From the NCBI GenBank assembly GCA_934661375.1, contig CAKUJH010000011.1, positions 24,795 to 88,794 on the forward strand: 64,000 bases of DNA, in the 5' to 3' direction. The notes beneath the pieces were generated by a model. The model worked only from the letters and a program-made list of their open reading frames with translations, had not been told where the DNA came from and searched no databases. The stretch comes from an uncultured Victivallales bacterium (lineage in GTDB: Bacteria; Verrucomicrobiota; Lentisphaeria; Victivallales; UBA1829). Within the stretch, counting starts at the first letter, position 1. Each line of letters opens with the position of its first letter. Both the position numbers and the translations under genes were made by a program. This document shows, one piece after another, positions 1 through 64,000 of this stretch.

Positions 1-1
1 G

Positions 2-343
2 GTCGAAGGAGCCGGCGGACTGGCGGTTCCCCTGACCGAAGATCTGCTGACCGTTGATTTCGCCGCACAGCAGAACTGGCCGCTGATACTGGTTACTTCC
101 GGACGTCTCGGCAGCCTGAACCATACCATTCTTTCCATCGAAGCCGCTGTCCGCCGGAAGGTGAAACTGGCTGGAGTGGTTTACAATGAATCGCCCGCCG
201 CCGATAAAATCATCGAGGCCGATTCCGACCGGATGATTCGCAAATATCTGCTGAAATATGGACAGCCGGCGGTGCTGGTGCGTCTTCCTGCGGTCGCCGC
301 CCCGTGGCCCGATGTGGATTTTTCCGCTTTGTTCAACGCTTGA
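2..343 (+). CDS. bioD: ATP-dependent dethiobiotin synthetase BioD, 3' portion (5' end lies outside the window)
   Basis: Frame 2 translates from nt 2 as VEGAGGLAVPL...LILVTSGRLGSLNHTILSIEAA...VLVRLP, typical of the BioD C-terminal half. It is immediately followed by bioA. Confidence 0.75.
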   Translation, partial: VEGAGGLAVPLTEDLLTVDFAAQQNWPLILVTSGRLGSLNHTILSIEAAVRRKVKLAGVVYNESPAADKIIEADSDRMIRKYLLKYGQPAVLVRLPAVAAPWPDVDFSALFNA

Positions 344-358
344 AGAAAGGAGTCTGCC

Positions 359-1645
359 GTGGAACTGAATGATGAATTTGCCGGAATGCTGGATTTCGAC
401 CGCAAACATTTATGGCATCCGTATGCTTCGATGACCGAACCGCCGCCGGTGAATTTTGCCGTTTCCGGTTCGGGAAGCTCCATCCGTCTGGCGTCCGGAC
501 AGGAACTGCTGGATGGCATTTCCAGCTGGTGGTGCGTCTGTCATGGACATGGACAGCCGAAAATCATGGACGCCATCCGGGAGCAGACTGCGAAAATAGC
601 GGAAGTGATGTTTGCCGGATTCACTCACGAACCGGCCATCCGTCTGGCGCAGCTTTTGATCCGGCATACTCCGCCGGGACTGAACCGGGTGTTTTACGCG
701 GATTCGGGGTCGGTGAGCGTGGAGTGCGCCGCGAAAATGGCGATCCAGTATCAGCTGGCGTGCGGACGTTCTTCCCGGAACCGTCTGGCAACCGTCAAAG
801 GCGGGTATCATGGCGATACTGCCGGCGCAATGTCTTTGAGCGATCCGGATGGAATGCATCAGATGTTTTCGGGTATTCTGTCGAAACATTTTTTTGCGCC
901 GCGTCCGGAAATTCCGTTCGGGGGCGAATGGGATGACGCTGATTTCGCTCCAATGAAAAAGATGCTGGAAGAACACCGGCACGAAATCGCCGGAGTGATC
1001 CTGGAACCGGTGTTTCAGGGCGCAAACGGAATGCGTTTCTATCATCCGGAATATTTGAAAAAACTGCGCATGATCTGCGATGAGCTGGATCTGGTGCTGA
1101 TTTTTGATGAAGTCGCAACCGGGTTCGGACGTCTCGGAAAGTTTTTTGCTCTGGAATACGCGGAGACTGCGCCGGACGTGATGTGCGTGGGCAAAGGTCT
1201 GACCGGCGGAGCCATCACGCTGGCGGCTGTGGTTGCCTCGGAAAAAGTGGCGGATACCATTTCATCGACCGCGCCCGGCAAGTTTATGCATGGTCCCACC
1301 TTCATGGCGAATCCTGTTGCCTGTGCCGCTGGATGCGCTTCGCTGGAACTGTTCGAAGAATATGACTGGGCGGGAAAAGTCGCCGCCATTCAGGAACAGA
1401 TGCGCGCCGAGCTTGCCGGATTGAAAGGACATCCCAATGTGCTGGATGTCCGGGTACTGGGGGCTGTCGGCGTGGTGGAACTGAAACGGCTTCCCGCAGC
1501 GGAAGCGGTGCAGAAAACTGTGCTGGAAACGGGAGTATGGCTGCGTCCGTTCGGTTCCTGGCTGTATGCCATGCCGCCGTTTGTAACCACATCCGGCGAA
1601 CTGACCCGGATTACGGACGCCATGAAGCAGATTGCTTCGCTCTGA
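359..1645 (+). CDS. bioA: Adenosylmethionine-8-amino-7-oxononanoate aminotransferase BioA
   Basis: 428-aa ORF. The N-terminus has LDFDRKHLWHPY, and class-III aminotransferase PLP-fold motifs are present (DEVATGFGRLG, VMCVGKGLTGG). GTG start is preceded by an AAGGAG RBS; an alternative ATG lies at 386. Confidence 0.85.
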   Translation: MELNDEFAGMLDFDRKHLWHPYASMTEPPPVNFAVSGSGSSIRLASGQELLDGISSWWCVCHGHGQPKIMDAIREQTAKIAEVMFAGFTHEPAIRLAQLLIRHTPPGLNRVFYADSGSVSVECAAKMAIQYQLACGRSSRNRLATVKGGYHGDTAGAMSLSDPDGMHQMFSGILSKHFFAPRPEIPFGGEWDDADFAPMKKMLEEHRHEIAGVILEPVFQGANGMRFYHPEYLKKLRMICDELDLVLIFDEVATGFGRLGKFFALEYAETAPDVMCVGKGLTGGAITLAAVVASEKVADTISSTAPGKFMHGPTFMANPVACAAGCASLELFEEYDWAGKVAAIQEQMRAELAGLKGHPNVLDVRVLGAVGVVELKRLPAAEAVQKTVLETGVWLRPFGSWLYAMPPFVTTSGELTRITDAMKQIASL

Positions 1646-1713
1646 AGAGAGTACAAAGAGATAATGCCAGCCGCATATCGGAATTTCCGGTATGCGGTTT
1701 TTCTCTGCTGCGG

Positions 1714-2586
1714 TCAGTCAAAACTGGATTCCGAAGCATAATTGCGGCGGTATTGCGCCGGCGGAACTCCGTAGATTTTCTTGAAGGTACGGGAAAAATG
1801 GAAGCGGTCTTTCACCCCGACAATCTCGCAGATTTCGTCAATGGAATGCTGATCGGAATGCAGCAGTTTCGACGCCAGATTATAGCGCAGCTGCAGCAGG
1901 TACTGATAAGGGGTTACACCGGTATTTTCCCGGAACAGCCGGGAGAATGCGTTCGGGGTCATTTTGACCCGTGCCGCAAGGGTGTCCAGATTGACTTCAT
2001 TTGCCAGATGTTCCCGGAGATAGTTGCAGGTCAGTTCCATACGTCGGTCGGTTTCCGATTCCAGCAGTGCTTCGGAAGGCAGCAGGGTCAGCGCTCTGGA
2101 GCACAGGGAAATGGAAAGCAGAGAATTGCGGAGACAGTCCGGTTTGTCCCGGATCAGGGAATGTTTGAGTTCTTCCAGCACCGGCCGCATTTCCACGGTG
2201 AGCGGGATTTCATGAAACGGGAAACGCGGGTTTCCCGTACTCATGGACAATTCGAAATGAATATACAGCTGGTACGGCATCCCGGTACACCAGGTCAGCC
2301 TGTTGCAATGCGGCGGCAGAATGTAGCAGCGGTCCGGGCGGATTTCCACTTTTTCCCCGTCGGCGGTATACAACCCTGCGCCGCAGCTGTCGTGATGATA
2401 AAACCGCCAGAAAGGTCCGGACAGATGCCGCTTATGCCAGAACGATCCCAGCCGGACATATCCCGCGTAATCCATTGAAATTTGCGGGGGTTCCGGTATG
2501 GATTGTAGATTTTTATTCATATTTTTGCAGGTTTTCTTCATATAGTTTCTGTTTACAACCAAATTAAAATAGCTTGTAAATTTCAT
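1714..2586 (-). CDS. AraC family transcriptional regulator
   Basis: The C-terminal HTH_AraC signature is present (LDTLAARVKMTPNAFSRLFRENTGVTPYQYLLQLRYNLASKLL...HFSRTFKKIYGVPPAQYRR). The N-terminal domain is cupin-like. Confidence 0.8.
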   Translation of the reverse strand: MKFTSYFNLVVNRNYMKKTCKNMNKNLQSIPEPPQISMDYAGYVRLGSFWHKRHLSGPFWRFYHHDSCGAGLYTADGEKVEIRPDRCYILPPHCNRLTWCTGMPYQLYIHFELSMSTGNPRFPFHEIPLTVEMRPVLEELKHSLIRDKPDCLRNSLLSISLCSRALTLLPSEALLESETDRRMELTCNYLREHLANEVNLDTLAARVKMTPNAFSRLFRENTGVTPYQYLLQLRYNLASKLLHSDQHSIDEICEIVGVKDRFHFSRTFKKIYGVPPAQYRRNYASESSFD

Positions 2587-3222
2587 ATTTCAAATGCGGA
2601 AGAAAAATTATCAGTAAAAAAACAGAATGGGCTGGCTGGAATCCGGAACATTTTCGGAGAAATGCGGGGCTGACGGACATTCCGGGTCTGAAGAATCCGG
2701 ATAGGAAGCCGGTTTTTTTATTTTTTTTGCAAAAAAAAGCTATTTTCTTTAAAAAAGGACTTTTATTTTTTCCCGAATGCGGTATTGTTCTATACTAATG
2801 GCCCGAAATTCGTTTGCGGATGAACTGAGGGATTCACATATAAATGTCAAAATCAAATTTGGCGAACAGGTGTTATGCACCGGACCGGAAAGTTTCATGG
2901 TTTATGAAAATATTTATAAATGAAACGGGAACAGAAACTTGGAGAAGCAGAAAATGTCTCCGGGGTTCTCCGTCATTGCACGGCAGACGTTTTTGCTTTA
3001 TGAAGATTGGAGATAATTTCATGAAGGCTTCGTGTCCGGCGTTGTGATTCCGTTCGCATTTCGGCGGAGGAATGGCGCGATGAAGTATCACCGTGATGAA
3101 AACGGTATGCTGAACATGACCGGCAACTGCTTCCGGCAGGATTCCGACAATCATGTCCGGCGGTTATTTCGTACCTGCGCGGAAATTCCGTCCGCTGTTC
3201 AATCAGGGAACAGGATGCGGCA

Positions 3223-3822
3223 ATGACAAGTCTGACTCAAACTGAAAAGCAGCTTCTGCGCCGGGAGAAACTTCAAGCCAGAAGGGATCTCGCTGCGGAA
3301 TACCGGAAGTGTGCCGACGAGTTGATCCGCACCCATCTGGAAGCGTTGCCGGAATACGGGAATGCTTCCGTCATCGCGGCGTATGCCAGCGATGGAACGG
3401 AGCCGGACCTGATCCCGCTGCTCCGTAAGGCACGTATGGAAGGCAAAACTGTTTGTCTGCCCCGCTGGTGCAATGATTCCACGTATGAAATGGCTGAGCC
3501 GGATGCGGATTTCACGCTGGTGGAAGGCAAATGGAAAATGCCTGAGCCGCCGGAAAATGCGCCCGCTGTGCCGGATTTCATGCTGAAGAAGGCCTTGTGG
3601 CTGATCCCCGGAGTGGCGTTCGATGAACAATGCGGACGCCTGGGACGCGGGAAAGGGATTTATGACCGTTTCCTCGCCCGTGCCGGCGGTGTGCCGCTGG
3701 GAATTTTTTATGAATGTCAGAAGACGGCGGTCCTGCCCATGGAATCCCATGATCAGCCTTTGTATCTGGTCGTGACTGAAAAGCAGGTTTACCGCCGCCC
3801 CCAACCCGTTGAATGCAAATGA
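3223..3822 (+). CDS. 5-formyltetrahydrofolate cyclo-ligase (MTHFS/YgfA family)
   Basis: 199 aa. Contains the conserved LIPGVAFDxxGxRLGxGKGxYDRFL block and an upstream VIAAYASDGTEPDL segment. Confidence 0.75.
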   Translation: MTSLTQTEKQLLRREKLQARRDLAAEYRKCADELIRTHLEALPEYGNASVIAAYASDGTEPDLIPLLRKARMEGKTVCLPRWCNDSTYEMAEPDADFTLVEGKWKMPEPPENAPAVPDFMLKKALWLIPGVAFDEQCGRLGRGKGIYDRFLARAGGVPLGIFYECQKTAVLPMESHDQPLYLVVTEKQVYRRPQPVECK

Positions 3823-3838
3823 AAAGGAGAAAATTATC

Positions 3839-5392
3839 ATGTCTACTGTTGTTTTTATCGTCGCCGCCCTGCTGGTCGGTTTGATCCTGGGCAATCTTGT
3901 CCATTTCCTGGCGGTGCGCGCCATCGGCTCCAAAACCATGTCCGCCGCCAGCAAATTTAAAATCGACGCGGAACGCGAAGCGGAACGTCTGCTCCGTGAA
4001 GCGCGGGTTACCGCCAAGAGCGACGTCCTCAAAATCAAGGAGGACTTTGAAAATGAAATGAAGGAACGCCGCCGCGAACTTCAGGTTTCCGAACGCCGTC
4101 TGGCGCAGAAAGAAGAGAATCTGGACCGCAAAGCTGATTCTTTCGAAGCCAAAGTCCGCAACGTCGAAAAGAAAGAGCATGACATCGAGCAGATCAAGGA
4201 ACGTCTGCTTTCCAGAGAAGAGGATCTCAAAAAAGGAATTGCCCGTCAGATTGACGAACTTCAGCGCATTTCCGAACTGGACCGCGAAACTGCCACGAAC
4301 ATGCTGCTGGAAAAACTCAAAGGCGAAGTCGAAAATGAATGCGGTCTCATGATCCGCAATCAGGTCGAGGAAGCCAAGCAGAAAGTCGAACGCGAGTCCC
4401 AGCGTCTGCTCATGCTGGCGATTCAGCGTTATGCCGGCGACTGCACCTACGAACGCACCACTGCCACCATTCCGCTCCCCAGCGATGAAATGAAAGGCCG
4501 CATCATCGGACGGGAAGGACGCAACATCCGCGCTCTGGAAGCCGCCACCGGTGTCAACATCCTGATAGACGATACCCCGGAAGCCGTGGTAATTTCCTGC
4601 TTCGACCCGATCCGCAAGGAAGTCGCCCGCCGTCTGCTGGAAAAACTGATTGCCGACGGCCGCATTCATCCGACCCGTATTGAAGACCTCATCAAGAAAA
4701 TCCGCAAGGAAATCGACGAGGAAGTCTTCGATGCCGGCGAAAAGGCTGTGCTGGACTGCGGTCTGCAAGGCGTTCCCAAGCCTCTGATTACCCTGCTGGG
4801 GCGTTTGCAGTTCCGTTTCAGTTTCTCCCAGAACGTGCTGAAACATTCCATTGAGACAGCCGCGTTCATGGGAACGATTGCCGCGGAAATGGGGCTGGAC
4901 GCCCAGAAGGCGCGCCGGATCGGTCTGTTCCATGACATCGGCAAAGCGGTTGACCATGAAGTTGAAGGCACGCACGCCGCCATCGGTGCGGACATTCTCC
5001 GCAAATACAACGAAGCCAAGGATGTGGTCAATGCGGTTGCCGCGCACCATGAGGAAGTGGAAGGCACTTCACTTTATGCGTTCCTCGCCAATGCCTGTGA
5101 CGCTTTGAGCGCATCGCGTCCCGGCGCACGCAGCGAGACTACGGAACTTTATCTCAAACGTCTGGAACAGCTGGAAAGCATTGCCGGCGAATTCCCCGGT
5201 GTGGAATCCTGTTTCGCTTTGCAGGCAGGTCGCGAAATCCGGGTCGTTGTGCAGCCTGAAAAAATTTCCGAAGCCCAGGCGCAGGTCCTGAGCCGGGACA
5301 TCTGCTGCCGGATCGAAAAGGAAATGAACTATCCCGGTCAGATCAAAGTTTCGGTCATCCGCGAAACCCGTGCCGTGGAATACGCCAAGTAA
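3839..5392 (+). CDS. rny: Ribonuclease Y
   Basis: N-terminal TM helix (MSTVVFIVAALLVGLILG), a coiled-coil region, a KH domain (GRIIGREGRNIRALE), and an HD domain (GLFHDIGKAVDHEVEGTHAAIGADIL). An AAGGAG RBS sits 9 nt upstream. The first in-frame ATG at 3809 is less likely to be the start. Confidence 0.85.
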   Translation: MSTVVFIVAALLVGLILGNLVHFLAVRAIGSKTMSAASKFKIDAEREAERLLREARVTAKSDVLKIKEDFENEMKERRRELQVSERRLAQKEENLDRKADSFEAKVRNVEKKEHDIEQIKERLLSREEDLKKGIARQIDELQRISELDRETATNMLLEKLKGEVENECGLMIRNQVEEAKQKVERESQRLLMLAIQRYAGDCTYERTTATIPLPSDEMKGRIIGREGRNIRALEAATGVNILIDDTPEAVVISCFDPIRKEVARRLLEKLIADGRIHPTRIEDLIKKIRKEIDEEVFDAGEKAVLDCGLQGVPKPLITLLGRLQFRFSFSQNVLKHSIETAAFMGTIAAEMGLDAQKARRIGLFHDIGKAVDHEVEGTHAAIGADILRKYNEAKDVVNAVAAHHEEVEGTSLYAFLANACDALSASRPGARSETTELYLKRLEQLESIAGEFPGVESCFALQAGREIRVVVQPEKISEAQAQVLSRDICCRIEKEMNYPGQIKVSVIRETRAVEYAK

Positions 5393-5406
5393 GGACGCGG
5401 TTTCAG

Positions 5407-6201
5407 ATGGATGCTCTTCTGAAACAGACGCTGTCGGAACGTTTCCGGGAATATGTGCAGACTTTTGCCGTTCCCGGAAAGGAAACGCCGGGTCCCATTG
5501 TGCTGAAACAGGAGCATACTTTTGACGTATGTTCCATCATGGAGCGGATTGCGGAAAAGGAGGAACCTGATCCGCAGCGCCGGATGCTTTACTGGCTGTG
5601 CGCTCTGTTCCATGACGTTTCACGTTTTGAGCAGTACCGCGATTTCCATACGTTCAGCGATGACCGGTCCTTCGATCACGGGCAGCGGAGCGCGGAAATT
5701 TTCCTGCGTGATTTCGAGGTTCCCGGCTTGTCGGAAGCAGATCGCCGCATTGTTCATGATGCGGTTGCGTTTCACAATAAACTGCAGCTGCCGTCGGACA
5801 TGGATGCGCAGACCCTGGGACCCGCCAGAGCCATTCGCGACGCCGATAAGATTTCCATTCTGAAACTGCTGAACCGGCATTTCGCGCATTCGCTGATTTC
5901 CGAAGAGGAGACGGTGAATCTGAGCTTGCCCGATTCGCCCGGATTCACGGAGGAGCTGCGCCGGAAAGTTCTCCACGGTGAACCTGTGCTGTACCGGCTG
6001 ATGCGGAATGTCAATGATTTCAAGCTCAACATTTTCGGCTGGACTGCGGATTTCAATTACCCCGAATCCGCGCGGATTCTGCTGGAAGAAAAGATTTATG
6101 ACCGGACCCGGACTTTCCTTCCGGCGTCTCCGGAACTGGACGAAATGTGCGAAGTCTGCATGGCGCGTCTGAAAAGACTTGCCGAAGGAAAACGAGGCTG
6201 A
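5407..6201 (+). CDS. HD-domain phosphohydrolase family protein
   Basis: H..HD metal-binding signature (LYWLCALFHDVSRFEQY...FDHGQRSAEIF). Family-level call only. Confidence 0.5.
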   Translation: MDALLKQTLSERFREYVQTFAVPGKETPGPIVLKQEHTFDVCSIMERIAEKEEPDPQRRMLYWLCALFHDVSRFEQYRDFHTFSDDRSFDHGQRSAEIFLRDFEVPGLSEADRRIVHDAVAFHNKLQLPSDMDAQTLGPARAIRDADKISILKLLNRHFAHSLISEEETVNLSLPDSPGFTEELRRKVLHGEPVLYRLMRNVNDFKLNIFGWTADFNYPESARILLEEKIYDRTRTFLPASPELDEMCEVCMARLKRLAEGKRG

Positions 6202-6203
6202 TC

Positions 6204-7172
6204 ATGCCGCTGCTCCGGGTGGAACATCTGAAAAAATATTATCCGGCGCCGTCGCCTTTGTTCGGACCGAAACGTTTCGTCCGCGCTCTGGATGATGTCT
6301 CTTTTGAATTGAACGAAGGGGAAACGCTGGGGCTGGTCGGGGAGAGCGGCTGCGGGAAAAGCACGCTGGCGCGTCAGCTGATCCGTCTGGAAAATCCGAC
6401 AGACGGTCATATTTATCTGGATGATATTGATCTGGGTTCACTGCACGGCGGGAAACTGCGGAAAATGCGCGGCAGTTTCCAGATGATTTTTCAGGACCCC
6501 TATGCTTCGCTGAATCCGCGGATGAGCGTATACAGCGCGTTGGAGGAGGCGTTGAAGCTGCACACGGAGCTGGATGAGCCCGGCAGGGCGGAACGGATTG
6601 CCGAACTGCTGCGTCAAGTCGGTCTGAAACCGGAACACGCGCGGCGGTATCCGCATCAGTTCAGCGGCGGACAGCGGCAGCGGATCGGCATAGCGCGCGC
6701 GCTGGCGGTGAATCCGCGCTTCATCGTGGCGGATGAACCGGTGTCCGCGCTGGATGTCAGTGTACAGTCGCAGATCGTGAACCTGCTTCAGGATATTCAG
6801 AAGGAAACGAAAGTAGCTTTTCTGTTTATTGCGCATGATCTGGCGGTGGTGGAACATATCAGCCACCGGATCATGGTGATGTATCTGGGACGGATCGCGG
6901 AAACGGGGCCTGCCCGTGAATTGTGCGCGCATCCTGCGCATCCCTATACCCGCGCCTTGCTCTCTTCCGTCCCGACGACGCGCCCGGAAAAACGCCCGGA
7001 ACGGATTGTGCTGACCGGTGATGTGCCTTCTCCGCTAAATCCGCCGTCCGGCTGCCGTTTCCATCCGCGCTGTCCGCGCTGTCAGCCTGTATGCAGACAG
7101 GAAGAACCGCAGCTTCGTCCTGTGGGCGGCTGCACCGGACATTGCTGTGCCTGTCATTTCCCGTTTATTTGA
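6204..7172 (+). CDS. Oligopeptide/dipeptide-type ABC transporter ATP-binding protein (OppF/DppF-like); no permease or SBP gene adjacent
   Basis: Walker A (GESGCGKST), ABC signature (LSGGQRQR) and Walker B (FIVADEPVSALD) are present. The C-terminal Cys-rich tail (CRFHPRCPRCQ...) is typical of OppD/F-type ATPases. ATG at 6204 is preferred over 6147 by RBS and homology. Confidence 0.8.
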   Translation: MPLLRVEHLKKYYPAPSPLFGPKRFVRALDDVSFELNEGETLGLVGESGCGKSTLARQLIRLENPTDGHIYLDDIDLGSLHGGKLRKMRGSFQMIFQDPYASLNPRMSVYSALEEALKLHTELDEPGRAERIAELLRQVGLKPEHARRYPHQFSGGQRQRIGIARALAVNPRFIVADEPVSALDVSVQSQIVNLLQDIQKETKVAFLFIAHDLAVVEHISHRIMVMYLGRIAETGPARELCAHPAHPYTRALLSSVPTTRPEKRPERIVLTGDVPSPLNPPSGCRFHPRCPRCQPVCRQEEPQLRPVGGCTGHCCACHFPFI

Positions 7173-7247
7173 ATTTCCGTTCATAAAAAACGGACAACGG
7201 GAGATATTTCCGCGTTGTCCGTGGTGGGAAAAAGGCAGATTCAAAGA

Positions 7248-9881
7248 TTATTTCCAGCCGCCGGGATATTGATCGAGCAGATTACCGATTTTTTCCCGGA
7301 CGGATTCCAGCTGTTCCCCATTGTATTCACGGGAGACCATTTTGCCGTCGTTGCGGGTTTCCCCTGCGATGACCTGCGGGATTTCCGCTTCGGCGCGGTT
7401 CACTTCTTTCAGCCAGTTGCGGAATGCTTTTTCCGTACGCTGCGCCGCTTCCGCTTTTTTGGCATCCAGCAGCAGGAAATATTCCATGTCTTCCAGACCG
7501 TCGCGCAGAACCGCCAGGCGCAGGGAACTGTAAATTCTGCCGTTCCGGGCATCGGGGTAGACCAGATATCCGTCGCCGTTGCCGTCCTGATACTGGTTGG
7601 CGTGCCATTGAACTTCCGGCCAGACTTTGCCTGTCTGCTTGCGGGTTCTCACCGCCTGATCCCAGAAACAGACGCCCCAATAGAGAAGACCGGTGATTTT
7701 ACGGGTACGGCACCACCAGAGCAGGGCGCGGTGCGTGAAGGCTTCATGGTCGATGAACAGGTTGTAACGGTTTTTGGGGATCACGCAGACATAACACCAG
7801 GCTTCATCGCCTTTTTTCACTCGTTCGGCAGCAAAATCCGGATTGAAGTTGGCGGTGAGCGGACACCAGATATTGACCGCCTCCACGGTTTCCGGAGTCA
7901 TGCGCTGAAGTTTGTAGCCGACGGCAAGGGTTTTCAGTTCCGGAGCGAATTTCCGGCTGTCCATGTACAGACGGTTCCATTCCGGTCCGTTGGATTCATC
8001 CCAGATATAGTGGTAGGCATATTTTTCCCAGCCGTTCTTTTTGGCATTTTCCCAGGCAGCCTGCAGGAAGTCGCGGTAGATGTTCTGGAATTCCGGATGC
8101 TTCATGCTGTACGGCAGCCGTTTCGCCTTGCCGGTCTTGGGATCGGTCAGCCACATGTACCCGAAATAGCGGTCCCAGGTCGGGCTGGGGGCAACATTGT
8201 AGCCGGTTCCGTGGAATTCATCCAGAATCATCCGGGTGATTTCGTTTTCCTTGGTGAAATCAAAATGATATTTGCCCTGCGCATCTTTCGTGGCGGTCCA
8301 GTTCGGCTGAAGCCAGGTCGGACGGTGTTCCAGCATGGGCATCAGAGTCAGACGGTTTTTCGCGGAGATTTCGATGATTTTGCGGGACATGGCTTTTTCG
8401 CCCTGCCAGTCCTTGATGCCGAAATATTCCAGCATGAAAACGCGGTTCAGGAAGAAGCAGGTGCGGAACTGTGAACGTTCCGGCAGGGAAAATTTCCGGA
8501 CGGAGATGTTCAGCATCATGACTGCTTCGGTTCCCGATTCTCCGGAGATGACCAGCTTCCCGCTGTAGGTTCCGGGTTTTGTATTGCCGTCTGCTTCGAC
8601 AGTGATCCAGAGCGGCTGATTCTTTCCGTTCAGGCGGATTTCGGATTTTTCCAGCGGGAGCAGGGGATCGGGATAAGAGGCTGTGCGTTCGTTGACCTGC
8701 GGATAGGCTCTGCGGTCGGACCGGATGTAGTCGACTTTTTCGAACTTCACTTCCGGAGCCTTGCTGTCCTGTGGAATCCAGCGGATTTTCAGGGTTTCCG
8801 GTTTGTCGGTCTGCGGCAGAAGCACCAGCTGAAGGTGTTCGGCTTCGCGGCGAGCCAGCGAAAGATTCAGTTCCAGCACATCCGCGTTGTCTTTCCATTC
8901 CGGCCGGATGTCATACTCGAAAACTTTCCGCATGGTGGATTCCGGAATGACAGCGAAACTTCCGGTGCGTCCGGCGAACAGTTTTTCCCGTGCGGCATTG
9001 AAGTTGCTCCGGTTGCAGAACAGACGCAGCTGTTCATTGGTGCGGATGACGTCATAGCAGTTGACTTCGCCGAGGCTGGCGGAATGGGAGAAAATACGGA
9101 ATCCCGGATTTTCCGGAGTGCGGAACACGATATCCGCGATGGTGCGTCCCGTTTTCCCGGTCGTGCGGAAAAACAGCTGTACCACCGGATCATCCGGAGT
9201 GCCGGGCTGAACGATCAGCTTGCCGACGCCCGGTGTGACTTTGCTGGAACGGATTTTTCCGGATTTGGAGACGGTCTCAACAATGACTTCGGGCGCGGGG
9301 CAGAATTTGTCCTTGCCCATACCGGTCAGCAGTTCGACCGGCTGGTTGAAAACGCCTTGGAAAGAGATCTGCGCCGCCTGTTCAGCGTCCAGATGGACAC
9401 CGGGGAGGTTTTCCTTCTGAACGGCAATTTCTTCCGGGCTCAGCGGGTGTTCGACAAAAGTGACCGCGGCAATGCTGCCGGGTTTGCCCATGCCGTCGGT
9501 GGTCAGGTAGTCGCGGGGATGAAGCCGGTCGCGGACCAGACGAATCTGTTTCCATTCCGGAGTGGAGATCCGGCGGTACGGTGTAACATAACCGGACCGC
9601 TGAACGCCATAGATGCCCATGGTGAAGTCTCCTTTGCAGAGAGCCAGCACATCATAGGTTTTTGTGTAGTCCATCATAACGGGCTTCCGGGGTTCCAGGA
9701 ACCATTGGACACTCCAGTCCCGTCCGACTTTGGCAACTTTGCCGGATGGCGCAGTGGGGTCGTCCGCCACGGATGCGCCGCGCATGTATCGGACATTCAT
9801 CTTATCCTGAGTGAAGGTCTGGTCTCCCAGAACGGTCAGTCCGCAGAACAGTGCCGCGGCAGCTAACAGCAAATATTTCAT
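7248..9881 (-). CDS. Secreted DUF4091/GH123-like glycoside-hydrolase-family protein (877 aa)
   Basis: Signal peptide MKYLLLAAAALFCGLTVLG. The C-terminal region (WDESNGPEW...GLLYWGVCFWD...LRDGLEDMEYF) resembles DUF4091, which is found in GH123-type proteins. The family assignment is from memory and could not be verified. Confidence 0.5.
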   Translation of the reverse strand: MKYLLLAAAALFCGLTVLGDQTFTQDKMNVRYMRGASVADDPTAPSGKVAKVGRDWSVQWFLEPRKPVMMDYTKTYDVLALCKGDFTMGIYGVQRSGYVTPYRRISTPEWKQIRLVRDRLHPRDYLTTDGMGKPGSIAAVTFVEHPLSPEEIAVQKENLPGVHLDAEQAAQISFQGVFNQPVELLTGMGKDKFCPAPEVIVETVSKSGKIRSSKVTPGVGKLIVQPGTPDDPVVQLFFRTTGKTGRTIADIVFRTPENPGFRIFSHSASLGEVNCYDVIRTNEQLRLFCNRSNFNAAREKLFAGRTGSFAVIPESTMRKVFEYDIRPEWKDNADVLELNLSLARREAEHLQLVLLPQTDKPETLKIRWIPQDSKAPEVKFEKVDYIRSDRRAYPQVNERTASYPDPLLPLEKSEIRLNGKNQPLWITVEADGNTKPGTYSGKLVISGESGTEAVMMLNISVRKFSLPERSQFRTCFFLNRVFMLEYFGIKDWQGEKAMSRKIIEISAKNRLTLMPMLEHRPTWLQPNWTATKDAQGKYHFDFTKENEITRMILDEFHGTGYNVAPSPTWDRYFGYMWLTDPKTGKAKRLPYSMKHPEFQNIYRDFLQAAWENAKKNGWEKYAYHYIWDESNGPEWNRLYMDSRKFAPELKTLAVGYKLQRMTPETVEAVNIWCPLTANFNPDFAAERVKKGDEAWCYVCVIPKNRYNLFIDHEAFTHRALLWWCRTRKITGLLYWGVCFWDQAVRTRKQTGKVWPEVQWHANQYQDGNGDGYLVYPDARNGRIYSSLRLAVLRDGLEDMEYFLLLDAKKAEAAQRTEKAFRNWLKEVNRAEAEIPQVIAGETRNDGKMVSREYNGEQLESVREKIGNLLDQYPGGWK

Positions 9882-9922
9882 GACTTTTGCTTCTCCTGTT
9901 GTTTATGACAGATGTTTTCGGT

Positions 9923-10675
9923 TCAATACCAGAGATATGCACCGTTTCCTTTTACCATTGTGGGGATGAACTGCTGCGGTTTCATCAGCGATACACTTCC
10001 ATCCGCCATGGCGGTGCTTCCCGCAAAGGAATGCCGGCGGGCGGCAGTGGAGAACAGCAGCCATCTTTCATCTCCGCCTTTGACGTAGCAGAGATACCAG
10101 ATGTTTTCCACACTGTCCAGTTTGTGGATCAGCTTGTTGCTGTCCCAGTAGGATTCACGGAATTCGATGGTGCGGGAGGGTTCCTTGATGCTGGCGCGTT
10201 TTTTGTTGGATTTTGTTCCGACAGCCCATTTGGGCGTGATACCGCCGGCGAGCAGAGCATTGACCTGATAGCTCAGCAGGGTTCCGACCGGCGGACGTTT
10301 GGCGTTGGTGTCATGGAATATGTTGCTCAGGGAGGTGCTGCACGCCATGACTTTGCCGGTTACGTATTTGTTGTCGCGCAGCAGACTGAAGTAGTTGGAG
10401 TTGTCAGACCACATGCCGAGCGGGATGCGTCCCTGATAATCGTTGCTGTACATGTTGCCAGCCAGGGCGATCTGCTTTGCCTGGGAGACGCAGTTGATGC
10501 CCTGTGCTTTTTCCCGTGCAGCTTTCAGCGCAGGTAGCAGCATTCCCGCCAGAATGGCAATGATCGCAATCACCACGAGGAGTTCTATTAATGTGAACCT
10601 CAACGGTTTACGATTCAAGTATGAGGTGTGAAATATGAAATATGAAATGGATGATAATGCTTTTTGTCTGATCAT
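9923..10675 (-). CDS. Prepilin-type N-terminal cleavage/methylation domain protein (DUF1559-like pseudopilin), paralog 1
   Basis: [26 protein letters not shown] hydrophobic N-terminal helix preceded by a ~24-aa leader. The downstream region is typical of PVC DUF1559 proteins. Confidence 0.8.
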
Positions 10676-10868
10676 GATTCTGTTTCCTTTCGTTCATTTT
10701 GACGGCAATTTTGTTTGCGGCAGATTTCAAGCTGTCTCCTTTTCCTTTCGATCAAACCTCGCTTTCTTTTGCCATAGCAATTTATTGGTTGATGTTGTAA
10801 TTCTGTCGTTTTCTGTTCATTGAATATTATAATATACTTCCCTTGAAAAAAGAATAGACGGAAATGCG

Positions 10869-10989
10869 GATTATGGAATAAAAATCCAATAAAAAGTGAT
10901 ATTTTCTGAAGTGCAGTTGAAAAATGGTTTTACGGTATTATACTATGACAGAAAGCGAGGTGCGCAATGAAGGTCAAAGGGAAAGACGG
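10869..10989. repeat. 121-bp direct repeat, copy A; contains a promoter-like region and the first 8 codons of an AraC gene followed by a premature stop
   Basis: 120/121 nt identical to 12689..12809. The ATGAAGGTCAAAGGGAAAGACGG remnant runs into a stop after 12 codons. Confidence 0.85.
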
Positions 10990-11005
10990 AATCTCATACT
11001 GAAAG

Positions 11006-11998
11006 TTACAGATTCGGTATGATTTTGGGTAGATTCATGAGGTCCATGCCTGTTTTTTGAAATGCCGGATGATATGAATCAACCTGTTTTGGCAGAATTC
11101 TGTCATGATACAGGTTTTTCAGTTCGTTTTGGAAAGTCGCTTCTGATACTTCAGCAAGAGTCGGGTTGGAACAGGTTTGCCAAAGCTGTCCGAGGGAATC
11201 GTAGATGTTTGTCCATGACGCAAAAACAGGAGTATGAATATCAAAGAACTGCAGGAGTTTTTCCGGATTATTCAGATAATACTGTTTCCCTTTCGTGATG
11301 CCGTTGATTGAACGGACAAAATTACCGGCAGTCAGCTCACCCAGAACGTCCTGAATAGATTTCCAGCAGAATCCGCTGCGGTCGACAATATCCTGTATCT
11401 TGCAGGTTCCGGACGTCAGCAGAACCAGAATGGTTTCAACGCGGGCAGAAATTCCCAGAATCCCGCGCATACGGAGCAGAAGCGAAGCCGTGTTCTGCGG
11501 AAATTCCAGAGGTATTTTTCCGGAGTACCGCCGATGATTGCGCAGAAATCCGCAATGAAGTGCGAGAGGATCATTTTTCGGAATGAATTCTTCCGGCTTG
11601 TCTTCTGCATCCCGGAATAACGCAACAGGGGCAGAAATGTCTTTTGCAGTATAATCGTCTGCCGGTTTCTTCCAGCGGCCCGGGGAAGTTTCCGCTGTGA
11701 CGGCTGCCATATAACCAAGCGATGCGGAATCTTTCCATTCCGCCTTGGCATAAAGCGCTTTCAGCCGCTGGATATTGATCTGCGGAGAGTGGATTTGCAG
11801 CCAGTCCAGAATCAGATCGTAAAGCCGCTGGTCATACCGGGCAAAGCCTGCGGAGAATATGAGAAGCGCTTCCGGATCGAGGATAATTTCTGAATCCGGA
11901 ACAGTAATGTGACCTGGAATTCCAAGTGCGGTCCACTGTCTCCACAACAGATTTTGAATCGCATCAAAAAGCTGCTGTTTATATTCCTGCACTGACAT
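11006..11998 (-). CDS. Hypothetical protein (330 aa), possible wHTH near the C-terminus; partner of the NTase-like gene
   Basis: ORF with no recognisable family. Its first 20 nt overlap the upstream NTase-like ORF. GC is lower than in neighbouring genes. Confidence 0.55.
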   Translation of the reverse strand: MSVQEYKQQLFDAIQNLLWRQWTALGIPGHITVPDSEIILDPEALLIFSAGFARYDQRLYDLILDWLQIHSPQINIQRLKALYAKAEWKDSASLGYMAAVTAETSPGRWKKPADDYTAKDISAPVALFRDAEDKPEEFIPKNDPLALHCGFLRNHRRYSGKIPLEFPQNTASLLLRMRGILGISARVETILVLLTSGTCKIQDIVDRSGFCWKSIQDVLGELTAGNFVRSINGITKGKQYYLNNPEKLLQFFDIHTPVFASWTNIYDSLGQLWQTCSNPTLAEVSEATFQNELKNLYHDRILPKQVDSYHPAFQKTGMDLMNLPKIIPNL

Positions 11999-12566
11999 TT
12001 TGCCACCCCAGTTTAATGAACATGTCCTTCAGAATCTCCCGGAATTCAGGAGATATATCTTGCGTCATACACCATTTTGCCGCAGAAATGAGTTCTTCTT
12101 CTGTTGGAGAAAGCTGCTTCAAATCAGTTACGTGATATCCGCCCCGGTCTGCAGATGCAAATGTCTTGAAAAAAATCTGGTCGATACGGCTGATGTAGTA
12201 TACGGTCAGTTTTTTCCCAATAACAACGGCATGAAGTCTTTCTGCAAAACCTGCCGGCAAGCCCATTCGGAACTGGGATGCCGGTCCGTTGTTCAGCCAG
12301 TCGCCGGAAAGATTCATGATTTGGCCGACTTTTTCAGCGGCGCAGACGAGATAATCCGGAAGCGGTTCCGGATCAGCCAGGACTCCCCCCTTCATGATGG
12401 CTACAATGTCAACGTCCTGCGTAGTTCTGGGAACAAGAGACATTGCAATCAAAGCCGAGCCGCCGCAGACAACCAGTTCTGTCTGGGGTGAATCCGCCAG
12501 AATGAGCTGTTCATTCAGCAGATACAGTGCATGGTTCAGTTTTTCTATATCAATGATTTTTTTCAT
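11979..12566 (-). CDS. Minimal Pol-beta superfamily nucleotidyltransferase-like protein (AbiEii/DUF1814-like motif), 195 aa
   Basis: hG[GS]...[DE]h[DE]h pattern: VVCGGSALIAMSLVPRTTQDVDIV, followed by a C-terminal helical domain. Lower GC than flanks. Confidence 0.6.
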   Translation of the reverse strand: MKKIIDIEKLNHALYLLNEQLILADSPQTELVVCGGSALIAMSLVPRTTQDVDIVAIMKGGVLADPEPLPDYLVCAAEKVGQIMNLSGDWLNNGPASQFRMGLPAGFAERLHAVVIGKKLTVYYISRIDQIFFKTFASADRGGYHVTDLKQLSPTEEELISAAKWCMTQDISPEFREILKDMFIKLGWQNVSAGI

Positions 12567-12688
12567 GATTCATATCTTCTATGTGGGTTTTACTATAATA
12601 TAAACTGGGTTTTAATTAAATTCAATTTGAAAATGAATAAATTTCATAAAAAACAATGATTCTGGATCGTACGTTGTGACAGAAAGCA

Positions 12689-12809
12689 GATTATGGAATA
12701 AAAATCCAATAAAAAGTGATATTTTCTGAAGTGCAGTTGAAAAATGGTTTTACGGTATTATACTATGACAGAAAGCGAGGTGCACAATGAAGGTCAAAGG
12801 GAAAGACGG
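12689..12809. repeat. 121-bp direct repeat, copy B; supplies the promoter region and start codon of the intact AraC gene at 12787
   Basis: Near-identical to 10869..10989, with a single A/G difference. Confidence 0.85.
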
Positions 12810-13659
12810 TTTTTCTTTTTCCAAATATGAAATGGAGCCAAGCAAACTGTCCGTTCATACGGAAAGCTGGTTCCGGATGCACGGAAATTATCCGCTGTGG
12901 TTCGGCTGGACATTGCGTTCCATCTGTCGGAAAGGCTGGTATTTCAAACATTACAACGCGACGATCAACAGCATCGAAATACCTGTTTCCGGTACTCTGA
13001 AGGTGATGCGTCAGGACCGCGAATACATACTTCCGCCGGGACATGCGCTGATTCTGCCGGAGGGGGAGGACAATCTGCTGTCTACAGATACTTCGCTGGA
13101 TAAAATCGCTTTCGGGGTGAGCGGTTCGCTGGCAGTGCCGCTGATCCGGTCATTGTTCGGGGATTATTTCCAGATCACCGGATTGAACTGTGCAAAAATC
13201 CAGGAATATTACCGGTGGCTGGCTCCGCTGCTGCGGAAAAGTGATCCTGCGGACATTCCGAAAATCAGCGGGATCGGCATGGAACTGCTGTATTATCTGG
13301 CGTCGCACCTGGACCGGAGCATTCCCGCGGAACTGCTTCGGGCGGTGGAAATCATGAATTACAATTCCGGACGGAGAATCCGGATCAGCGACATCGCCGC
13401 GGAATGCGGTTTTTCGGATTATCAGCTGTCCCGTCTGTTCCTGAAACATTACGGGATGACCCCGAAACAGTACCTGATGCGCCAGAAAATTCAGAAATGC
13501 TGTGCCTTGCTCAAGGATTCGCAGGACCGCATCAAGGAAATCTCCGCATCCGCCGGCTATGCGGATATGCACGTTTTTTCCAAAGAATTCAAGAAACGAT
13601 GCGGCATGACGCCGCGCCAGTTCCGGAAACAGATGCGGGAAAAATCAACTCTCGGCTGA
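12787..13659 (+). CDS. AraC family transcriptional regulator
   Basis: C-terminal HTH_AraC (ISDIAAECGFSDYQLSRLFLKHYGMTPKQYLMRQKIQKCCALL...HVFSKEFKKRCGMTPRQFRK). The first 23 nt lie inside repeat copy B. Confidence 0.85.
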   Translation: MKVKGKDGFSFSKYEMEPSKLSVHTESWFRMHGNYPLWFGWTLRSICRKGWYFKHYNATINSIEIPVSGTLKVMRQDREYILPPGHALILPEGEDNLLSTDTSLDKIAFGVSGSLAVPLIRSLFGDYFQITGLNCAKIQEYYRWLAPLLRKSDPADIPKISGIGMELLYYLASHLDRSIPAELLRAVEIMNYNSGRRIRISDIAAECGFSDYQLSRLFLKHYGMTPKQYLMRQKIQKCCALLKDSQDRIKEISASAGYADMHVFSKEFKKRCGMTPRQFRKQMREKSTLG

Positions 13660-13874
13660 TTGTCCGGTTCCATTCCGGTGTTTGGTGGATGCAGAGCCCC
13701 TGTGCGTTTGTTAGATATATGAAAATAGTTAGTCGTCTCTAAAAACATTGCTTGCTTTTTCCGGATTCAGCGATATATTACCCCGACATCGGAATAAAAT
13801 GTCGGCGTGAATACATGACGCTTTTTTTTGATTCCGGTGTGTTAGGCACAGCTAATTAATGAGGAGCAAAAAAT

Positions 13875-14267
13875 ATGAATAAGACAGTGTTAGTGGTGAT
13901 TCTGCTGTTTATTGCCTGCGGAATACTGTGCGCCCGGATGATTTCCTGGACGCCGCGTCCGGATTTCATCCCCGATGAAGATGCAATCGTTGCCGTGGAA
14001 GTGATCAATGACTTTCTTGCAGCAGTGAAGAAACATGATGAAAAAACATTGAAAAAACTCTGGCATTTTGAAAATATGAAAAATGCGAAGCAGGTCATTT
14101 CCGATGTTTCCGGCGGAGACGGTGAATTTCAGCTGCAATGTGCTGTATATACCGGAAAAAAACGGGACCGGATTCTGGTAACCGGTTTGCTGCCCAACGG
14201 CAGATTTCCGGATATTGAAATGGAGAAGAACGGCGAAAGTTTCCGAATTGTCGAACTGCGTTTTTAA
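13875..14267 (+). CDS. Small secreted/lipoprotein-like hypothetical protein (130 aa)
   Basis: Signal peptide MNKTVLVVILLFIACG with a lipobox-like IAC|G. AGGAG RBS upstream. Confidence 0.5.
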   Translation: MNKTVLVVILLFIACGILCARMISWTPRPDFIPDEDAIVAVEVINDFLAAVKKHDEKTLKKLWHFENMKNAKQVISDVSGGDGEFQLQCAVYTGKKRDRILVTGLLPNGRFPDIEMEKNGESFRIVELRF

Positions 14268-14312
14268 TAAAACGGACGGTTCGGCAGAACGCTGAGCAGA
14301 AGGACATTTTTC

Positions 14313-15614
14313 ATGCGGATGCAGAATTCTTACCTTTTGGCATTGAACCGGTTCCGCCGGAAAGCGGCAGCGGCTCGGCTGCCCACAGTTCTGATGAATG
14401 CGTTCGGGGTGATGATCGCTGCTGCTGCGCTGCTGTCTGTGGCTGTCCGGTGCGGATGGTTCGGACGGAATGTTTACTGGTGTCTTCCGCTGGTTCTGGC
14501 TGCCGCAGGAGTGTTTTTTTTCTGCCGCAGCCGGCTTTCCTCGGTTCAGAGCGCCCGGCTTGCGGATCGGTTGTCCAATGCCGACCGTCGGGCGGAGAAT
14601 GCCTGGGAACTGCTGAAACGGAACGCCGAAGGTGAGTTTGCAGAATATGCCATTCAATGCGGTGTTGAAAGTCTGGATCTCGCGACCACCCGGCTGACAG
14701 GGGAAAAAATCCGCTGGCGGAATCTGGTGATTCCGGTTCTGATTCTGCTGCTGGTTCAATTGCCGGTTCCGTCCTTCCTGCATACCCGCGAAACCATATC
14801 CGGAACGGGTGCAGTTCCTTCGGACAGCAGAGCGGATTCACGCAAAGATTCGGAGCTGAATTCTCCGGAGAAACAGAACCCGACAGCAAAATCCGCAGGA
14901 TCGGAAAACAATTCCGGCAGAGGTTCCGCAGAACTTGCCGGGCGTACCGGCAAATCCGGAACTGACGGCGATCTGCAGAATGTCCGGTCCGGCAGCCGTT
15001 CCGCTATTCAGCGGGGACGGGGCGGCAGCGGCGTACCGGCAAATCCGGAATCGGAATCCGTACCGGATGAGGATACAGATTCCCGGCAGTCTGCGGAGAG
15101 CAGCGGCAGGAACACTGCCGGCGGGGCGGCTGGAAACGGTGGTCTTTCCGGAGAGGAAAACGGAACAAATCTCATAAATGTTGCCGCCGGCAGTACCGGA
15201 GACGGCAGATCCCGGAATGAACGGAAACGTCAGAAAAAAAGTGTCCGGAAAAAGATACAGGAATCGCGCGGCGGAGTTCAGCCGCTTCTGCCCGACTGCA
15301 ATCCGCCGGCGGGTCGCGAACTTTCTGAAAAAGAAGGTCATGGGGATCAGCCCGGAGACGGGCGCGGCGGAGATACCGGCGCAAAAAAATCGCGCGGCGC
15401 CGCGGCGTTTCTGCCGGTAACCCCGCAGCCGGATACGGTTGCCGGGCGTCTGGGTGTCGGAGAAGATCTCACTTCTGCCGAATCTGGACGTTCCGAAGGG
15501 GATGGGCAGCTGTCCGGAACACCTGCGGATGTACGCAGAGCCGCAGAGCCGCTGCCCCGTTTTACCGCTTTGCCGGAAACGGTCCGCAGACAAATCCGAA
15601 ACAATATGAAATAA
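14313..15614 (+). CDS. Membrane protein with long Ser/Gly/Arg/Glu-rich disordered region; first gene of the Bat/MoxR-type operon
   Basis: Two or more N-terminal TM segments, another TM near aa 140, then ~280 aa of low-complexity sequence. Tightly linked to downstream genes. Confidence 0.55.
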   Translation: MRMQNSYLLALNRFRRKAAAARLPTVLMNAFGVMIAAAALLSVAVRCGWFGRNVYWCLPLVLAAAGVFFFCRSRLSSVQSARLADRLSNADRRAENAWELLKRNAEGEFAEYAIQCGVESLDLATTRLTGEKIRWRNLVIPVLILLLVQLPVPSFLHTRETISGTGAVPSDSRADSRKDSELNSPEKQNPTAKSAGSENNSGRGSAELAGRTGKSGTDGDLQNVRSGSRSAIQRGRGGSGVPANPESESVPDEDTDSRQSAESSGRNTAGGAAGNGGLSGEENGTNLINVAAGSTGDGRSRNERKRQKKSVRKKIQESRGGVQPLLPDCNPPAGRELSEKEGHGDQPGDGRGGDTGAKKSRGAAAFLPVTPQPDTVAGRLGVGEDLTSAESGRSEGDGQLSGTPADVRRAAEPLPRFTALPETVRRQIRNNMK

Positions 15615-15630
15615 GGTATATTCAACATAA

Positions 15631-16125
15631 TTGGAGACTGCAATGAAGAAAAAAACACTGCTGCTGGCAGGTCTGCTGGCTTCGGGAATGTTTGCCGTTC
15701 TGGCGTCATCTCCGGACAAGAACACCACTGAACAGCTGCGCCGTGAGATCCGGAAAACTTATCCGAAAGCGGAAAAACTGGATTTCAGCCGTGCCGGACG
15801 GGTTTATCTGTCGGACAAGGATGGAAAGCCGCTGGGACATGTCCGCTATACGCATCCGCTGTCCGCCGGAGCCAGAGGTTTCCGCGGTCCGGTTCCGGTG
15901 ATGGTCATGCTGGATGCGTCGGGAAAAGTGCTTACGGTATCTCTGCTGTCCTGCCGCGAAGATTCATCATTCCTGCGGAAACTGTACCGTGCGGAATATT
16001 TTGACAGCTGGAGCGGATTTTCCCGTGCGGATGCGGCGGAACTGGACGTGGACGGTGTAACCGGAGCTACGTTCAGCAGCAAAGCCGCGGCGGAATCTGT
16101 GCGGTCATTGCTGCGGGAAAAATGA
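15631..16125 (+). CDS. Secreted FMN-binding domain protein
   Basis: Signal peptide. A VDGVTGATFSSKA motif matches the FMN_bind (RnfG/NosR-type) covalent FMN attachment region. Confidence 0.65.
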   Translation: METAMKKKTLLLAGLLASGMFAVLASSPDKNTTEQLRREIRKTYPKAEKLDFSRAGRVYLSDKDGKPLGHVRYTHPLSAGARGFRGPVPVMVMLDASGKVLTVSLLSCREDSSFLRKLYRAEYFDSWSGFSRADAAELDVDGVTGATFSSKAAAESVRSLLREK

Positions 16126-17138
16126 AAAGACAGGAGGTCGCAATGAATCAGAATAAAATCCAGATGCCGGAACCGGTGCGGAAATTCCGGGAATCATTTT
16201 TCCGGCTGAAAGATGAATTGTCCCGGGTTTTTGTGGGACATGATGAACTGATCACCGATCTGCTCGGAGCCGTCATGGCGGACGGGCATGTCCTGCTGGA
16301 AGGTGTTCCGGGGCTGGGGAAAACTCTGCTGGCGCGGAGTCTGGCGGGATGTCTTGACCTGAAATTTTCCCGCATACAGTTTACGCCGGATCTGATGCCT
16401 GCCGATATCACCGGCTCGCTTCAACTGCAGGAGGACGCCGCCGGAGTACCGCGTCTGACATTCCGTCCGGGGCCGCTGCTGGCGAACTTTGTGCTGGCGG
16501 ATGAAATCAACCGTGCGACGCCCCGTACGCAATCCGCCCTGCTGGAAGCGATGCAGGAACACCAGATCACAGCGGGCGACCGCACCATGAAAATTCCGGA
16601 ACCGTTCACGGTGATTGCTACGCAGAACCCGATTGAACAGGAAGGAACATATCCGCTGCCGGAAGCGGAACTGGACCGTTTTATCATCAAATTGAATCTG
16701 GGATACCCGCGCGAGGAAGAGTACAGCCGGATTCTGGACCTTACCACCGGAACCGCCGACAGCGGCGTTCATGCGGTCTGCACCGGAGAAGAAGTGCTGG
16801 AAATGCGCCGTACAGTCCGGTCTGTTCTGGCAGAGGAAAATGCGAAAAGCTATGCCGTGCATTGGGTTATGTCGACGCAGCCGGATTCGGAATACTGTCC
16901 GGCGGAATGCCGGGACATGCTGTTGCGCGGAGCCGGTCCGCGGGCGGCGCAGGGCATGATTCTGATGAGTAAAGTGTACGCGCTGCTGGACGGGCGCACC
17001 GCCATCGGTCCAGCGGATCTTGACCGTGCCGCCCTGCCGGTTCTGCGGCATCGTATTGCTCTGCGTTTCGAAGCGCAGATGTCCGGAGAAACGCCGGACT
17101 CCGTGCTGAACCGGCTTCATGAAGGTCTGCGGAAATGA
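16122..17138 (+). CDS. MoxR-family AAA+ ATPase
   Basis: Walker A (GVPGLGKT), Walker B (LADEINRA), the conserved block IATQNPIEQEGTYPLPEAELDRF, and the C-terminal MoxR lid. Confidence 0.9.
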   Translation: MKRQEVAMNQNKIQMPEPVRKFRESFFRLKDELSRVFVGHDELITDLLGAVMADGHVLLEGVPGLGKTLLARSLAGCLDLKFSRIQFTPDLMPADITGSLQLQEDAAGVPRLTFRPGPLLANFVLADEINRATPRTQSALLEAMQEHQITAGDRTMKIPEPFTVIATQNPIEQEGTYPLPEAELDRFIIKLNLGYPREEEYSRILDLTTGTADSGVHAVCTGEEVLEMRRTVRSVLAEENAKSYAVHWVMSTQPDSEYCPAECRDMLLRGAGPRAAQGMILMSKVYALLDGRTAIGPADLDRAALPVLRHRIALRFEAQMSGETPDSVLNRLHEGLRK

Positions 17139-17992
17139 ATCCTGAATCCGAACTGTTTCCTCCGGAATTGCTTCAGGCGGCGTCTTTGTGCCGTCCTGCA
17201 CCCGAAAACGGCGGCATGAATTTTTCCGCCGGGCGGCATCGTTCGCCGTATCGCGGAGACAGTGCGGAATTTCAGGATTACCGGGCGTATGTTCCCGGAG
17301 ATGATTTACGCCGGGTGGACTGGAATATATTCCGGCGTTCCCGCAAACTGCTGTTGCGTCAATATCGGAATTTCCCGCAGAAAAAACACCGGATCATTCT
17401 GGACGGTTCGGCATCGATCCGATTTCGGAACTGCCGCGTGCAGACGGTCTGGCGTCTGGCGGCTCTGCTGGGGGGTACTCTGCTCTGCAGCGGAGACGGG
17501 GTTACGCTGTCCTGTGCGGACCGGATTTATCCGTTTGCGCCGGGACGTCCTGCACTGGCAGGATTCATTTCCGCACTGCTGGAAGAATACCGGCGTCCGG
17601 CTTCCGCCGCACCGTCATTCCGTTTCCCCTCCGGTTGTCACAACTGGCTCATTTCTGATTTTATGGATCCTGCCGGGCTGGCGCATCTGAAAAAAACTTT
17701 CATGACCTGTCGCGGTTTTACACCGGTTCGGATTTTTGAACAAAGCGAACTGCATCCGGAATGGATTGGCGAAATCCGGCTGACCGATGCGGAAAGCCGG
17801 GCGGAAATTACGGTGTCCCCGGAACCTGAACAGCTGAAACGGTATCAGAAACAGCTGAAACGTTTTGAAAAAATGCTGGAAATCCCGGCACGGCGGGCGG
17901 AAAGCAGGGTACTGGCTTTTGATGCGGGGCTTCCGGTTTCAGAACTGATCTGCTGTTTTCAGCAGGAATTTTTCCCGGAGGTGCAGAAATGA
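17135..17992 (+). CDS. DUF58 protein (MoxR partner)
   Basis: YVPGDDLRRVDWNIFRRSRKLLLRQY motif. Gene overlaps and is coupled with the MoxR gene. Confidence 0.8.
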   Translation: MNPESELFPPELLQAASLCRPAPENGGMNFSAGRHRSPYRGDSAEFQDYRAYVPGDDLRRVDWNIFRRSRKLLLRQYRNFPQKKHRIILDGSASIRFRNCRVQTVWRLAALLGGTLLCSGDGVTLSCADRIYPFAPGRPALAGFISALLEEYRRPASAAPSFRFPSGCHNWLISDFMDPAGLAHLKKTFMTCRGFTPVRIFEQSELHPEWIGEIRLTDAESRAEITVSPEPEQLKRYQKQLKRFEKMLEIPARRAESRVLAFDAGLPVSELICCFQQEFFPEVQK

Positions 17993-18918
17993 TTGCGCAG
18001 GGGATTTCATGGCTGACCGCCGGATGCGCCGCGCTGGCGGCATTGGCGGCATTGCTGATTCTGCATTTTCTGCGGACACGTATTCCCGGACAGGTTGTAC
18101 CGTCCATCATGCTCTGGCTGGAAGCGGAGGCATTGCCGGTCCGGCGGATTCTGCTGGAAAAACTGTCGCGGCTGTTGAGTCTGCCGCTGCTGGCGATACT
18201 GGCGGCTCTGGCGGCATTGACGGAGCCGGTGTGGACGTCCGGGGAAAAAGTTTCGCGCATGGTGATCGCTGCCGAACCGGATTGTCTGCCGGAAGCGGAA
18301 CGGCTGTTGCGGCAGCATGATCCTTTGCAGACATCATTGATTCTGGTGTCCGGGGCAGGGGTGGTGCTTCATGATTTCGGAGAACGGAAACAGCCGGTTG
18401 TTCTGCCGGAAAAAATATTTGCGGCGGAACCGGATTCGGCGTCTGCACTGGCGGGGCGTCTGGCGGGATCGGACGGCATGGTCTGCTGGCTGGGCGCATC
18501 CGAACCGCCCTGGCTGCCGGAAAATTCTCTGTACATCCGGAAGGGATTGCCGGAAACGGAAAGTCGGAATGCCGCACTGAAAACCTGTTTCCGGAATGCG
18601 CCGGAAAAATTTATCCGCCAATGGAAAGCCGTAGACGGCGTGAAGACAGTTCCGGAAAAACAGGCGGAACTGATCCTGAACTGTACGCTGTCCGAAAATG
18701 CGTCGTCCGGCGAAATCGAAGCGGAAATGGAACGCTGTTTTGATTTGCTGATGCGTTCCGGTTTGTACGAATCCGGAGGAAAACAGCAGTATCTGTTGTC
18801 CGGAACTGCGGACGCTCCCCGTTCCGGCGCCTGGCGTCTGACCGGCTGGCTGTTCGGATTGGCATTGCTGGCTGCATTGCTGGAACTCGTTCTGTGGCAT
18901 AAACATAAAACCGTGTAG
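17989..18918 (+). CDS. BatA_N-like (aerotolerance-operon N-terminal double-TM domain) membrane protein without vWA domain
   Basis: N-terminal pattern LAALLILHFLRTR...PSIMLWL...LLAILAALAALTEPVW resembles the BatA N-terminal domain. Translationally coupled to neighbours. Confidence 0.5.
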   Translation: MIAQGISWLTAGCAALAALAALLILHFLRTRIPGQVVPSIMLWLEAEALPVRRILLEKLSRLLSLPLLAILAALAALTEPVWTSGEKVSRMVIAAEPDCLPEAERLLRQHDPLQTSLILVSGAGVVLHDFGERKQPVVLPEKIFAAEPDSASALAGRLAGSDGMVCWLGASEPPWLPENSLYIRKGLPETESRNAALKTCFRNAPEKFIRQWKAVDGVKTVPEKQAELILNCTLSENASSGEIEAEMERCFDLLMRSGLYESGGKQQYLLSGTADAPRSGAWRLTGWLFGLALLAALLELVLWHKHKTV

Positions 18919-18931
18919 GAAGGATGACGGT

Positions 18932-21900
18932 ATGCAGCTGTATTTTATGGATTTATGGAGTTTATGGTTTCTGCTTCCCGGCGCGGGATGCTTTTTCCTG
19001 CTGCGGCGACGGGGGGTACGGTTCTGGCAGGGTATGATGATTCTCTGTCTGATTCTGGCAGCGTCCGGACCGGTGCTGCGCTGGACTGGAACGGAGCCGG
19101 AAACTCTGCTGCTGACCGAACGGATACCGGGAGTGAAAACGGATATTCCGGCGGATTTGCAGCGGCGTGCCGGGGTGCGGCAGCGGGATTACACCGGAAG
19201 CACGGCGGCAGCGCTGGCGGATGCCGGAGCCGGATTCCGTTCCGGAAACGGCGGCGAAATTCATCTGTTCAGCACGTTTCATGAAACTTCCGGTTCGGTG
19301 TCCCGTTCCGCCGCGGCGCTGAACCGGCGGAACATCCGGGTTATTGCGCATTCGCAGACGCCCGAAAAAATCCGGCGTCCGGTTCTGCGCGGATTAAGCT
19401 GCAATCCAGCGGCAGGCTGCGGAGAACGGATCCGGCTTGAAGCCGAATTGGCGGTTCCGCATCCGTCCGAAACGGAGTTGAAACTGTGCCGCGCCGACGG
19501 CAGAGTCCTGACTTCCCGGCGCATTGCGTCCCGTCCGGACGGTCTGTCGCGGACAAGTCTGGAGTTTTCGCTGTCAGAACCGGGCGAATATGCCCTGCGG
19601 CTGGAGTTGGACGGTGCTGCCGCCGCGGAGATTCATCTTGCCGTATCTGCACCGTACCGTGCCGTTCTGATTTCTGCACAGCCGGAACTGGAACTGCCGG
19701 CATTGCGGGAGCTGTTCCGCGGAGCGGAAATCGAACTCCGGGAACCGTCCCGGAAATTTTCCTCCGCGGCATTGCTGGTGATCGGTGAAGGCGGCGTACG
19801 TACGTTGAAAGCGTCTGAACTGAAAGAACTTGCCGAAACGGTAAAAAACGGCGCCGGACTGCTGTACTTTGCCGGGACGGACATTCCGTTTGCGGAAGAA
19901 AAACTGCCGTCCGCGTTTCGGGAACTGCTGCCCGTCCGTTATGCCGGAAAAAATCTGAACCGGATGCCGACGACCGCGCTGGCAATCATCATTGATACAT
20001 CGGGCAGCATGAGCGGCACCCGGCTGGCATTGGCGCGGGAGACTGCGCGTCTGGCGCTGGACAAGCTCCGTGACTGCGACATGGCGGGGATCGTGGAATT
20101 TCACGGCCGCCGCCGCTGGGCGGCGCCGCTCCAGAGTGCCGCCAATCATCTGGAACTGCATCGGGCTCTCAACCGTCTGAACGCCGGCGGCGGGACGGTG
20201 ATTCTGCCAGCCTTGCAGGAGGCATTTTACGCTTTGCGCAATGCCGACGCGCGCCTGAAACATGTTCTCATCATTACCGACGGCGGCGTGGAGCAAGGCG
20301 ATTTTGAAGGTCTGCTGCGGCGCATGGCGGAGAACGATATTACCGTGTCAACCGTCATGACCGGGAGCGGACAAAGCCCGTTTCTGAGCCGTCTTGCCTG
20401 GTGGGGCGGCGGGCGTTTCTACACGGCATCCAGCCGTTTTGCTCTGCCGGAACTGGCTTTCCGGCAATCGGGCAGAGAGTCGCTTCCGCCGTTCCGTACC
20501 GGCCCGTTTTCTCCGGAAGTCCACAGCGGCTGGCAGCTGTTTTCCGGACTGTCATCTGTACCGTCTGTTCCCGGCGTGCTGGAAAATACACTGGCGTCCG
20601 GAGCGGAGGAAGCGATCCGCGCGGGACAGCAGCCGCTGATTGCTCTGCGCCGTGCGGGAGCGGGAATGGTCTGCGCGGTGAATACCGGTCTGTCCGGGGA
20701 TGTCATGCAGAACTTTTACCGTCAGCCGGCGGTTGCCGGAATGTTTTCCGCATTGGGGCGTTCTCTGCCGGATCCTGTTCGGATGCAGCCGTTTGCGGTT
20801 CGGGATTATTCCGTTCTGCAGGATATTCATTTCCGGTTTGAACGGGCTGGACAGATTCCATATCTTTATGCGGAATTGTCTGCACCGTCCGGAAAAACGG
20901 AGCGTTACCGTCTTGAACGGGCGGCGGATCAGACATTTCATTTCCGGCGTTACGGATTGCCGGAAGGAACATATCACCTGAAAATTTCAGAAACTGCGGA
21001 TATGCGCAATCCGCTCCAGTTTCCGTTTGATTCCTTCGCTGCGCCGGCGTCCGGCTGGACTGCGGAAGATCACCGGACTGCGGAAGAAATCACGCGGCGT
21101 TCGCTTCTTTTGCCGGAACCGGGAGCAGCAATACGGCAGTTTTATCTGCGTCCGGTGTTCGGCGGACTTTTCATCCTGCTGATGCTGGTGCAGCTTCTGC
21201 TGCGCCGTCTGCCGTCGCGTCTGGCTCTGACTGCCGGACTGCTTTGCGTGAGCTGTCTGGTGTTCGGCGGCGAGTATGAAACTCAGTTGAAGAACGGATT
21301 GCTGGGCCATCAGCCGGAAACGGCGTTTCGTCTGGCGGCGGAGAAGGCAAGAACTGCTTCCGATCTCCGTTTTGCTCTGCTGCTGGAATTGGAAACAGCC
21401 CGGAATCATGGACATCAGGAGGAACTGCTCCGCCGTTGGTCCGCCCTGTCTGCCATGGAACCGGAACGTCTGGAACTGCTGGTCAACGCCTGTGAAGATG
21501 CGGGACAGCCGGAACGTGCTCTGGCTGTGCTGAAACAGCATGGCGGCGGTCTGGATGGACGTTTTGCACCGACGCTGATCCGTCTGGCGGAGAAATGCGG
21601 CAGGAGTGATCTGTTGCGCACGGAGATTCAGCAGCAGCTGAAACGGAATCCGCGTTCAATGTTTCTGCTGAATGCGGCGTTCCGTCTGGAACTGCTGGCA
21701 GGACGTCGTGCGGCGGCGGAGGAATTGCTGGATCAGCGGCTGAAAACGGAGAATGACCCCGCTGTTCTGCGTCTGCTGGCAGAATCAGCGGAGAAAGCCG
21801 CGCTTTATTCCTGTGCCGAGCGTATTCTGCGGAAAGAGGAACAGGTTTCCGCGGAAGGAGTCTGGCCCGCCCGGTTCCGCCGCATGGATCTGGCTGTTCA

Positions 21901-24900
21901 CCGCGGTGATCCTGCCGGAGCCGTAAAGCTGCTGCGGAGTTTTGCCGCAGAAAAAAATCTGTCCCGTGGAATTCTGCTGAACCTTGCCGACCGCTGTGAA
22001 CAATACGGCGATTCCGTGACCGCACTGGAGCTGTACCGCCGGGCTGGCAGTGAAGACGCCCGGATTCGTGCCGCTATGCTGCTGGAAGGTCTGGGACGGA
22101 ATCCGGAAGCCGCAAAACTCTGGAATGAGGTGTTCCGCACTTCGGAAAATGAAATGCGCGCGCGTCAGGCGATGGAACGTCTGCTGGATTTGTCTGCCGC
22201 CGCCGGGAAACTGCCGGAAACCGCTGCCGCACTGGAACAGAAATTGAAGCAGAAGCCGTCATTGCGTCTTAAAACTTTTTATGCGCACGTGCTGTTCCGA
22301 GCCAATCGGCTGGATGAGCTGTTCCATTATCTGGATCTTCAGGAAAAAAACGGTGAAACCGGACTTGCCGGGCTGAAACTTTCTTTCCTGCTGTCGGCAC
22401 GCCGGTACAAAGAAGCGTCAGCTCTGCTGGAACAGAAAAAAACGGCGGATCCGGAAAAACGCGCGGAAATACTGCGTCATCAGGTTCTGATTGCCGTTGA
22501 AGCCGGTGACAAGACTTTGGCACACCGGGCAGCGGATGAGCTGCTGCGCATTGCGCCCCGCCGTGCCGACGCGCTGGAATTTGCCGCCGGGGTATATTCT
22601 CTGCTGAATGAGCCGGCGAAAGCGGTGGAAATGTATGATGAGTGCCTGAAAGAAAATCCGTCGCGGATTGAATTGTATCTGCTTCGCGCCAAAGCGCAGA
22701 AGGCTGCCGGAGCGGGCAGGCGGGCCCAGGCGTTTTTCGTGGAGAAACTGCGGGAACCGGTTTCCGCGGATTTCTTCGGAATTGCGGCGGACGGTCTGCT
22801 GGATCTGAATGTTCCGAAAGAAGTTCTGCGGCAAGTGCTGGCGGAAACCATGAAACGGCTCAACGCCGATCCGGAACTGCTGTTCTATTACCGTTTGGCG
22901 GAAGACCTGGCGGAGGAACTGGGCGACCGGGCGGTGTGGCGTCATCTTCAGCTGCTTCAGCTGGCTGCGGCACCGGAACGGCGCACTCTTCTGCTGCGCG
23001 GTTTATATGAGGATGCTGTGGTCTGCGGACGCCGGAAAGATTCGTTCCGTCTGGCGCGCCTGTTGTCCGGATGGAATGAAATCTATCCGCCGGAATTGTA
23101 CCGGTCATTGTCGGGTGAACTCACGGAAAACGGATTTTTCGCCGCGGCGGAACGTTGTGTCCGTCAGGCGGATGCAGCGGAAAACAGCAGCCGGCATCTG
23201 TTTGCCTTGACGCAGGTCTGTCTGGATGCCGGACGACCGGCGGATGCGGCACGGATTTGCCGGGAACTGCTGAGTCTGTCTCCGGACTCTCCGGAGTATC
23301 TGATCCGGTATGCCGAGGTTCTGGAAATATCCGGAGAATACCGCCGTGCCGGTGAACAGAATCTGCGTGCGTTGTCGCTGCTGGCGTCCCGTATGGTGCT
23401 GGATCAGGGGCAGGGCAAAGGGAGCAGCAGTGCCGTGTTTGAACGCCAGATCCGCCCGGTGATCTGCGCCTTTGCTAATCAGTTTGTTCTGTGTCCGGGG
23501 GTATTTGATGCAGAGCTTGCCGTTCTGGAAAAGACTGCCGGAGCCGCCGCCCGCCGCCGGGTGTGGAATCCTCTGCGGAAACGCATGAATGCACTGACCG
23601 GTTTGCCGGTTCCGTCTGCGGTCCGGAGGAATGCCGTGCCGGGCAGCCGTCCGGTTCCCGCTGATGTGCTGGCATACCGTCTGGCAGTTCTGCCGGAAAC
23701 GGAAGCCGTAAAGGAAGTGGAACAGACCTTCCGGAAATTATCCGCCGGACAGCGTTCTCCGTATTGGGAGCGGCTGGTTGGTTCGCTGTGTGCCGAGCCG
23801 CCGGCGCGCGTGTCGGCAGTACTGGAACGGGAATTGACCCGGCTGACTTTCCGGAATACCGGTATCCGCTGGCAGTTTTCCGCTTACGGGCTGGCATTGA
23901 AACGCAAGTATGCGGAACTGTTTCTGAAAAAGTTTCCGGAGTCTCTCCATGCCTTGTCCCTTGCCGCGCAAATCCGTTATCTGACCGGCGATCCTGCGGG
24001 AGCGCGTCTGCTGGCAGGGGAAGTGTATGAACGTTTTGCCGGACTTGTCGAAGTGAAGTTTCCGGAATACCGCGCCGGTTTGGAGCTAAACCGGATTTTT
24101 GCCGCAGCGGACAGCGAAGCGGAAAACGCCGGGAAACATGCCCGGAGCGAGTTGCAGGCTTCCGTGGAGTCGGACCGGAAACTGCTGGGCGATACTCCGG
24201 CGCGGACTTTGACCGCCGTGCTTCTGCTGAAAGGCGAAGGGAAATATGACGCTGCACTGGATGAGCTGTTCCGTCTCTGGAAAAACGGGGAACGCGGACT
24301 GGTGGTTTTCCGATTGTCGGAGGAACTGACCGTCCGCACTGGCCGTTACCGTGAATGGCTGGAACTGCTTTCCTCCTATGAAACCAAAGATGTTTCGGTT
24401 CGAGTGCTTGCCGCCCGGCGGCAGGTGCAGCTGTTCCGGGATGTGGGGGAATACCAGCGGGCGCGGCAGAGTCTGCCGATGCTGGCGGTTCCGCTTCAGA
24501 AAAGGGAACGGCTGCTGACGGAACGTTTTATGCTTTCACCGGAAAGATTTGCCGCAGGACTGCGTAGCTTCCTGATCGGCCAATGCCGTACCGGACAGTT
24601 CGTCGGTTTTTATGCGGACAGTTTCGGGACGGATGGTCTGACCGGTTACAGACTGCGCGGCGGACGGCGTGCGAATTTGCTGCCGGAACTGGCGGTGCGC
24701 GACCGTGCTTTGAATGATACTCTGGGCAGTCTGCTGCGCGGAACCCCTGTTGCGGAACGCGGATTCGCTGTACTGTTTGAAGCCTGGCGGAATACTCTGC
24801 CGGGAAACGGGAACCCGCATTCCGCCGGCACGGAAAAAACGGTTCCTGCTCTGCTGGCAATGCGGACCGTTTCCGGCGGATCTTATCATGCCGGAGAGAT

Positions 24901-25681
24901 TGCCATGGCGGAAAAACTGATCCGCAATTCCGCCGTTCCGGTGGAAAACGCTGTCATCTTTCTGGATATACTGCCGCGAGCCGGGCAGTCCTCTGCCGCG
25001 GCAGGTCTGGCGGAACGGGTGCTTCAGTCGCCGCAGCCGTCGAAACAGCGCGAACTCCTGGAGTCTCTGCTGAAACGGATGGAACCGCAGAAACGGCGTG
25101 CTGTCCTGCTGCGTCTGGCTTCGCTGATTCCGGAAAATGACTGTGCTCTGCGGGTTTTCTGGCTCGGCATGACACGCACTTATGAACCGTCCCTGCTGCC
25201 GGAAATGCGCGGTCTGCTGTGCCGTCCGGCTGTTTTTCCTGCGGATACGGAATTGTATCTGCTGTATGGACAAGGTTCTGCACAGGAACGGATTCTACGT
25301 TTTCTGACGGTTGCGGAACGTTATCCGGACTGGCAGATTCTGTTCCTGATTCCGGATGAAACGGAAAAACAGTCTCTGGCGGATGCCGCGGAAAAAGCTC
25401 TGGAAACTGCTTTGCGCCGGGGGCTGCTGCCCGAAGATGAACTGGTTCGGCATTATGTCCTGCTGTCTGTTGCAGACCCCGTCCGGAAAGCATACTGGCA
25501 GACCCGTGCCGCCTTGCATGACCGTCAGCCGGGGGAAAGTTCCCTGTGGCGTCTGGACAGTCTGGAAAATCCGGCGGAACGTGCCGCTTTGCTGAAAAAA
25601 TTATCTTCTGCCGGACGGCTTCCGCCGCAGCGCAGAAATACAAACCAAAACCCTGTTACAGGAAAGGAATCCCTGCAATGA
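18932..25681 (+). CDS. Giant (2249 aa) BatA/BatB-like protein: N-terminal double-TM domain, vWA domain with MIDAS, internal TM segment, ~1400-aa TPR/alpha-solenoid array
   Basis: vWA: IIIDTSGSMSG...TVILPALQEAFYAL...HVLIITDGG. TM near aa 745-785. Long Leu/Ala/Arg-rich helical repeats follow. A single uninterrupted ORF. Confidence 0.8.
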   Translation: MQLYFMDLWSLWFLLPGAGCFFLLRRRGVRFWQGMMILCLILAASGPVLRWTGTEPETLLLTERIPGVKTDIPADLQRRAGVRQRDYTGSTAAALADAGAGFRSGNGGEIHLFSTFHETSGSVSRSAAALNRRNIRVIAHSQTPEKIRRPVLRGLSCNPAAGCGERIRLEAELAVPHPSETELKLCRADGRVLTSRRIASRPDGLSRTSLEFSLSEPGEYALRLELDGAAAAEIHLAVSAPYRAVLISAQPELELPALRELFRGAEIELREPSRKFSSAALLVIGEGGVRTLKASELKELAETVKNGAGLLYFAGTDIPFAEEKLPSAFRELLPVRYAGKNLNRMPTTALAIIIDTSGSMSGTRLALARETARLALDKLRDCDMAGIVEFHGRRRWAAPLQSAANHLELHRALNRLNAGGGTVILPALQEAFYALRNADARLKHVLIITDGGVEQGDFEGLLRRMAENDITVSTVMTGSGQSPFLSRLAWWGGGRFYTASSRFALPELAFRQSGRESLPPFRTGPFSPEVHSGWQLFSGLSSVPSVPGVLENTLASGAEEAIRAGQQPLIALRRAGAGMVCAVNTGLSGDVMQNFYRQPAVAGMFSALGRSLPDPVRMQPFAVRDYSVLQDIHFRFERAGQIPYLYAELSAPSGKTERYRLERAADQTFHFRRYGLPEGTYHLKISETADMRNPLQFPFDSFAAPASGWTAEDHRTAEEITRRSLLLPEPGAAIRQFYLRPVFGGLFILLMLVQLLLRRLPSRLALTAGLLCVSCLVFGGEYETQLKNGLLGHQPETAFRLAAEKARTASDLRFALLLELETARNHGHQEELLRRWSALSAMEPERLELLVNACEDAGQPERALAVLKQHGGGLDGRFAPTLIRLAEKCGRSDLLRTEIQQQLKRNPRSMFLLNAAFRLELLAGRRAAAEELLDQRLKTENDPAVLRLLAESAEKAALYSCAERILRKEEQVSAEGVWPARFRRMDLAVHRGDPAGAVKLLRSFAAEKNLSRGILLNLADRCEQYGDSVTALELYRRAGSEDARIRAAMLLEGLGRNPEAAKLWNEVFRTSENEMRARQAMERLLDLSAAAGKLPETAAALEQKLKQKPSLRLKTFYAHVLFRANRLDELFHYLDLQEKNGETGLAGLKLSFLLSARRYKEASALLEQKKTADPEKRAEILRHQVLIAVEAGDKTLAHRAADELLRIAPRRADALEFAAGVYSLLNEPAKAVEMYDECLKENPSRIELYLLRAKAQKAAGAGRRAQAFFVEKLREPVSADFFGIAADGLLDLNVPKEVLRQVLAETMKRLNADPELLFYYRLAEDLAEELGDRAVWRHLQLLQLAAAPERRTLLLRGLYEDAVVCGRRKDSFRLARLLSGWNEIYPPELYRSLSGELTENGFFAAAERCVRQADAAENSSRHLFALTQVCLDAGRPADAARICRELLSLSPDSPEYLIRYAEVLEISGEYRRAGEQNLRALSLLASRMVLDQGQGKGSSSAVFERQIRPVICAFANQFVLCPGVFDAELAVLEKTAGAAARRRVWNPLRKRMNALTGLPVPSAVRRNAVPGSRPVPADVLAYRLAVLPETEAVKEVEQTFRKLSAGQRSPYWERLVGSLCAEPPARVSAVLERELTRLTFRNTGIRWQFSAYGLALKRKYAELFLKKFPESLHALSLAAQIRYLTGDPAGARLLAGEVYERFAGLVEVKFPEYRAGLELNRIFAAADSEAENAGKHARSELQASVESDRKLLGDTPARTLTAVLLLKGEGKYDAALDELFRLWKNGERGLVVFRLSEELTVRTGRYREWLELLSSYETKDVSVRVLAARRQVQLFRDVGEYQRARQSLPMLAVPLQKRERLLTERFMLSPERFAAGLRSFLIGQCRTGQFVGFYADSFGTDGLTGYRLRGGRRANLLPELAVRDRALNDTLGSLLRGTPVAERGFAVLFEAWRNTLPGNGNPHSAGTEKTVPALLAMRTVSGGSYHAGEIAMAEKLIRNSAVPVENAVIFLDILPRAGQSSAAAGLAERVLQSPQPSKQRELLESLLKRMEPQKRRAVLLRLASLIPENDCALRVFWLGMTRTYEPSLLPEMRGLLCRPAVFPADTELYLLYGQGSAQERILRFLTVAERYPDWQILFLIPDETEKQSLADAAEKALETALRRGLLPEDELVRHYVLLSVADPVRKAYWQTRAALHDRQPGESSLWRLDSLENPAERAALLKKLSSAGRLPPQRRNTNQNPVTGKESLQ

Positions 25682-26502
25682 GAATCCCGTTGTTGACCGC
25701 CGCCGTACTGCTCGCCGCCGTAACGGCATTCGCCCATGGACCCGCCCAGCCGCCGCTGAAATCTCCGGCGGCAGCCGCTCTCCGCAAAGGAGATCTGGAA
25801 ACGGCTCTGACTCTGTTTGAATCCGAAATCAAAGCCTCTCCGGATGAGCCCCGGCTGAAACAGCATTATGCAGAACTGAAGACTCATCTGCGGCGTGAAA
25901 AAATGTTTGCCGCGGAACAGAATCCGGAAATGAAAACCCGGATCGGGCGTCAGCTCCGGCGTTTCTATTACAAGTGCGGAATGTTCGGCAAAGCAGAACA
26001 GACCGACCGCGCCGTTTATGCGGCGGATGCCTCCGAAGCCAATGCCGTCAGCTTGGGCGTTACTCTGCTGAATACCGGTAAAAATCAGGAAGCGGCGGAA
26101 CTGTTCCGCAAGGTGAATCTGGACAAAGCCAAGCCCGGCGTGGTGCTTTGTGCCGCTCTCGCAGAAGCGCGTACCGGCAGCAAGGAAAATTCCGTAAAAC
26201 TGTTGAGCCGTTTCTCCGTGGAAAAAATGGATGCCAACAGCCTTCAATTGTATGCCCGCTGTGCCGCGCTCAACGGCGATGCCGCTGGAACTGCCGCCGC
26301 AGTCCGCCGTATTCTGGAACAGACCAAAGCCAAACAGCATCCGTCTCTGAAAAAACATCTGTTCAGCACTCCGGATTTCCGGAATGTGGCGGAACAGGAA
26401 AGTTTCAAGGCTGCATTGAATACTGAATCCAAAGTGAAGGATAATTGCGATACTTGTCCTAAACGCGGAACCGCGGAATGCGAGGATAATCAGAAACACT
26501 GA
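25678..26502 (+). CDS. Secreted TPR-like protein with C-terminal Cys cluster (BatE-like position)
   Basis: Start overlaps the stop of the giant ORF (ATGA). Signal peptide MRIPLLTAAVLLAAVTAFA. Helical repeats. C-terminal CDTCPKRGTAEC. Confidence 0.65.
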   Translation: MRIPLLTAAVLLAAVTAFAHGPAQPPLKSPAAAALRKGDLETALTLFESEIKASPDEPRLKQHYAELKTHLRREKMFAAEQNPEMKTRIGRQLRRFYYKCGMFGKAEQTDRAVYAADASEANAVSLGVTLLNTGKNQEAAELFRKVNLDKAKPGVVLCAALAEARTGSKENSVKLLSRFSVEKMDANSLQLYARCAALNGDAAGTAAAVRRILEQTKAKQHPSLKKHLFSTPDFRNVAEQESFKAALNTESKVKDNCDTCPKRGTAECEDNQKH

Positions 26503-26523
26503 TATTGTTCTGTTTTTTCTGAA

Positions 26524-26568
26524 TCTGGACTTTATGTCTTTCGGGTCATATCGTCCAGATTTTTTTTA
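26524..26568. terminator. Bidirectional rho-independent terminator between convergent genes
   Basis: TCTGGAC...GTCCAGA stem followed by a T8 run. Coordinates approximate (+/-2). Confidence 0.55.
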
Positions 26569-27468
26569 TTGCGGCAAAGAGCCGAATTTATCCTGAACCG
26601 TATCCAGAAAAATTTCAGCGGCTTTGCTGAATACCTGATATTTTTTCCAGACAATGTTCAGTCCGGATTCCAGCCGCGGAGTCAGCGGACGGAAACACAG
26701 ATTGTGATGTTCTCCCGCTATGAGCATGTGGTCAAGGGAAAGAGCGCAGCCGATTCCCGCTTCCACCATCAGCGCGGCATTGTAGAACAGGTTGTAAGTG
26801 GCAACCACATTCAGTTTTTCAAAGCGGCTGCCGAACCATGCGGCGAACGGGTTGCGCACCGGGGACTGTTCTTCATTCATTCTGGAACAGATCAGCGGCT
26901 GATGAAGCAGATCGTCCGGATTCAATTCTTTTTTCTTCGCCAGCGGATGGTCTTTCCGCATGACCACTCCCCAGATATTTTTAGCCGGAAGCGTAACATA
27001 ATCATACTTGGAAATATCGACTGGCTGGATGAGGACGCCGAAATCCAGAATGCCTTTGTCCAGCCGTTCCATGACATCGGCGGCATTTCCGCTGAAAATA
27101 TGGTATTTGATTTCCGGGTAAATTCCCCGCAGTTCCCGAATGATTTCAGCGATCAGCATCATGGCGTTGGTTTCGCCGCCGCCGATGTAGACTTTGCCGC
27201 TGATGAAATTGCCCATTGCGCTGAAATCGGCTTCGGTACGTTTGACCATTTCCACGATTTCTTCGGCGCGTTTGCGCAGAAACATGCCTTCAGGGGTGAG
27301 CGTGATGTTCCGGTTGCTCCGGATAAACAGCTGCTGTCCCAGTTCATCTTCCAGTTCCTGCAGCTGCCGGGAAAGAGTCGGCTGGGTAACGTGCAGAAAT
27401 TCTGCCGCCCGGACAATTGTTCCTTCTCGTGCGACTGCGAGAAAATAACGCAATACTCTGAGTTCCAT
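26566..27468 (-). CDS. LysR family transcriptional regulator
   Basis: N-terminal HTH MELRVLRYFLAVAREGTIVRAAEFLHVTQPTLSRQLQELEDELG, plus LysR substrate-binding domain. Confidence 0.9.
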   Translation of the reverse strand: MELRVLRYFLAVAREGTIVRAAEFLHVTQPTLSRQLQELEDELGQQLFIRSNRNITLTPEGMFLRKRAEEIVEMVKRTEADFSAMGNFISGKVYIGGGETNAMMLIAEIIRELRGIYPEIKYHIFSGNAADVMERLDKGILDFGVLIQPVDISKYDYVTLPAKNIWGVVMRKDHPLAKKKELNPDDLLHQPLICSRMNEEQSPVRNPFAAWFGSRFEKLNVVATYNLFYNAALMVEAGIGCALSLDHMLIAGEHHNLCFRPLTPRLESGLNIVWKKYQVFSKAAEIFLDTVQDKFGSLPQ

Positions 27469-27482
27469 GAAGATACTCCGTT

Positions 27483-27959
27483 TTATTCCTGCGGGGTGAT
27501 TCCCGGTTCCGTCTGGATTTTCAAAGCAGTTTTCGGATTGTAGCGGTCTGTGTCGCCGGACGCCAGAAGTTTCTTGTAATAATCCTTTTTATATTTCAGA
27601 ATGTTCATCTGTTTCCGGAGATTTTTCATCTGTTCACGCAGAATTTTTTCCTGCTGGAAAATCAGTTCAGCTCGTTCGGGAATGGTGGAATCGCCGCGCT
27701 GACACATGTCGATATAACTTTTCACTCCTTCGATGGAGAGTCCGGTGGAACGCAGACAATGAATGAGTTTCAGCCAGCTGACATTGTAATCAGAAAACAG
27801 CCGGGCGTTTCCTTCCGAGCGGTCGACATCAGGAATCAGTCCGATGTTGTCGTAATAACGGACGGTATACGGAGAAAGTTCCATCATTTCGGCGACCTGC
27901 CGGACGGAATATTTCGGAGTGCGGTCGTGCAGAAAACTGAATGATTTGTTTTTGGACAT
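27483..27959 (-). CDS. MerR family transcriptional regulator
   Basis: YSVRQVAEMMELSPYTVRYYDNIGLIP HTH followed by a coiled-coil dimerisation helix. Confidence 0.85.
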   Translation of the reverse strand: MSKNKSFSFLHDRTPKYSVRQVAEMMELSPYTVRYYDNIGLIPDVDRSEGNARLFSDYNVSWLKLIHCLRSTGLSIEGVKSYIDMCQRGDSTIPERAELIFQQEKILREQMKNLRKQMNILKYKKDYYKKLLASGDTDRYNPKTALKIQTEPGITPQE

Positions 27960-28063
27960 GACGATTTTCTTTCATGGTTTGAAAACTTAGAGCAACTTTA
28001 ATATATCGGCGGCATTTTCATTTGTCAAGCATATCGGGAGAAAAATTTTTTCTGAAAATGATT

Positions 28064-28100
28064 TGACTTAGAGCTGCTGTAAGGTTTATGGTATCAGCAT
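28064..28100 (+). promoter_or_regulatory. Candidate MerR-type promoter/operator (TTGACT, ~18-19 bp spacer with CTTA...TAAG inverted repeat, TATGGT) driving the divergent redox operon
   Basis: Sequence-level motif search by eye; coordinates approximate. Confidence 0.35.
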
Positions 28101-28194
28101 GGAGGTGCGGAATGGAACGGGGAGTCTATGCTTGAAAGGCATATGCTGGTATAGAAAAGAAATATTTGCTATTCGTTGAAATCCGAATTATAGT

Positions 28195-28473
28195 ATGGCT
28201 GTGATCGGAAGAAACGGAGGTGCAGATTTGGAGGAAACTTCATTGAATCAGACGGAGTTTCTGTTGAAACGCAATCTGAAGGATGCGGGATTCGGACCGA
28301 AACAGACGGAACGGTTCCTGCAGCTCCGGATGGAAGGCAGAAACCGGGAACTGGAGTTGATGCTGGCGGAACTGCGGGTGTCGCTCCTGAAAAAAGTGCA
28401 TGAAAACCAGAAACGGATCGATTGTCTGGACTATTTGAAAAATAAAATCAAACAGAAGGAAACGGAATCATGA
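28195..28473 (+). CDS. Small hypothetical helical protein (92 aa), first gene of MerR-divergent operon
   Basis: ORF with its stop overlapping the flavodoxin start (ATGA). No family recognised. Confidence 0.4.
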   Translation: MAVIGRNGGADLEETSLNQTEFLLKRNLKDAGFGPKQTERFLQLRMEGRNRELELMLAELRVSLLKKVHENQKRIDCLDYLKNKIKQKETES

Positions 28474-29054
28474 AAAACAAAATGTCAGCTCTTGCCATGG
28501 CCGCCGCAATGTTCACTGTCGGCGGATGCGCCCAGGAAACCGTCGCCGCGGAAAAAGCATCTGCGGAACCGGGAAAAATTCTGATCGCGTATTACTCGTA
28601 CAGCGGCAACACGAAATTCGCGGCGGAAGTGATTCAGAAAGCCACTGGGGGAACGCTGTTCGAAATTGTGCCGGTCAAAGCGTATTCCGCCAATTACAAT
28701 GAATGTGTGGCGCAGGCGAAAAAAGAAATCCGCGCCGGATTCAAACCGGAACTCAAAGCCAATGCGGCAGATTTTGCCAAATATGAGGTGATTTTCGTCG
28801 GTACGCCGAACTGGTGGAGCACCATGGCGCCGCCGGTGCTGACTTTCCTGGCATCGAACAATTTTACCGGAAAGACAGTCATACCGTTTGCAACTCATGG
28901 CGGCGGGGGAATGGCGGACTGCGAAAGCGACATGCACAAGGCTCTGCCGAATGCGAAGTTCGCGAAAGGCGGCGCATTTTCCGGCAGCCGTGTGCGCAGT
29001 TCCGAAGCCGCAATCCGTGATTGGGTGAACAGCGTCGTGGAAATCAAAAAATGA
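28470..29054 (+). CDS. Flavodoxin-family lipoprotein
   Basis: Lipoprotein signal (MAAAMFTVGGC). ILIAYYSYSGNTKFAAEV and FVGTPNWW...ATHGGGG match the flavodoxin fold. Confidence 0.8.
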   Translation: MKNKMSALAMAAAMFTVGGCAQETVAAEKASAEPGKILIAYYSYSGNTKFAAEVIQKATGGTLFEIVPVKAYSANYNECVAQAKKEIRAGFKPELKANAADFAKYEVIFVGTPNWWSTMAPPVLTFLASNNFTGKTVIPFATHGGGGMADCESDMHKALPNAKFAKGGAFSGSRVRSSEAAIRDWVNSVVEIKK

Positions 29055-29062
29055 GGTGAGAC

Positions 29063-30115
29063 ATGAAAACTGTTTTTCTGGGATTCATCCTGTCGGTTTT
29101 CTGTTTCATTCAGATAGAGGCAAAAGAAATGAAAGCATTGAACAGCAAAGAACAGAACATTGTCGTCATTGCCGCAGATACGGCACGCGGCGATATGGAT
29201 GGACTGAAAGCCGCCCTGAACAAAGGTCTGGACGAAGGACTTTCCGTCAATGAAATCAAAGAGATCCTGATCCAGCTGTACGCCTATTGCGGATTCCCGC
29301 GCAGTCTGAACGCCCTCGGCAATTTCATGACTGTGGTGCAGGAACGGGCGGCGAAAGGGATCAAGGATATTCCGGGAAAACTGCCGGGCCCGGCACCCGC
29401 CGGAAAGAGCATTGAGTTCGGAACTGCCAATCAGACCAAACTCTGCGGACGTCCGGTCAAAGGCGCATTGTTCGATTTCGCTCCGGCGATTGATGAATAT
29501 CTGAAAGCGCATCTGTTCGGAGATATTTTCCGTCGTGACAATCTGGACTGGAAGACCCGTGAAATCGCCACCATCGCCGCATTGTCGGTTCTGCCGGGAG
29601 CGGACAGCCAGCTCCAAGCCCACATCGGCATTGGCAAAAACAACGGCGTAACCGATGAACAGGTTGCGGAAATTCTTGCGCTGACAACCGGAAATGAATA
29701 TGGTGTGCCGCGGATCAGTGATTTCCCGGTCGGACAGGAAAACACCGCATATGCCAAGTATTTCAGCGGCAAGTCCTATCTGGCGCGTCTGACCAAAGAT
29801 GACCGTCTGAACGTGCCGGTGGCGAATGTAACGTTTGAGCCGGGCTGCCGCAACAACTGGCACAGTCACACGGGCGGACAGCTGCTGATTGCAGTCGGCG
29901 GCGTCGGGTATTATCAGGAACGCGGCAAGGCGGCGCGCAAGCTGCTGCCGGGCGACGTGGTGGAAATCCCGCCGAATACGGATCACTGGCACGGCGCGGC
30001 GCCGGACAAATGGTTCTCGCATCTGGCGATTGAATGCAATCCGCAGACCAATAAAAACACCTGGCTGGAACCGGTGAGCGACGCCGATTACCAGGCGGCA
30101 ACCCAGGGAAAATAA
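29063..30115 (+). CDS. Secreted carboxymuconolactone decarboxylase (AhpD-like) family protein with C-terminal cupin domain
   Basis: Signal peptide. CMD motif EILIQLYAYCGFPRSLNA. C-terminal cupin with HSHTGGQ...HWHGA. Confidence 0.75.
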   Translation: MKTVFLGFILSVFCFIQIEAKEMKALNSKEQNIVVIAADTARGDMDGLKAALNKGLDEGLSVNEIKEILIQLYAYCGFPRSLNALGNFMTVVQERAAKGIKDIPGKLPGPAPAGKSIEFGTANQTKLCGRPVKGALFDFAPAIDEYLKAHLFGDIFRRDNLDWKTREIATIAALSVLPGADSQLQAHIGIGKNNGVTDEQVAEILALTTGNEYGVPRISDFPVGQENTAYAKYFSGKSYLARLTKDDRLNVPVANVTFEPGCRNNWHSHTGGQLLIAVGGVGYYQERGKAARKLLPGDVVEIPPNTDHWHGAAPDKWFSHLAIECNPQTNKNTWLEPVSDADYQAATQGK

Positions 30116-30119
30116 AATC

Positions 30120-30779
30120 ATGAACCGTCGGGAATTCATCAAATCTTCACTGATCGTTTCCGTCGTGGCGGGAACCGCTGCTGTCGGCGGTTCTCTCCTG
30201 AACGCATTTGCCGCTGAACCTGTGCCGCAGAAAAGGAGAAATGGAAAAATGAAAATTCTGGTGCTTACGGGCAGTCCCCGTAAAAACGGCAATTCCAGTA
30301 CCCTCGCTTCGGAGTTCATCCGCGGCGCGGAGGAAGCCGGACATGAAGTCGTGCGTTTCGACGCTGCGTTCAAAAAAGTGCATCCGTGCATTGCCTGCAA
30401 CCAGTGCGGCATGAACGGTCCGTGTGTATTCAAAGATGACTTTGAATTCGTCCGCAAACACATTGTCGATGCGGACTGCGTGGTGTTTGCGACTCCGATG
30501 TACTATTTTGGAATCTCCGCCCAGCTCAAAGCGGTGATAGACCGTTTTTACGCAATCAACGGCGAGATACACCGTCCGAAGAAAGCCGTGCTGCTGATGA
30601 CGTATGCCAATACCGCGGTTTCGGAAGCGGACCCGATCCGTTCGCATTATGATGTTCTGCTGAAATATCTCGGCTGGAGCGATGCCGGACGGGTGATTGC
30701 GCGGGGTGTCTGGCCGGTCGGCGCAGTCAACCGAACAAAATATCCGGCGCAGGCGTACCAGCTCGGAAAAAATATCTGA
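30120..30779 (+). CDS. Tat-signal flavodoxin-like fold NAD(P)H-dependent FMN reductase / iron-sulfur flavoprotein
   Basis: Twin-arginine motif (MNRREFIKSSLIV...AFA). MKILVLTGSPRKNGNSS and CIACNQCGMNGPC. Confidence 0.75.
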   Translation: MNRREFIKSSLIVSVVAGTAAVGGSLLNAFAAEPVPQKRRNGKMKILVLTGSPRKNGNSSTLASEFIRGAEEAGHEVVRFDAAFKKVHPCIACNQCGMNGPCVFKDDFEFVRKHIVDADCVVFATPMYYFGISAQLKAVIDRFYAINGEIHRPKKAVLLMTYANTAVSEADPIRSHYDVLLKYLGWSDAGRVIARGVWPVGAVNRTKYPAQAYQLGKNI

Positions 30780-30811
30780 AAACATTTTCCGGAGATTTTT
30801 TTCAAGTCGGC

Positions 30812-30841
30812 TTGACTTACAGTAACTTGAATGTGTATATT
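30812..30841 (+). promoter_or_regulatory. Sigma70-like promoter (TTGACT, 18 nt, TATATT) upstream of the DXS-like gene
   Basis: Near-consensus hexamers with 18-nt spacing; coordinates approximate. Confidence 0.45.
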
Positions 30842-30881
30842 GCCTGAATGAAACAGAAAACACAGTGAAAGGAAAGAAAAT

Positions 30882-32627
30882 ATGAACGTGATGGATATAA
30901 AAGGTCCGGAGGATCTGAAAAAGATGGATCGTTCCGAATTTCCGGCACTGGCGCAGGAAATGCGCCGGATGCTGATTGAAAAACTGCACGCGCACGGCGG
31001 ACATGCCGGACCGAACTTCGGTTTTGTGGAGGCAACCATTGCGCTGCATACGGTGTTCAATTCTCCGGTGGATAAATTTGTGTTTGATGTTTCGCATCAG
31101 ACATATCCGCACAAAATGCTGACCGGACGCATGGAAGCGTTTGCCGATCCTGCACATTATGATGATGTTTCCGGATATTCCGAACCCGGTGAATCGCCGC
31201 ACGACCATTTCATTATCGGGCATACTTCGACCAGTATTTCGCTGGCGGCGGGTCTTGCCAAGGCACGGGATCTGCGCAACGAAAAATTCAATGTGATTGC
31301 GGTCATCGGCGACGGCTCGCTGTCCGGCGGGGAAGCGTTTGAAGGTCTGGACAATGTGGCGGAACAGGGAACGAACATGATTATCGTGTTCAATGACAAC
31401 CAGATGTCGATAGCGGAAAACCACGGCGGACTGTACCGGAGTCTGGCGGAACTCCGCCGCACCAACGGAACTTCCCCCTGCAATTATTTCAAGGCGCTCG
31501 GTCTGGATTACCGTTACGTGGCGGAAGGAAACAACGTGGAAAAACTGATTGCCGCGTTTGAGGAAGTCAAGGACATTGACCACCCGGTGGTGGTGCATGT
31601 CAACACCATCAAAGGTTTCGGCTATGCTCCGGCGGTTGCGGACAAGGAAGCGTGGCACTGGACTACGCCCGGATTTGACATTGCGACGGGAAAACGCGAG
31701 GGCGGTGAATGGCTCGGAACCAGAGTGGCGGATCATCTGCTGAAAAAAATGAAGGAAATGCCGGAACTGGTGGTCATCAACGCCGCTGTGCCGTCGATGT
31801 GCGGATTTGACAGAACCCGCCGCGCGCTGGCGGGGAAACAGTTTGTGGACGTCGGCATCTGTGAACCTCATGCCTGCGCGTTTGCCTCCGGCATAGCCAA
31901 AGGCGGCGGACGCCCGGTCTGGAGTGTGATTTCCACATTCATTCAGCGCACATACGATCAGTTGAGTCAGGATCTCTGCATCAACAGCAATCCCGCCGTG
32001 ATTCTGGTTACGACCGGGTCGCTGCTGGGAATGAATGATGTAACGCATCTGGGCTGGTTCGACATTCCGCTGCTGTCCAATATTCCGAACCTGACGTATC
32101 TCTGCCCGACCAGCGAAAAGGAATATTTTGCCATGATGGACTGGGCAATCGCGCAGACCCGTCAGCCGGTGGCGATCCGTCAGCCGGAAAACGGAGTGGC
32201 GGAAAATGAAGTTGCCATTCTGAAGGATTATACCGGCTGCGGCTATGAAATCACCCGTGCCGGCAAAGATGTGGCGGTATTGGGACTTGGCAATTTCCAC
32301 AAGCTCGGCTCCGAACTGCTGGATGCCCTGGCGGCAAAAGGAATCCGCGGAACGCTGGTCAATCCGCGCGGGGCAACGGTTCTGGATGCGGACGTGCTGG
32401 AAAACCTGAAAAAAGAACACCGGCTGACAGTTACGCTGGAAGACGGCGTGATTGACGGCGGATTCGGTGAAAAAATTGCGCGTTATTACGGGACATCCGG
32501 CATGAAGGTTCTGGTCAAAGGTGCGCCGAAACAGTTTGCGGACCGTTATGACTATGACCGCTTCCTGCGTGACTGCGGTTTGACTGTCGGGCAGATGGCG
32601 GATGAAATTGCCGCTGTTCTGGGGTGA
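30882..32627 (+). CDS. dxs: 1-deoxy-D-xylulose-5-phosphate synthase-like (DXS/transketolase family) protein, divergent paralog
   Basis: N-terminus aligns to DXS (GGHAGPNFGFVEATIALHTVFNSPVDKFVFDVSHQTYPHKMLTGR versus the canonical [41 protein letters not shown]). TPP-binding GDGSLSGGEAFEGLDN. 581 aa, shorter than typical DXS. Confidence 0.7.
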   Translation: MNVMDIKGPEDLKKMDRSEFPALAQEMRRMLIEKLHAHGGHAGPNFGFVEATIALHTVFNSPVDKFVFDVSHQTYPHKMLTGRMEAFADPAHYDDVSGYSEPGESPHDHFIIGHTSTSISLAAGLAKARDLRNEKFNVIAVIGDGSLSGGEAFEGLDNVAEQGTNMIIVFNDNQMSIAENHGGLYRSLAELRRTNGTSPCNYFKALGLDYRYVAEGNNVEKLIAAFEEVKDIDHPVVVHVNTIKGFGYAPAVADKEAWHWTTPGFDIATGKREGGEWLGTRVADHLLKKMKEMPELVVINAAVPSMCGFDRTRRALAGKQFVDVGICEPHACAFASGIAKGGGRPVWSVISTFIQRTYDQLSQDLCINSNPAVILVTTGSLLGMNDVTHLGWFDIPLLSNIPNLTYLCPTSEKEYFAMMDWAIAQTRQPVAIRQPENGVAENEVAILKDYTGCGYEITRAGKDVAVLGLGNFHKLGSELLDALAAKGIRGTLVNPRGATVLDADVLENLKKEHRLTVTLEDGVIDGGFGEKIARYYGTSGMKVLVKGAPKQFADRYDYDRFLRDCGLTVGQMADEIAAVLG

Positions 32628-32746
32628 GTTTCCGGCTGAACGTATCTTTTTTTGGAAAAAATACATTTTTTTCTGAAAAAAGAATTGGCATCACGCAACA
32701 GCAAGGAGTAAATTGCAGTCTGTAAAATAAACGACAGAGGGAAGTC

Positions 32747-34075
32747 ATGAAAAAAGGCAGAATATTCGGCTGGAAAACGGGGCGCATTGCCGCCGCGGCG
32801 GTTTTTCTGCTGCTGTATGGTCTGGCGTTTTCCGGGATGTGCGCTGCCGCGGCACCGCTGCTTCATGCACAGTTCGGACCCGCATTGATGCGTTGTCTTG
32901 CGGCGTTTTCCCTGGGGGCGCTGGGGACGGTTCTGGGGATAGTGCTGTTCACTGTTCTGTTCGGACGTTTTTACTGCTCGGTATTCTGTCCATTCGGCAT
33001 ACTGCAGGATGTGATCATCTTTCTGTCGCGGCGGAAAGCGGTGTCTGTGCCGAATCTGCCGGGACTGCGTTATGCGGTTGCGGGCGTGATGCTCGGACTG
33101 CTTTTCTGCGGCTGGAGTGCCGGATTCCTCCTGCTGGATCCGTATACGAATGCAGGCCGCATTACCGGTGCGTTTGCTGCCGGCGGCTTTGTTCCGCTGC
33201 TGGTGATTGCCGCGCTGGCGGTCTGGAAAAAACGGATTTTCTGTACGGCGGTTTGTCCGGTCGGAACTCTGCTGGGGTTGTCTGCCCGGTTCGGCGTGTT
33301 CCGTCTGGCGATCAAGGGACGCTGCGTGAAATGCGGCAAATGTGCCCGGAGCTGTCCGGCAGGCTGTATTGATCCCGCTTCGGGACGGATTGACAACGAA
33401 CGCTGTATCCGCTGCATGAACTGCATCGCGGCATGTCCGTTGGACAGTATCGGATTTGTGCTGCCGGAACACAAGGAAATTCCGGTCAATGAATCCCGGC
33501 GTGCTTTTCTGATAAACGGAGGACTTCTGCTGGCTGGAGCCGCCGCCGGTGCGGCATTGGCGAAAGCGGGTCTCGGCAAGCTGGAAGAATTTGCCCGGAA
33601 TTGGAAAATCCTGCCGCCGGGTGCCGGGAATGCGGAACGTTTTGTTTCCAGATGCACGGGCTGCCAGCTCTGCACGCAGAATTGTCCGGCGAAAATCATT
33701 GTTCCCGCAAAGGGCGGCGGTCCGGTCTCGCTGGATCTGAGCCGCGGACATTGTCATTTCGACTGCAACAGATGCTCGCAGGTGTGTCCGACCGGTGCGA
33801 TCCGTCCGCTGACTTTGGCGGCGAAACAGAAAACCAAAATAGCGGAAGCGCATTTCAATCCGCAGAAGTGCATAGTGTTTCAGAACGACGAAAAATGCGG
33901 ACGCTGTGCGGCGGTCTGTCCGGTTCATGCGGTGCTGCTGCGGAAAAACGGTACACCGCGTCCGGTGAAAACGGATCTCTGCATCGGCTGCGGCGCGTGC
34001 ATGGAAATCTGTCCTGCGCCGGAAAAAGCGATGACCGTTCATGCCATCGAAAAACAGATTCATACGGAGGCGTAA
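32747..34075 (+). CDS. Membrane-bound polyferredoxin (multiple 4Fe-4S clusters; NapH/MauN-like)
   Basis: Several TM helices. Repeated CxxCxxCxxxCP motifs (CVKCGKCARSCP, CIRCMNCIAACP, CTGCQLCTQNCP, CNRCSQVCP, CGRCAAVCP, CIGCGACMEICP). Confidence 0.75.
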   Translation: MKKGRIFGWKTGRIAAAAVFLLLYGLAFSGMCAAAAPLLHAQFGPALMRCLAAFSLGALGTVLGIVLFTVLFGRFYCSVFCPFGILQDVIIFLSRRKAVSVPNLPGLRYAVAGVMLGLLFCGWSAGFLLLDPYTNAGRITGAFAAGGFVPLLVIAALAVWKKRIFCTAVCPVGTLLGLSARFGVFRLAIKGRCVKCGKCARSCPAGCIDPASGRIDNERCIRCMNCIAACPLDSIGFVLPEHKEIPVNESRRAFLINGGLLLAGAAAGAALAKAGLGKLEEFARNWKILPPGAGNAERFVSRCTGCQLCTQNCPAKIIVPAKGGGPVSLDLSRGHCHFDCNRCSQVCPTGAIRPLTLAAKQKTKIAEAHFNPQKCIVFQNDEKCGRCAAVCPVHAVLLRKNGTPRPVKTDLCIGCGACMEICPAPEKAMTVHAIEKQIHTEA

Positions 34076-34081
34076 GCGAAG

Positions 34082-34765
34082 ATGGAGCAGTATAAGGATC
34101 TGGGCTTTGCCAAACTGGATATGACCCGCCGCAGCCGGACCGGTCTGGAGGAGACGGTTTACGGACCGGGCAAAACCTGTGAACAGCTGAAAGCGATACT
34201 GGAAGCGTTCCGGCAGGAAAATACCCCGGTGCTGACCACGAAATGTTCGCCGGAACAGGCGGAATATGTATGCGGCGGTGAGCTGCCGCTGGAATACGAC
34301 CCGGTGTCGCGGACTCTGATTTCGCTGTGGGGTCCGGCACGGAAACTCCATGGCAGAGTGGCGATCTGCACCGGCGGAACCGCGGACATCCCTGTTGCGG
34401 AGGAAGCGGCGCGCACGGCATTGTTTTTCGGTGCGGAAGTCGGACGTTATTATGATGTCGGAGTGGCGGGTCTGCACCGGCTGATGGCGAAGATCGAGGA
34501 AATCCGTCAGGCGGATGTGGTGATTGCCGCTGCCGGAATGGAAGGTGCGCTGGGCAGTGTGCTGGCGGGTCTGGTGGAAGCTCCGCTGATAGCCGTGCCG
34601 ACATCTGTCGGGTACGGAGCCAGTTTCGGCGGAATCGCGCCGCTGCTTGCCATGCTCAATTCCTGTGCGGAAGGCATGAGTGTGGTGAACATAGACAACG
34701 GATTCGGCGCCGGAGTGTTTGCCTGCCGCATGATCCGCATAATGGAAAGGAAAAGCGGGAAATGA
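34082..34765 (+). CDS. larB: LarB, nickel-pincer nucleotide cofactor biosynthesis carboxylase/hydrolase (PurE-like)
   Basis: N-terminal YKDLGFAKLDMTRRSRTGLEE and the PurE-like core VAICTGGTADIPVAEEA...AGMEGALGSVLAGL...VPTSVGYG. Confidence 0.8.
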   Translation: MEQYKDLGFAKLDMTRRSRTGLEETVYGPGKTCEQLKAILEAFRQENTPVLTTKCSPEQAEYVCGGELPLEYDPVSRTLISLWGPARKLHGRVAICTGGTADIPVAEEAARTALFFGAEVGRYYDVGVAGLHRLMAKIEEIRQADVVIAAAGMEGALGSVLAGLVEAPLIAVPTSVGYGASFGGIAPLLAMLNSCAEGMSVVNIDNGFGAGVFACRMIRIMERKSGK

Positions 34766-35958
34766 ACGGGAATATGCTGTATCTGGAAGGAGCGTCCGGG
34801 ATTTCCGGCGATATGACCGTGGCGGCTCTGCTGGATCTGGGCGGCAGCCGGGAAAAACTGGATGCCGTGCTGAAAAGCATGAACCTTGCCGGTTTTGATT
34901 ATGAGATTTCGCGCGGCAACTCGTACGGTATTGCCGGATGCTGTTTCAATGTGAACTTGCATGAAGAACATCATCATACCGTGCACGGACATACCCACGA
35001 ACACCGCAATCTGGCGGCGGTGTACGCAGTGATCGACCGCGGCGAAATGTCTGTACGGGCGCGGGCGCTGGCGAAGAAAATTTTCCGCGCCGTTGCCGAA
35101 GCGGAAGCACAAGCCCATGGCGTTCCTCTGGAACAGGTGCATTTTCATGAAGTCGGGGCGGTCGATTCCATTGTGGATATTGTGGCTGCCGCCGTGCTGG
35201 CGGATGATCTGAACATTACAGAATGTGTGGTCAGCGGTTTGACGGAAGGACAGGGAACGGTGCATTGTCAGCACGGAGATTTGCCCGTGCCGGTTCCGGC
35301 AGTGCTGAATATCGCACAGAAATATGGTATAGCCCTGCGTCCGTCGCCGGTCAGCGGGGAAATGGTAACGCCGACCGGCATAGCCATTGCCGCCGCACTC
35401 CGGACACGCCGGAGTCTGCCGTCCAGCTGCCGGATCGTGAAAACCGGAATCGGGATCGGCAAACGGGATTTCGGTCATGCGAACATTCTCCGGGTCATGC
35501 TGATTGAGGAAGAAACGGTTCCGGAGCAGGTTTATGTTCTGGAAACCAATATTGACGACGCCGCCGGTGAAACTCTGGGGCTTGCCATGGACAGACTGAT
35601 GGCGGCGGGAGCGTCCGATGTTCATTTTATTCCGTGTTTCATGAAGAAGAACCGTCCGGCTTATATCCTGCGGGTCATCGCCGCGGCGTCGGATATTCCT
35701 GCGCTGGAACGGATCATCTTTGAATCGACCACCACGATCGGAATACGGAAACTGCCAGTCGACCGCACCTGCATGGAACGGGAGACCCTGGAAGTTGCAT
35801 TGCCGTACGGCACGGTGTCGGTGAAACGCTGCACGTGGAACGGATTGACCCGGAACTATCCGGAATATGAAAGCGTGAAGGCTTTGGCGGAAAGCACCGG
35901 CAAAGATTTTCAGCTGGTTTTTGCCGCGGCGAAATTGGCGGCGGAGGAACTGAAATGA
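34762..35958 (+). CDS. larC: LarC, nickel insertion (DUF111) protein
   Basis: MLYLEGASGISGDMTVAALLDLG N-terminus, a His-rich EEHHHTVHGHTHEHR segment, and the DUF111 C-terminal domain. Confidence 0.8.
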   Translation: MNGNMLYLEGASGISGDMTVAALLDLGGSREKLDAVLKSMNLAGFDYEISRGNSYGIAGCCFNVNLHEEHHHTVHGHTHEHRNLAAVYAVIDRGEMSVRARALAKKIFRAVAEAEAQAHGVPLEQVHFHEVGAVDSIVDIVAAAVLADDLNITECVVSGLTEGQGTVHCQHGDLPVPVPAVLNIAQKYGIALRPSPVSGEMVTPTGIAIAAALRTRRSLPSSCRIVKTGIGIGKRDFGHANILRVMLIEEETVPEQVYVLETNIDDAAGETLGLAMDRLMAAGASDVHFIPCFMKKNRPAYILRVIAAASDIPALERIIFESTTTIGIRKLPVDRTCMERETLEVALPYGTVSVKRCTWNGLTRNYPEYESVKALAESTGKDFQLVFAAAKLAAEELK

Positions 35959-36785
35959 ACCGTCTGCCGGAAATTCAGCAATATCTGCGGACATTGGCTC
36001 CGGATGGAATTGCGCTGGCATTTTCCGGCGGGGTGGACAGTTCTTTTCTGCTTGCATTGCTGAAAGAGTTGCATCAGGAAAATCCTTTTCCGCTTTTTGC
36101 CCTTACTATGCAAACGGTGTTTCAGTCAGACGAGGAAATTCGCGAAACGCGGGAATTGTCCCGTGAATCCGGCGTTCCGCTGAAACTGTTTTCTTGCGAT
36201 CCGCTGTCGCTTCCGGAAATCCGGAACAATCCGCCGGACCGCTGCTACTGGTGCAAACGATTCATCTTCAAGCAGTTCTTCGCCTTCTGCCGGGAACACA
36301 ACATCCGGAATCTGCTGGACGGAACCAATGCCGATGATCTGCATGTGTACCGTCCCGGACGGCGGGCGCTGGCGGAACTGGGGGTGATTTCTCCGCTGGC
36401 GGAATTCGGTTTCACCAAGGCGGAGATCCGCAAATGTGCTGCGGAACGCGGCCTGCACTGTCATGCCAAACCTTCGATGCCGTGTCTGGCGACCCGTTTT
36501 GAGTATGGGGTCCGCCTGACCCCGGAACGGATCGCACAGGCGGGGAAGGGCGAGGCTCTGCTCCGGAAATATGTGCCGGAAACAGCGGACGTGCGCTTGC
36601 GGGTTCATGGAAAAATGGCACGGATCGAGGTTTCGACGGAAGCATTGGCAGGGGTTCTGGAAAAACGGAAACAGATTGCCGCGGAACTGCATCTGCTCGG
36701 ATTTGAATTCGTTACGCTGGATCTGGAAGGATACCGGTCCGGCTGTTTTGATCAAGGAAAAACATTTACCGAAACGGAGGTTTGA
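35955..36785 (+). CDS. larE: LarE, ATP-dependent sulfur transferase (PP-loop ATPase)
   Basis: PP-loop LAFSGGVDSSFLLAL and the conserved Cys-containing segment CYWCKRFIF. Confidence 0.8.
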   Translation: MNRLPEIQQYLRTLAPDGIALAFSGGVDSSFLLALLKELHQENPFPLFALTMQTVFQSDEEIRETRELSRESGVPLKLFSCDPLSLPEIRNNPPDRCYWCKRFIFKQFFAFCREHNIRNLLDGTNADDLHVYRPGRRALAELGVISPLAEFGFTKAEIRKCAAERGLHCHAKPSMPCLATRFEYGVRLTPERIAQAGKGEALLRKYVPETADVRLRVHGKMARIEVSTEALAGVLEKRKQIAAELHLLGFEFVTLDLEGYRSGCFDQGKTFTETEV

Positions 36786-36786
36786 C

Positions 36787-37002
36787 ATGTCCATTGGTTT
36801 TACGGAAATCATTCTGATTGTGCTGTTTGTGCTGATCGTATTCGGGGCGAAACGCATTCCGGAGCTGGCGCGTGCTTTGGGACGTGCCTCGTATGAGTTC
36901 AAGAAAGCGAAGAATGCGCTGGAAACCGAAGGGCGCGAATTGACGGAAGCCGCAGAAAAAGCGGCGGAAAATGAGGATAAAAAAGAAGAAAAGAAATCCT
37001 GA
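36787..37002 (+). CDS. tatA: Twin-arginine translocase TatA/E
   Basis: MSIGFTEIILIVLFVLIVFGAKRIPELARALGRASYEFKKA. The start coordinate is derived from the stop by protein length. Confidence 0.85.
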   Translation: MSIGFTEIILIVLFVLIVFGAKRIPELARALGRASYEFKKAKNALETEGRELTEAAEKAAENEDKKEEKKS

Positions 37003-37730
37003 TGCCGGAAGAAAACGAAAACTCGCTGGTCTCTCATCTGGAGGCTTTGCGTCGGATGCTGCTGCGGATTGTCATTGTCACAGCTCTGCTGTATCCGGCA
37101 GGCTATGTGCTGGCGCCGTACGCCATTGACGCACTGGTCTGCTGGTGCTGTCCGCCGGAAATCGGCAGACTGCATTATTTTGCGCCGATGGAAGTGTTCT
37201 TTGTGCAGCTGAAACTGGCATTGGTTTTCGCTCTGGCGCTGGCATATCCGTGGAACATGGCGCAAATCTGGGATTTTCTGCGTCCGGCGCTGTATCCGAA
37301 GGAACGCAAGGCGCTGGGGTGGTGGATAGCCGCATCTTCTGTGCTGTTTTTCGGCGGCATGGCATTCTGTGTGGGATTGATTCTGCCGATGCTGATGTCC
37401 TTTTCGGGAGGTTTTGCTTCGGCGGAATTGCAGCCGATGCTGGGATTGGCGAATTTCCTGAATCTGGCGGGCTGGCTGATGCTGGCATTCGGAGTGATGT
37501 TCCAGGCGCCGGTCGTGGTTCTGCTGCTGGTGCGGTTCGGGGTGATTTCTGCGGAATCTCTCCGGAAGAAACGTCCGTACGTCATGACGGTCATTCTGAT
37601 CGTCGCCGCCATTCTGACGCCGCCGGACATCGTGAGCCAGATCATGCTGGCGGTTCCCACCTGGCTGCTGTTTGAAGCCGGTCTTTTCCTTGCAAAACGA
37701 ATGGAGGATAAACAAAATGAACAGACGTGA
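37002..37730 (+). CDS. tatC: Twin-arginine translocase TatC
   Basis: Six-TM protein with the SHLEALRRMLLR N-terminal TatC motif. Confidence 0.9.
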   Translation: MPEENENSLVSHLEALRRMLLRIVIVTALLYPAGYVLAPYAIDALVCWCCPPEIGRLHYFAPMEVFFVQLKLALVFALALAYPWNMAQIWDFLRPALYPKERKALGWWIAASSVLFFGGMAFCVGLILPMLMSFSGGFASAELQPMLGLANFLNLAGWLMLAFGVMFQAPVVVLLLVRFGVISAESLRKKRPYVMTVILIVAAILTPPDIVSQIMLAVPTWLLFEAGLFLAKRMEDKQNEQT

Positions 37731-39009
37731 ATTTCTGAAAAGCGCACTGACCATGGCGGCTCTTGCCCCGGTAACCCGTCTTGCCGCAAAAGCCGGACCG
37801 GACGGTGACAAGGCGTCCGACCTGAAATCCGGATTGCAGATAACGCGCCGCCGTTACAAAAATACCGGCATGACCGTGCCGCTGCTCGGTTTCGGGTGCA
37901 TGAGATTGGCGCGTATTTCGCCGGATAATCCGGCCATCGACTATCCGACGGTGCGCAAAATGATTGCCCGCGCCATGAATGCCGGCTGCAATTACTTTGA
38001 CACCGCTTACATGTACCACGGCGGAGAAAGTGAAAAATGTCTCGGCGAACTGCTGAAGGAATATCCGCGCGATTCCTATTATCTGACGGATAAGATGCCG
38101 GTCTGGTTTGCAAAGAAGGAATCGGATGTCGAGCGGATTTTCAAGGAACAGCTGGCTCGCTGCAAGACCGGTTATTTTGATTTTTACATGCTGCATTCTC
38201 TGAATGCCGCCAACTGGAAACTTGCGCAGAAATTCCATGCGTACGAATTTCTTGCCCGAATGAAGAAAGAAGGCAGGATCCGCAAACTCGGATTCTCGTT
38301 CCATGACACGCCGGAAGTGCTTAAAACCATCGTCAGGGCGCAGCCGTGGGATTTCGCGCAGATTCAGCTGAATTATCTGGACTGGGAACTGTACCGTTCC
38401 CGTGAACAGTATGAGATCCTGACTCAGGCGGAAATCCCGGTCATTGTCATGGAACCGCTGCGCGGCGGAGCGCTGGCGTCGCTGTCTCCGGACGCAACGG
38501 AAATTCTCCGCAGGTCCGATCCGGATTCCAGCAATGCAGCCTGGGCGTTCCGGTATGCCGCCAGCCTGCCGAATGTGCTGTGCGTGCTTTCCGGCATGAC
38601 TTTGCCGGAACACCTGGAAGACAACATCAAGACGTTTTCGCCGTTGAAGCCGCTGAGCGACGGAGAACGCGCCGTGCTGGATGCGGCGTTGAAAGCCCAC
38701 CGCAAGCATCTGACGGTTCCCTGCACGGCGTGCCGTTACTGCCTGCCGTGTCCGGTCGGCGTGGAAATTCCGAAAATCTTCGGAATCTACAATCAATACA
38801 AAATTTCCGGCAACCGCCGGCTGTTCAACAACAATTACCGTGCCATTCCGGAAGAATCCCGCGCGGATGCCTGCGTCAACTGCAAACGCTGTGTGCAGCA
38901 CTGTCCGCAGAAAATTCAGATTCCCGATGAACTGAAGAAGATCGACGCCGAAATGAACGGCGCAAAACTGTCTGCGCTTCAGATGCACGAAACCAAACCC
39001 TATGTCTGA
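37717..39009 (+). CDS. Tat-exported aldo/keto reductase family oxidoreductase with C-terminal 4Fe-4S ferredoxin-like domain
   Basis: Tat signal MNRREFLKSALTMAALAP. AKR core (GFGCMRL..., YFDTAYMYHGGESE). C-terminal CTACRYCLPCP and CVNCKRCVQHCP. GGAGG RBS upstream; start overlaps the end of tatC. Confidence 0.8.
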   Translation: MNRREFLKSALTMAALAPVTRLAAKAGPDGDKASDLKSGLQITRRRYKNTGMTVPLLGFGCMRLARISPDNPAIDYPTVRKMIARAMNAGCNYFDTAYMYHGGESEKCLGELLKEYPRDSYYLTDKMPVWFAKKESDVERIFKEQLARCKTGYFDFYMLHSLNAANWKLAQKFHAYEFLARMKKEGRIRKLGFSFHDTPEVLKTIVRAQPWDFAQIQLNYLDWELYRSREQYEILTQAEIPVIVMEPLRGGALASLSPDATEILRRSDPDSSNAAWAFRYAASLPNVLCVLSGMTLPEHLEDNIKTFSPLKPLSDGERAVLDAALKAHRKHLTVPCTACRYCLPCPVGVEIPKIFGIYNQYKISGNRRLFNNNYRAIPEESRADACVNCKRCVQHCPQKIQIPDELKKIDAEMNGAKLSALQMHETKPYV

Positions 39010-39426
39010 TAAGACGCATCGCCGCATCCGGCCGCGTTCATGGTGAAACATTCCGTTATTTCCGGATGACACGTAAAACGCGGTTTTTGCAGGGAAAAGA
39101 ATAAAAAAGCCGGTTTTTTCTGTCATGGCGACTTGAAAAAGAAAACTTCAAATGCTTTTTTATAGGACGGGAGATCTCATTCGGAGGTTTTCCGGCGGGA
39201 ACGAACGGAATTTCCGGTTCCCCTGAGTTTTGACTTGACCATTTCATAAAACAGAAGCCTGTTGTGATCGGCGGGGAGGTTTATGGACTGAAACATGATT
39301 TTTCGTGACTTTTTCAAAAAGGTCACTGCTGCCGCGTCAGAAGAAGAATTGAGGCGGGAAAAGACAAGTTTTTAAGAAAAGGGCCATAATATTTTGAAAC
39401 AGGCTCTGCGTGAAAGGTTTTTTATT

Positions 39427-40413
39427 ATGCACATGGCTGATGCTTTGCTGTCGCCTGCCGTAAGCGGTACAATGCTGGTTGTTTCCGCTGGTGTGCTGGC
39501 TTGTTCGATCCGGGATATCCGGAAAAATTTTCAGGAGAAACGCATACCCCTGATGGGAGTCGCAGGAGCATTTGTTTTCGCCGCTCAGATGATCAACTTC
39601 GCCATACCGGGGACGGGTTCCAGCGGGCATATCGGCGGAGCGGTTCTGCTGGCGGCTTTGCTGGGGCCGTCGCCGGCTTTTCTGGTGCTGGCGGGAGTCC
39701 TGCTGATACAGGCGCTTTTTTTTGCGGACGGCGGACTGCTGGCGTGGGGATGCAATTTGTTCAACATGGGATTCGTCGGCTGTTTTCTGGCATATCCGTA
39801 TATATTCCGTCCGCTGGCAGGAAAGCAGATGACCCGGAAACGGATCGTGCTGGCTTCTCTGGCGGCGTGCTGTGTGTCGCTGGTGCTGGGCGCGCTGGCG
39901 GTAACGCTGGAAACGCTGGTTTCCGGAATAACGGAATTGCCGTTCCGTGTTTTTGCCGGAGCCATGCTGCCGATTCATCTGGCAATCGGTGTCGGGGAAG
40001 GACTTGCCACGGCGGCGGTTCTGGTGTTCGTGCGGAAAAACCTGCCCGATTGTGAATCCTTGCGGCTGGAAGAGGAAAAACTTTCCCCGGTTCGGCTGTC
40101 CTGCGTGCTGGGACTTGCCGCGCTGGTGCTGGGCGGCGGATTTTCTCTGCTGGCGTCCAGCCGTCCGGATGGTTTGGAATGGGCTTTGGAAAAAACGGCG
40201 GGGACTGCCGAACTGGAGCATTCCGGTGCCATTCATGAATGGTTTGCACGTCTTGCCGAAAAAATTGCACTGCTGCCGGATTATGCGTTCCCGGCGGGAG
40301 AATCATGGTTCGGGACTTCCTTCTCCGGGATCGCGGGGGCGGTGATCTGTGCCGTCGCGCTGATTGCCGCCGGATGGCTGATCTGTCATCGCCGGAAGGT
40401 TTTTGCCGAATGA
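39427..40413 (+). CDS. cbiM: ECF transporter substrate-specific component CbiM/NikM with C-terminal NikN/CbiN-like extension (NikMN-type fusion)
   Basis: Starts MHMADALLSP, as CbiM/NikM proteins do (MHIxDG). Multiple TM helices. An extra ~110-aa C-terminal TM region carries PDGLEW. Confidence 0.75.
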   Translation: MHMADALLSPAVSGTMLVVSAGVLACSIRDIRKNFQEKRIPLMGVAGAFVFAAQMINFAIPGTGSSGHIGGAVLLAALLGPSPAFLVLAGVLLIQALFFADGGLLAWGCNLFNMGFVGCFLAYPYIFRPLAGKQMTRKRIVLASLAACCVSLVLGALAVTLETLVSGITELPFRVFAGAMLPIHLAIGVGEGLATAAVLVFVRKNLPDCESLRLEEEKLSPVRLSCVLGLAALVLGGGFSLLASSRPDGLEWALEKTAGTAELEHSGAIHEWFARLAEKIALLPDYAFPAGESWFGTSFSGIAGAVICAVALIAAGWLICHRRKVFAE

Positions 40414-41165
40414 ATCTGTCATTGCAGGGACTTCAGCAGATGCGCCATACGGCGGCGGACAGTCCGTTTTGCCGGATTGCGCCGCTGCCGAAGGTCTGTT
40501 TCGTGCTGGGTTTTCTGCTGTTGACCGTTTCTTTCGGTCATTATTCCCTGGCGGGCGCTGTGCTGTTCGCCCTGACGCCGTTTCTTCTGGCTGTGCGGGG
40601 CGGGGTTCCGGCCGGCACGCTGTTCCGCCGTGCGCTGACGGCATTGCCGTTTGTGCTGTGTGCGGGAATCGCCAATCTGTTCTTCGACCGTCTGCCGGTT
40701 TCGTTTTACGGACTGGCGGTTCCCGGCGGACTGCTGTCCCTGCTGGTCCTGACCGCCAAAACGCTGGCGTCTGTCGGGATGGTTCTGCTGCTTGCCGCGA
40801 CAACGTCCATGCAGGATATCGCGGGATCGCTGACCCGTCTGCATGTGCCTTGTCTGCTGATTCTGGTGCTGCAGCTGCTGTACCGTTATCTGTTTCTGCT
40901 GGCGGAGGAGGCGGTCAACCTGCGCAACGCCTATTTTCTGCGGAATCCGGGCTGCCGGGTGATTCCGGTCCGGGAATGGGGGACGCTTACGGGACGTCTT
41001 TTCATCAAAAGTGTGGAGCGTGCGGATGCCGTTTATGCCGCCATGCAGTGCCGGCTGTTCCGGGCTGGAGCGCCGCTGCGGGCAGGCAGACAGGGCAGCC
41101 GGAGTGAATGGGCGGGATTTGTGCTGTTGTTTGGAGTATTCTGTTTTTTGAGGATTGTCTTATGA
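40410..41165 (+). CDS. cbiQ: ECF transporter transmembrane (T) component CbiQ/NikQ
   Basis: Start ATGA overlaps the cbiM stop. Polytopic membrane protein in the expected M-Q-O order. Confidence 0.7.
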   Translation: MNLSLQGLQQMRHTAADSPFCRIAPLPKVCFVLGFLLLTVSFGHYSLAGAVLFALTPFLLAVRGGVPAGTLFRRALTALPFVLCAGIANLFFDRLPVSFYGLAVPGGLLSLLVLTAKTLASVGMVLLLAATTSMQDIAGSLTRLHVPCLLILVLQLLYRYLFLLAEEAVNLRNAYFLRNPGCRVIPVREWGTLTGRLFIKSVERADAVYAAMQCRLFRAGAPLRAGRQGSRSEWAGFVLLFGVFCFLRIVL

Positions 41166-41869
41166 GGATCGAACTTCGTGAGCTGGTGCTGGAACGGCCC
41201 GGCGGAATTCGCGCGGTGGACGGCGTATCGCATATATTTGATTCGGAACGCTGCCGGAGTGTGGCTCTGCTGGGGGCGAACGGCGCGGGGAAATCCTCTC
41301 TGCTGGAATGTATTCCCGGTTTGATTCCGGTTCATTCCGGCAGTGTGCTGGTGGACGGCATGGAGGTGGAAAAGAAAAACCTGACCGCAATCCGGCGGAA
41401 AGTCGGCATGGTGTTCCAGAATTCCGACAATCAGCTTTTTTCCCAGACAGTGGAGGAAGACATAGCGTTCGGTCCCGCGAATCTGGGGCTGACGGATGCG
41501 GAAATCCGTGTCCGGGTGCAGGATGCTTTGCGGCAGATGGATATAACCGGCCTGGCTGGGCGGGATGTGACCCGTCTTTCCGGCGGAGAAAAACGACGTG
41601 CCGCGCTTGCCGGCGTGCTGGCGATGTCGCCCGGAGCGATACTGCTGGATGAACCCACTTCCATGCTGGACCCGCGATCCTGCCGGGAGCTTGCCGTTCT
41701 GCTGGACCGGCTTCCCATGCTGAAAATCATGGCGACTCATGACCTGGCATTCGCCCGCCGCGTCTGTCCGGAATGTCTGATCCTCCGGCGCGGAAAAATC
41801 ATTGCCGCGGGGGCGACTGCCGAACTGCTGGAGCGTCACGACCTGCTTCTGGAATGCGGGCTGGAATAA
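41162..41869 (+). CDS. cbiO: ECF transporter ATPase CbiO/NikO
   Basis: Walker A GANGAGKSS, signature LSGGEKRR, Walker B ILLDEPTSMLD. Start overlaps the cbiQ stop. Confidence 0.85.
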   Translation: MRIELRELVLERPGGIRAVDGVSHIFDSERCRSVALLGANGAGKSSLLECIPGLIPVHSGSVLVDGMEVEKKNLTAIRRKVGMVFQNSDNQLFSQTVEEDIAFGPANLGLTDAEIRVRVQDALRQMDITGLAGRDVTRLSGGEKRRAALAGVLAMSPGAILLDEPTSMLDPRSCRELAVLLDRLPMLKIMATHDLAFARRVCPECLILRRGKIIAAGATAELLERHDLLLECGLE

Positions 41870-41887
41870 CTCCGTCCGGAATTCCGT

Positions 41888-42556
41888 TTACTCCAGCATA
41901 TAGCCGAATCCGCGGACCGTGCGGATCATTTTCTTTTCATAGGGCTTGTCGATTTTTTCGCGCAGACGGAAAATGCAGGCTTCCACGATGTTGCTCTGGG
42001 TGTCGAAGTGGTATTCCCAGACATGTTCCAGAATGGTGGTCTTGGAAATGACCCTGCCGCGGTTGCGCATCATATATTCCAGAAGCTGGAATTCCAGCGG
42101 CTGCAAATCAATCGGGTCGCCCGCACGGGTCACCTTCCGGCGCAGCAGATCCAGGGTCAGATCCCCCGCGGAAAGACTGGTCGGCTCTGCGGAATGGGAG
42201 ACCCGGCGCAGCAGAGCCTGAATCCGTGCCAGCAGTTCCCCGAAGGAAAACGGTTTGGCAAGGTAGTCATCCGCGCCGCATTCCAGTCCCTGAATTTTAT
42301 TCTCCACGGAATCTTTTGCGCTCAGTACCAGCAGGGGCATGTCGATTTTCGCCGCCCGGATTTTACGGATTACGGATAAACCGTCCAGACGCGGCAGCAT
42401 GATGTCCAGCACTGCCAGGTCGAACGGTTCGGTCCGGGCTTTGGACAAACCGGTCTCGCCGTCTTCCGCCAGACAAACCCGGATTCCGGCTTCCTGAAGC
42501 CCTTTGGCAATGAAGGCGGCAGTCGCCTTGTCATCTTCAACGATCAGAATCCTCAT
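41888..42556 (-). CDS. OmpR-family response regulator (orphan; no adjacent histidine kinase)
   Basis: Receiver domain (MRILIVEDD...DLAVLDIMLP...SAKD) plus a winged-helix trans_reg_C (GFGYMLE at the C-terminus). Confidence 0.9.
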   Translation of the reverse strand: MRILIVEDDKATAAFIAKGLQEAGIRVCLAEDGETGLSKARTEPFDLAVLDIMLPRLDGLSVIRKIRAAKIDMPLLVLSAKDSVENKIQGLECGADDYLAKPFSFGELLARIQALLRRVSHSAEPTSLSAGDLTLDLLRRKVTRAGDPIDLQPLEFQLLEYMMRNRGRVISKTTILEHVWEYHFDTQSNIVEACIFRLREKIDKPYEKKMIRTVRGFGYMLE

Positions 42557-42761
42557 AAAAATACCTCGCAGTGTCGTTTCTGTAATATAGTCCGCAGATG
42601 GATTTTTTCAAATACCGCCGTTCCGGGGCTCCTGAAAAATTAACAGAAACGAAACATTCTCCGCATTTTTTTCTGTTTTTTTGTTTGACCCCCTTGACAA
42701 ATTTGAATTTTTGATTATAATTAATAATAGAAGGGAAACATGTTAACCTGAAAGACAGATT

Positions 42762-43820
42762 ATGATAAAACAAAGCGTCAACATTCGGGAAATAGCAAAA
42801 ATAGCGGGAGTTTCCGTGGCATCCGTGTCGCGTGCGCTCAAAAGCGAACCTTCCGCCAAATTGTCTGAAAAACAGCGGAAACATATTCTGGAAATCTGCA
42901 CAAAACTGCATTACTGTCCCAATGAACATACCCGCCGCATGTTTTCCCGGCGCGCCAATACGGCAGCCATCTTCTTCCCGCCGTTCGGGAAAATATCCGA
43001 GGACACGGTGGAAGATTATATCGACATGAACTTTGGAACCTGTCTCATGGGGGCGCAATCCTTCCTGCGCGAACACGGCATTGACCTGTTGCTGACGGAA
43101 ATCACGCCGGATTTTCTGGAAGGAAAACGGTATCTGAATATGATCCGCGGCAAGCTGATTGACGGCATCCTGCTGTGGGGCGCACTGGAAAAAGATGAAT
43201 ATCTGTATGAACTGCAGCAGGAAGGCATCCCCGCGGTTCAGCTCCAGACCCGCAAGCATGACTGCGGAATTTCCGCTGTGGCTGCGGACGATTTTACCGG
43301 CATGAGTCAGCTGGCGGAAAAAGTGATTGCGGCGGGACATACCCGGATTGCCGTTGCCGCGCCGCCGGAAGAATCCTCCACCGGAAAAGAACGCATCGCC
43401 GGAATCCGGGACACTCTGCTGAAACATGGCATTCAGCCGTATTTCACCCGGCAGTCCGGATACGGATATCTGTTCGGACGTCATGCCGCGCAGGAAATAC
43501 TTTCGGAGTTTCCTGATGTTACCTGCATCATGAATTCCAACGACATGGCGGCATTCGGCTGCATCGATGAATTGAAACAGCGCGGGCTTGCCGTGCCGCG
43601 CGATATTTCCGTAACAGGCGCGGACGGTTTGAAACTGCCCGGACGGGATCAGGTCATAGACTCGTATTTTTCTCCGGCATTCGAAATCGGCCGTCAGGGC
43701 GCAGAAGTTCTGCTGCATCTGATCGGCGGCGGCAAGCCGGAACAGCGGGAACTGAAAATCACTCCGGTGGAAGGCTCCACCATCCGTAATATTCACGAAA
43801 TCAACAGGACAGAAAAATGA
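42762..43820 (+). CDS. LacI family transcriptional regulator
   Basis: N-terminal HTH IREIAKIAGVSVASVSRALK and a periplasmic-binding-protein-like sugar-binding domain. Confidence 0.85.
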   Translation: MIKQSVNIREIAKIAGVSVASVSRALKSEPSAKLSEKQRKHILEICTKLHYCPNEHTRRMFSRRANTAAIFFPPFGKISEDTVEDYIDMNFGTCLMGAQSFLREHGIDLLLTEITPDFLEGKRYLNMIRGKLIDGILLWGALEKDEYLYELQQEGIPAVQLQTRKHDCGISAVAADDFTGMSQLAEKVIAAGHTRIAVAAPPEESSTGKERIAGIRDTLLKHGIQPYFTRQSGYGYLFGRHAAQEILSEFPDVTCIMNSNDMAAFGCIDELKQRGLAVPRDISVTGADGLKLPGRDQVIDSYFSPAFEIGRQGAEVLLHLIGGGKPEQRELKITPVEGSTIRNIHEINRTEK

Positions 43821-45307
43821 CAGCGTATCAGGACAAAGTATATGGTTGCTGGCTGGGCAAGTGTCTCGGCGGCGCCATCGGCATGGCGTATGAAGGTGTT
43901 CCCTTTCAGCCGGAACTTACGGAACGGGACATTGCATTGCAGGATGTGCCGAATGACGATCTGGAACTGCAGCTGGTCTGGCTCATGGTGCTGAAAAAAC
44001 ACGGGCTGGGACTCGATCACCGGAAACTCGGTCAGATCTGGCTGGATCACATCCCGCACGGCGTCGATGAATATTCCTTCGCCTTGCGCAATCTGAAATG
44101 CGGAATCATGCCGCCCGCCAGCGGCTGGAAGGATAATTTTTTCACTGACGGCATGGGCGCAGCCATCCGGTCGGAAATCTGGGCGGCGGTTTTTGCCGGA
44201 CGTCCCGACGCCGCCGGGTATTTTGCCGCGCTGGATGCATCCGTCGATCACTGGGGCGATGGCGTCCGGGCGGAAGTCTACATGGCAACGGCGGAATGTC
44301 TTGCCTTTGAAAATCCCGACTGCGCGGCAACTCTGAAACAGGCTTTGGAAATTCTGCCGGACTGCCGTCTGAAACGGACGCTGTGCAAGGTGCATGAACT
44401 GCATGAATCCGGTATGTCCGATGATGCCATGCGGGATTACTTGCTGCGGCATTATCAGCACCACAATTTCACTGACTGCGTCATGAATCTGGCATCCATG
44501 ACATTCGCACTGCTCCGCGGCGGCGGAGATTTCCTGAAAACCATTCTGTTGGCGGTCAACATGGGACGCGATACCGACTGCACGGCGGCTTCCGCCGGAG
44601 CGTATCTGGGCATTGCCGCCGGCAGCGAAGTCATCCCGGAACAGCTGCGCGGAAAAGTGCGCAATGAATTGACTCTCAGCGATTTCGTGCGGATTATTCC
44701 GGATGTTCCGCTCACATTGAACGATACTGTCGCCGCCACACTGGAACTGCATGACACTCTGACTCTGCCGGAACAGAAATATCCGGCATACACGCCTTAT
44801 GTGCCGACCGGCAGCGAACCTTCGCTGGATTGTTCGCGCTGGCTGGCGGTGATGGAATCGGACTGCGACATTGCCGCTCTGGAAAAGACGCTGGCGGAAA
44901 CCGGAAAAGTTCCTGCTGAACTGCAGAACCGGGTGGTTGCGTTCGACGGTCTGACCATGGATCTGGAACCTTATGCGGAATTGGGCGGCAATCTGCATCT
45001 GTTCAGTTTTCTGGAGGTGAAACATCCCGGACTGGACGGGGATGATGTTTATCTTTCCGCCACGGCGGATACCGGACTGACGCTCTGGCTGGATGGACGG
45101 AAAGAATTTGACCAGTTCTCGCGCGCTCTGATGATTCCGTCGTTTCACCGTGCGGAAGGCGGCATGTGTTACCGTTGTCCCATGCACGACGGCGAACGAC
45201 ATCTGGTGCATCTGCGGCTGTATTCCTGCATCCGTCCGCTGCGCTGTACATTCATGTTCGGCAACGGAATGCGCGATCATCTGGACGGTTTCCAATTGAG
45301 CATATGA
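43817..45307 (+). CDS. ADP-ribosylglycohydrolase (ARH/DraG) family protein with C-terminal extension (496 aa)
   Basis: [20 protein letters not shown]-terminal motif and the [18 protein letters not shown] Mg-binding region. Start overlaps the lacI stop. Confidence 0.7.
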
Positions 45308-45395
45308 ATATGAAAAAAGGAGGAAGGGAAATTTGAAACCAGAGAAAAATCAAATCCAGAACTGCCTGAAAAAGAACAGGAAGGAGAACCAGACC

Positions 45396-46202
45396 ATGAA
45401 CAACCAACAGTCATTGTCATCCATTTCAGATTTGAAGCGTAACCCGTTGCGGTTTACACTGATAGAACTCCTCGTCGTGATTGCGGTCATCGCTATTCTG
45501 GCAGGAATGCTGCTGCCGGCGCTGAACTCCGCACGGCTTATGGCGAAAGGTGCGGCATGTCAGAGCAATCTGAGAAGTCTTGCGCTCGCCGCAAATCTGT
45601 ACACCGATGATTACAATGAATACGTCCTCGGCACCGCCAGAGAATCCGACGGCACTCAACTGAAAATATGGGCGGAAGTACTGTTCCCGTATATGAAAAA
45701 CCGCGGAGTATTCAAATGTCCGCTGGATACCGCGCCGCGTTATCTGGACTATGCGCCGCTGTCCTACGGCCTCAATGAATATTATGAAAACGGACAATAC
45801 AATGCCAATATGAAAAATCCGGCATGGGCATGGTATTACTGGTGGATCGGCGGCAGAAAAGTCAACTTCGCCAAAAACACCGCCAGCGCTTTGTTTGTCT
45901 GCACTGTCAACACGGGAAAAATCAGCGAAGCCGATCAGGCGCTGCTCTGCCGGAAAGACCTCAACTCTGCCTCCGCCTGGTCGCAGGGCGAAATGATGCG
46001 CGCGTACCCCGGCGCACATTATCCGCCCAGTCTGGAAGACAACAAGGGACATTCCGGCGGCACCAATTTTGCTTCGCTGGACGGTTCGGGACGGCATCAT
46101 AAATACAACAAGTATGCACCGTATTTTGCCTCGCCCGCCGGATTCAAAAACAAGGAAGACTGCAAACAGATCTGGTCTCCCCAACCGGATCAGATCAACT
46201 GA
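45396..46202 (+). CDS. Prepilin-type N-terminal cleavage/methylation domain protein (DUF1559-like pseudopilin), paralog 2
   Basis: [52 protein letters not shown]. Confidence 0.85.
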
Positions 46203-46228
46203 CAACCTCAAAATGAAAGGATATAAAA

Positions 46229-47167
46229 ATGAACAGCAAATTCTTTGGCGCAGTCATTCTGGGCTGCGCTCTCTCGGCATCGGCACTGGCACAGATTCAA
46301 CTGGAATTCAATCAGAAAAGCAAAATCCTGCCGCTGAAAAAAACAACCGGAGAACTGACTTTCTCCGCCCGTTTCGACAAGGATCAGCGCGACTGCTGGT
46401 ACTGGATCAATTTTCTCAAAGCGGACGGCAAACCGGCGATTTCCGTGCGCATTGACCCGGACAAACTGATTTATTACACAGCGGAAAAGAAGGACGGTCC
46501 GTTCGCCGCCAGCACCGCTTATTCCTATAAAAATCCGCTGAAAATGCGGGAGTATATGAATGTAACGGTCAAAGCAATTGACGGACGTTTCTATCAGACT
46601 TCCATCAACGGACAGGATTTGCCGAATGTTACTGCGGGCAGCGGAGACATCACCGGCGTTCAGCTTGCCGCCCATAACTGCAAAATCACTTACGATAAAC
46701 TGAAATGGACCGAACAGGAAAGCCTTCCGCTGAACCTGCAGCTTTTCGGCAACACCGGTATTCACAGTCAGAAGTATCTGGAACTGCCGAAAGGTGATTT
46801 CGAGCTGAGCTTCCGTTTTCGGGCGGAATTCCGCGGCGGAGACCGGACGCATTACGGAGTCGAAATCGAACCTGCCGACGGCAATATGCAGGAACGGGTT
46901 CAGCTGGTTTTCTGGGACAACGGTTTCCAGATGATTCAGGGCAAAAACAGCAAATGGCTCGGCAATTTCAACAAAGAGGAATTCAACGGGAAAGAACATG
47001 AATTCCGGCTCAAACGCAGCGACGCCGATTTCTACGAAGTCCATATTGACGGCAAGCTGGTCAACAATTTTGAAGCGCTTGTTCCCGCGGACAGCCAGTT
47101 CAAATTCTGGTCCTACGGCAAATGGTTCGTGGAACTGAACGGCATTACGCTGAAATCTGAAAAATAA
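46229..47167 (+). CDS. Secreted beta-sandwich (ConA/lectin-like) hypothetical protein
   Basis: Signal peptide MNSKFFGAVILGCALSASALA. Beta-rich composition. Family uncertain. Confidence 0.5.
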   Translation: MNSKFFGAVILGCALSASALAQIQLEFNQKSKILPLKKTTGELTFSARFDKDQRDCWYWINFLKADGKPAISVRIDPDKLIYYTAEKKDGPFAASTAYSYKNPLKMREYMNVTVKAIDGRFYQTSINGQDLPNVTAGSGDITGVQLAAHNCKITYDKLKWTEQESLPLNLQLFGNTGIHSQKYLELPKGDFELSFRFRAEFRGGDRTHYGVEIEPADGNMQERVQLVFWDNGFQMIQGKNSKWLGNFNKEEFNGKEHEFRLKRSDADFYEVHIDGKLVNNFEALVPADSQFKFWSYGKWFVELNGITLKSEK

Positions 47168-47179
47168 ACCGGAGCCGCC

Positions 47180-50100
47180 ATGAAGAAACTCCTTTTTACT
47201 CTGACTGTTCCGCTGCTGCCGGTATTCGGTATGCAGGCCGCTGAAATCCCGGACTTTCATCTGTCTTTTGACAATACGGCGGATGCCCGTCTGCCGCAGA
47301 AAACGGAATCTCCGGAAGTAAAAGGGAGATTGGTTTATGTTCCCGGCATACGCGGTCAGGCTCTGGAAATCACGGATGCACTCCAGACTGTTCTGTGTTA
47401 TCCGTCCAATGGTCTGATCGGCGAAAAAGGCACGATCTCCATGTGGGTGAAGCCTTACTGGAACGGACTGCCGGAAACCAGTCATTACTATCTGTTTCAA
47501 ACGCAGAAGGACAACGGACAAAAAGATTTCCGGTTCTGGTTCTGGACCTGGCTGCGCGGAGATGTGCCGCTGAAAAACGGCGGCGGCATCATCGAACTCA
47601 AAGGCGGAACCCGCGACAGTGTCACCAGAAACGACTGGCTGCATGTCGCAATGGTCTGGAACCGCCGCAACTGGTCGAAAATCTATGTCAACGGGGAAGA
47701 AGTCGCCGCCAGCCGGTTCACCGGCATTGACCTGGAAATGATCCGCCGTTTTTCCATCGGCAGCGCAATTTCCGGAGAAGGCAGATTCAACGGTGCCGTC
47801 GACGAAGTCAAGATTTTCAGAAAACCGCTGTCCAGCCGGGAAATCCGCGCGGAATACCGTTCCAGCGCATTGTTTGACCTGACCATGGACGAAACATTCG
47901 TCAATTCCGGAAAAAACATTGTTCTGGAAGTTTCCGCGGCACCTCAGGGAACCCGGACGGGCAATGCGCTGGATAAAGACACGGAAAAATCCGCTTCCGC
48001 GGCTATGTCCATGCTGCTTTTCGATTCTGCGGAAAAATGTATCGGCCAGCAGGATTTCGGCACGATCCGGCTTCACGGTCCGCAGACTCTTCCGTTCCAG
48101 GCCGGAACTCTTGCGCCGGGACATTACCGGCTCGAAGTTTCCATGCGGGACGGAGACCGCTCCATTGTCCGCACCTTCAAAATTTCCGTGACGGATGTAA
48201 AACCCGAAAACGCCCCGGACGGACCAATTGTCTGCGGGGAATCGTTTTTCCGGAAACAGTATGATTCGCTTCTGGGCAGTGAAATCACCGGAACCCTGAA
48301 CGGCAGGAAATACCGGGAAGCTGCGTCGGAAAAAATGAGCCGCATTTACTGTGAAGTTCCCATCCCGGAACAATACCGGAACGGGGAGCTGCTGATGCTG
48401 GAACTGGAATGGCCGGACGACAAACCGCGCATGGCGGCATTTTATCTGCACTCCGGCAAAGGCTCGCAATCCATCATACGGGACCGTCTGGGGCAGGGGC
48501 TTATTTCCGGCGGAGCATATCCGCTTTCCGGAAAAATGCAGAAAGTCCGTTACTTCTTTTATGCCGGACTGCCCGAATATCTTTTCGAAGCCAGGACCAT
48601 GGCTACCGGCAAGCCTGCCGCCATCGCCTCCATCCGTCTGAGCCGGGTGAAGGAACCTTTGCCTGCGCTGAAAATCAATCTGCCGCCCAATATGCGCGGA
48701 CGCTCCATCGGGCATCTGGACGAGGATCAGTCCTTCGAATACAATCTGGACTGGGACAACACCCGCCCGAAAATGTCCCGGCTGGATGTCGAAACAAAAT
48801 TTCTCCGCAAGCTCTGCGAATACTTTGCCTACACGGGACAGAACTATTTTTCGCTTCCGCTGCTGCGCTATGATTTCACCGCATACGAGCGGACTACGGT
48901 TCCCGGATTCCGCGGCAACATTCCGTTCATGCCCGGCTCCATTCCCTTCTGGATGAAGAGTCTGCATGAAAACGGCATTGAGTTTACCGCCATCATCAAT
49001 CTGTGGGCTCCTCCGGAAATGACTCTCCCCGATCAGAAAAGCCGCTTCATACTGGAAAATTATTATTCCAGGGACAAGGACGGGGCAGTGCTGGAAAAAT
49101 CCTGCAATCCGCTGCATCCGGAAGTCCGGAAACTGCTGGAACGCAATATCGAAGACTTTGCCAGCCGCTTCGCCGCCCGGAAGGGATTGACCGGAATTGA
49201 TCTCTGGCTGGAATGGGACAGCTTCGGTTTCCGCAATCTTGATAACGGCTATGATGATGAAAGTGTCGGGCGTTTCAGCCGCGAAACCGGTCTGAAGATT
49301 CCGGCTTTTGCGGAGCAGAAATATCAGCGGCGTCATCAGTTCCTTACCACTGGCGAAAACCGGAAACGCTGGGTTGCCTGGCGTGCGGAACAGACCACGC
49401 AGCAGATCCGCCGGGTCCGGGAAATCATCAACCGGTACAATCCCGCTCTGCCGCTGTATGTTACAGTTTCCGGATTCCCGATGCGGGGCGATCAGGCAGC
49501 CCGGACGCCCGATACCGTGGATTTCCGCAAAAACATTCTCGAAGAACAGTGTCTGGATATAGATGCGGTGAATGCCATTCCGAATGTTTATGTTACGCCG
49601 ATGCGGTTCTGCACGGATCAGTACTGGATTGAACACTGGTCCGGCGGCTATGCCTCCACCGAAGAACTTCTGCTGAATCCGGCGGTGTCCGCCATATTCA
49701 GAAATCCCCGCGGAAATTATGTCAGCAGTTATCGGGAATATTTTGAAACATTCAGCAAATCTCCGCTCGAAAGTAAATTTCCGGCGTATTTTCAGAATGC
49801 CGACCTGAAACCCCATGGACGCTTCTTCCTGAAGGAACTGGCTTACAGTCTTGCCATGACCGATGCCCAGCGAATCGCTTTCGGTGCACAGCCGCTTGCA
49901 GCTCTCGGCTTTGAGGAACTGGTCCGCGAATTTGTCCGCGCCTACCGCGCATTGCCGGACCGTCCGTTTCAGGACGCTGCCGGAGCCGGCGACCCGGTTA
50001 CAGTCCGCTTCCTGCAAACGGAAAACGGAACATATCTGTATGCTGTAAACCTGATTCATTGTCCCGGCGAGGTGATTCTGCAGCTGCCCGGCGCATCCGG

Positions 50101-50968
50101 GGCGGAAGATCTTTCATCCGGACAGAAGCTCCCGGTTCAGAATGGACGGCTGACTGTTTCCCTGAAACCGTTTGAACTCCGTTCCTTCCTGATTCCGGGC
50201 AAGACAGTTCCTGCTCTGGAAAAAGTTCTGGTGCCGCAGGATTTCCGGAATGAGACGGAAAAGCGTTTCAAGGATTTCGAATACGCCGAACGCGAACTTG
50301 CCGCCGCCGGAATCCGCGACAAAGCATTGAAAGACTGCATGGAAAAATGTCGGAAAGCATATTCGGAAGGCCGTTTCGCGGAACTGTACCGTCTGTTCAA
50401 CAGCAAACTGATGGGGGAACTGAGTCAGAAAATCAGTATGCTGAAAAACGGTTTTCTTTCCCGTGAAGTCCGGATGCTGGAAGAATCACATTTTGCTGTC
50501 AACTGCGGCAGTTCTGAATATCTGCTGAGCGGAGACACGCTGTTTCTGCCGGATATGAAATGGGAAGATGGGACCACGAACTACGGCTACACCGGCAAAG
50601 GAACGCTGGTAGCCCGCAATACGGAAAAAATGCCGGAATCTCCTCTGCGTCCCCTGTTTCAGACAGAACGCTATGACATCAGCGGATATCGTTTCAAGGT
50701 TAAAGACGGCAAATACACTCTGAAAGCCAGTATGCGGGTCGGGTATGAACCGGCACGGAAAAACGGCATTTTTGTAGTGGATGCCGCCGTGAACGGAAAA
50801 ACCGTGGAAAAGGCGTTTGACCTGTTTCAGCGGGAAGGGAAATACGGTTATGCCCAGATCATTGTCCGGGACATCAGACCGCAGAACGGAATTATCTCGT
50901 TTGAGCTGACAACCCAGGAAAGCTCCACTGTGCGTCTGCTGAACGCCATCGAAATAATTCCGCAGTGA
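47180..50968 (+). CDS. Large secreted protein (1262 aa) with N-terminal LamG/ConA-like lectin domain
   Basis: Signal peptide. LamG-like segment (ISMWVKPYWNG...WLHVAMVWNRRNWSKIYVNGEEVAASRF...GAVDEVKIFRKPLSSREI). The remainder is unassigned. Confidence 0.6.
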   Translation: MKKLLFTLTVPLLPVFGMQAAEIPDFHLSFDNTADARLPQKTESPEVKGRLVYVPGIRGQALEITDALQTVLCYPSNGLIGEKGTISMWVKPYWNGLPETSHYYLFQTQKDNGQKDFRFWFWTWLRGDVPLKNGGGIIELKGGTRDSVTRNDWLHVAMVWNRRNWSKIYVNGEEVAASRFTGIDLEMIRRFSIGSAISGEGRFNGAVDEVKIFRKPLSSREIRAEYRSSALFDLTMDETFVNSGKNIVLEVSAAPQGTRTGNALDKDTEKSASAAMSMLLFDSAEKCIGQQDFGTIRLHGPQTLPFQAGTLAPGHYRLEVSMRDGDRSIVRTFKISVTDVKPENAPDGPIVCGESFFRKQYDSLLGSEITGTLNGRKYREAASEKMSRIYCEVPIPEQYRNGELLMLELEWPDDKPRMAAFYLHSGKGSQSIIRDRLGQGLISGGAYPLSGKMQKVRYFFYAGLPEYLFEARTMATGKPAAIASIRLSRVKEPLPALKINLPPNMRGRSIGHLDEDQSFEYNLDWDNTRPKMSRLDVETKFLRKLCEYFAYTGQNYFSLPLLRYDFTAYERTTVPGFRGNIPFMPGSIPFWMKSLHENGIEFTAIINLWAPPEMTLPDQKSRFILENYYSRDKDGAVLEKSCNPLHPEVRKLLERNIEDFASRFAARKGLTGIDLWLEWDSFGFRNLDNGYDDESVGRFSRETGLKIPAFAEQKYQRRHQFLTTGENRKRWVAWRAEQTTQQIRRVREIINRYNPALPLYVTVSGFPMRGDQAARTPDTVDFRKNILEEQCLDIDAVNAIPNVYVTPMRFCTDQYWIEHWSGGYASTEELLLNPAVSAIFRNPRGNYVSSYREYFETFSKSPLESKFPAYFQNADLKPHGRFFLKELAYSLAMTDAQRIAFGAQPLAALGFEELVREFVRAYRALPDRPFQDAAGAGDPVTVRFLQTENGTYLYAVNLIHCPGEVILQLPGASGAEDLSSGQKLPVQNGRLTVSLKPFELRSFLIPGKTVPALEKVLVPQDFRNETEKRFKDFEYAERELAAAGIRDKALKDCMEKCRKAYSEGRFAELYRLFNSKLMGELSQKISMLKNGFLSREVRMLEESHFAVNCGSSEYLLSGDTLFLPDMKWEDGTTNYGYTGKGTLVARNTEKMPESPLRPLFQTERYDISGYRFKVKDGKYTLKASMRVGYEPARKNGIFVVDAAVNGKTVEKAFDLFQREGKYGYAQIIVRDIRPQNGIISFELTTQESSTVRLLNAIEIIPQ

Positions 50969-50984
50969 AATATTGATACTCCGG

Positions 50985-51036
50985 AAAGCACAGCCGGCTG
51001 TCTCCCGACGGAGGTTCAGCGGGGCTGTGCTTTTTT
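50985..51036. terminator. Candidate bidirectional terminator hairpin (AAGCACAGCC...GGCTGTGCTT followed by a T-run) overlapping the 3' end of the ftsB-like gene
   Basis: 10-bp perfect inverted repeat with a T6 tail on the + strand. Coordinates approximate. Confidence 0.45.
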
Positions 51037-51330
51037 ATCGGCAGGCGTTCTGTAAATCAGAACTTCTTCGCCTTCCCGGCAGTACTTGAACTTTTCCCGC
51101 GCGATCCGTTCCGCCGCCAAGGCGCTGTGTTCAAGGTCATGCACCTCAAGAATCAAAGAACGGCATTCTTCCTGCGCCTGCCGCAATTCCTGCTCCAGAT
51201 CAGAGACTTTGCGCTGCATGTCTGTGTATTTGCGGTAAACCGGCATCACCAGAATTACCGCAAATCCCAGAAAAACAGCCAGGAGGATATACAGCGAACC
51301 GGAAAGCATTTTCTGAACTTTACTGCCCAT
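51016..51330 (-). CDS. ftsB: Septum formation initiator family protein (FtsB/DivIC-like)
   Basis: 104 aa. An N-terminal TM helix followed by a coiled coil (DLEQELRQAQEECRSLILEVHDLEHS...). GGAGA RBS. Confidence 0.6.
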   Translation of the reverse strand: MGSKVQKMLSGSLYILLAVFLGFAVILVMPVYRKYTDMQRKVSDLEQELRQAQEECRSLILEVHDLEHSALAAERIAREKFKYCREGEEVLIYRTPADKKAQPR

Positions 51331-51399
51331 GACATATAATCTCCATCCGGCGGCAGGGAAACGATGCCCGCTGTCCGCCGGGCTTGTTCCGGAAGAACC

Positions 51400-53517
51400 T
51401 TACACCTGAAGGGTCATCAGGAATTCGGCGTTGGTTTTCATTTTCTTCAGCTTGCCGATCAGCAGCTCCATCGCTTCCACCGGCGGCACACCGTTCATCG
51501 CCTTGCGGAGAGTCCAGACACGCTGGAGTTCATCCGGATGCAGGAGCAGTTCCTCTTTACGGGTACCGCTGCGCTCGATGTTGATGGCAGGATAGACACG
51601 GCGGTCGACCAGATAACGGTCAAGGTGCAGTTCCATGTTGCCGGTGCCTTTGAACTCTTCAAAGATGACTTCGTCCATACGGCTGCCGGTGTCGATCAGC
51701 GCGGTGGCGATGATGGTCAGACTTCCTTTGCCGTCGATATTGCGGGCTGCGCCGAAGAAACGTTTCGGTTTGTGCAGTGCGTTGGCGTCCACACCGCCGG
51801 TGAGAATCTTGCCGCTGTGCGGCTGAAGGGTGTTGTAGGCGCGGGCAAGACGCGTAATGGAGTCCAGCAGGATCACTACATCTTTGCCGTATTCCACCAT
51901 GCGTTTGGCTTTTTCGATCACCATTTCGGCAACCTGAACATGGCGTTCCGGCGGTTCGTCGAAAGTGGAGCTGACCACTTCCGCTTTGACCGAACGCTGC
52001 ATGTCCGTAACTTCTTCCGGGCGTTCGTCAATCAGCAGAATGATGAGTTCCACATCCGGATTGTTTTTGCTGATGGCGTTTGCCATTTTCTGCATCAGAA
52101 CCGTTTTACCGGTACGCGGCGGCGCTACAATCAGACCGCGCTGTCCCATACCGATCGGCGTCACCAGGTCGACCACACGGGTGGACAGTTCTTCCGGAGA
52201 ATTTTCCAGAATCAGACGCTGTGTCGGAAAGTACGGAGTCAGATCACTGAACGGAATGATGGTGCGTTTGCGGTCCGGAGACTCGTGGTTGATGGTTTCC
52301 ACTTTGAGCATGGCGAAGAAACGCTCTTTTTCGCGCGGAGGACGGATCTGTCCCGTAATGAAGTCGCCGGTCTTGACCGAGAAACGCCGGATCTGCGACG
52401 GACTCAGGTAAATATCTTCCGATGAGGGCAGGTAGCTGTACGCGGGGGAACGCAGAAAACCGAAACCGTCCGGCAGAATTTCCAGGAATCCGCTGCCGTA
52501 CATGATGCCGTTGCGTTCGGCATTGACCCGCAGAATTTCAAACACCAGTTTGGATTTTTCCAGCGCACCGACACCTTCAATGCCCATTTCACGCGCCATC
52601 ACGCTCAATCTTTCCATCGACATTTCCTGAAGTTCGGAAATGTTCACGCTGGGAACCGGAGTTTTGGGCGCATTGGGATCAGCCGGAACTGCCGGAGCCT
52701 GCGCTGCATTCTCCATCGGCTGAACCGGCTGCTGCATCTGCGGCTGCGGACGCGAAAGCTGGGAATAATTGTTGTTGGAATTGTATTCCTGGCTGTAATC
52801 ATTGCCGTAGCCGTAGGAATTCCGGTTGTAATCGTTCTGGTAGTTCCCGTGGTTCTGACGGCTGCCGTTCTGGTTGTTGTGGTAGAAGCGGCGCTGTCCG
52901 TCCAGATAATCGTCATCATACCGGTTGTTGTTCTGCGGCTGATAACGGCGGCGCTGATTGTTGTTATTGTTGTTATTATTGTTGTTGCCGCGGCGGTTGT
53001 TGTAATCCTGACGCTGCTGCATCCGGTCGCCGTTGCGGCGCTGATTGTTGTTCTGCATCCGCTGCTGCATCATGGGGTTGCGGCGCTGCTGAACCGGCGC
53101 ACTTTCCGTATCCCGGTAATTGTCATAATCATCGGTGTCCGTCGGGATCGGGGCGGCAGGTTCGGTGTAGGTCGCACTGATGGGTTCCGGAGCAGGGACA
53201 TAGCCGTCGTCGTCATCTTCCGGCGGACCGAAGGAAACGGCATTGACGGGTTCTGTCGGAACAACCAGCAGGTCCGGCTGGGCGTTGGCGAAGTATTCCG
53301 GTTCTTCTGCTTCCGATTTTTTCGGTGCCGGTGCCGGAGCCGGAGCAGAAGCCGGGGCAGAAACCTGAACAGCCGGTGCGGGTTCCGCCGGACGCTGACG
53401 CGGCGGACGTCCGCGTCTTTTCGGTGCCGGAGCCGGAGCTGCGGCTTCTGCGGGTTGAGCGGGAACCGGATTGTTTTCCGGTGCGGGAACGGATGACAAG
53501 TTGTTTTCCTGATCCAT
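51400..53517 (-). CDS. rho: Transcription termination factor Rho with ~285-aa N-terminal low-complexity (Pro/Ala then Asn/Gln/Arg/Tyr-rich) extension
   Basis: Rho core: [19 protein letters not shown] Walker A, RNA-binding CSD, and the C-terminal RecA-like domain. The N-terminal extension includes an N9 homopolymer. AGGAGA RBS. Confidence 0.9.
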
Positions 53518-53537
53518 CGGGTTGTTTCTCCTGTTTT

Positions 53538-54143
53538 TTATTTATTGAAAAACTGTTTGATTTCCTGATCCAGCCGGCGGCATTGTTCGCGCAGCATATC
53601 GAGCGAGCCTCGGTTGATGATTCCGTAATCCGCCAATTCCAGTTTCCGGGCGGCGGAAAATTGTGCAGACATGCGTTCCTCCGCATGTTCACGTGTCCAG
53701 TTCCGGGACAGCAGACGCGTCATCTGTATTTCCGGCGGCGACCAGACGGCAATCGTTTTATCCATGTGCGGACTCCATTTGGTTTCGAACAGCAGCGGAA
53801 CTTCCACCAGCACAAACCTGGCTTCTAAACGGACTGCCTGGTCTTCCAGACGCCGCAGAATTTCCGGGTGCAGAACGGAATTGAGCCACTGGCGTTCCGT
53901 CTCATCGCCGAAAACTTTTTCCGCAATGAACTTGCGATCCGGCAGTGCATCCGCACCGATCACCGCTCGACCCCAGCGTTCCTCCAGCAAATGTGTGAAC
54001 AGCGAATCCGCTTCCGAGTAAATCTCGTGGCAAATCCGGTCTGCATCCAGACAATGCCAATCCTGAAACGTGCTGAAAATCCTGCCGACTTCCGATTTGC
54101 CGCATCCCGGTCCGCCGGTCAGACCTATCCGTATGAAACTCAA
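53538..54143 (-). CDS. coaE: Dephospho-CoA kinase
   Basis: [15 protein letters not shown]-loop at the N-terminus. A probable TTG start with AGGAGA RBS gives ~201 aa; the longer ATG-initiated ORF (to 54248) is less likely. Confidence 0.8.
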
Positions 54144-54361
54144 AAAATATCTCCTGAAAATTCCGTTATCATTTTTCCTTGTGAACAAAATCCGGAAACA
54201 GTTCATACTGCGCTGATTGCCATTCTGGGGAAAAATGCCGTTTCGCAAAAAAATTATGGAAAACGGATAAAATCATGCAAATGATACTGTACTTTATCAC
54301 TTTTTGCGCTATATTCAAGTGTAAATTCATTTTTTTTTGGCAGGAAAGGAATATTTTCAGC

Positions 54362-54913
54362 ATGAAAAGAGTCAGCAGCAAAGAGGTCGCAGCCGGAAAA
54401 TGGCTTGCCCTTAATGAAATTGAGTACATCGACAACAAAGGTGTCCGGCGTATCTGGGAATCCGTTTCCCGCAAACGTTCCGCCGGAGCCGTCGCCATTA
54501 TCTGCACCCTCAAACCTTCCGGACGCCTGATCCTGGTCCGGCAGTACCGTCCCCCCGCGGACAGCATGGTCATCGAGTTTCCCGCCGGACTGGTCAATCC
54601 CGGTGAATCGCCGGAAGTTACGGCAGTCCGCGAACTGCGGGAAGAAACCGGATATCAGGGACGTCTCATCCGCATGATTCCCGATACCTTCAGCTCGCCC
54701 GGACTCAGTTCCGAGCTCGTGCGCCTGGCGGTCATGGAAGCCGATGACACTCCCGCTGAACAGCTGGTCACGGATTTTGATGATACGGAGGATATCGAAA
54801 CTCTGCTGGTGGACCGTTCCCGTCTGGAAGAGTTTCTGTTTGAAGCGGCGCAGCGCGGCGATCAGGTCGATGGCCGCGTCTGCGCTTTTGCGGTCGGCAT
54901 GTCCTTGAAATAA
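54362..54913 (+). CDS. Nudix hydrolase (ADP-ribose pyrophosphatase-like)
   Basis: Nudix box GLVNPGESPEVTAVRELREETGY. RBS-supported ATG at 54362. Confidence 0.85.
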   Translation: MKRVSSKEVAAGKWLALNEIEYIDNKGVRRIWESVSRKRSAGAVAIICTLKPSGRLILVRQYRPPADSMVIEFPAGLVNPGESPEVTAVRELREETGYQGRLIRMIPDTFSSPGLSSELVRLAVMEADDTPAEQLVTDFDDTEDIETLLVDRSRLEEFLFEAAQRGDQVDGRVCAFAVGMSLK

Positions 54914-54921
54914 AACCGGCT

Positions 54922-55245
54922 TTATTCCGTCCGCATTTTCCCGTTGAAACAGATGTGGATCCGCTGGGAACTGATTCCGTATCCGGCAAGCAGACCGCAA
55001 TAGGCTGCACTCAGCCGGTCACACTTTTCCTGTGAAAGCGATTCGCCGCTGATCACTGCGGCAAATGCGGACGGCGCAAGGAAGTTTCCGCCGGACGCTA
55101 CAACGGTATCGTCGTTGACGACCACCTGGATTTCCTGCAGGACTCCGGCAAATTCATCCGCGGTGAGACCGGACACTTTGACCGCCAGGTCCTCCTTCTG
55201 CGTGCGATCCAGTTTCTGCGAGACAGTCAGTTTGACAGTTAACAT
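54922..55245 (-). CDS. MIF/tautomerase-superfamily-like small protein (no Pro1)
   Basis: Pattern similarity to macrophage migration inhibitory factor (V..D..FGG...SIG.I...N...LC.LL...L.I...R.YI.F.DM). GGGGAGGA RBS before MLTVKL. The catalytic Pro1 is absent. Confidence 0.45.
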   Translation of the reverse strand: MLTVKLTVSQKLDRTQKEDLAVKVSGLTADEFAGVLQEIQVVVNDDTVVASGGNFLAPSAFAAVISGESLSQEKCDRLSAAYCGLLAGYGISSQRIHICFNGKMRTE

Positions 55246-55338
55246 AGTCCTCCCCTTTTTTTGCGGAATCCCGACAGGCGGGATTCCTGTTGCAGGCACA
55301 TTCCCGGATCCCCTTGATCCGGGAACGGCATTTTTTTG

Positions 55339-56898
55339 TCAGCCTTGCGGCGCAGCGGCGTTTTTCCGTGCAGCCGGATCCTTGACTGTGCCAAGGTATG
55401 CGGGCAGCTCGACGCCAGCCATGCCAGCGACGTCATGCAGCGGCGGCAGACTCTGCATCATACCGCTGAGAAAATTCGCCGTGGCGTTTTTGCCTTCGGG
55501 ATTCTTGCCGCCATCCCAGACCGTAACCTTGTCGATCTTGATATTGCGGATCGCTTCGGTCTGGAGCTTGACAATTTCCTCCAGTTTTTCGATCAGCAGC
55601 ATCTTGGAGGCAGAATCGGCATTGTTTCCGCAGGCGGCGATGATCTGATTGTAACCTTCGCCTTTGGCTTTCAGGATCTCGAAATTGCCGCGGGCCTCCG
55701 CTTCCAGTTTGGCGTAAATGGCATCCGCCTGACCTTTGGCTTCGCGGCGCAGTTTTTCGGCTTCGGCTTCCGCCTTGATCACCAGTTGCTGTCTTTCAAT
55801 TTCAGCATGAACGATGGTGTCGGCTTTCTGCTTTTCCATTTCCATGTTGGCGCGGGCGACCTGAGCAGTCTGTTCCGCTTCATAATCCGCCTGTTTGATT
55901 TTGGCTTCGGCGACCCGCTTGGCGGCTTCCGCCAGACGGTAGGCTTCGGCTTCTTTTTCGATACGGGCGGCATTGGACTGGGCTATTTCGATGGCGGAAA
56001 CGTTTTCTCCTTCGATGGCTGCGGCCTCGGCTTTCTTGGTCTCGATACGGCGCTGCTTGTCGGCGTCCGCTTCCCCGATGATGGCTTCGGCTTCCGCCTG
56101 CTTGATGGCAATGCGGCGGAGTTTGTCGGCATTGGCTTCTCCGGACTGGGCGTCCGCTTCCGCCTGAGACACGGCGATTCGCTGTGCCTTGCGCGCGTCC
56201 GCTTCACCGATCCCGCCCTTGCGCTCTTCTTCGGCAACTTCAATTCGCGCCTTGTTGATGGCTTCCGCCGCCGCCCGTTTGCCGATGGCGTTGATGTAAC
56301 CGCTTTCGTCCGTGATGTCGGTAATGTTCACGTTCAGAAGCAGCAGCCCGATCTTGTTGAGTTCTTCCGCCACGTTCTGTTCAATGCTGCGCAGAAATGT
56401 TTCACGGTCGGAGTTGATCTGCTCGATCGTCATGGAGGCGATCACCAGACGCAGCTGTCCGAATATAATGTCTTTCGCCAGCTCTCCGATGGCTTCCGGC
56501 GTCAAGCCCAGCAGACGGTTCGCCGCGTTCCCCATCAGGGCTTCATCCGTGCTGACGCCCACCGTGAAGACCGACGGGACGTTGATGCGGATATTCTGTT
56601 TGCACAGCGCGTTTTTCAGGTTGACTTCCAGCTGGATCGGACGCAGCGAAAGGAAGCCGTAGTCCTGAATCACCGGCCAGATGAACGCGGTCCCGCCGTG
56701 AATGCAGCGGGCAGCATGGGTCGCAGTCCGGTGATGAAACAGCACTGAACCGTAAATGACCATCACGCGGTCGGACGGACATTTCTTGATGCGGGCAAGA
56801 ATGCCCAATGCCACGGCAAAGATGACAAACAGGCCGATGGCAATCAGCAGTACGGTCCCGCCGGAAACCGGCGCAGCGATGACGGGTGAAATGAACAT
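55339..56898 (-). CDS. Flotillin / SPFH (band 7) family protein (YqiK/FloT-like)
   Basis: N-terminal TM helix, SPFH domain, long Ala/Glu-rich coiled coil (EAEAIIGEADADKQRRIE...), and the C-terminal flotillin tail. Confidence 0.85.
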   Translation of the reverse strand: MFISPVIAAPVSGGTVLLIAIGLFVIFAVALGILARIKKCPSDRVMVIYGSVLFHHRTATHAARCIHGGTAFIWPVIQDYGFLSLRPIQLEVNLKNALCKQNIRINVPSVFTVGVSTDEALMGNAANRLLGLTPEAIGELAKDIIFGQLRLVIASMTIEQINSDRETFLRSIEQNVAEELNKIGLLLLNVNITDITDESGYINAIGKRAAAEAINKARIEVAEEERKGGIGEADARKAQRIAVSQAEADAQSGEANADKLRRIAIKQAEAEAIIGEADADKQRRIETKKAEAAAIEGENVSAIEIAQSNAARIEKEAEAYRLAEAAKRVAEAKIKQADYEAEQTAQVARANMEMEKQKADTIVHAEIERQQLVIKAEAEAEKLRREAKGQADAIYAKLEAEARGNFEILKAKGEGYNQIIAACGNNADSASKMLLIEKLEEIVKLQTEAIRNIKIDKVTVWDGGKNPEGKNATANFLSGMMQSLPPLHDVAGMAGVELPAYLGTVKDPAARKNAAAPQG

Positions 56899-56937
56899 GG
56901 GGTGGGGTTCTCCTTGGGTTGTATATTTGATTTTTAT

Positions 56938-57528
56938 TCAGGAAATTTTGCGAACCAGAAAACGGGAATCATCCAGCAGTGCGACAATCGTTACCGTGCT
57001 GCCGGTCGGAATGGCATCTTCGGCAACGGCTTTCAATTCATGCGTGGCTCCGTTCAGCGAAACCGTGATTTTGCCGACTTTCTCCCGTCCGCCGGGAATG
57101 CCGAGATACACAGAACCGTTTTTCCCAATGAAACTCTTGTTGGAAAAAGTTCCCGAATACTGCAGTTTGAGCATCCCCCAGATCATCAGGGCGGTAACCA
57201 CCATCGTGGCGAATCCGGCGGCAAACGCGCCGAGGAATCCTCCCAGTCCGTAACGTCCCCAGATCACACCGCCCCAGCCGAACACCGTCAGAAATGCCAG
57301 AATCGACCGGATGGAAAACAGTTTGAAATCCAATGCTCCGGTATCCAGATGATCCAGCGCGGCGCCGTCGGTATCAAAATCCGGTCCGTCCAGTCCGCCG
57401 AATCCGAACAGTGCCATCAGACAGGTCAGCGCAAAGAAAAAACTCCCGAAAATTGCCAATCCCCAATACACCGCCAGCACTCTGCCGTCCGACAGAAACG
57501 CTCCAATATTACCTATCCAGGATTCCAT
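56938..57528 (-). CDS. NfeD-like (YqiJ/YuaF-type) membrane protein, flotillin partner
   Basis: Gly-rich TM helices followed by a C-terminal OB-fold-like beta domain. Gene sits immediately upstream of flotillin. Confidence 0.7.
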   Translation of the reverse strand: MESWIGNIGAFLSDGRVLAVYWGLAIFGSFFFALTCLMALFGFGGLDGPDFDTDGAALDHLDTGALDFKLFSIRSILAFLTVFGWGGVIWGRYGLGGFLGAFAAGFATMVVTALMIWGMLKLQYSGTFSNKSFIGKNGSVYLGIPGGREKVGKITVSLNGATHELKAVAEDAIPTGSTVTIVALLDDSRFLVRKIS

Positions 57529-57782
57529 ATCGGCAACACTCCTTTCGTTTGTTTTTCATTACATTGATAAACAGATAATCGTTCTGTTTCATTTTTCAAG
57601 AGATAAAACTGTTTTTTTTGAGATTTTTTCTTTATTCCGCCCGGATTTTTTGTGTAGAGACCGTTCCAGGTCTGCATTTCACAGAATAAGAATATAAGCC
57701 TTGTATTTTCTTGCCGCAGCTTGACAAATGACAGGGTGATGGTATTTTATGGAACCGTTATTTATAACTGAAGGAATGTATT

Positions 57783-58172
57783 ATGCTCCGTCCAGTGAAA
57801 ATATTGATTTATTTTATCATGGGTGTCGTTTTTATTTTTGTGATGATCGAAATGGCATTCTTTTACCATTATCGGAATCTGTCTGAAATCAATATGACAT
57901 ATATTGAGCGGGAGCCTGTCTCCATGAAACTTGCCGTCCGGAAAGCACAAAGAATGGAATATTCCGCAATGAATATTTCTTTTTACGCTAAAGAAGGACC
58001 GTTCTGGTTTTCTGTAAGTAAAGACTTTACGGATCTGCGGATCTGTTCCTGCCGCAACACCAGCGTAATGGTCGTCTATTCCTGCTATGATATTTCCTCT
58101 GGAACTGAAAAAACAAAACTCCTGGATTTACTGAAATTGAAATATCTGCAAAATATGGGAACAGCGGAGTGA
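57783..58172 (+). CDS. Hypothetical small membrane protein in low-GC islet
   Basis: N-terminal TM helix. AT-rich codon usage unlike the surrounding genes. Confidence 0.45.
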   Translation: MLRPVKILIYFIMGVVFIFVMIEMAFFYHYRNLSEINMTYIEREPVSMKLAVRKAQRMEYSAMNISFYAKEGPFWFSVSKDFTDLRICSCRNTSVMVVYSCYDISSGTEKTKLLDLLKLKYLQNMGTAE

Positions 58173-58173
58173 A

Positions 58174-59196
58174 ATGATGAAACCATTTTTATGCAGTATT
58201 GGAAGAATAGCCGGCACGGTCTGTGCAATTCTTCTGATTGCGGTCTTTTCCTATATCATATGGCAGCCGGGCAGGGAGCTGCCCGAAGATATATTGTCCA
58301 ATGATCTGAAAAACGGAATCTGGCTGAGCCACGGATGGTTTGCGGATGATGCGTATTTGCAGAGAAACCGTAAAAATCCGTCTGAATTCCGGGATGCGGA
58401 AAATTTGACAGCTCTTTTCGAAAAATTGAAAACGCACGGGATTCATTATGTTTTTCCGCATCTTTGCCCTGTCCAAGAGGACGGCAATCTGCCCGGACAT
58501 GATGACCGGCAGATCGAAAAATTTCTGGATGCCGCACAGAAATATGATATGGAAGTGATCCTTTGGTCCGGCGGCATACTGGATGAATCGGCTTTGATTC
58601 ACAGTTCCGCCTGGCGGAAAAATTTCACCGGTTCGCTGAATCAGTTTCTGCTGAAACACCCGCGCATAGCCGGAATTCAGCTGAATGTGGAGCCGCTGCC
58701 GGACGGAGATCCGGCGTTTCTGCTGCTCCTGGATGAAATCAGGAACAGGATCGGTTCCGGAAAAATTCTTTCGGTGGCGGCATATCCGCCTCCGACCCGC
58801 TGGCAGCCGAACGCGCATGTTCATTGGAGTTTGCCGTATCTTCGCCAGGTCGCAGCAAGGACGGATCTTTTATGTGTGATGATGTATGATACCGGAATCC
58901 GTTATGAAAAATTTTATACGTCGCTGATGTGTTCCTGGACGGAAGAACTGCTGTCTGTCTGCAATGGTTTATCCTGTAAGTTATTGTGTGGAATTCCAGC
59001 TTATGAAGACGCAGGAGTCTCCTATCATAATCCGCGGGTTGAAAATCTGAGTTCCGCCCTTTCCGGAATCGCAGCGGGTTTGCATCAAGCATCCGACAAA
59101 AGGAGTTTTACGGGTTTTGCCATTTACAGTGATTGGGAAATGACCGCAGAAAAATGGAAAATCTGGGATTCCTTTACAAGAAAAGTTGAAAAATAA
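58174..59196 (+). CDS. Hypothetical membrane-anchored protein, possibly TIM-barrel glycoside-hydrolase-like
   Basis: N-terminal TM anchor. An alternating beta/alpha pattern (GIHYVFPH..., VILWSGG, GIQLNVEP) suggests a GH-like barrel. Family not resolved. Confidence 0.45.
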   Translation: MMKPFLCSIGRIAGTVCAILLIAVFSYIIWQPGRELPEDILSNDLKNGIWLSHGWFADDAYLQRNRKNPSEFRDAENLTALFEKLKTHGIHYVFPHLCPVQEDGNLPGHDDRQIEKFLDAAQKYDMEVILWSGGILDESALIHSSAWRKNFTGSLNQFLLKHPRIAGIQLNVEPLPDGDPAFLLLLDEIRNRIGSGKILSVAAYPPPTRWQPNAHVHWSLPYLRQVAARTDLLCVMMYDTGIRYEKFYTSLMCSWTEELLSVCNGLSCKLLCGIPAYEDAGVSYHNPRVENLSSALSGIAAGLHQASDKRSFTGFAIYSDWEMTAEKWKIWDSFTRKVEK

Positions 59197-59213
59197 TTCT
59201 TCATCACCGCGGG

Positions 59214-60269
59214 TTATGCGGGCGCGGGGGGACGGCGGATTTTGTCCAGGTTGAGAAGACGCGGCTCCACTGCGTGGCGCAACGGTTTCTCCGGAATGCC
59301 GTTCCGGATCATGTTCAATAACTGGTCCGCCGCAATGTAGCCCATTTCCCGGAGGCGGATGTCCACACTCGGCAGATTGAAGCGTTTACAGAGATGCGGC
59401 AGACCACCGAAGCCGGTAACCTGAATGCGCCGCAGCAGTGCCGGGTCAAAAAGCGCAATTTCCTGTATCATGGCAGCGGCATCATTGTCGTTTTCCGTGG
59501 CAATCAGCGTGACGTCCGGATATTTCTGCAGGATGTCCTGCAAAACCTCTTTGGCACTGTCCGGTTCGCCGTTCTTGCCGTAGAAACAGCGCGCGAGAGC
59601 ATCGGAACAGCCGTGCTCACGCATGGCACGGATGAAGCCGCGTTTGGGTGAACTCAAATGCAGCTGGGCAAGATCGGTAAGAAAAAGCGCGATCTTCCGG
59701 TGTCCGGCATCGTAAACGGCATTCATCAGCTGGTAGGCTCCTTCGAACGAGTTGCCGTTGACCGCGTGATGCACGGTGTCCACTGGGGAAAAATCCTGGT
59801 CCACATGAATCAGCGGAATCCCTTTCGGCGCCGTCAGCGCACCGTAGGACATGGTCAATATTCCCTGAAACGGCGTACTGTGAAAATCATCCAGATACTC
59901 CTGCAGATGACAGGGTTCCGGCGTGATCAGGGTCAGCAGATATCTGGAACGCAGCAGCCGTTCCACTGCGCCGCTGACGACTATGGATGTATGATGTGCC
60001 GGCAGAGCCGTGAAGAAGGCGATCTGCCCGGCTGGGAAAATTTCTTCGCGCAGAACCCGTGTGCCGCTGCCGCGGACGCCGCGTTCCAGCAGTCCCAGAT
60101 TCACCAGCTGAGTTACCGCCCGGTTGGCAGTGGTCTTGTTGATGCCGAACCGTTCCGCCAGTTCATATTCCGAAGGAAATTTTGTGCCGCGCGGATATTG
60201 ACCATTGGCGAGTTCCAGCTTCAGAGTCTCAGTCAGCCGCGCAACCGTCATGCGATATTCCGACTCCAT
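59214..60269 (-). CDS. GntR-family HTH regulator with LacI/PBP-type sugar-binding domain
   Basis: GntR wHTH (PSEYELAERFGINKTTANRAVTQLVNLGLLERGVRGSGTRV) plus a periplasmic-binding-protein-like C-terminal domain. Confidence 0.75.
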   Translation of the reverse strand: MESEYRMTVARLTETLKLELANGQYPRGTKFPSEYELAERFGINKTTANRAVTQLVNLGLLERGVRGSGTRVLREEIFPAGQIAFFTALPAHHTSIVVSGAVERLLRSRYLLTLITPEPCHLQEYLDDFHSTPFQGILTMSYGALTAPKGIPLIHVDQDFSPVDTVHHAVNGNSFEGAYQLMNAVYDAGHRKIALFLTDLAQLHLSSPKRGFIRAMREHGCSDALARCFYGKNGEPDSAKEVLQDILQKYPDVTLIATENDNDAAAMIQEIALFDPALLRRIQVTGFGGLPHLCKRFNLPSVDIRLREMGYIAADQLLNMIRNGIPEKPLRHAVEPRLLNLDKIRRPPAPA

Positions 60270-60575
60270 GATTTCCTCCGTTTTTCTGTTTATTTCCGCA
60301 ATATAACCTGTCCTTCCGGAATGTCAACTGCGTTTTGAAGAAAAAAGCACATGATTTACAATAATGGAAAAATATTTCTTCAAACGGGTTGACAAATCCC
60401 ATTTTTTCGTTATAATTTAGTAAAACAGGATTTTATGTATGGAAAAAGCGAATGATTCACACCCGTTGAACATAAGAATCAGGAGAAAAGACAGAATATA
60501 AAAACGAAGACGCATAATTTCATATTACAAAATGATGTCATAGTCAGGAACAAAACCAGAAAGGGGAACCAGATC

Positions 60576-61367
60576 ATGAACCACCGGCAGCCGTTATCAT
60601 CCATTCCGTATTTCATGCATTATATTTCGCATTCGAAGCGTAAGTCGTTGCGGTTTACATTGATAGAACTCCTCGTGGTGATTGCTGTTATTGCAATTCT
60701 GGCGGGAATGCTGCTCCCGGCTCTGAGCGCGGCAAAAAAGAAGGCGCAGGCGATCAGCTGCATCGGTCAGCTCAAACAGCTCGGCACAGCCATGGCGCTG
60801 TACCGCGGCGACAATCAGGAATACTGGACGATCAGCCGTTTGGGTACGGACAGCAGCGGCAGTGTGCTTTACTGGGTGAATTCCTATGCGCCGTACTTCA
60901 ATTACAAAGAAACGATTTACACTTACGGTACGTGGTCTCCGAAATGGCTGCTTTGTCCTTCCATGATCGGCAGAAGCAGCGATACACTGGCGTTCGGGTG
61001 TTCCTATCCTTACAACTCCGGCTGTTTCGGCGAATCGGATTACTCCAAACTGCGGAAATCGCTGAAACAGCCCAGCAAGGTTCTGGTTCACGGCGACGGC
61101 TGGTATCACCCGAAGGTGGCGGAATACCGGAAGCTCGGTCATATTGAATTCCTCGCCGCTGAACCGAAGTATCAGGTGTGTTACCGTCACAGCCGGCGCA
61201 GCAATATTCTCTATGCCGACTCCCATATCAACCCGGAACCCCCGCAGATGCTGAATTTCAATTACTATAATTACGGCTGGTATCCGTGGTTCAACCGGAC
61301 GCAGGAACAGGAATCCGGCAGTCCGCCGATTGCGCCGTATCTGGACGGATACGCCCCTTACAACTGA
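60576..61367 (+). CDS. Prepilin-type N-terminal cleavage/methylation domain protein (DUF1559-like pseudopilin), paralog 3
   Basis: [50 protein letters not shown]. Confidence 0.85.
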
Positions 61368-61414
61368 CCGTGAACTTGTAAAACACAACCATATAAAGAC
61401 AGGAAAGGCATTCA

Positions 61415-63952
61415 ATGAATCCGAAACATCTCATTCTTCTGTTTGCCGGCAGTCTCATGACTGGAGTTCTGGGGGCGTATGACCTCAAAACCCCGGAACT
61501 GACTCCGGTCAAATTCGAAACGGCGGGAAAACATGCCGCATTGCCGCTGGTGTCCGGCGGGAAACTGAACTTTGCCATCGCCGCCGATCTTCAGGCGGAA
61601 AACCGCATGAGCGGAAAAAACCGCACGGAAAAGAGCATAGCCCCGGCAATCCGGATTCTGTCGGAAGCAATTGAAAGATGCACCGGAGTTCAGCCGCGGG
61701 TCATAGACGTCAAGGACGCCGCGAAGGAAAAATACCTGATTGTGGTCGGGGACTGTTCACTGGCACGGGAAAACGGTGTGGATGTTTCCAAACTGCCGCC
61801 GCAGGGTTTCGCCGTGAAAACATTTGACCGCGGCGTCATCATCGCCGGCAGCGATTCATCCCTGATTGCCGGTTACAACATGAAACCGCTGGAAGGCCGC
61901 GGTTCCTCCACCGGAACCAAGTACGGAGCCTATGATTTTGCGGAACGTTTTCTGGGGGTCCGTTATTACTTCCCCGGAGAGTACGGCACGCTGTGGCCGA
62001 AAATTACGGAACTTGCCGTTCAGCCGGCAAGCTATACGGATGCTCCGTATTTCGATACCCGCGGCGGACAGTTTTATCTCGGCAACACGATCCATTCCGC
62101 GGAGTCGAAAAAATTCTGGGAACCGTATCTGGGCAAACTGACCGCGGAAGATGTGCGGTTCTGGGACCGCTGGCGCATGGGCAGCACTCTGCCGTCCGGC
62201 GGTACACATTGTCCGCGTCCCGAATGGATTGCCAAAGCCTATCCGGAGCGTCTGCGCACGATTTTCTACACATCACCTTCCGGCAATTTCTGGTATAATC
62301 CGAAAGCGCACATCGGCAATTATTTTGATGTGGTGAATCTGGAATTTGCCGATCTTCTGTTCGAATCACTCAAAAAATATTACGACAGCAACGGAAAAAT
62401 TGATGAGGGCGGTTACCGAGATCAGGGCTGCAACACCACCTATTTTTCCTTCGGCATGTGCGATACGCTGATGACCGACCCGGAAGTGGTCAACAATCCG
62501 ACAGTCCGCCGGCTGGGGCTGATGACGGAAAAAGACATGGCGCGCGGGACGAATGCCGGCATGGCGAACATCTACGCTCGTTTCCATCAGTATCTGGCGA
62601 ACCGGATTGCCAAAGAGTATCCGGGCATGAAACTGTACATCATGGCGTATTACAATGTTCAGTACGCCGGAACGGATCCGCGGTGGAAACTGCCGCCGAA
62701 CACCGAAGTGAATCTCTGTCTCGGCGGTCTGCCGAACAAGGTGCATAATGCGGCGCAGCGTGCGGACATGCTGAAAATCGCGCGGGAATGGTATGAATCG
62801 CTGGGAAACCGTCCGATTCAGAAACTCTGGCTGTATTCGGGAACCAATCCGTTCGTGCTGGCGGTCAACGGCGAATTTGTCGGCGATATTCCGAAAATGT
62901 TCGGCAAATATCTGGGACGCACCAGCCTGTTCCATGACCACTGTGAAACGGAGCCGGGCGTTACCTGGTTCTTCTATCCTTCGTATTACGCCGCCTACCG
63001 CAGCATGTGGAATCCCGACTGGAATGCCGCCAAAGCCATTGATTCCCATTGGGATGCGTTCTACGGGAAGGAAACGGGCAAATATCTGCGCGAATTTCAT
63101 CAGCTGCTGCGTGAATGCTACCGCAAATATGCGCTTGACAGCGAATCCTCCCAGAACAGTGTTCTGTATCCGGCGGCGGAACTCGCCAAAATGGAAAAAC
63201 TGCTGAAGCAGGCAAAGGCATCTGTCAAACCCGGAACCATTGAGGAAAAACGGCTGAATCTGTTCCTTGCCCCCTGGCCGAAAGCAATTGCGTCGATCCG
63301 CAACCAGCTTTCATATGAACGCCCCGTCCACGGCGTTTACCAGCTGCTCGGCAGCGAGAAAGTTACGCTCGACGGCAAAGGCGATGAAGCGTTCTGGGCA
63401 AAAGTCAAACCCATGCCGCTGATTGACCCGAAGGGATCCGGCGCCAAACCCAAATATCCCGCATCCCTCAAACTGGCATGGGACAAAACCGGTATCTACG
63501 GTCTGTTCCAGACGCCGTACGCTCCTGCTGCGGACAAGAACAAGGATCTGTGGTTCAATGACAGCTACGAGATTCTGTTTTCGCCGGGACTCAAAAAAGA
63601 AGTGGAATACCAGTTTGCCTTCGACCCGCTGAAGAACTGTTTCTTCGGAACTCAGCGGCATCTGCCGATTCCCCAGCCGTTCGACAGCAATTGGAAGGTG
63701 AAGGGTTTCCAGCTGGAATCCCGTTATGATTCCAAAGGCTGGACCGCTGAATTCTACATTCCGTTCAGCGTGTTTGAAGGCGGAGCCCCGCAGGTTTACG
63801 ACAGCTGGTTCTGCAACGTCGTCCGCAATAAAATGGGCGGCGAAAAAGAATACAGCGGAACCTCCATGACGCTTGGCAACAATCATAATATGTCCATGTT
63901 CGGCATCATTAAATTTTCAGGAAAAGGAGATGGTATGATAAAAGAGATGTGA
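61415..63952 (+). CDS. Secreted DUF4838-like (GH67 N-terminal-like) protein, 845 aa
   Basis: Signal peptide. The YGAYDFAERFLGVRYYFPGEYGTLWP segment is characteristic of the DUF4838 family as I recall it. No catalytic assignment. Confidence 0.55.
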   Translation: MNPKHLILLFAGSLMTGVLGAYDLKTPELTPVKFETAGKHAALPLVSGGKLNFAIAADLQAENRMSGKNRTEKSIAPAIRILSEAIERCTGVQPRVIDVKDAAKEKYLIVVGDCSLARENGVDVSKLPPQGFAVKTFDRGVIIAGSDSSLIAGYNMKPLEGRGSSTGTKYGAYDFAERFLGVRYYFPGEYGTLWPKITELAVQPASYTDAPYFDTRGGQFYLGNTIHSAESKKFWEPYLGKLTAEDVRFWDRWRMGSTLPSGGTHCPRPEWIAKAYPERLRTIFYTSPSGNFWYNPKAHIGNYFDVVNLEFADLLFESLKKYYDSNGKIDEGGYRDQGCNTTYFSFGMCDTLMTDPEVVNNPTVRRLGLMTEKDMARGTNAGMANIYARFHQYLANRIAKEYPGMKLYIMAYYNVQYAGTDPRWKLPPNTEVNLCLGGLPNKVHNAAQRADMLKIAREWYESLGNRPIQKLWLYSGTNPFVLAVNGEFVGDIPKMFGKYLGRTSLFHDHCETEPGVTWFFYPSYYAAYRSMWNPDWNAAKAIDSHWDAFYGKETGKYLREFHQLLRECYRKYALDSESSQNSVLYPAAELAKMEKLLKQAKASVKPGTIEEKRLNLFLAPWPKAIASIRNQLSYERPVHGVYQLLGSEKVTLDGKGDEAFWAKVKPMPLIDPKGSGAKPKYPASLKLAWDKTGIYGLFQTPYAPAADKNKDLWFNDSYEILFSPGLKKEVEYQFAFDPLKNCFFGTQRHLPIPQPFDSNWKVKGFQLESRYDSKGWTAEFYIPFSVFEGGAPQVYDSWFCNVVRNKMGGEKEYSGTSMTLGNNHNMSMFGIIKFSGKGDGMIKEM

Positions 63953-64000
63953 GTAGCGACATCTGCGTTGAAGATGTAAATTATGAAATAATGATTTACT

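Follow-up and report, generated by a model that had tools for sequence, protein, structure and literature searches.

Does the MoxR-containing gene cluster of this gut Lentisphaeria bacterium encode a known type of envelope machine, is its 2249-aa VWA-TPR protein a genuine gene product, and is the FMN-binding protein lying in its midst a working part? The cluster occupies positions 13875-26502 of the window (the whole analysed stretch of 64,000 nucleotides) and comprises eight same-strand, closely spaced genes, g0 to g7 (Table 1). Pfam domains, gene order and family comparison bear out its original assignment as a Bat/MoxR-type operon, and all ORFs claimed in a preliminary description were found in place. 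Pfam searches of the window returned the FMN_bind, VWA and TPR families, while BatA (PF07584) matched neither g5 nor g6 at E<=0.1, and neither BatD nor the SH3 domain of BatE, both known from the classical operon, is present.

Table 1. Genes of the operon and segments of the g6 protein.
Feature	Position	Strand	Description
g0	13875..14267	+	130 aa; one N-terminal TM or signal anchor; small alpha+beta domain
g1	14313..15614	+	433 aa; three TM helices; core component
g2	15643..16125	+	160-aa exported FMN_bind protein, RnfG/NqrC-like
g3	16143..17138	+	MoxR-family AAA+ ATPase, 331 aa
g4	17135..17992	+	DUF58 protein, 285 aa
g5	17989..18918	+	BatA-like membrane protein, 309 aa
g6	18932..25681	+	2249 aa, intact single ORF
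g6 residues 8-45	18953..19066	+	TM1, RRRGVR loop, TM2: N-terminal hairpin
g6 residues 47-335	19070..19936	+	BatA-like module
g6 residues 348-507	19973..20452	+	VWA domain, complete MIDAS
g6 residues 521-701	20492..21034	+	Beta-rich domains, short helical segment (AF2)
g6 residues 740-776	21149..21259	+	TM3, invariant RR loop, TM4
g6 residues 785-2249	21284..25678	+	TPR-type alpha-solenoid, ~1465 aa
g7	25678..26502	+	274-aa secreted TPR protein, C-terminal Cys motif

The preliminary description counted seven genes, all of which are present, but the small gene g0 probably belongs to the unit as an eighth. It is a Lentisphaeria-specific accessory with no Pfam match and no conserved Cys or His in its alignment; 12 loci, the window included, have an ortholog upstream of the operon, and a gene is also called at this position in sister contigs. 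Of the reported 4-nt overlaps, those at 17135, 17989 and 25678 are confirmed, whereas the one at 16122 hinges on the choice of start codon for g3: the ATG at 16143, preceded by AGGAGG and used by gene callers in the sister contigs, puts 17 nt between the FMN_bind gene and g3, and the alternative start at 16122 yields 338 aa. TM helices or signal peptides occur in g0, g1, g2, g5, g6 and g7; g3 and g4 have neither a membrane segment nor a signal and are for that reason placed in the cytoplasm. MoxR matches AAA_3 (E=1.1e-59) and AAA_lid_2 (6.3e-15) and carries the Walker A motif GVPGLGKT. The DUF58 protein (Pfam E=2.2e-16), which shows no hydrophobic segment or TM helix in the TM scan and has a DGSAS (DxSxS) motif at residue 90, is read as the cytoplasmic partner of MoxR.

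Described earlier as a disordered membrane protein, g1 indeed combines three TM helices (TM scan) with a disordered tail; it matches no Pfam family, and its ortholog is found at 60 loci including the window, mostly ending in a 4-nt overlap with MoxR. Between TM2 and TM3 lies a conserved segment of ~65 aa, the tail consists of a low-complexity linker followed by a near-invariant C-terminal motif (RGGxQP...GRGG...KKSRG...PD), and residues D85, R351, G353, K358, K359, R361, P373 and G383 are invariant (alignment A3). In g5, a pair of N-terminal TM helices and a single C-terminal one (TM scan) flank a reduced middle domain, and the VWA domain of the ~550-aa Planctomycetota orthologs is missing. 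Positional orthologs occupy more than 60 loci, and of those aligned 27/44 match Pfam BatA and 20/44 match VWA_2; the window g5 itself has no Pfam match, so its BatA label is owed to the orthologs and not to the window protein alone. The earlier BatA_N calls for g5 and g6 hold as remote homology, via orthologs and profiles, but not as direct Pfam matches.

The domain order ascribed to g6, namely two TM helices, a VWA domain with MIDAS, a TM and a long helical repeat, is confirmed. AF2 places the helices of the N-terminal hairpin at residues 8-23 and 27-45, in agreement with hydropathy, on either side of the positively charged RRRGVR loop. In the AF2 model of the N-terminal 800 aa (pLDDT 86), the BatA-like module is made up of a beta-sandwich and two alpha/beta domains, the first of them VWA-like but degenerate, with no MIDAS. 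The g5 family aligns with g6 residues 27-335 in hhalign (98.2% probability, E=3.2e-14), and this module is, judged from that profile alignment, a paralog of the g5 family. A DxSxS motif near residue 71 is kept by most Planctomycetota homologs and missing from the closest Lentisphaeria-type homologs. The VWA domain proper (Pfam 7.5e-12, residues 350-507) has a complete MIDAS, as previously claimed from DTSGSMSG and TDGG: DTSGS lies at 19994-20008 and TDGG at 20276-20287, and D355, S357, S359, T422 and D450 are invariant among 40 homologs. Its Foldseek matches include alpha2delta, ITIH1, BatB (3ibs) and the B. fragilis aerotolerance protein (4jdu). The stretch equivalent to residues 521-701 in two Planctomycetota homologs, P0113 and P0191, gives a partial GATase1_like/DUF1355 (PF07090) match over profile positions 171-242 of 247. 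AF2 assigns the second hairpin to residues 740-759 and 762-776, with R758 and R759 invariant; its second hydrophobic segment, TM4, is present in 96 of 112 fused homologs, and the TM3-TM4 loop has a mean charge of +2.9. By structure prediction the tail is a TPR-type solenoid, with ~65 paired helices in the AF2 model of residues 785-1984 (pLDDT 89.3, pTM 0.79); Pfam (TPR_14 at 6.5e-11, also TPR_19) recognises repeats in a small part of it only, and conserved columns extend along it. Foldseek matches for the tail are IFT139/TTC21B, SKI3, Ctr9, OGT-TPR and Naa15.

The operon has relatives in 244 species genomes from three phyla, Lentisphaerota, Planctomycetota and Verrucomicrobiota, with the gene order g1-MoxR-DUF58-g5-g6(-g7) retained; a literature search found no paper on this PVC family. 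There are 211 g6 homologs, and among the 120 listed most are proteins of 2145-3316 aa with VWA and TPR regions. The fusion, taken at first for an oddity, is the usual form in this family of three PVC phyla: g6 is fused in 16/16 Lentisphaeria species loci and in most other loci. It is split in 18 Planctomycetota/Verrucomicrobiota loci, where the break falls exactly past TM3 and the RR pair and the second (TPR) ORF begins with a signal peptide, to which TM4 of g6 corresponds. The operon is the Lentisphaeria form of a PVC-wide system that is related to the Bat/MoxR envelope system of Bacteroides.

That the two halves can exist as separate genes would be expected if the 6.7-kb ORF joined at least two genes through misassembly, a missed stop or a frameshift, but such an origin is scarcely credible and, as far as sequence evidence reaches, refuted. 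The 90%-identity cluster of g6 has 47 members, which come from assemblies in ENA, Logan and NCBI and lie on contigs as long as 265 kb; 13 of the 15 members listed are 2249 aa long, and the exact protein occurs on several contigs from different samples. An ortholog 84% identical (L087, 2247 aa) differs by a single 2-codon indel at a dN/dS of 0.19, with values of 0.08-0.31 in all blocks of 250 codons, junction included, and the TM3-RR-TM4 junction is itself conserved. An unbroken frame of 2249 codons is far beyond chance, and by dN/dS it is under purifying selection over its full length. The positive charge of both hairpin loops and the signal peptides that open the split TPR halves place the VWA modules and the entire solenoid of g6, probably, in the periplasm. 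MoxR ATPases normally share a compartment with the VWA protein they act with, and an inverted arrangement, with VWA and TPR regions in the cytoplasm, directly engaged by MoxR as in the RavA-ViaA and CbbQ-CbbO pairs, and only short loops outside, would remove the problem that a cytoplasmic MoxR/DUF58 pair has to act on VWA domains in the periplasm. This orientation is nonetheless very unlikely: the split TPR protein has a classical signal peptide and its VWA counterpart ends in TM3 and RR, both loops are strongly positive as the positive-inside rule requires for the opposite topology, DUF58 already supplies a cytoplasmic DxSxS protein, and the periplasmic orientation of the VWA domain in the BatA-like protein BB0173 is experimentally supported (PMC5700661). 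A match of g3 to bpMoxR (PF20030) at 1.5e-12 suggests a ternary (beta-propeller) MoxR-vWA system for conflict or defence, but the AAA_3 match is far stronger, neither a beta-propeller nor an effector gene is present, PADLOC found no system, and the locus, a core operon, is vertically conserved across three phyla, so we regard this reading as exceedingly improbable.

A more substantial alternative is that the operon forms a dedicated periplasmic redox machine, in which flavinylated g2 and the CxxCP protein g7 are integral and the complex supplies or consumes periplasmic reducing equivalents in a strictly anaerobic cell. A function of this kind is said to have been proposed for Bat proteins by Tang et al. 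in 1999. The g2 gene (ATG at 15643, GGAG 6 nt upstream) lies within the operon, and its product (Pfam FMN_bind E=1.2e-10) has a hydrophobic N-terminal export signal in the TM scan and an intact flavinylation motif, DGVTGAT at 16051-16071, whose D, V, A and T are invariant among 8 homologs and across whose TGAT site it aligns with RnfG (7zc6_G); by motif, then, the exported protein with VDGVTGATFSS noted previously is flavinylation-competent. As claimed, the product of the terminal gene is a TPR protein that is secreted and bears a Cys motif: g7 has a signal-like N-terminus, weak Pfam TPR matches and a CDTCP (CxxCP) motif at 26446-26460, with C257, C260 and P261 invariant or nearly so among 18 orthologs including those of Phycisphaerae, and it directly follows g6 in 25 loci. 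Among the 13 informative Lentisphaeria loci, 7 have a g2 ortholog within 3 kb of the operon. It occupies three different positions in these loci, which suggests linkage kept through rearrangements. Reducing agents also partly rescued a B. fragilis bat mutant, and it was proposed that reducing power is exported (PMC3557215). Against this, no Planctomycetota or Verrucomicrobiota locus has g2, nor do the other 6 informative Lentisphaeria loci. Among 80 metagenome loci that carry g2 relatives, the operon lies less than 10 kb away in one only, which is from the same organism. Its nearest other relatives, on metagenome contigs, are singleton lipoprotein genes in contexts that, judged by neighbouring ORFs, look like Bacteroidales housekeeping. 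The operon contains no recognisable membrane electron input (Rnf/Nqr, PepSY, DsbD-like or cytochrome), Pfam gene maps of ~4-56 kb of the window show no ApbE, and the main text of a flavinylation survey mentions no MoxR or VWA clusters (Meheust et al. 2021, PMC8238504). Among operon loci, only those of Lentisphaeria have the FMN_bind gene, a facultative, lineage-specific add-on whose closest relatives on metagenome contigs are singletons in other settings. The redox-linked function once hinted at is therefore a hypothesis and does not follow from conserved linkage; we consider that role possible but unlikely.

The reading we favour, on sequence, structural models and analogy, is that this Bat-like MoxR operon probably builds a protein complex anchored in the inner membrane and facing the periplasm. 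MoxR and DUF58 would spend ATP on assembling or remodelling the complex by way of the short segments that g1, g5 and g6 expose to the cytoplasm, while the MIDAS VWA domains and giant solenoid of g6 would form a metal-dependent docking scaffold for envelope proteins; both roles are drawn by analogy from other MoxR/VWA pairs and from Bat/cmd operons. Such a scaffold may support envelope integrity and stress tolerance. In Leptospira, bat mutants were unchanged in morphology, growth rate and oxidative-stress survival (PMC3557215), and an envelope or stress role of Bat-like systems is therefore not general. The TPR and CxxCP protein g7 and the flavinylatable g2 would share the periplasm with the VWA and TPR parts of g6. 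In the window's lineage, the FMN_bind gene would have been inserted between g1 and moxR, where it would have to be co-transcribed; coupling of g2 to the complex is possible, although the family does not require it.

The closest point of reference is the B. fragilis BatI aerotolerance operon, which encodes a MoxR-like ATPase, DUF58 and BatA-E. Both systems combine MoxR and DUF58 with double-TM BatA-type and MIDAS-bearing VWA membrane proteins followed by TPR proteins, the g6 VWA domain matches the structures of BatB and the B. fragilis aerotolerance protein cited above, and a periplasm-facing complex has likewise been proposed for BatI. Unlike BatI, the PVC operon lacks BatD and an SH3-bearing BatE, has the additional conserved 3-TM protein g1, carries VWA and TPR regions in one 2249-aa protein with a ~1465-aa solenoid, has in Lentisphaeria a BatA homolog (g5) that has lost its VWA domain, and belongs to a family confined to PVC phyla. 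Joining a VWA to a TPR protein is not new, since a BatB-BatC fusion was reported in Leptospira biflexa, and bat coding regions are reported to be fused in Borrelia and Francisella as well (PMC3557215), the Borrelia locus being bb0170-0176 (PMC5700661). As in Leptospira, g6 fuses a VWA membrane protein to a TPR protein within a MoxR/DUF58 operon. To our knowledge, the fusions of those genera carry only a few TPRs, whereas the g6 tail is a ~65-helix solenoid; the g6 junction keeps the signal-peptide-derived TM3-RR-TM4 hairpin. The Rhizobium leguminosarum RL3499-RL3502 operon is likewise a MoxR-DUF58-BatA-type gene set, for which we know of no giant TPR protein; it belongs to a different phylum and is likened here by description and not by sequence, its role being of the same kind as that proposed for the PVC operon. 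With RnfG/NqrC-type and ApbE-flavinylated extracytosolic proteins g2 shares the FMN_bind signature, an export signal and the D-x-V-[TS]-G-A-T motif, but it is a stand-alone protein of 160 aa with no Rnf/Nqr subunits or electron-transfer partner nearby. The g6 tail, finally, resembles the long TPR superhelices of its best structural matches, IFT139/TTC21B, SKI3/TTC37, Ctr9 and the OGT TPR domain, which are eukaryotic docking platforms; the likeness is at the level of the fold only (10-19% identity), and, unlike those scaffolds, the g6 solenoid is bacterial, membrane-tethered and, as its topology suggests, periplasmic.

Each ORF that the preliminary description had assigned to a Bat/MoxR-type operon was found in place on the + strand, as were all of the motifs it had quoted (VDGVTGATFSS, DTSGSMSG and TDGG). 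The observation as a whole is confirmed; the interpretation given to it holds in part. The proposed seven-gene unit, encoding a three-TM protein (g1), an FMN_bind protein (g2), a MoxR ATPase (g3), a DUF58 protein (g4), a BatA-like membrane protein (g5), a VWA-TPR megaprotein (g6) and a secreted TPR/CxxCP protein (g7), stands as seven ORFs and is joined upstream by a small eighth gene, g0. Three of the four proposed 4-nt overlaps, at 17135, 17989 and 25678, were confirmed, but the fourth, at 16122, is most likely lost, with a later start for MoxR (see table). An AraC-type regulator gene lies farther upstream of g0, and a convergent LysR gene follows g7. Scans of the window with Rfam and tRNA tools returned no matches, FMN riboswitches included; promoter-like sites in a consensus scan did not exceed the shuffled expectation, and the corresponding terminator scan placed no terminator-like site at the operon end.

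Coordinates of features of the window and of related loci
Feature	Position	Strand	Remarks
g0, small TM protein	13875-14267	+	45 nt upstream of g1; conserved in related loci
g1, three-TM protein	14313-15614	+	
g2, FMN_bind protein	start ATG 15643	+	160 aa; GGAG 6 nt upstream
g3, MoxR	start ATG 16143	+	most likely start, rather than 16122; AGGAGG precedes; gene callers' choice on sister contigs
g6, VWA-TPR megaprotein	18932-25681	+	2249 aa
LysR and MerR regulator genes, then Flavodoxin_4, CMD/cupin and FMN_red genes	26566-30800		regulators on the opposite strand, just past the operon
Multi-Fer4 to CbiM/CbiQ/ABC transporter genes	~32750-41900
Laminin_G_3/GHL10/Malectin protein	47180-50968		1262 aa
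GH123 protein	7248-9881	-	877 aa
g0 region, related locus L008	4649-5864
g0 region, related locus L009	1928-3086
g0 region, related locus L012	3556-5121
FMN_bind ortholog, related locus L016	10921-11562		downstream of g7

The giant g6 gene, presented in the preliminary description as a single reading frame of 2249 codons, is real. Its 90%-identity cluster holds 47 members, whose assemblies stem from ENA, Logan and NCBI and whose contigs reach 265 kb, and the protein is 2249 aa long in 13 of the 15 members listed; the names of cluster members put the organism in Lentisphaeria; an identical protein occurs on five contigs, the two shown coming from different samples. An ortholog of 84% identity is 2247 aa long, shows a single indel (2 codons) and has the same genes around it in the same order, among them the FMN_bind gene. 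For this pair, Nei-Gojobori dN/dS comes to 0.19 overall and 0.08-0.31 per 250-codon block. The recurrence of the gene across assemblies, the identical protein on several contigs, the full-length ortholog and the low dN/dS in every block make it extremely improbable that an assembly artefact lies behind the ORF.

The fused architecture, which the preliminary description had set against the separate BatA-E proteins of Bacteroides, proves to be common in PVC genomes. A protein search with g6 returned 211 homologs, most of the 120 listed being 2145-3316 aa long with VWA plus TPR domains, and their source names are just "VWA domain-containing protein" or "tetratricopeptide repeat protein". Relatives were detected in 244 species genomes in a scan of one genome per species; 80 loci were kept and their ORFs searched with the window proteins. 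These 80 loci belong to Lentisphaerota, Verrucomicrobiota and Planctomycetota, the last including Phycisphaerae, Pirellulales and others, the isolate Rohdeia mirabilis among them, and the gene order g1-MoxR-DUF58-g5-g6 is conserved throughout the three phyla. The window locus thus belongs to a family and is no isolated case. Our literature search for a description of the PVC operon or the g6 family found none; Kamneva et al. 2012 was considered as such a description, but its text mentions neither MoxR, DUF58, BatA or VWA nor an operon.

As the preliminary description had proposed, g6 carries a VWA domain with a complete MIDAS: Pfam matches residues 350-507 (7.5e-12, 46 bits), the MIDAS residues D355, S357, S359, T422 and D450 do not vary among 40 homologs, and Foldseek comparisons against PDB structures retrieved alpha2delta, ITIH1, CLCA1, the BatB of B. 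thetaiotaomicron (3ibs) and an aerotolerance protein of B. fragilis (4jdu). The BatA_N region also claimed for g6 survives only as a remote relationship. No BatA (PF07584) match was obtained at the N-terminus of the window protein or in the precomputed Pfam lists of its homologs, but hhalign aligned the g5 family with g6 residues 27-335, from TM2 onward (98.2% probability, E=3.2e-14), and g6 therefore starts with a BatA-like paralogous module. The AlphaFold2 model of residues 1-800 (pLDDT 86) begins with TM1 and TM2; next come a small alpha/beta domain, a beta-sandwich, another alpha/beta domain and the VWA domain, and then more beta domains, TM3 (740-759) and TM4 (762-776). A full GATase1_like/DUF1355 domain after the VWA was considered and rejected, the profile match in Planctomycetota homologs being just partial. 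In most Planctomycetota homologs (among P0106-P0191) the DxSxS MIDAS motif occurs twice, near residues 71 and 420, and their g5 orthologs also retain a VWA domain. Of the two motifs, the window g6 protein and the Lentisphaeria-type homologs closest to it retain only the second, that of the main VWA domain; the Lentisphaeria versions have thus lost both additional MIDAS sites, in g6 and in g5.

The long helical-repeat tail was likewise borne out. TPR_14 matches at 42 bits (cut-off 23.5), and the model of residues 785-1984 (pLDDT 89.3, pTM 0.79) is an unbroken solenoid of ~65 paired helices whose best Foldseek matches are the giant TPR scaffolds IFT139/TTC21B, SKI3, Ctr9, OGT-TPR and Naa15. Since conserved columns run along the tail, it is a homologous domain and not a drifting repeat.

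The orientation of g6 is indicated by the comparison of fused and split forms. The counterpart of g6 in 18 loci from Planctomycetota and Verrucomicrobiota consists of two genes, the first stopping ~10 residues past TM3 and an invariant RR, and the second, encoding the TPR protein, opening with a classical signal peptide; in two Verrucomicrobiota loci (L022, L027), ~2.3 kb of other sequence separates the halves. In the fused form, TM3 leads into a positive loop (mean net charge +2.9) and then another hydrophobic segment, a layout seen in 96 of 112 full-length homologs, and the loop of the N-terminal hairpin, RRRGVR, is likewise positive. From the positive-inside rule and the homology to a signal peptide, we infer a periplasmic location for the BatA-like module and the MIDAS VWA domain as well as for the solenoid in its entirety. 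The inverted topology would run against both indicators and is improbable. The predicted arrangement agrees with that of the Borrelia BatA-like protein BB0173, for which a periplasmic VWA domain has experimental support (PMC5700661).

Among the other operon products, g3 is a MoxR AAA+ ATPase, with AAA_3 (PF07726) at E=1.1e-59 and 200 bits (cut-off 27), AAA_lid_2 at 55 bits and the Walker A motif GVPGLGKT. Its gene is adjoined, through a 4-nt overlap, by the DUF58 partner gene expected of MoxR-VWA operons (E=2.2e-16, 60 bits, cut-off 23.4), whose product bears a DxSxS motif of its own, DGSAS. Both proteins are devoid of hydrophobic segments and are predicted to stay cytoplasmic. The g1 protein has three TM helices, with a conserved segment between TM2 and TM3 and, after a low-complexity linker, a near-invariant C-terminal motif (residues ~320-385; RGGxQP..D..P..R[DE]L...GRGG...KKSRG.A...V.P.PD.V.G) conserved in Lentisphaerota, Planctomycetota and Verrucomicrobiota. 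This motif might act as a docking peptide, for instance by binding a MIDAS, and the invariant P373 and near-invariant D374 are speculative candidates for such a ligand. Pfam assigned no family to the window g1 and g5 proteins, nor to g0, g1 and their orthologs, apart from a weak DUF4175 match in 1 of 44 g1 orthologs. The window g5 protein has the two-TM layout of BatA and gave no BatA (PF07584) match at E<=0.1; among its positional orthologs, 27 of 44 match BatA (best E=2.7e-7) and 20 of 44 match VWA_2. The Lentisphaeria g5 proteins are ~300 aa long as against ~550 aa in Planctomycetota, the VWA domain having been lost in Lentisphaeria. The g7 protein combines a signal sequence, TPR-like helices (weak TPR matches in Pfam) and a CxxCP near its C-terminus that is invariant in 18 orthologs, Phycisphaerae included; its gene lies downstream of g6 in all Lentisphaeria loci that reach past g6 and in some Phycisphaerae. 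In 12 Lentisphaeria loci a conserved g0 gene lies upstream of the operon; several of these loci, unlike the window, carry a prepilin-type gene (N-methyl motif, DUF1559-like) between g0 and g1.

The FMN_bind gene that had been taken as a hint of a redox-linked function is indeed present and of the exported type, but its link to the operon is facultative and its family occurs elsewhere. Pfam matches g2 to FMN_bind at E=1.2e-10 and 42 bits (cut-off 22), and the protein combines a signal sequence with the flavinylation-site pattern [ST]GA[TS]. Because it aligns with RnfG (7zc6_G) across the TGAT flavinylation site and the motif D-x-V-[TS]-G-A-T is invariant in eight homologs, several with lipoprotein-type signals, g2 could plausibly serve ApbE as a substrate in the periplasm. 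An HMM search of all fetched genome loci found g2 in seven loci besides the window, all from Lentisphaeria, with no borderline matches elsewhere; it lies near the operon in 7 of the 13 Lentisphaeria loci with enough flank, in three positions: between g1 and moxR in L004, as in the window; upstream of g0 in L008, L009, L012 and L014; and directly after g7 in L003 and L016. The g1-moxR junction is normally a 4-nt overlap; a gap of ~0.5 kb, occupied by the FMN_bind gene, is seen in just two of the genome loci, the window and L004; the gene was thus inserted into a pre-existing junction. The L016 ortholog has an additional C-terminal TM segment and a Cys-rich tail (CCGCHGGG), with a weak FeoB_associated Pfam match.

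Beyond these genomes, scanning metagenomes with the g2 alignment gave 80 loci, with the operon within 10 kb only in the locus from the same organism, and a word-indexed homolog search gave 3 clusters. Apart from that locus, the nearest relatives (31-40% identity) are lipoprotein genes that occur as singletons; judged by eye from N-terminal sequences, their neighbours look like Bacteroidales housekeeping genes. Metagenome loci L093, L100 and L103 hold such singletons, the closest outside Lentisphaeria, in a surrounding that by the same judgement is conserved and has uridine kinase, rsmI and thymidine kinase genes, and in L093 and L103 a ~222-aa secreted R-, P- and H-rich protein adjoins. On one further contig (L119), taken as Lentisphaeria-like because of its prepilin-type gene, g2 lies next to a weak g0-like match, with the operon not nearby. 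Thus g2 is predicted to be co-transcribed with the operon, and the linkage recurs within the Lentisphaeria clade; the family to which the protein belongs is not confined to this system. The main text of a flavinylation survey (PMC8238504) mentions no MoxR, VWA or Lentisphaerae.

Elsewhere in the window, the genes just past the operon form a separate cluster of redox- or stress-response-like character, to which the contig of the 84% ortholog adds ADH and FMN_red genes at the same place. Farther on, genes for a multi-Fer4 protein, LarB (AIRC), LarC (Ni_insertion), a LarE-like protein (ATP_bind_3), TatA and TatC precede those for a Fer4-bearing aldo-keto reductase and a CbiM/CbiQ/ABC transporter; the group resembles a locus for making the nickel-pincer cofactor and taking up its metal. 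The two glycan-related proteins of 1262 and 877 aa fit a gut glycan-degrading lifestyle.

From the observed gene content, conservation, domain identities and integrity of g6, we consider it probable that the operon products have Bat-like identity and architecture, and hold the functional part of this model with less confidence. By analogy, MoxR and DUF58 would form a cytoplasmic, ATP-driven module that assembles or remodels a complex of g1, g5 and g6 in the inner membrane. On the periplasmic side, the MIDAS VWA domains and the solenoid of >1400 residues could then provide a platform on which envelope proteins dock in a metal-dependent way, with g7 as a soluble partner. An envelope or stress function is suggested by the bat mutants of B. 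fragilis, which reductants rescue in part (PMC3557215), and, according to a title cited in PMC5700661, by cell-morphology and envelope-integrity defects associated with Rhizobium RL3499-RL3502.

The main rival to this Bat-like model holds that g2 and the CxxCP protein g7 together make the operon a true periplasmic redox device. Both proteins bear exported-type signals; Pfam recognised no electron-input module in the operon and no ApbE in gene maps spanning ~4-56 kb of the window, and we regard this reading as rather unlikely. A conflict system of the MoxR-vWA-beta-propeller ternary type would share the MoxR and VWA components, but g3 scores 47 bits with bpMoxR against 200 bits with AAA_3, Pfam reveals no beta-propeller gene and PADLOC finds no defence system, which leaves it scarcely credible. 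A broader conjecture, somewhat more doubtful than the redox rival, is that a MoxR-driven, membrane-tethered periplasmic megascaffold, its TPR solenoid of 1400-2400 residues mounted on a VWA/MIDAS base, organises the envelope in PVC bacteria and became a periplasmic redox-maintenance device in gut Lentisphaeria through recruitment of a covalently flavinylated g2 and of g7. Bat complexes were reportedly proposed in 1999 to supply the periplasm with reducing power, and this conjecture, if true, would give that proposal its first genetic support.

Bat/MoxR-VWA operons, discovered 25 years ago, are widespread and have been linked in publications to aerotolerance, stress tolerance, virulence and envelope integrity. 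Three PVC phyla now offer a stereotyped version whose main product is among the largest proteins of these genomes, and whose split and fused g6 forms are jointly informative on topology, pointing to periplasmic VWA modules and a periplasmic solenoid. The exported flavoprotein is an addition by one gut lineage. Should the redox link be real, the old hypothesis of periplasmic reducing power becomes directly testable; should it not, the operon keeps its use as a marker for an envelope complex conserved in PVC bacteria.

The PVC operon is related to the Bat/MoxR-VWA operons and appears to work like them, but it does not belong to the classical BatA-E set: the window operon is without BatD and the SH3-bearing BatE (no match to BatD, PF13584, or an SH3 family in g1-g7 at E<=0.1 in Pfam), and its BatA_N likeness to classical Bat proteins is one of remote homology only. 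VWA-TPR fusions were already known, as in the BatB-BatC protein of Leptospira biflexa (PMC3557215), and the principle of the g6 fusion is therefore not new. New are the size of the solenoid, a conserved TM3-RR-TM4 junction that goes back to a signal peptide, the additional core protein g1, the confinement to PVC phyla and the Lentisphaeria accessories g0, g2 and g7.

Follow-up and report, generated by a model that had tools for sequence, protein, structure and literature searches.

A Tat-signal aldo/keto reductase-ferredoxin as candidate user of the nickel-pincer cofactor in a larBCE operon of an uncultured Victivallales bacterium

The lar locus of L. plantarum consists of larA-larB-larC-larE and reportedly includes a fused Lar(MN)QO nickel importer. 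In B. subtilis, tatAd-tatCd beside phoD encode a substrate-linked Tat translocase, and the glucose-fructose oxidoreductase of Zymomonas is exported by Tat with its cofactor, tightly bound NAD(P), already loaded. A close described counterpart of the system reported here is NphT, a nickel-pincer dependent hydride transferase from Alicyclobacillus cellulosilyticus (PDB 9YEB; PMC13524815, 2026). This aldo/keto reductase (AKR), whose gene adjoins larBCE without larA, was shown experimentally to bind the nickel-pincer nucleotide (NPN) and to transfer hydride (PMC13524815). The same study counted 427 co-occurrences of AKRs with lar clusters, the NphT histidine and lysine both being present in 34% and the histidine only in 40% (PMC13524815).

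We analysed a 64-kb stretch of DNA, called the window. Between 34082 and 41869 it carries, co-linear on the plus strand and with translational coupling at most junctions, larB, larC, larE, tatA, tatC, an AKR gene and the genes of a Nik(MN)QO-type ECF importer. Every gene named in an earlier note on this DNA was recovered on the plus strand by profile matches. A further gene that the note had overlooked, encoding a polyferredoxin, lies directly upstream of larB; it ends 6 nt before the larB start and belongs to the larB-containing unit. The features are:

32747-34075, plus strand: polyferredoxin, a NapH-NapG fusion of 442 aa (Pfam Fer4_5 and other Fer4 families; NCBIfam NapH 59-237, NapG 246-432, NapF 285-424)
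34082-34765, plus strand: larB (NCBIfam NF033503 equivalog, 272 bits, cut-off 175; Pfam AIRC)
34762-35958, plus strand: larC (TIGR00299, 196 bits, cut-off 90; NF052512, 137 bits, cut-off 50; Pfam Ni_insertion, E=2.8e-130)
35955-36785, plus strand: larE (TIGR00268, 250 bits, cut-off 150)
36787-37002, plus strand: tatA, 71 aa (Pfam TatA_B_E, TIGR01411)
37002-37730, plus strand: tatC, 242 aa (Pfam TatC, E=5e-55; TIGR00945, 160 bits, cut-off 132.7)
37717-39009, plus strand: AKR with twin-arginine signal and C-terminal ferredoxin-like domain (Aldo_ket_red, E=3e-37; Fer4_9, Fer4_8, Fer4_17)
39010-39426, no strand: non-coding gap of 417 nt between the AKR gene and nik(MN)
39427-40413, plus strand: nik(MN) (Pfam CbiM, E=1e-56, and PDGLE, E=3e-27)
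40410-41165, plus strand: nikQ/cbiQ, ECF T component (Pfam CbiQ; TIGR02454, 111.2 bits, cut-off 111.8)
41162-41869, plus strand: nikO/cbiO, ECF ATPase (Pfam ABC_tran; NCBIfam ECF_ATPase and cbiO, about 190-200 bits, below their own cut-offs)

Gene starts were corrected for tatA (36787), the AKR (37717), nik(MN) (39427), nikQ (40410) and nikO (41162). The AKR starts with MNRREFLKSALTMAALAPVTRLAAKA, is preceded by a GGAGGA ribosome-binding site and overlaps tatC by 14 nt, and the N-terminus of Nik(MN) is MHMADA. The operon is flanked upstream by a bona fide dxs gene (NF008968, 837 bits), with a promoter-like site at 32685-32714, 5' of the polyferredoxin gene, and downstream of the importer genes by a convergent response-regulator gene. 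Since the operon is thereby bounded within the window on both sides, no larA lies just outside it, the case that the earlier note had set against its own reading.

The matches to larB, larC and larE all exceeded curated cut-offs, and the set for NPN synthesis is complete, as the earlier note had stated. LarB is assigned as the carboxylase/hydrolase that opens cofactor synthesis, with nicotinic acid adenine dinucleotide as its substrate. LarC, in which LarC1 and LarC2 are fused in one polypeptide with a His-rich stretch (HEEHHHTVHGHTHEH), is the CTP-dependent nickel insertase. LarE contains an SGGVDS PP-loop as well as C97xxC100 and C177, the same CXXC-C motif as in T. maritima LarE (PMC9283937). 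It is assigned as an ATP-dependent sulfur insertase of the catalytic, [4Fe-4S]-dependent type. As in L. plantarum, three cofactor synthesis genes occur near a fused M-N type ECF metal importer, but the window has no LarA, its LarC is one fused polypeptide, its LarE is of the [4Fe-4S] rather than the sacrificial-cysteine type, and the presumed cofactor user has a fold other than that of LarA and is predicted to be exported. A six-frame tblastn of the 64-kb window with three LarA homologs gave nothing below E=0.04, and Pfam scans of 41 window ORFs, including every picked ORF of at least 380 aa, gave no Lar_N match, in agreement with the earlier statement that no LarA is encoded there. LarA was also absent from 82 AKR loci and 17 LarC loci.

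The AKR has a signal peptide of about residues 1-26, a catalytic tetrad D95/Y100/K126/H160 and two [4Fe-4S]-type motifs (residues 336-346 and 386-397), with motifs invariant across 84 family members. The pattern CxxCxxCxxxCP previously given for both Fe-S motifs is correct for the second, CVNCKRCVQHCP, whereas the first, CTACRYCLPCP, is Cx2Cx2Cx2CP and not Cx2Cx2Cx3CP. In the AlphaFold model (pLDDT 80.5) the protein forms an AKR TIM barrel with a TM-score of 0.81 to Tm1743. The segment LGFS194-F-H196-D aligned with IGIT142-G-H144-G of NphT (phmmer coordinates, MAFFT, and hhalign with 97.7% probability), which makes H196 a putative nickel ligand equivalent to NphT H144; the NADP-binding Tm1743 has IGVSNFD at this position. 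A histidine occurs here in 146 of 150 family representatives and is not confined to lar-linked members, and phmmer also aligns the NADPH-dependent 2,5-diketogluconate reductase A across the position. For these two reasons the histidine alone proves little. The position of the covalent lysine of NphT, K200, is taken by E246, a Glu in 83 of 84 family members, so that NPN binding would have to be non-covalent, which to our knowledge has been demonstrated for no AKR.

The AKR thus shares with NphT the TIM-barrel fold, a gene beside larB, larC and larE without larA, the D/Y/K/H tetrad, a Ser/Thr-x-His motif at the end of strand 5 whose histidine ligates nickel in NphT, and a hydrophobic residue (NphT I199, here M245) replacing the stacking Tyr of canonical AKRs. 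The sequence similarity is weak (phmmer 25 bits; hhalign spanning residues 45-236 only), and K200 of NphT tethers the cofactor covalently where the window protein has Glu246. NphT, about 290 aa long, is furthermore cytoplasmic and lacks an Fe-S domain, a signal peptide and a polyferredoxin partner, and it performs a redox-neutral disproportionation, whereas the Fe-S tail of the window AKR suggests net electron exchange. New in this variant of the NPN-linked AKRs are the Fe-S fusion, the Tat export and the polyferredoxin partner.

The earlier note had proposed co-occurrence with lar genes as a check, and further cases of AKRs of this family accompanied by lar genes came from Lentisphaerota, from Clostridium butyricum and from an unrelated metagenome lineage. 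When linkage was counted within 10 kb of the AKR, lar genes adjoined 7 of 82 distinct genome loci of the family, all seven in Lentisphaerota and in several gene orders. Among LarC-centred metagenome loci the AKR was present in 7 of 17 and LarA in none. The arrangements in related loci (L numbers) were polyferredoxin-larC-larE-tatAC-AKR-nikMNQO without larB (L001, L031), polyferredoxin-larC-larE-AKR (L004, L005), polyferredoxin-larC-AKR (L010), larC-AKR (L017, L093, L104), larC-tatC-AKR (L095), flavodoxin-larBCE-AKR with an AKR that has no signal peptide (L024), and tatC-larB-larC-polyferredoxin-AKR-larE (L099, one of the LarC-centred loci), the last with an AKR 37% identical to that of the window. 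Megaplasmids of C. butyricum carry flavodoxin-larBCE-ECF importer-AKR. The genome scan detected no lar genes near the AKR in about 50 loci of Clostridia, Spirochaetota, Synergistota and other phyla, nor near nine Gastranaerophilales AKR-polyferredoxin-Tat clusters.

These data bear on an explanation that we consider unlikely, in which another NPN enzyme, encoded elsewhere in the genome and either homologous to LarA or of a different fold, would depend on the lar genes and the nickel importer. In that case the AKR-ferredoxin would be an unrelated periplasmic Fe-S oxidoreductase, with tightly bound NAD(P) or without a nicotinamide-type cofactor, and its position a result of co-regulation or of drift within Lentisphaerota. 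The 75 of 82 family loci without lar genes nearby fit this explanation, as do larBCE standing alone among housekeeping genes in the relatives L096, L097 and L106, the missing covalent lysine, the family-wide histidine whose position is also spanned in an NADPH-dependent enzyme, and the frequency of LarA homologs in the related phylum Planctomycetota (PMC11770544). However, at least seven different lar-linked arrangements have the AKR as their one shared gene, and the polyferredoxin or the Tat genes are missing from some of them; the AKR is enclosed by larC and larE in L099, a 38% identical AKR closes the larBCE-nickel importer operon in C. butyricum, and LarA occurs in none of about 100 related loci. 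Moreover, bound NAD(P)H without a flavin cannot give single electrons to Fe-S clusters, and some converter would still be needed.

Hydropathy and motif scans of the polyferredoxin show four transmembrane helices of the NapH type together with two CX3CP motifs, and two [4Fe-4S] motifs on the cytoplasmic side. A twin-arginine motif inside the chain, SRRAFL (residue 251), stands before a fifth helix and is present in 22 of 22 homologs examined, and a periplasmic orientation is predicted for four more [4Fe-4S] motifs. The protein matches the dual Sec/Tat polyferredoxin family, for which dependence on Tat has been demonstrated (Tooke et al. 2017, bioRxiv 10.1101/111781), and by analogy it would be inserted by both Sec and Tat. 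With that five-helix family and the NapGH quinol dehydrogenase it shares the NapH-type helices, the CX3CP motifs and the cytoplasmic clusters, as well as a twin-arginine motif immediately preceding helix 5 and, after that helix, a four-cluster NapG-like domain; three cytoplasmic [4Fe-4S] motifs were reported for the MLMS-1 protein as against two here (bioRxiv 10.1101/111781). Unlike NapGH, the locus has no nap genes, and the partner is the AKR-ferredoxin instead of NapC, NapB or NapA.

The twin-arginine signal of the AKR is shared by every ortholog from Lentisphaerota and Gastranaerophilales. Of the genes beside Tat-signal AKRs the polyferredoxin gene is the most constant, adjoining 21 of 29 of them and none of 53 signal-less AKRs, and tatA or tatC adjoins 13-15 of the 29 loci. 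The minimal TatA-TatC pair encoded beside its substrate resembles tatAd-tatCd/phoD of B. subtilis, and the proposed loading of a nicotinamide-type cofactor in the cytoplasm and its export with the folded protein would resemble the Zymomonas oxidoreductase. Both differ in that the cofactor of the window would be NPN together with Fe-S clusters, and at least two proteins of the operon appear to need Tat.

The AKR is most likely the user of the nickel-pincer cofactor, judged from its sequence and gene neighbourhood; the earlier guess to this effect is strengthened by the NphT precedent (PMC13524815), the conserved nickel-ligand histidine and the recurring lar linkage. With moderate confidence we propose that the operon at 32747-39009 and the co-directional nik(MN)QO genes form a self-contained system that builds, loads and exports an NPN-dependent oxidoreductase. 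Nickel would be imported by Nik(MN)QO, and LarB, the Fe-S type LarE and LarC would convert nicotinic acid adenine dinucleotide to NPN in the cytoplasm, where the apo AKR would receive two [4Fe-4S] clusters and NPN, the latter held non-covalently with H196 as fourth nickel ligand. The folded holoenzyme would be exported by the operon's own TatA and TatC, and the same translocase would insert the fifth helix of the polyferredoxin and carry the NapG-like domain with its four clusters across to the periplasm. In a periplasm presumed to hold no free NAD(P)H, the substrate would be a carbonyl compound or an alcohol, probably a sugar or an aldehyde, and the site formed by D95, Y100, K126 and H160 would shuttle hydride between it and the bound NPN. 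Through its two clusters the AKR would link this chemistry, in either direction, to the polyferredoxin, which would in turn connect to quinol or to a donor or acceptor in the cytoplasm. We know of no NPN enzymes that trade single electrons with Fe-S clusters. If the AKR uses NPN, a nickel enzyme class first described in 2026 extends outside the cell membrane.

It is improbable that the pincer cofactor of the AKR is something other than the mononucleotide, for example the adenine dinucleotide NPAD, in which case a cavity for the AMP part would be retained. NPAD is mentioned as used by an ornithine cyclodeaminase, and AKR homologs with extended cavities might bind it (PMC13524815); the cluster of the closest relatives, L001 and L031, is without larB, which encodes the AMP-removing enzyme, and the AKR lacks the lysine for covalent attachment. 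Against this, the window LarB is typical, with an equivalog-level score, and L024, L099 and C. butyricum likewise have such a LarB.

The gap between the AKR gene and nik(MN) is 98% identical to the conspecific contig L092. No Rfam family matched in it, and there is no cobalamin riboswitch there or anywhere in the window. At this position the relatives L031, L025 and L006 have a second AKR-ferredoxin gene, signal-less and with both the His and the Lys of the NphT motif, of which 77 aa remain in L001; this gene has been lost from the window.

Nik(MN) combines the substrate-capture component (CbiM/NikM), with a GSSGH motif, and a PDGLE (NikN-type) domain in a single polypeptide, as the earlier note had recognized. 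It is 48% identical to the ECF permease of the C. butyricum lar cluster, in which the link between lar genes and a nickel importer noted for the window is found again. We strongly doubt that the transporter is a cobalt importer (CbiMNQO) unrelated to the lar genes, as might be read from the best NCBIfam matches, all named cobalt transporter CbiM, CbiQ or CbiO and all below cut-offs, and from the 417-nt gap, which makes the importer a separate transcription unit, because a cobalamin riboswitch is absent upstream and throughout the window, a fused PDGLE domain replaces a separate CbiN, the same transporter follows lar and AKR genes in L001, L031 and L092 and an AKR pair without lar genes nearby in L025, the C. 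butyricum transporter sits between larE and the AKR, and the importer of the L. plantarum lar locus is likewise said to be a fused nickel-type Lar(MN)QO.

Three possible accessory genes, identified by Pfam matches, lie further upstream, with dxs between them and the operon:

28470-29054, plus strand: flavodoxin-like lipoprotein
29063-30115, plus strand: exported CMD-cupin protein
30120-30779, plus strand: FMN_red flavoprotein with its own Tat signal, MNRREFIKSS

This trio recurs beside paralogous AKR-ferredoxin genes in L019, L022, L033 and L036, and a flavodoxin gene precedes larB in L024 and C. butyricum.

Seven forward-strand genes occupy positions 32747-39009 in tight succession, neighbours either overlapping or lying no more than 6 nt apart. 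They are followed, after a gap, by three mutually overlapping genes of a putative nickel importer:

32747-34075, +, polyferredoxin, 442 aa
34082-34765, +, larB (NCBIfam equivalog, 272 bits; cut-off 175)
34762-35958, +, larC (NCBIfam equivalogs, 196 bits with cut-off 90 and 137 bits with cut-off 50)
35955-36785, +, larE (NCBIfam equivalog, 250 bits; cut-off 150)
36787-37002, +, tatA
37002-37730, +, tatC
37717-39009, +, aldo/keto reductase (AKR) with a C-terminal ferredoxin-like domain, 430 aa
39010-39426, gap of 417 nt between the AKR gene and nik(MN)
39427-40413, nik(MN)
40410-41165, nikQ
41162-41869, nikO

The matches of LarB, LarC and LarE are at equivalog level and all lie above the curated NCBIfam cut-offs. 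LarE has the PP-loop motif SGGVDS and a CXXC-C set of cysteines (C97xxC100 and C177); it is of the [4Fe-4S]-dependent catalytic type, as T. maritima LarE, and unlike the sacrificial type of L. plantarum (PMC9283937). The putative nickel importer combines an N-terminal Met-His of CbiM/NikM and a fused NikN-type domain with Q and O components. In the S component of this ECF transporter, Pfam places CbiM and a PDGLE domain in one polypeptide, which bears out the NikM-NikN fusion described in the earlier note. An Rfam search gave no riboswitch, including cobalamin riboswitches, in the window or the 417-nt gap.

The claim that the window has no LarA gene also held: tblastn with three plasmid-derived LarA homologs gave a best E-value of only 0.048, and Pfam detected no Lar_N/LarA domain in 41 ORFs scanned, which included every picked ORF of at least 380 aa. 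Upstream, the unit is bordered by a true dxs gene (NF008968, 837 bits), with a promoter-like site after it at 32685-32714, and downstream by a convergent gene for an OmpR-type regulator. Since both borders lie inside the window, a larA gene of the same operon just past the window edge, for which the earlier note had allowed, is excluded. A larA gene at a distant place in the source genome is possible. The dxs gene (30882-32627) was considered as a member of the system and rejected, as it scores as a true DXS and is not kept beside the cluster at other loci. The OmpR-type response regulator gene (41888-42556, minus strand) converges on nikO. At the equivalent position the related locus L001 has a histidine kinase and regulator pair; the window ORF beside the regulator gave no kinase-domain match, and a LacI gene lies there on the opposite strand.

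To our knowledge, the nickel-pincer cofactor was known before 2026 from LarA racemases only. The larBCE genes occur without larA in about 15% of genomes (PMC11796402). Semersky et al. (June 2026) mined LarC neighbourhoods lacking LarA, and AKRs (PF00248) were present in 427 of such neighbourhoods (PMC13524815). NphT, a small cytoplasmic AKR (PDB 9YEB), binds the nickel-pincer mononucleotide (NPN), with H144 as nickel ligand and K200 as covalent link, and retains the AKR tetrad D47/Y52/K75/H106; use of NPN by AKRs was shown only for redox-neutral hydride shuttling (PMC13524815). Among lar-linked AKRs, 34% have both the His and the Lys and 40% the His only (PMC13524815). Ferredoxin, 4Fe-4S, twin-arginine and periplasm are terms that do not appear in the main text of PMC13524815, and a literature search for Fe-S-fused or Tat-exported AKRs found no paper.

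The window AKR is a PF00248 aldo/keto reductase TIM barrel (Pfam E=3e-37). Its AlphaFold model (pLDDT 80.5) gave Foldseek TM-scores of about 0.75-0.81 to Tm1743, AKR11C1 and AKR14A1; the PDB library had a cut-off of April 2026, which predates 9YEB, and the model confirms a generic AKR barrel only. The N-terminus, MNRREFLKSALTMAALAPVTRLAAKA, is preceded by a GGAGGA ribosome-binding site and contains an S/T-R-R-x-F-L-K motif, a hydrophobic stretch and an AxA-like cleavage site. By sequence this is a textbook twin-arginine signal, and export of the protein is predicted. The signal is kept in 29 AKR orthologs, some of which are lipoproteins. Both of the cysteine motifs reported in the earlier note are there, CTACRYCLPCP and CVNCKRCVQHCP, the first having been described one residue off.

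By overall sequence the window AKR is closer to ordinary AKRs than to NphT (58 bits to the NADP-binding Tm1743 vs 25 bits to 9YEB), and searches of the PDB with a 69-aa fragment gave only noise and with a C-terminal fragment no match. For residue comparisons, residues 6-157 of 9YEB were recovered from its alignment with a neighbouring second AKR, described below, and the NphT homologs used in the alignments have numbering identical to that of PMC13524815. On strand 5, LGF-S194-F-H196-D of the window AKR corresponds to IGI-T142-G-H144-G of NphT, where Tm1743 has IGVSNFD. H196 coincides with the nickel ligand H144 by phmmer coordinates, MAFFT and hhalign (97.7% probability, E=1.5e-12). All 84 of 84 family members have this histidine, as do 146 of the 150 best representatives, and most of these lack nearby lar genes. 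The histidine is not unique to lar-linked members, and the alignment with an NADPH-dependent enzyme also runs through its position. The tetrad D95/Y100/K126/H160, invariant in 84 sequences, aligns with that of NphT.

Strand 7 reads VIVM245-E246-PLRGG in the window AKR, RVI199-K200-AIAKGP in NphT homologs and LVAYSPLRR in Tm1743. The stacking position is hydrophobic (M245, corresponding to I199 of NphT), but the covalent lysine is absent and replaced by Glu246 in the MAFFT and Tm1743 alignments, on which this call rests as hhalign stopped short of strand 7. The window AKR therefore falls in the 'His without Lys' class of PMC13524815. Its gene shares one operon with larB, larC and larE with no LarA in 64 kb; the NphT-type context is defined by the lack of larA within 20 genes. 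In a plasmid collection no NphT-like AKR was found, while LarA-linked clusters and a Clostridium butyricum cluster were.

In relatives a second, signal-less AKR-ferredoxin of 382 aa is encoded between the Tat-signal AKR and nik(MN):

L031:11242-12414, second AKR-ferredoxin
L025:11113-12258, second AKR-ferredoxin
L006:11242-12384, second AKR-ferredoxin
L001:11242-11475, remnant of the second AKR-ferredoxin

It carries both NphT motif residues (IGLSSHN and DVMKVFAGG), has Asp and His in place of the catalytic Tyr and Lys, and shares just 21.5% identity with the first AKR. The gene is lost from the window, where the gap at 39010-39426 takes its place.

The polyferredoxin encoded by the first gene of the row has the following predicted features:

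residues 14-32, 54-72, 111-129 and 141-159, helices 1-4
residues 77 and 166, CX3CP motifs
residues 193 and 220, [4Fe-4S] motifs before helix 5
residue 251, twin-arginine motif SRRAFL, directly before helix 5 (253-271)
residues 303, 336, 375 and 412, [4Fe-4S] motifs after helix 5

With five helices, the twin-arginine motif just ahead of the fifth and Fe-S motifs on either side, the protein fits the NapH-NapG fusion family, which is inserted jointly by Sec and Tat (Tooke et al., bioRxiv 10.1101/111781). The motif is retained in 22 of 22 polyferredoxin homologs examined. The genes tatA and tatC thus sit between those of two proteins that are predicted to be Tat-dependent. A third Tat signal is found in an FMN_red protein encoded 2 kb upstream. 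This protein is the last of an exported redox trio encoded in a row at 28470-30779, after a flavodoxin-like lipoprotein and a CMD-cupin fusion with a Sec signal; the trio also adjoins paralogous AKR-ferredoxin genes in four loci (L019, L022, L033 and L036).

The nearest homologs are from gut and rumen MAGs of Lentisphaeria and Victivallaceae, which makes Victivallales the most likely source of the window; the best AKR match in the genome collection is 84% identical. An AKR-centred survey covered 82 distinct loci. A Tat signal was present on the AKR in 29 loci, with an adjacent polyferredoxin in 21, tatC in 13, tatA in 15, lar genes in 5 and nik(MN) in 2. The corresponding counts for the 53 loci with a signal-less AKR were 0 for polyferredoxin, 0 for tatC, 2 for lar and 1 for nik(MN). 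In metagenome loci centred on LarC, the AKR was adjacent in 7 of 17 and LarA in 0 of 17. The association of this AKR with lar genes thus recurs beyond the window, in 7/82 and 7/17 loci of the two surveys, respectively.

Gene orders at related loci (L numbers are locus handles; polyFd, polyferredoxin)
L001, L031: polyFd-larC-larE-tatA-tatC-AKR-nikMNQO, no larB
L004, L005: polyFd-larC-larE-AKR
L010: polyFd-larC-AKR
L017, L093, L104: larC-AKR
L095: larC-tatC-AKR
L024: flavodoxin-larB-larC-larE-AKR, AKR without signal
L099 (distant lineage): tatC-larB-larC-polyFd-AKR-larE, AKR 37% identical and a Tat lipoprotein

In L001 and L031, the closest relatives, the cluster is the same apart from larB, which is missing from its place after the polyferredoxin gene and before larC. 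This would mean either a larB at another place or the use of another pincer precursor. In L099 a DUF362 protein whose Tat signal was detected by Pfam is encoded at 6605-7849, two genes upstream of the cluster. In C. butyricum the AKR is found on 9 of 9 megaplasmids that have LarC. The one examined in detail (NZ_CP013238) has the order flavodoxin-larB-larC-larE-ECF(MN)-cbiQ-ATPase-AKR, and its AKR (372 aa) is cytoplasmic, of the same family and 38% identical, with GFSFHD, VMEPV and two Cys motifs.

The earlier note had asked which enzyme uses the cofactor. We consider it probable that the operon makes NPN and that the Fe-S AKR, exported by Tat, uses it beside the polyferredoxin. Imported nickel would be converted to the pincer cofactor by the operon enzymes, the cofactor and two Fe-S clusters would be loaded into the AKR in the cytoplasm, and the folded AKR would be exported by Tat and work beside the polyferredoxin. 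A hydride carrier that stays bound and does not exchange would be sensible in a compartment lacking NAD(P)H. The presence of the Fe-S tail suggests a coupling of the hydride chemistry to single-electron carriers, of a kind that is not known for the nickel-pincer cofactor. The main alternative, which we regard as unlikely, is that the cofactor serves an enzyme encoded elsewhere and the AKR is unrelated to it. There are counter-examples to the pairing, with AKR-polyferredoxin-tatC and no lar gene within 10 kb at nine Gastranaerophilales loci, and larBCE alone at three loci (L096, L097 and L106). Where AKR and lar genes do occur together, their order varies from locus to locus, and this speaks against one block having simply been inherited.

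The AKR family comprises 1,102 clusters at 50% identity (E<=1e-30), and nearly all of its examined members have the NphT nickel-ligand histidine. Tentatively, and with considerable doubt, the whole AKR-ferredoxin family might be NPN-dependent, the nickel cofactor acting in a flavin-like manner by passing hydride as single electrons via [4Fe-4S] clusters and, in Tat-exported members, onward to a NapGH-like membrane polyferredoxin. If true, an NPN enzyme would for the first time be placed outside the cytoplasm and linked to electron transport, and some of the ~15% of genomes with cofactor synthesis but no LarA would be accounted for. Lar clusters lacking LarA and AKRs that depend on NPN have been described before; the Fe-S fusion, predicted Tat export and polyferredoxin partner are new, and the family is also large. 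The locus draws attention to an AKR branch of much larger size, in which a putative pincer site is wired to Fe-S clusters; some members are Tat-exported and have a NapGH-like membrane polyferredoxin as partner. Should the cofactor sit in the AKR, nickel-pincer chemistry would reach the periplasm and couple to electron transport, and a common class of misannotated 'aldo/keto reductases' of gut anaerobes would be explained. A culturable organism for tests is C. butyricum, which has the cytoplasmic version in a clean operon of larBCE, importer and AKR genes.

Elsewhere in the window, a Bat-like aerotolerance-type cluster at 16122-25681 encodes a MoxR ATPase, a DUF58 protein, a domain-less 309-aa ORF and a 2249-aa VWA and TPR protein, this last gene being fused and unusually large. 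Four long ORFs gave no Pfam match (E<=1e-5): 46208-50059 (minus strand, 1283 aa), 14313-15614 (plus, 433 aa), 26569-27543 (plus, 324 aa) and 11006-11998 (minus, 330 aa). The Rho termination factor (51400-53517, minus strand, 705 aa) is extended at its N-terminus by about 290 residues ahead of Rho_N. The G+C content is 0.47-0.50 at 10001-14000 and 26001-28000, compared to 0.55-0.60 in the flanks, and the cumulative GC skew climbs steadily as far as about 44 kb, beyond which it is flat.

Follow-up and report, generated by a model that had tools for sequence, protein, structure and literature searches.

This locus raises the question of whether a 291-residue low-complexity stretch, lying ahead of what otherwise reads as transcription termination factor Rho, belongs to the protein and, if so, what it might do there. 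We analyzed a 64,000-nucleotide stretch of DNA (the window), in which a tblastn search with the Rho core identified a single rho locus and no second rho paralog. Judged by its sequence, the open reading frame encodes the housekeeping transcription terminator, Rho, of an uncultured, Victivallaceae-like member of the Lentisphaeria. The gene and its folded domains are placed as follows:

51400..53517, (-) strand: rho gene, ATG start, 705 codons plus stop (open reading frame list).
52507..52635, (-) strand: Rho_N helix bundle, aa 295-337 (Pfam PF07498, E=5e-9; AF2 pLDDT 72-89).
52273..52494, (-) strand: Rho_RNA_bind (OB-fold), aa 342-415, with canonical GFGF RNP1 (Pfam PF07497, E=1e-30).
51568..52182, (-) strand: RecA-type ATPase, aa 446-650, with Walker A PPRTGKT (Pfam PF00006, ATP-synt_ab, E=2e-26).

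The 705-residue translation matches the Rho equivalog model TIGR00767 (NCBIfam) at 684.7 bits against a cutoff of 509.45, over aa 292-703 and profile positions 2-413 of 415, and model NF006886 at 670.1 bits against a cutoff of 315. The three-domain order of Rho is complete (Pfam): Rho_N, the OB-fold RNA-binding domain with its RNP1 (DGFGFLR is readable in the translation) and the RecA-type ATPase, in which almost all residues are invariant in 61 homologs. Only 4 aa, with no insertion, separate the end of Rho_N (aa 337) from the start of Rho_RNA_bind (aa 342). The gene order NUDIX/CoaE-Rho-DivIC is conserved and, in a genome-collection scan, the closest named relatives among the matches listed are Victivallaceae and Lentisphaeria MAGs with 73-83% core identity. 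The TIGR00767 and Pfam boundaries thus leave about 291 residues upstream of canonical Rho. This bears out the first-pass annotation of the locus, which had described a Rho with a large N-terminal low-complexity extension (291 aa ahead of the core, aa 292-705) and had placed the canonical N-terminal helix near residue 290, where its sequence begins at residue 293.

The tail is a modular polyampholyte in which a Pro/Ala spacer, an acidic block, a net-positive Asn/Gln region and a Pro/Ala linker lead up to the Rho_N junction:

52645..53517, (-) strand: disordered N-terminal extension ('initial region'), aa 1-291 (no Pfam match; AF2; homologs; dN/dS).
53293..53517, (-) strand: Pro/Ala-rich tract, aa 1-75 (Pro 25%, Ala 24%).
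52732..53112, (-) strand: Asn/Gln/Arg/Tyr-rich prion-like low-complexity region, aa 136-262 (composition).
52957..52986, (-) strand: Asn10 run, aa 178-187, flanked by RRG and QRRR (sequence read).
52645..52731, (-) strand: Pro/Ala/Gln linker, aa 263-291, ending at the conserved P.PS[VL]NI junction to Rho_N.

Both the Pro/Ala-rich and the Asn/Gln/Tyr/Arg-rich tracts had been recognized in the first-pass annotation, but the acidic, motif-bearing block between them (aa 76-135, net charge -12) had been overlooked, and an Asn run counted there as nine residues actually has ten. Residues 136-262 consist of 26% Asn, 17% Gln, 14% Arg, 9% Tyr and 0% Lys, with 10% aromatic residues and a charged fraction of 0.23; relative to the composition of the core, the excess has a binomial P of 3e-19 for Asn and 3e-11 for Gln. 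Lys accounts for 0-4% of each segment of the tail. The Asn10 run is encoded by AAC AAC AAT AAT AAC AAC AAT AAC AAC AAT, a mixture of codons indicating that it is not a pure slippage repeat, and it is kept in homologs P0001-P0020, with 6-8 Asn in a 93%-identical group. At the junction, P289 and I293 are invariant (alignment A1). No Pfam family was found in the tail, or in a 25-aa peptide spanning its AT-hook-like motif, even at E<=10. AF2 predicts no secondary structure for aa 1-292 and gives the extension a pLDDT of 32-46, in a model built with 61 homologs whose mean pLDDT is 49 and whose core is also poor in parts because the alignment is shallow and the core sequences are too alike; the low confidence of the tail therefore discriminates weakly and lends disorder weak support. 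A general Asn/Gln bias was rejected for this window, since no other real protein among its six-frame open reading frames has a comparable tract; three other open reading frames barely reach the 30% Asn/Gln threshold and look like out-of-frame translations.

Within the fast-evolving tail, the alignments reveal embedded islands of conserved sequence:

53398..53433, (-) strand: AT-hook-like basic motif, aa 29-40 (about 80% column identity in 36 diverse homologs).
53257..53286, (-) strand: motif B, aa 78-87, consensus [QR][PA]D.[LI][VI]V (alignments; 85 of 112 clusters).
53167..53241, (-) strand: acidic motif C, aa 93-117, core Y.P.PEP[IV].A (alignments).
52873..52923, (-) strand: motif D, aa 199-215, within the low-complexity region (alignments).

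The basic motif reads P-K-R-R-G-R-P-P-R at aa 32-40 (consensus KRRGRPP[RK]), with R37 invariant (alignment A1). In motif B, the D and the V are invariant or nearly so (alignment A2). For motif D, 98 of the 112 clusters have RR with an aromatic residue after it. A homolog search with tail residues 25-135 returned four short fragments alone, swamped by Pro/Ala-rich word matches.

The tail is also conserved in relatives. When the 120 nearest homolog clusters (core identity 79-100%) are compared, 112 have an open extension of at least 220 aa, with lengths of about 227-461 aa. The comparison with orthologs in relatives suggested in the first-pass annotation thus finds the extension conserved and variable in length. 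Tail loss was seen in 0 of the 112 full-length clusters, the shorter entries being truncated gene calls or fragments, and the 873-nt stop-free in-frame stretch is retained in more than 100 diverged clusters. The dN/dS of the extension is 0.14 and 0.25, compared with 0.014 and 0.024 for the core. By segment, it is highest in the Pro/Ala tract (0.25-0.48), lowest in aa 76-135 (0.07-0.09) and 0.08-0.19 in aa 136-262. In-frame indels of QPAEA, APAVQVS and AP distinguish otherwise nearly identical strains, all of them within the Pro/Ala tract (aa 1-75); no other part of the tail varies in length within the species. Charge and composition are kept as well: the acidic block is net-negative in all 36 diverse homologs (mean -11), the Asn/Gln region is net-positive in 34 of the 36 (94%), and the Asn/Gln-richest 100-aa window averages 47% Asn+Gln, 15% Arg, 0% Lys and 9% aromatic residues over the 112 homolog clusters. 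The start site points the same way:

53528..53532, (-) strand: AGGAG Shine-Dalgarno (SD), 10 nt upstream of the ATG at 53517 (sequence read).

Both this SD and the N-terminus, M[DE].EN.., are conserved, and no internal start candidate ahead of M301 has an SD-like sequence. The two outcomes that had been named in advance as fatal to the extension, an internal Met start and a lack of conservation in relatives, are therefore contradicted by the SD and ATG, the frame open in 112 of 120 clusters, the in-frame indels and the purifying dN/dS of 0.14-0.25. We conclude that the extension is almost certainly translated, disordered and under selection, a Type 2a tail carried by a genuine Rho.

Type 2a denotes an 'initial region' ahead of the N-terminal domain of Rho (Moreira, Chyou, Wade & Brown, NAR 2024, PMC11347177). 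Such regions occur in 18.7% of Rho sequences, reach up to 352 aa, carry motifs in the order APA, QN, RxR and lie near the primary RNA-binding site, with disorder and droplet formation predicted for them; initial or 2d regions are found in about half of the Rho proteins of the PVC group, and the Rho of Xanthomonas oryzae has an additional 214-aa initial region with a 95-aa QN-rich segment predicted to be prion-like (PMC11347177). In the protein described here, 291-294 aa precede Rho_N and there is no insertion of more than 25 aa between Rho_N and the RNA-binding domain, which excludes Types 2b and 2c. APA-, QN- and RxR-like strings are evident by eye in the tail. The likeness to Type 2a thus covers the position before Rho_N with no insertion after it, the order from Ala/Pro-rich to Gln/Asn-rich with Arg-rich elements, the predicted disorder and the frequency of such regions in the PVC group, relatives of Lentisphaerota. 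The tail differs in its length, near the upper end of the published range (maximum 352 aa), and in its lineage, since the main text of PMC11347177 does not mention Lentisphaerae. That study also found no alignable conservation between distant species, whereas this lineage has alignable KRRGRPP[RK] and QRR[FY][FY]HNN. The architecture is therefore already catalogued as Rho Type 2a: the extension does sit at the extreme N-terminus, as the 4-aa gap after Rho_N confirms, but this location, first read as a departure from known internal insertions, is not a new twist (PMC11347177). What is fresh here is limited to the AT-hook-like motif shared across the lineage and the conservation of the charge blocks.

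Several Rho proteins with disordered regions offer a comparison for function. In Bacteroides thetaiotaomicron, the disordered region of Rho (BtRho) contains subdomains of conserved composition, charge-dense short motifs and an Asn/Gln prion-like subdomain, and drives RNA-dependent coacervation with autoinhibition within the region (EMBO J 2026, PMC13269538). The tail resembles it as a large disordered region on the essential Rho of a gut anaerobe, in which composition is conserved rather than sequence or length, short charge-dense motifs carry both signs, and an Asn/Gln prion-like subdomain adjoins the folded N-terminal part and holds a conserved positive motif. However, the BtRho region is inserted between Rho_N and the RNA-binding domain, whereas the tail is N-terminal to Rho_N; the driver subdomain of BtRho is Lys/Glu-rich, whereas the tail is nearly Lys-free and its non-prion-like part is Pro/Ala-rich and acidic. 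The two share no sequence homology, and condensation and ppGpp control have been demonstrated for BtRho only. The BtRho region is reportedly also the subject of Krypotou et al., Science 2023.

In Mycobacterium tuberculosis, a disordered insertion in Rho sets genome-wide Rut-site selection (PMC13650167), and additional regions of mycobacterial Rho are necessary and sufficient for droplets (bioRxiv 10.1101/2025.08.28.672908). As in the present tail, the Rho proteins of M. tuberculosis, M. smegmatis and Micrococcus luteus have Arg-rich disordered regions by the primary RNA-binding site; these raise RNA affinity, set Rut-site choice and support droplets (PMC13650167; 10.1101/2025.08.28.672908). 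M. tuberculosis Rho also has a short initial region of 35 aa. The main mycobacterial region, in contrast, is inserted after Rho_N and tied to high-GC genomes, while the window here has about 55% GC.

By analogy with Bacteroides and mycobacterial Rho, auxiliary nucleic-acid binding and RNA-dependent condensation would be the most likely function of the tail, and phase separation the better of the two possibilities first raised for it. The junction would set the tail at the outer rim of the ring, beside the primary RNA-binding site, where six tails per hexamer could provide multivalent extra nucleic-acid contacts through the basic motif and Arg residues. Arg/Tyr 'stickers' spaced by Asn/Gln might allow self-association, and the acidic block might act as an autoinhibitor by folding back onto the basic elements. 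Rho could thereby load at a broader or differently tuned set of RNA sites, and a reversible RNA-dependent condensation could change termination activity under particular conditions. A literature search found no experiments on any Lentisphaeria Rho, so that the mechanism rests on analogy. Taken as a whole, mechanism included, the statement that a translated Type 2a tail acts on Rho through nucleic-acid binding and condensation seems to us slightly more probable than its opposite; the mechanism taken by itself we regard as evenly balanced. Further points weigh against it: the experimentally studied cases are all insertions after Rho_N (BtRho and C. botulinum) or an insertion plus a short initial region (mycobacteria); the tail has no Lys/Glu-rich subdomain of the kind that drives BtRho condensation; the AT-hook assignment comes from the motif alone; and motifs B and C could be partner docking sites instead of autoinhibitory elements.

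The last of these points is also the core of an alternative in which motifs B and C (QPDLLVVP ... Y.P.PEPI.A) would bind a partner protein, so that the tail would work mainly as a platform for docking and its low-complexity parts only as flexible spacers. RNA polymerase, NusG/NusA or a regulator can be named as candidate partners. Within the tail, dN/dS is lowest at motifs B and C, which keep invariant residues across very divergent homologs and bring together hydrophobic and Pro-rich positions typical of peptide-docking motifs. A profile of both motifs (alignment A2) run against 1.84 billion representatives gave seven matches: one full-length Rho, four N-terminal Rho fragments, one chimeric or frameshifted-looking fragment and one spurious repeat protein. 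We accordingly rejected the idea of a module common to other protein families, all genuine matches being Rho or Rho fragments. This confinement to one Rho lineage leaves the docking reading without the evidence of a shared module, and the conserved Asn/Gln/Arg/Tyr composition and charge-block signs are left unexplained by it. We consider it unlikely as the main role of the tail; it is compatible with binding and condensation, not exclusive of them.

A more elaborate possibility, to which we attach rather little weight, is a three-part switch: the AT-hook-like motif, as a genuine AT-hook, would anchor Rho to AT-rich DNA or structured RNA, the Arg/Tyr-studded Asn/Gln region would drive condensation, and the acidic block, with its two lineage-specific docking motifs, would act as a check on both. 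If this were true, a signal or partner would release the check and Rho would be recruited as a condensate to particular chromosomal regions or transcripts, an arrangement not yet described for Rho. In a bolder variant of this reading, the tail may be a true heritable prion at the extreme N-terminus.

AT-hooks are defined by an R-G-R-P core flanked by basic residues and Pro, and the same Arg-Gly-Arg-Pro core is found in HMGA-type AT-hooks and in bacterial RGR motifs such as those of the H-NS and Lsr2 linkers. The basic motif of the tail, absent from the first-pass annotation as KRRGRPPR, has this core with Lys/Arg and Pro flanks in a disordered context, matching the AT-hook sequence pattern (SMART SM00384 / Pfam PF02178). 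The string [RK]GRP is found in the first 80 aa of 87 of the 112 clusters, against 0.45% of shuffled extensions, an enrichment of about 170-fold, and its position near residue 35 is conserved. The motif could thus be a functional AT-hook by which Rho is held not on RNA but on AT-rich DNA (the nucleoid) and so positioned along the chromosome; silencing of foreign AT-rich DNA and R-loop surveillance are example roles. However, this putative motif is single in each chain and on an RNA helicase, whereas classical AT-hook proteins usually have several, even if a hexamer would still present six. No Pfam profile matches it at E<=10, though short motif models rarely pass HMMER filters, and one homolog group has a PRERKTRAKA basic patch instead, suggesting that generic positive charge is enough. 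AT-hook-type motifs moreover bind RNA too, and a literature search found no papers tying an AT-hook to Rho. We therefore hold DNA tethering to be improbable.

The Asn/Gln region invites a further alternative, namely that it is a true prion domain whose heritable amyloid sequesters Rho and causes genome-wide read-through, as for C. botulinum Rho. Scoring of this kind had been proposed in the first-pass annotation, and it does flag aa ~141-200 as prion-like: with a home-made, approximate PLAAC-type log-likelihood ratio, which took two yeast prion domains as its foreground training set, this best 60-aa window reaches +58.5 bits (core, -28), a value bracketed by those of Ure2 and Sup35, and scores above 20 bits are obtained for 111 of 112 homologs. 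Asn+Gln makes up 43% of the 127 aa from 136 to 262, in addition to the Asn10 run, and Rho prion-like domains recur in at least eight phyla (PMC6400439). On the other hand, a PAPA-type score, also approximate and computed with no FoldIndex filter, peaks at 0.011 at residue 235, under the threshold of 0.05 that Sup35N (0.10) and Ure2N (0.117) pass in the same script. The charged fraction of 0.23 contrasts with 0.06-0.11 in yeast prion domains, and the longest charge- and proline-free stretch is 12 aa compared with 24-26.

The likeness to the Clostridium prion Rho proposed at first thus holds for composition, both proteins having an Asn-rich low-complexity N-terminal segment flagged by composition-based predictors, but not beyond it. 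The C. botulinum segment is inserted after Rho_N, is almost uncharged and passes PAPA and pWALTZ, whereas the present segment is 23% charged, runs for no more than 12 aa without a charged residue or a proline and stays at the PAPA-type 0.011. The C. botulinum domain is said to be the subject also of Yuan & Hochschild, Science 2017. Its amyloid core is 21 aa long, about 90% Asn/Ser and passes PAPA (Pallarès et al. 2016, PMC4703818). Furthermore, the lineage keeps Arg at 14-15%, suggesting that selection has acted on solubility or on contact with RNA and not on amyloid formation, and B. fragilis Rho, which has QN motifs, showed no aggregation on testing (quoted in PMC11347177). A heritable prion of the Clostridium type is accordingly less likely than nucleic-acid binding with RNA-dependent condensation, and in our estimation it has a low probability.

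Lower still do we place the possibility that low-complexity sequence has simply expanded here with little function, tolerated as a solubility spacer or 'entropic bristle' and kept only because its loss brings no advantage. The tail does evolve about 10 times faster than the core, spans about 227-461 aa and has a Pro/Ala tract that is polymorphic within species, and Rho has acquired additional regions independently on many occasions (PMC11347177). However, the dN/dS of every segment is well under 1, the motif islands, the charge signs and the preference for Arg over Lys are conserved down to 79% core identity, and none of the 112 full-length clusters is tail-less. Finally, that the extension is not in the protein and translation starts near the canonical Rho N-terminus (V291, M299 or M301) was rejected from the dN/dS and the start-site inspection and is extremely improbable: V291 (GTG) presumably aligns with Met1 of E. 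coli Rho and an AGGA sits 7 nt upstream of M301, but V291 has no SD, M301 falls inside Rho_N and would cut short helix 1, and both the conserved N-terminus with its SD and the 873 nt kept stop-free and under selection, with solely in-frame indels, argue against it. A minor short Rho isoform may nevertheless exist.

Rho delimits transcription units and silences foreign and antisense RNA. Given this transcriptome-wide role, altered loading or activity of Rho rewires the transcriptome as a whole. In Bacteroides and mycobacteria, disordered additions to Rho have been shown to decide which RNAs are terminated and to permit condensation under stress, with consequences for gut fitness. The tail described here, for which we favor nucleic-acid binding and condensation by analogy, opens no new category of Rho. 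It is instead the version that an uncultured Lentisphaeria (Victivallaceae-like) lineage has built independently, at the N-terminus and under purifying selection. Its N-terminal position, alignable motifs and conserved charge blocks make it a handy natural comparison for such tails, one that could separate the roles of position, charge pattern and Arg/Tyr content.

The rho gene encodes a complete canonical Rho with 291 additional residues ahead of it, since the Pfam domains and the NCBIfam Rho equivalog TIGR00767 span only the core (aa 292-705):

51400..53517, minus strand: rho open reading frame, 705 codons, ATG start (ORF listing)
aa 295-337: Rho_N (Pfam)
aa 342-415: Rho_RNA_bind (Pfam)
aa 446-650: RecA-type ATPase domain (Pfam)

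The TIGR00767 alignment is full length, running from aa 292 to aa 703 (684.7 bits, cutoff 509). These boundaries and the amino acid composition bear out the first-pass annotation, which had read the gene as a Rho with a large low-complexity N-terminal extension; the helix it quoted as the canonical N-terminus, from about residue 290, is found from residue 293. Rho_N and Rho_RNA_bind are only four residues apart, and the tail is therefore an N-terminal addition rather than the better-known insertion between Rho_N and the RNA-binding domain. The core matches a single locus by tblastn, with no second rho copy in the window.

The tail is built of compositionally distinct blocks. Pro (25%) and Ala (24%) dominate residues 1-75. 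Residues 136-262 are rich in Asn (26%), Gln (17%), Arg (14%) and Tyr (9%), with binomial P against the core composition of 3e-19 (Asn) and 3e-11 (Gln). The Asn run, first counted as nine residues, comprises ten (aa 178-187) encoded by mixed AAC and AAT codons. No comparable Asn/Gln tract was found in any real protein elsewhere in the window. The first reading did not mention a basic KRRGRPPR at aa 33-40 or, between the two compositional halves, an acidic block (aa 76-135) with a net charge of -12. Homologs were drawn from the 120 nearest protein clusters in a collection of 5.8 billion proteins (core identity to the query 79-100%); the extension is at least 220 aa long in 112 of them, and where it is shorter the call is truncated on a short contig. 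For the Asn/Gln-richest 100-aa segment, the means over the 112 clusters are 47% for Asn+Gln, 15% for Arg, 0% for Lys and 9% for aromatic residues. The block at aa 76-135 is net negative in 36/36 homologs (mean -11) and the Asn/Gln region net positive in 34/36 (mean +6). AlphaFold2, given an alignment of 61 sequences, places no secondary structure ahead of residue 293 (pLDDT 32-46 there); because the model is weak overall (mean pLDDT 49), this result is consistent with disorder but is no proof of it.

An alignment of 36 diverse homologs resolves the tail into a series of conserved islands amid fast-evolving low-complexity sequence:

aa 29-40: motif A, containing the AT-hook-like KRRGRPP[RK], ~80% column identity, R37 invariant
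aa 78-87: motif B, in the acidic block, consensus [QR][PA]D.[LI][VI]V
aa 93-117: motif C, in the acidic block, an acidic run then Y.P.PEP[IV].A
aa 199-215: motif D, within the Asn/Gln region, YDDDY.D.QRR[FY][FY]HNN
junction into Rho_N: motif E, P.PS[VL]NI

Six positions of motif C are invariant even among homologs with just 21-30% block identity. The tail might instead be chiefly a platform on which partners dock, a reading that we consider rather unlikely. The AT-hook signature is an Arg-Gly-Arg-Pro core with basic flanks, and [RK]GRP occurs within the first 80 residues in 87 of the 112 clusters, compared with 0.45% of shuffled tails. Most listed clusters lacking it have another basic patch there, PRERKTRAKA. 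The sub-lineage P0047-P0059, homologous to positions 53293-53517 of the window, has no RGRP and starts with MEKSTP[RK]ERKTRAKA at the same position, and it retains motifs B, C and D. This exchange of RGRP for a different basic patch hints that positive charge, rather than AT-hook geometry as such, is what matters at the motif A site. A tail serving to tether Rho to DNA, as the AT-hook likeness might suggest and the exchanged patch might not, is in our judgment unlikely.

The first-pass annotation also likened the tail to the prion-forming Rho of Clostridium and named PLAAC-type scoring as a check. We computed an approximate PLAAC-style composition log-likelihood whose foreground was built from Sup35N and Ure2N. 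It flags the Asn/Gln region as prion-like: the best 60-residue window (from aa 141) scores +58.5 bits and the core -28, and 111/112 homologs exceed 20 bits. Composition-based tools will thus label the region prion-like. The amyloid side of the comparison is not supported. In an approximate PAPA-type scan (threshold 0.05) the region peaks at 0.011, versus 0.10 and 0.117 for two yeast controls; 23% of its residues are charged, versus 6-11% in yeast prion domains, and its longest charge- and proline-free stretch is 12 aa (the Asn run itself), versus 24-26 aa. The Clostridium likeness is therefore one of composition alone. The amyloid core of C. botulinum Rho has 21 residues, is ~90% Asn/Ser and passes both PAPA and pWALTZ (PMC4703818). 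The prion analogy is weaker than the analogy to condensates and RNA binding, and we give little credence to a heritable prion. Prion-like domains in Rho had already been noted in at least eight phyla (Harrison 2019; PMC6400439).

Translation of the tail is supported by an AGGAG 10 nt 5' of the rho ATG. Among the ATG, GTG and TTG codons inside the gene, none ahead of residue 301 is preceded by anything like a Shine-Dalgarno sequence, and M301 is already within helix 1 of Rho_N. Within the species (24 clusters, 91-100% identity), length changes are in-frame indels in the Pro/Ala tract only, and the Asn/Gln-rich half is almost invariant. Compared with the 93%-identical relative L081, pairwise dN/dS (Nei-Gojobori) is 0.14 in the extension and 0.014 in the core; with the 80%-identical relative L082 it is 0.25 and 0.024, respectively. 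Within the tail it is lowest in the motif-bearing block (0.07-0.09) and the Asn/Gln region (0.08-0.19) and highest in the Pro/Ala tract (0.25-0.48). That the tail is a neutral spacer is quite improbable. An internal start that would leave the tail outside the Rho protein is scarcely credible. The first reading had named such a start, and absence of the extension from relatives, as outcomes that would count against it; the Shine-Dalgarno sequence and ATG, the 112/120 clusters, the in-frame indels and the dN/dS values speak against both. Taken together, we are nearly certain that this is a bona fide Rho whose N-terminal tail is translated, under selection, disordered and modular, with its charges arranged in blocks.

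Named relatives among the matches listed are Lentisphaerae, Lentisphaeria and Victivallaceae metagenome-assembled genomes. We screened 80 Rho loci, one genome per species, taking as the start of each tail the in-frame ATG lying farthest upstream of its core. Among these loci, only those of Lentisphaeria type have extensions of ~260-290 aa with RGRP. A longer Pro/Ala-rich tail (437 aa), without RGRP, is seen at one Verrucomicrobiota locus. Elsewhere in the PVC group (Verrucomicrobiota, Planctomycetota, Kiritimatiellia, Chlamydiota) the tails are mostly shorter, at 30-180 aa, and many of them likewise open with a basic patch ahead of acidic sequence. Most non-PVC loci are essentially tail-less; some have upstream ORF extensions of up to ~180 aa. 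An exhaustive search of 1.84 billion representative proteins with a profile of the two acidic-block motifs gave seven matches: one Rho representative, four N-terminal Rho fragments, one apparently chimeric or frameshifted fragment and one spurious repeat protein. On this result, the module is private to the present Rho lineage. Separately, many Verrucomicrobiota and Planctomycetota Rho genes (PVC-group loci L007, L008, L021, L035, L046 and L058) seem to encode a shorter N-terminal tail with a Lys/Arg-rich start, such as MPRPKKAAPP, MPPKKKVASKARK or MAKTITKTGKATAKKRKTSKKK, and then acidic sequence, the start codon being set at the farthest in-frame ATG.

Gene order around rho is kept in all three relatives compared (L081, L082, L083), with a divergently oriented NUDIX gene followed by CoaE-Rho-DivIC on the rho strand. 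Other reading frames noted in the window are:

53538-54248, minus strand: upstream dephospho-CoA kinase (CoaE), 236 aa from TTG (mechanical ORF)
51016-51330, minus strand: DivIC/FtsB septum-formation family protein, 104 aa, membrane-anchored coiled-coil (Pfam PF04977 on homologs), directly downstream of rho
47180-50968, plus strand: LamG/GHL10/Malectin-domain gene, 1,262 aa
46208-50059, minus strand: stop-free 1,283-aa ORF antisense to the LamG/GHL10/Malectin-domain gene

The coaE stop lies only 20 nt before the rho start codon, a spacing that suggests co-transcription. Because CoaE calls in the three relatives are 199-201 aa, its true start is probably internal, near 54143. We rejected the 1,283-aa ORF as a conserved gene: the in-register antisense frame of the LamG/GHL10/Malectin-domain gene has 2 stops versus ~45 in the other frames and, in L081, 4 versus ~30, marking the ORF as a shadow from avoidance of TTA, CTA and TCA codons.

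A survey of 2,730 genomes defined initial regions, one form of Rho Type 2, as more than 25 aa ahead of the N-terminal domain; such regions, up to 352 aa long, were present in 18.7% of Rho sequences (Moreira et al., 2024; PMC11347177). About half of PVC-group sequences have initial or 2d regions, which carry APA, central QN and RxR motifs and for which disorder, droplet formation and, in some cases, prion-like character are predicted; the Xanthomonas oryzae initial region, for example, is 214 aa with a 95-aa QN segment (PMC11347177). The present Rho agrees with this class in the placement and composition of its tail, and strings resembling the class motifs, RxR among them, are evident in its sequence; the extreme N-terminal position, which the first pass had singled out as distinctive, is thus not new. 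Three functional parallels are the best studied. In Bacteroides thetaiotaomicron Rho the insertion contains subdomains of conserved composition, an Asn/Gln prion-like subdomain and five conserved motifs that are short and dense in charge; it drives coacervation that depends on RNA, is autoinhibited within the region and is under ppGpp control (PMC13269538). The disordered insertion of M. tuberculosis Rho raises selectable Rut sites from 47 to 1,759 (PMC13650167), and mycobacterial additional regions are necessary and sufficient for droplets (bioRxiv 10.1101/2025.08.28.672908).

By analogy, the tail would exit beside the primary RNA-binding site on the hexamer rim, placing six tails around the RNA entry path, where the AT-hook-like motif and the many Arg could add multivalent nucleic-acid contacts. 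Arg and Tyr are the residue pair governing phase separation of FUS-family proteins, and the Arg/Tyr of the tail, with Asn/Gln spacing, would be a candidate pair of this kind. The conserved acidic block would most naturally pair with the basic parts of its own chain, producing an autoinhibited state from which RNA or a signal could release the tail. Such a tail is predicted to retune the choice of loading sites and to allow reversible RNA-dependent condensation. We regard this mechanism as a whole, comprising nucleic-acid contacts, autoinhibition and condensation, as an even call.

Our literature search found no paper on Lentisphaerae Rho and none tying an AT-hook to Rho. The tail is a real, selected feature and an instance of a recently catalogued class; what is new is lineage-specific detail, namely the pair of acidic-block motifs and the conservation of both the AT-hook-like motif and the charge-block signs. 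Judging from the sequences compared, N-terminal tails that run from basic to acidic may be a general theme of PVC-group Rho, of which the Lentisphaeria AT-hook version would be one form.
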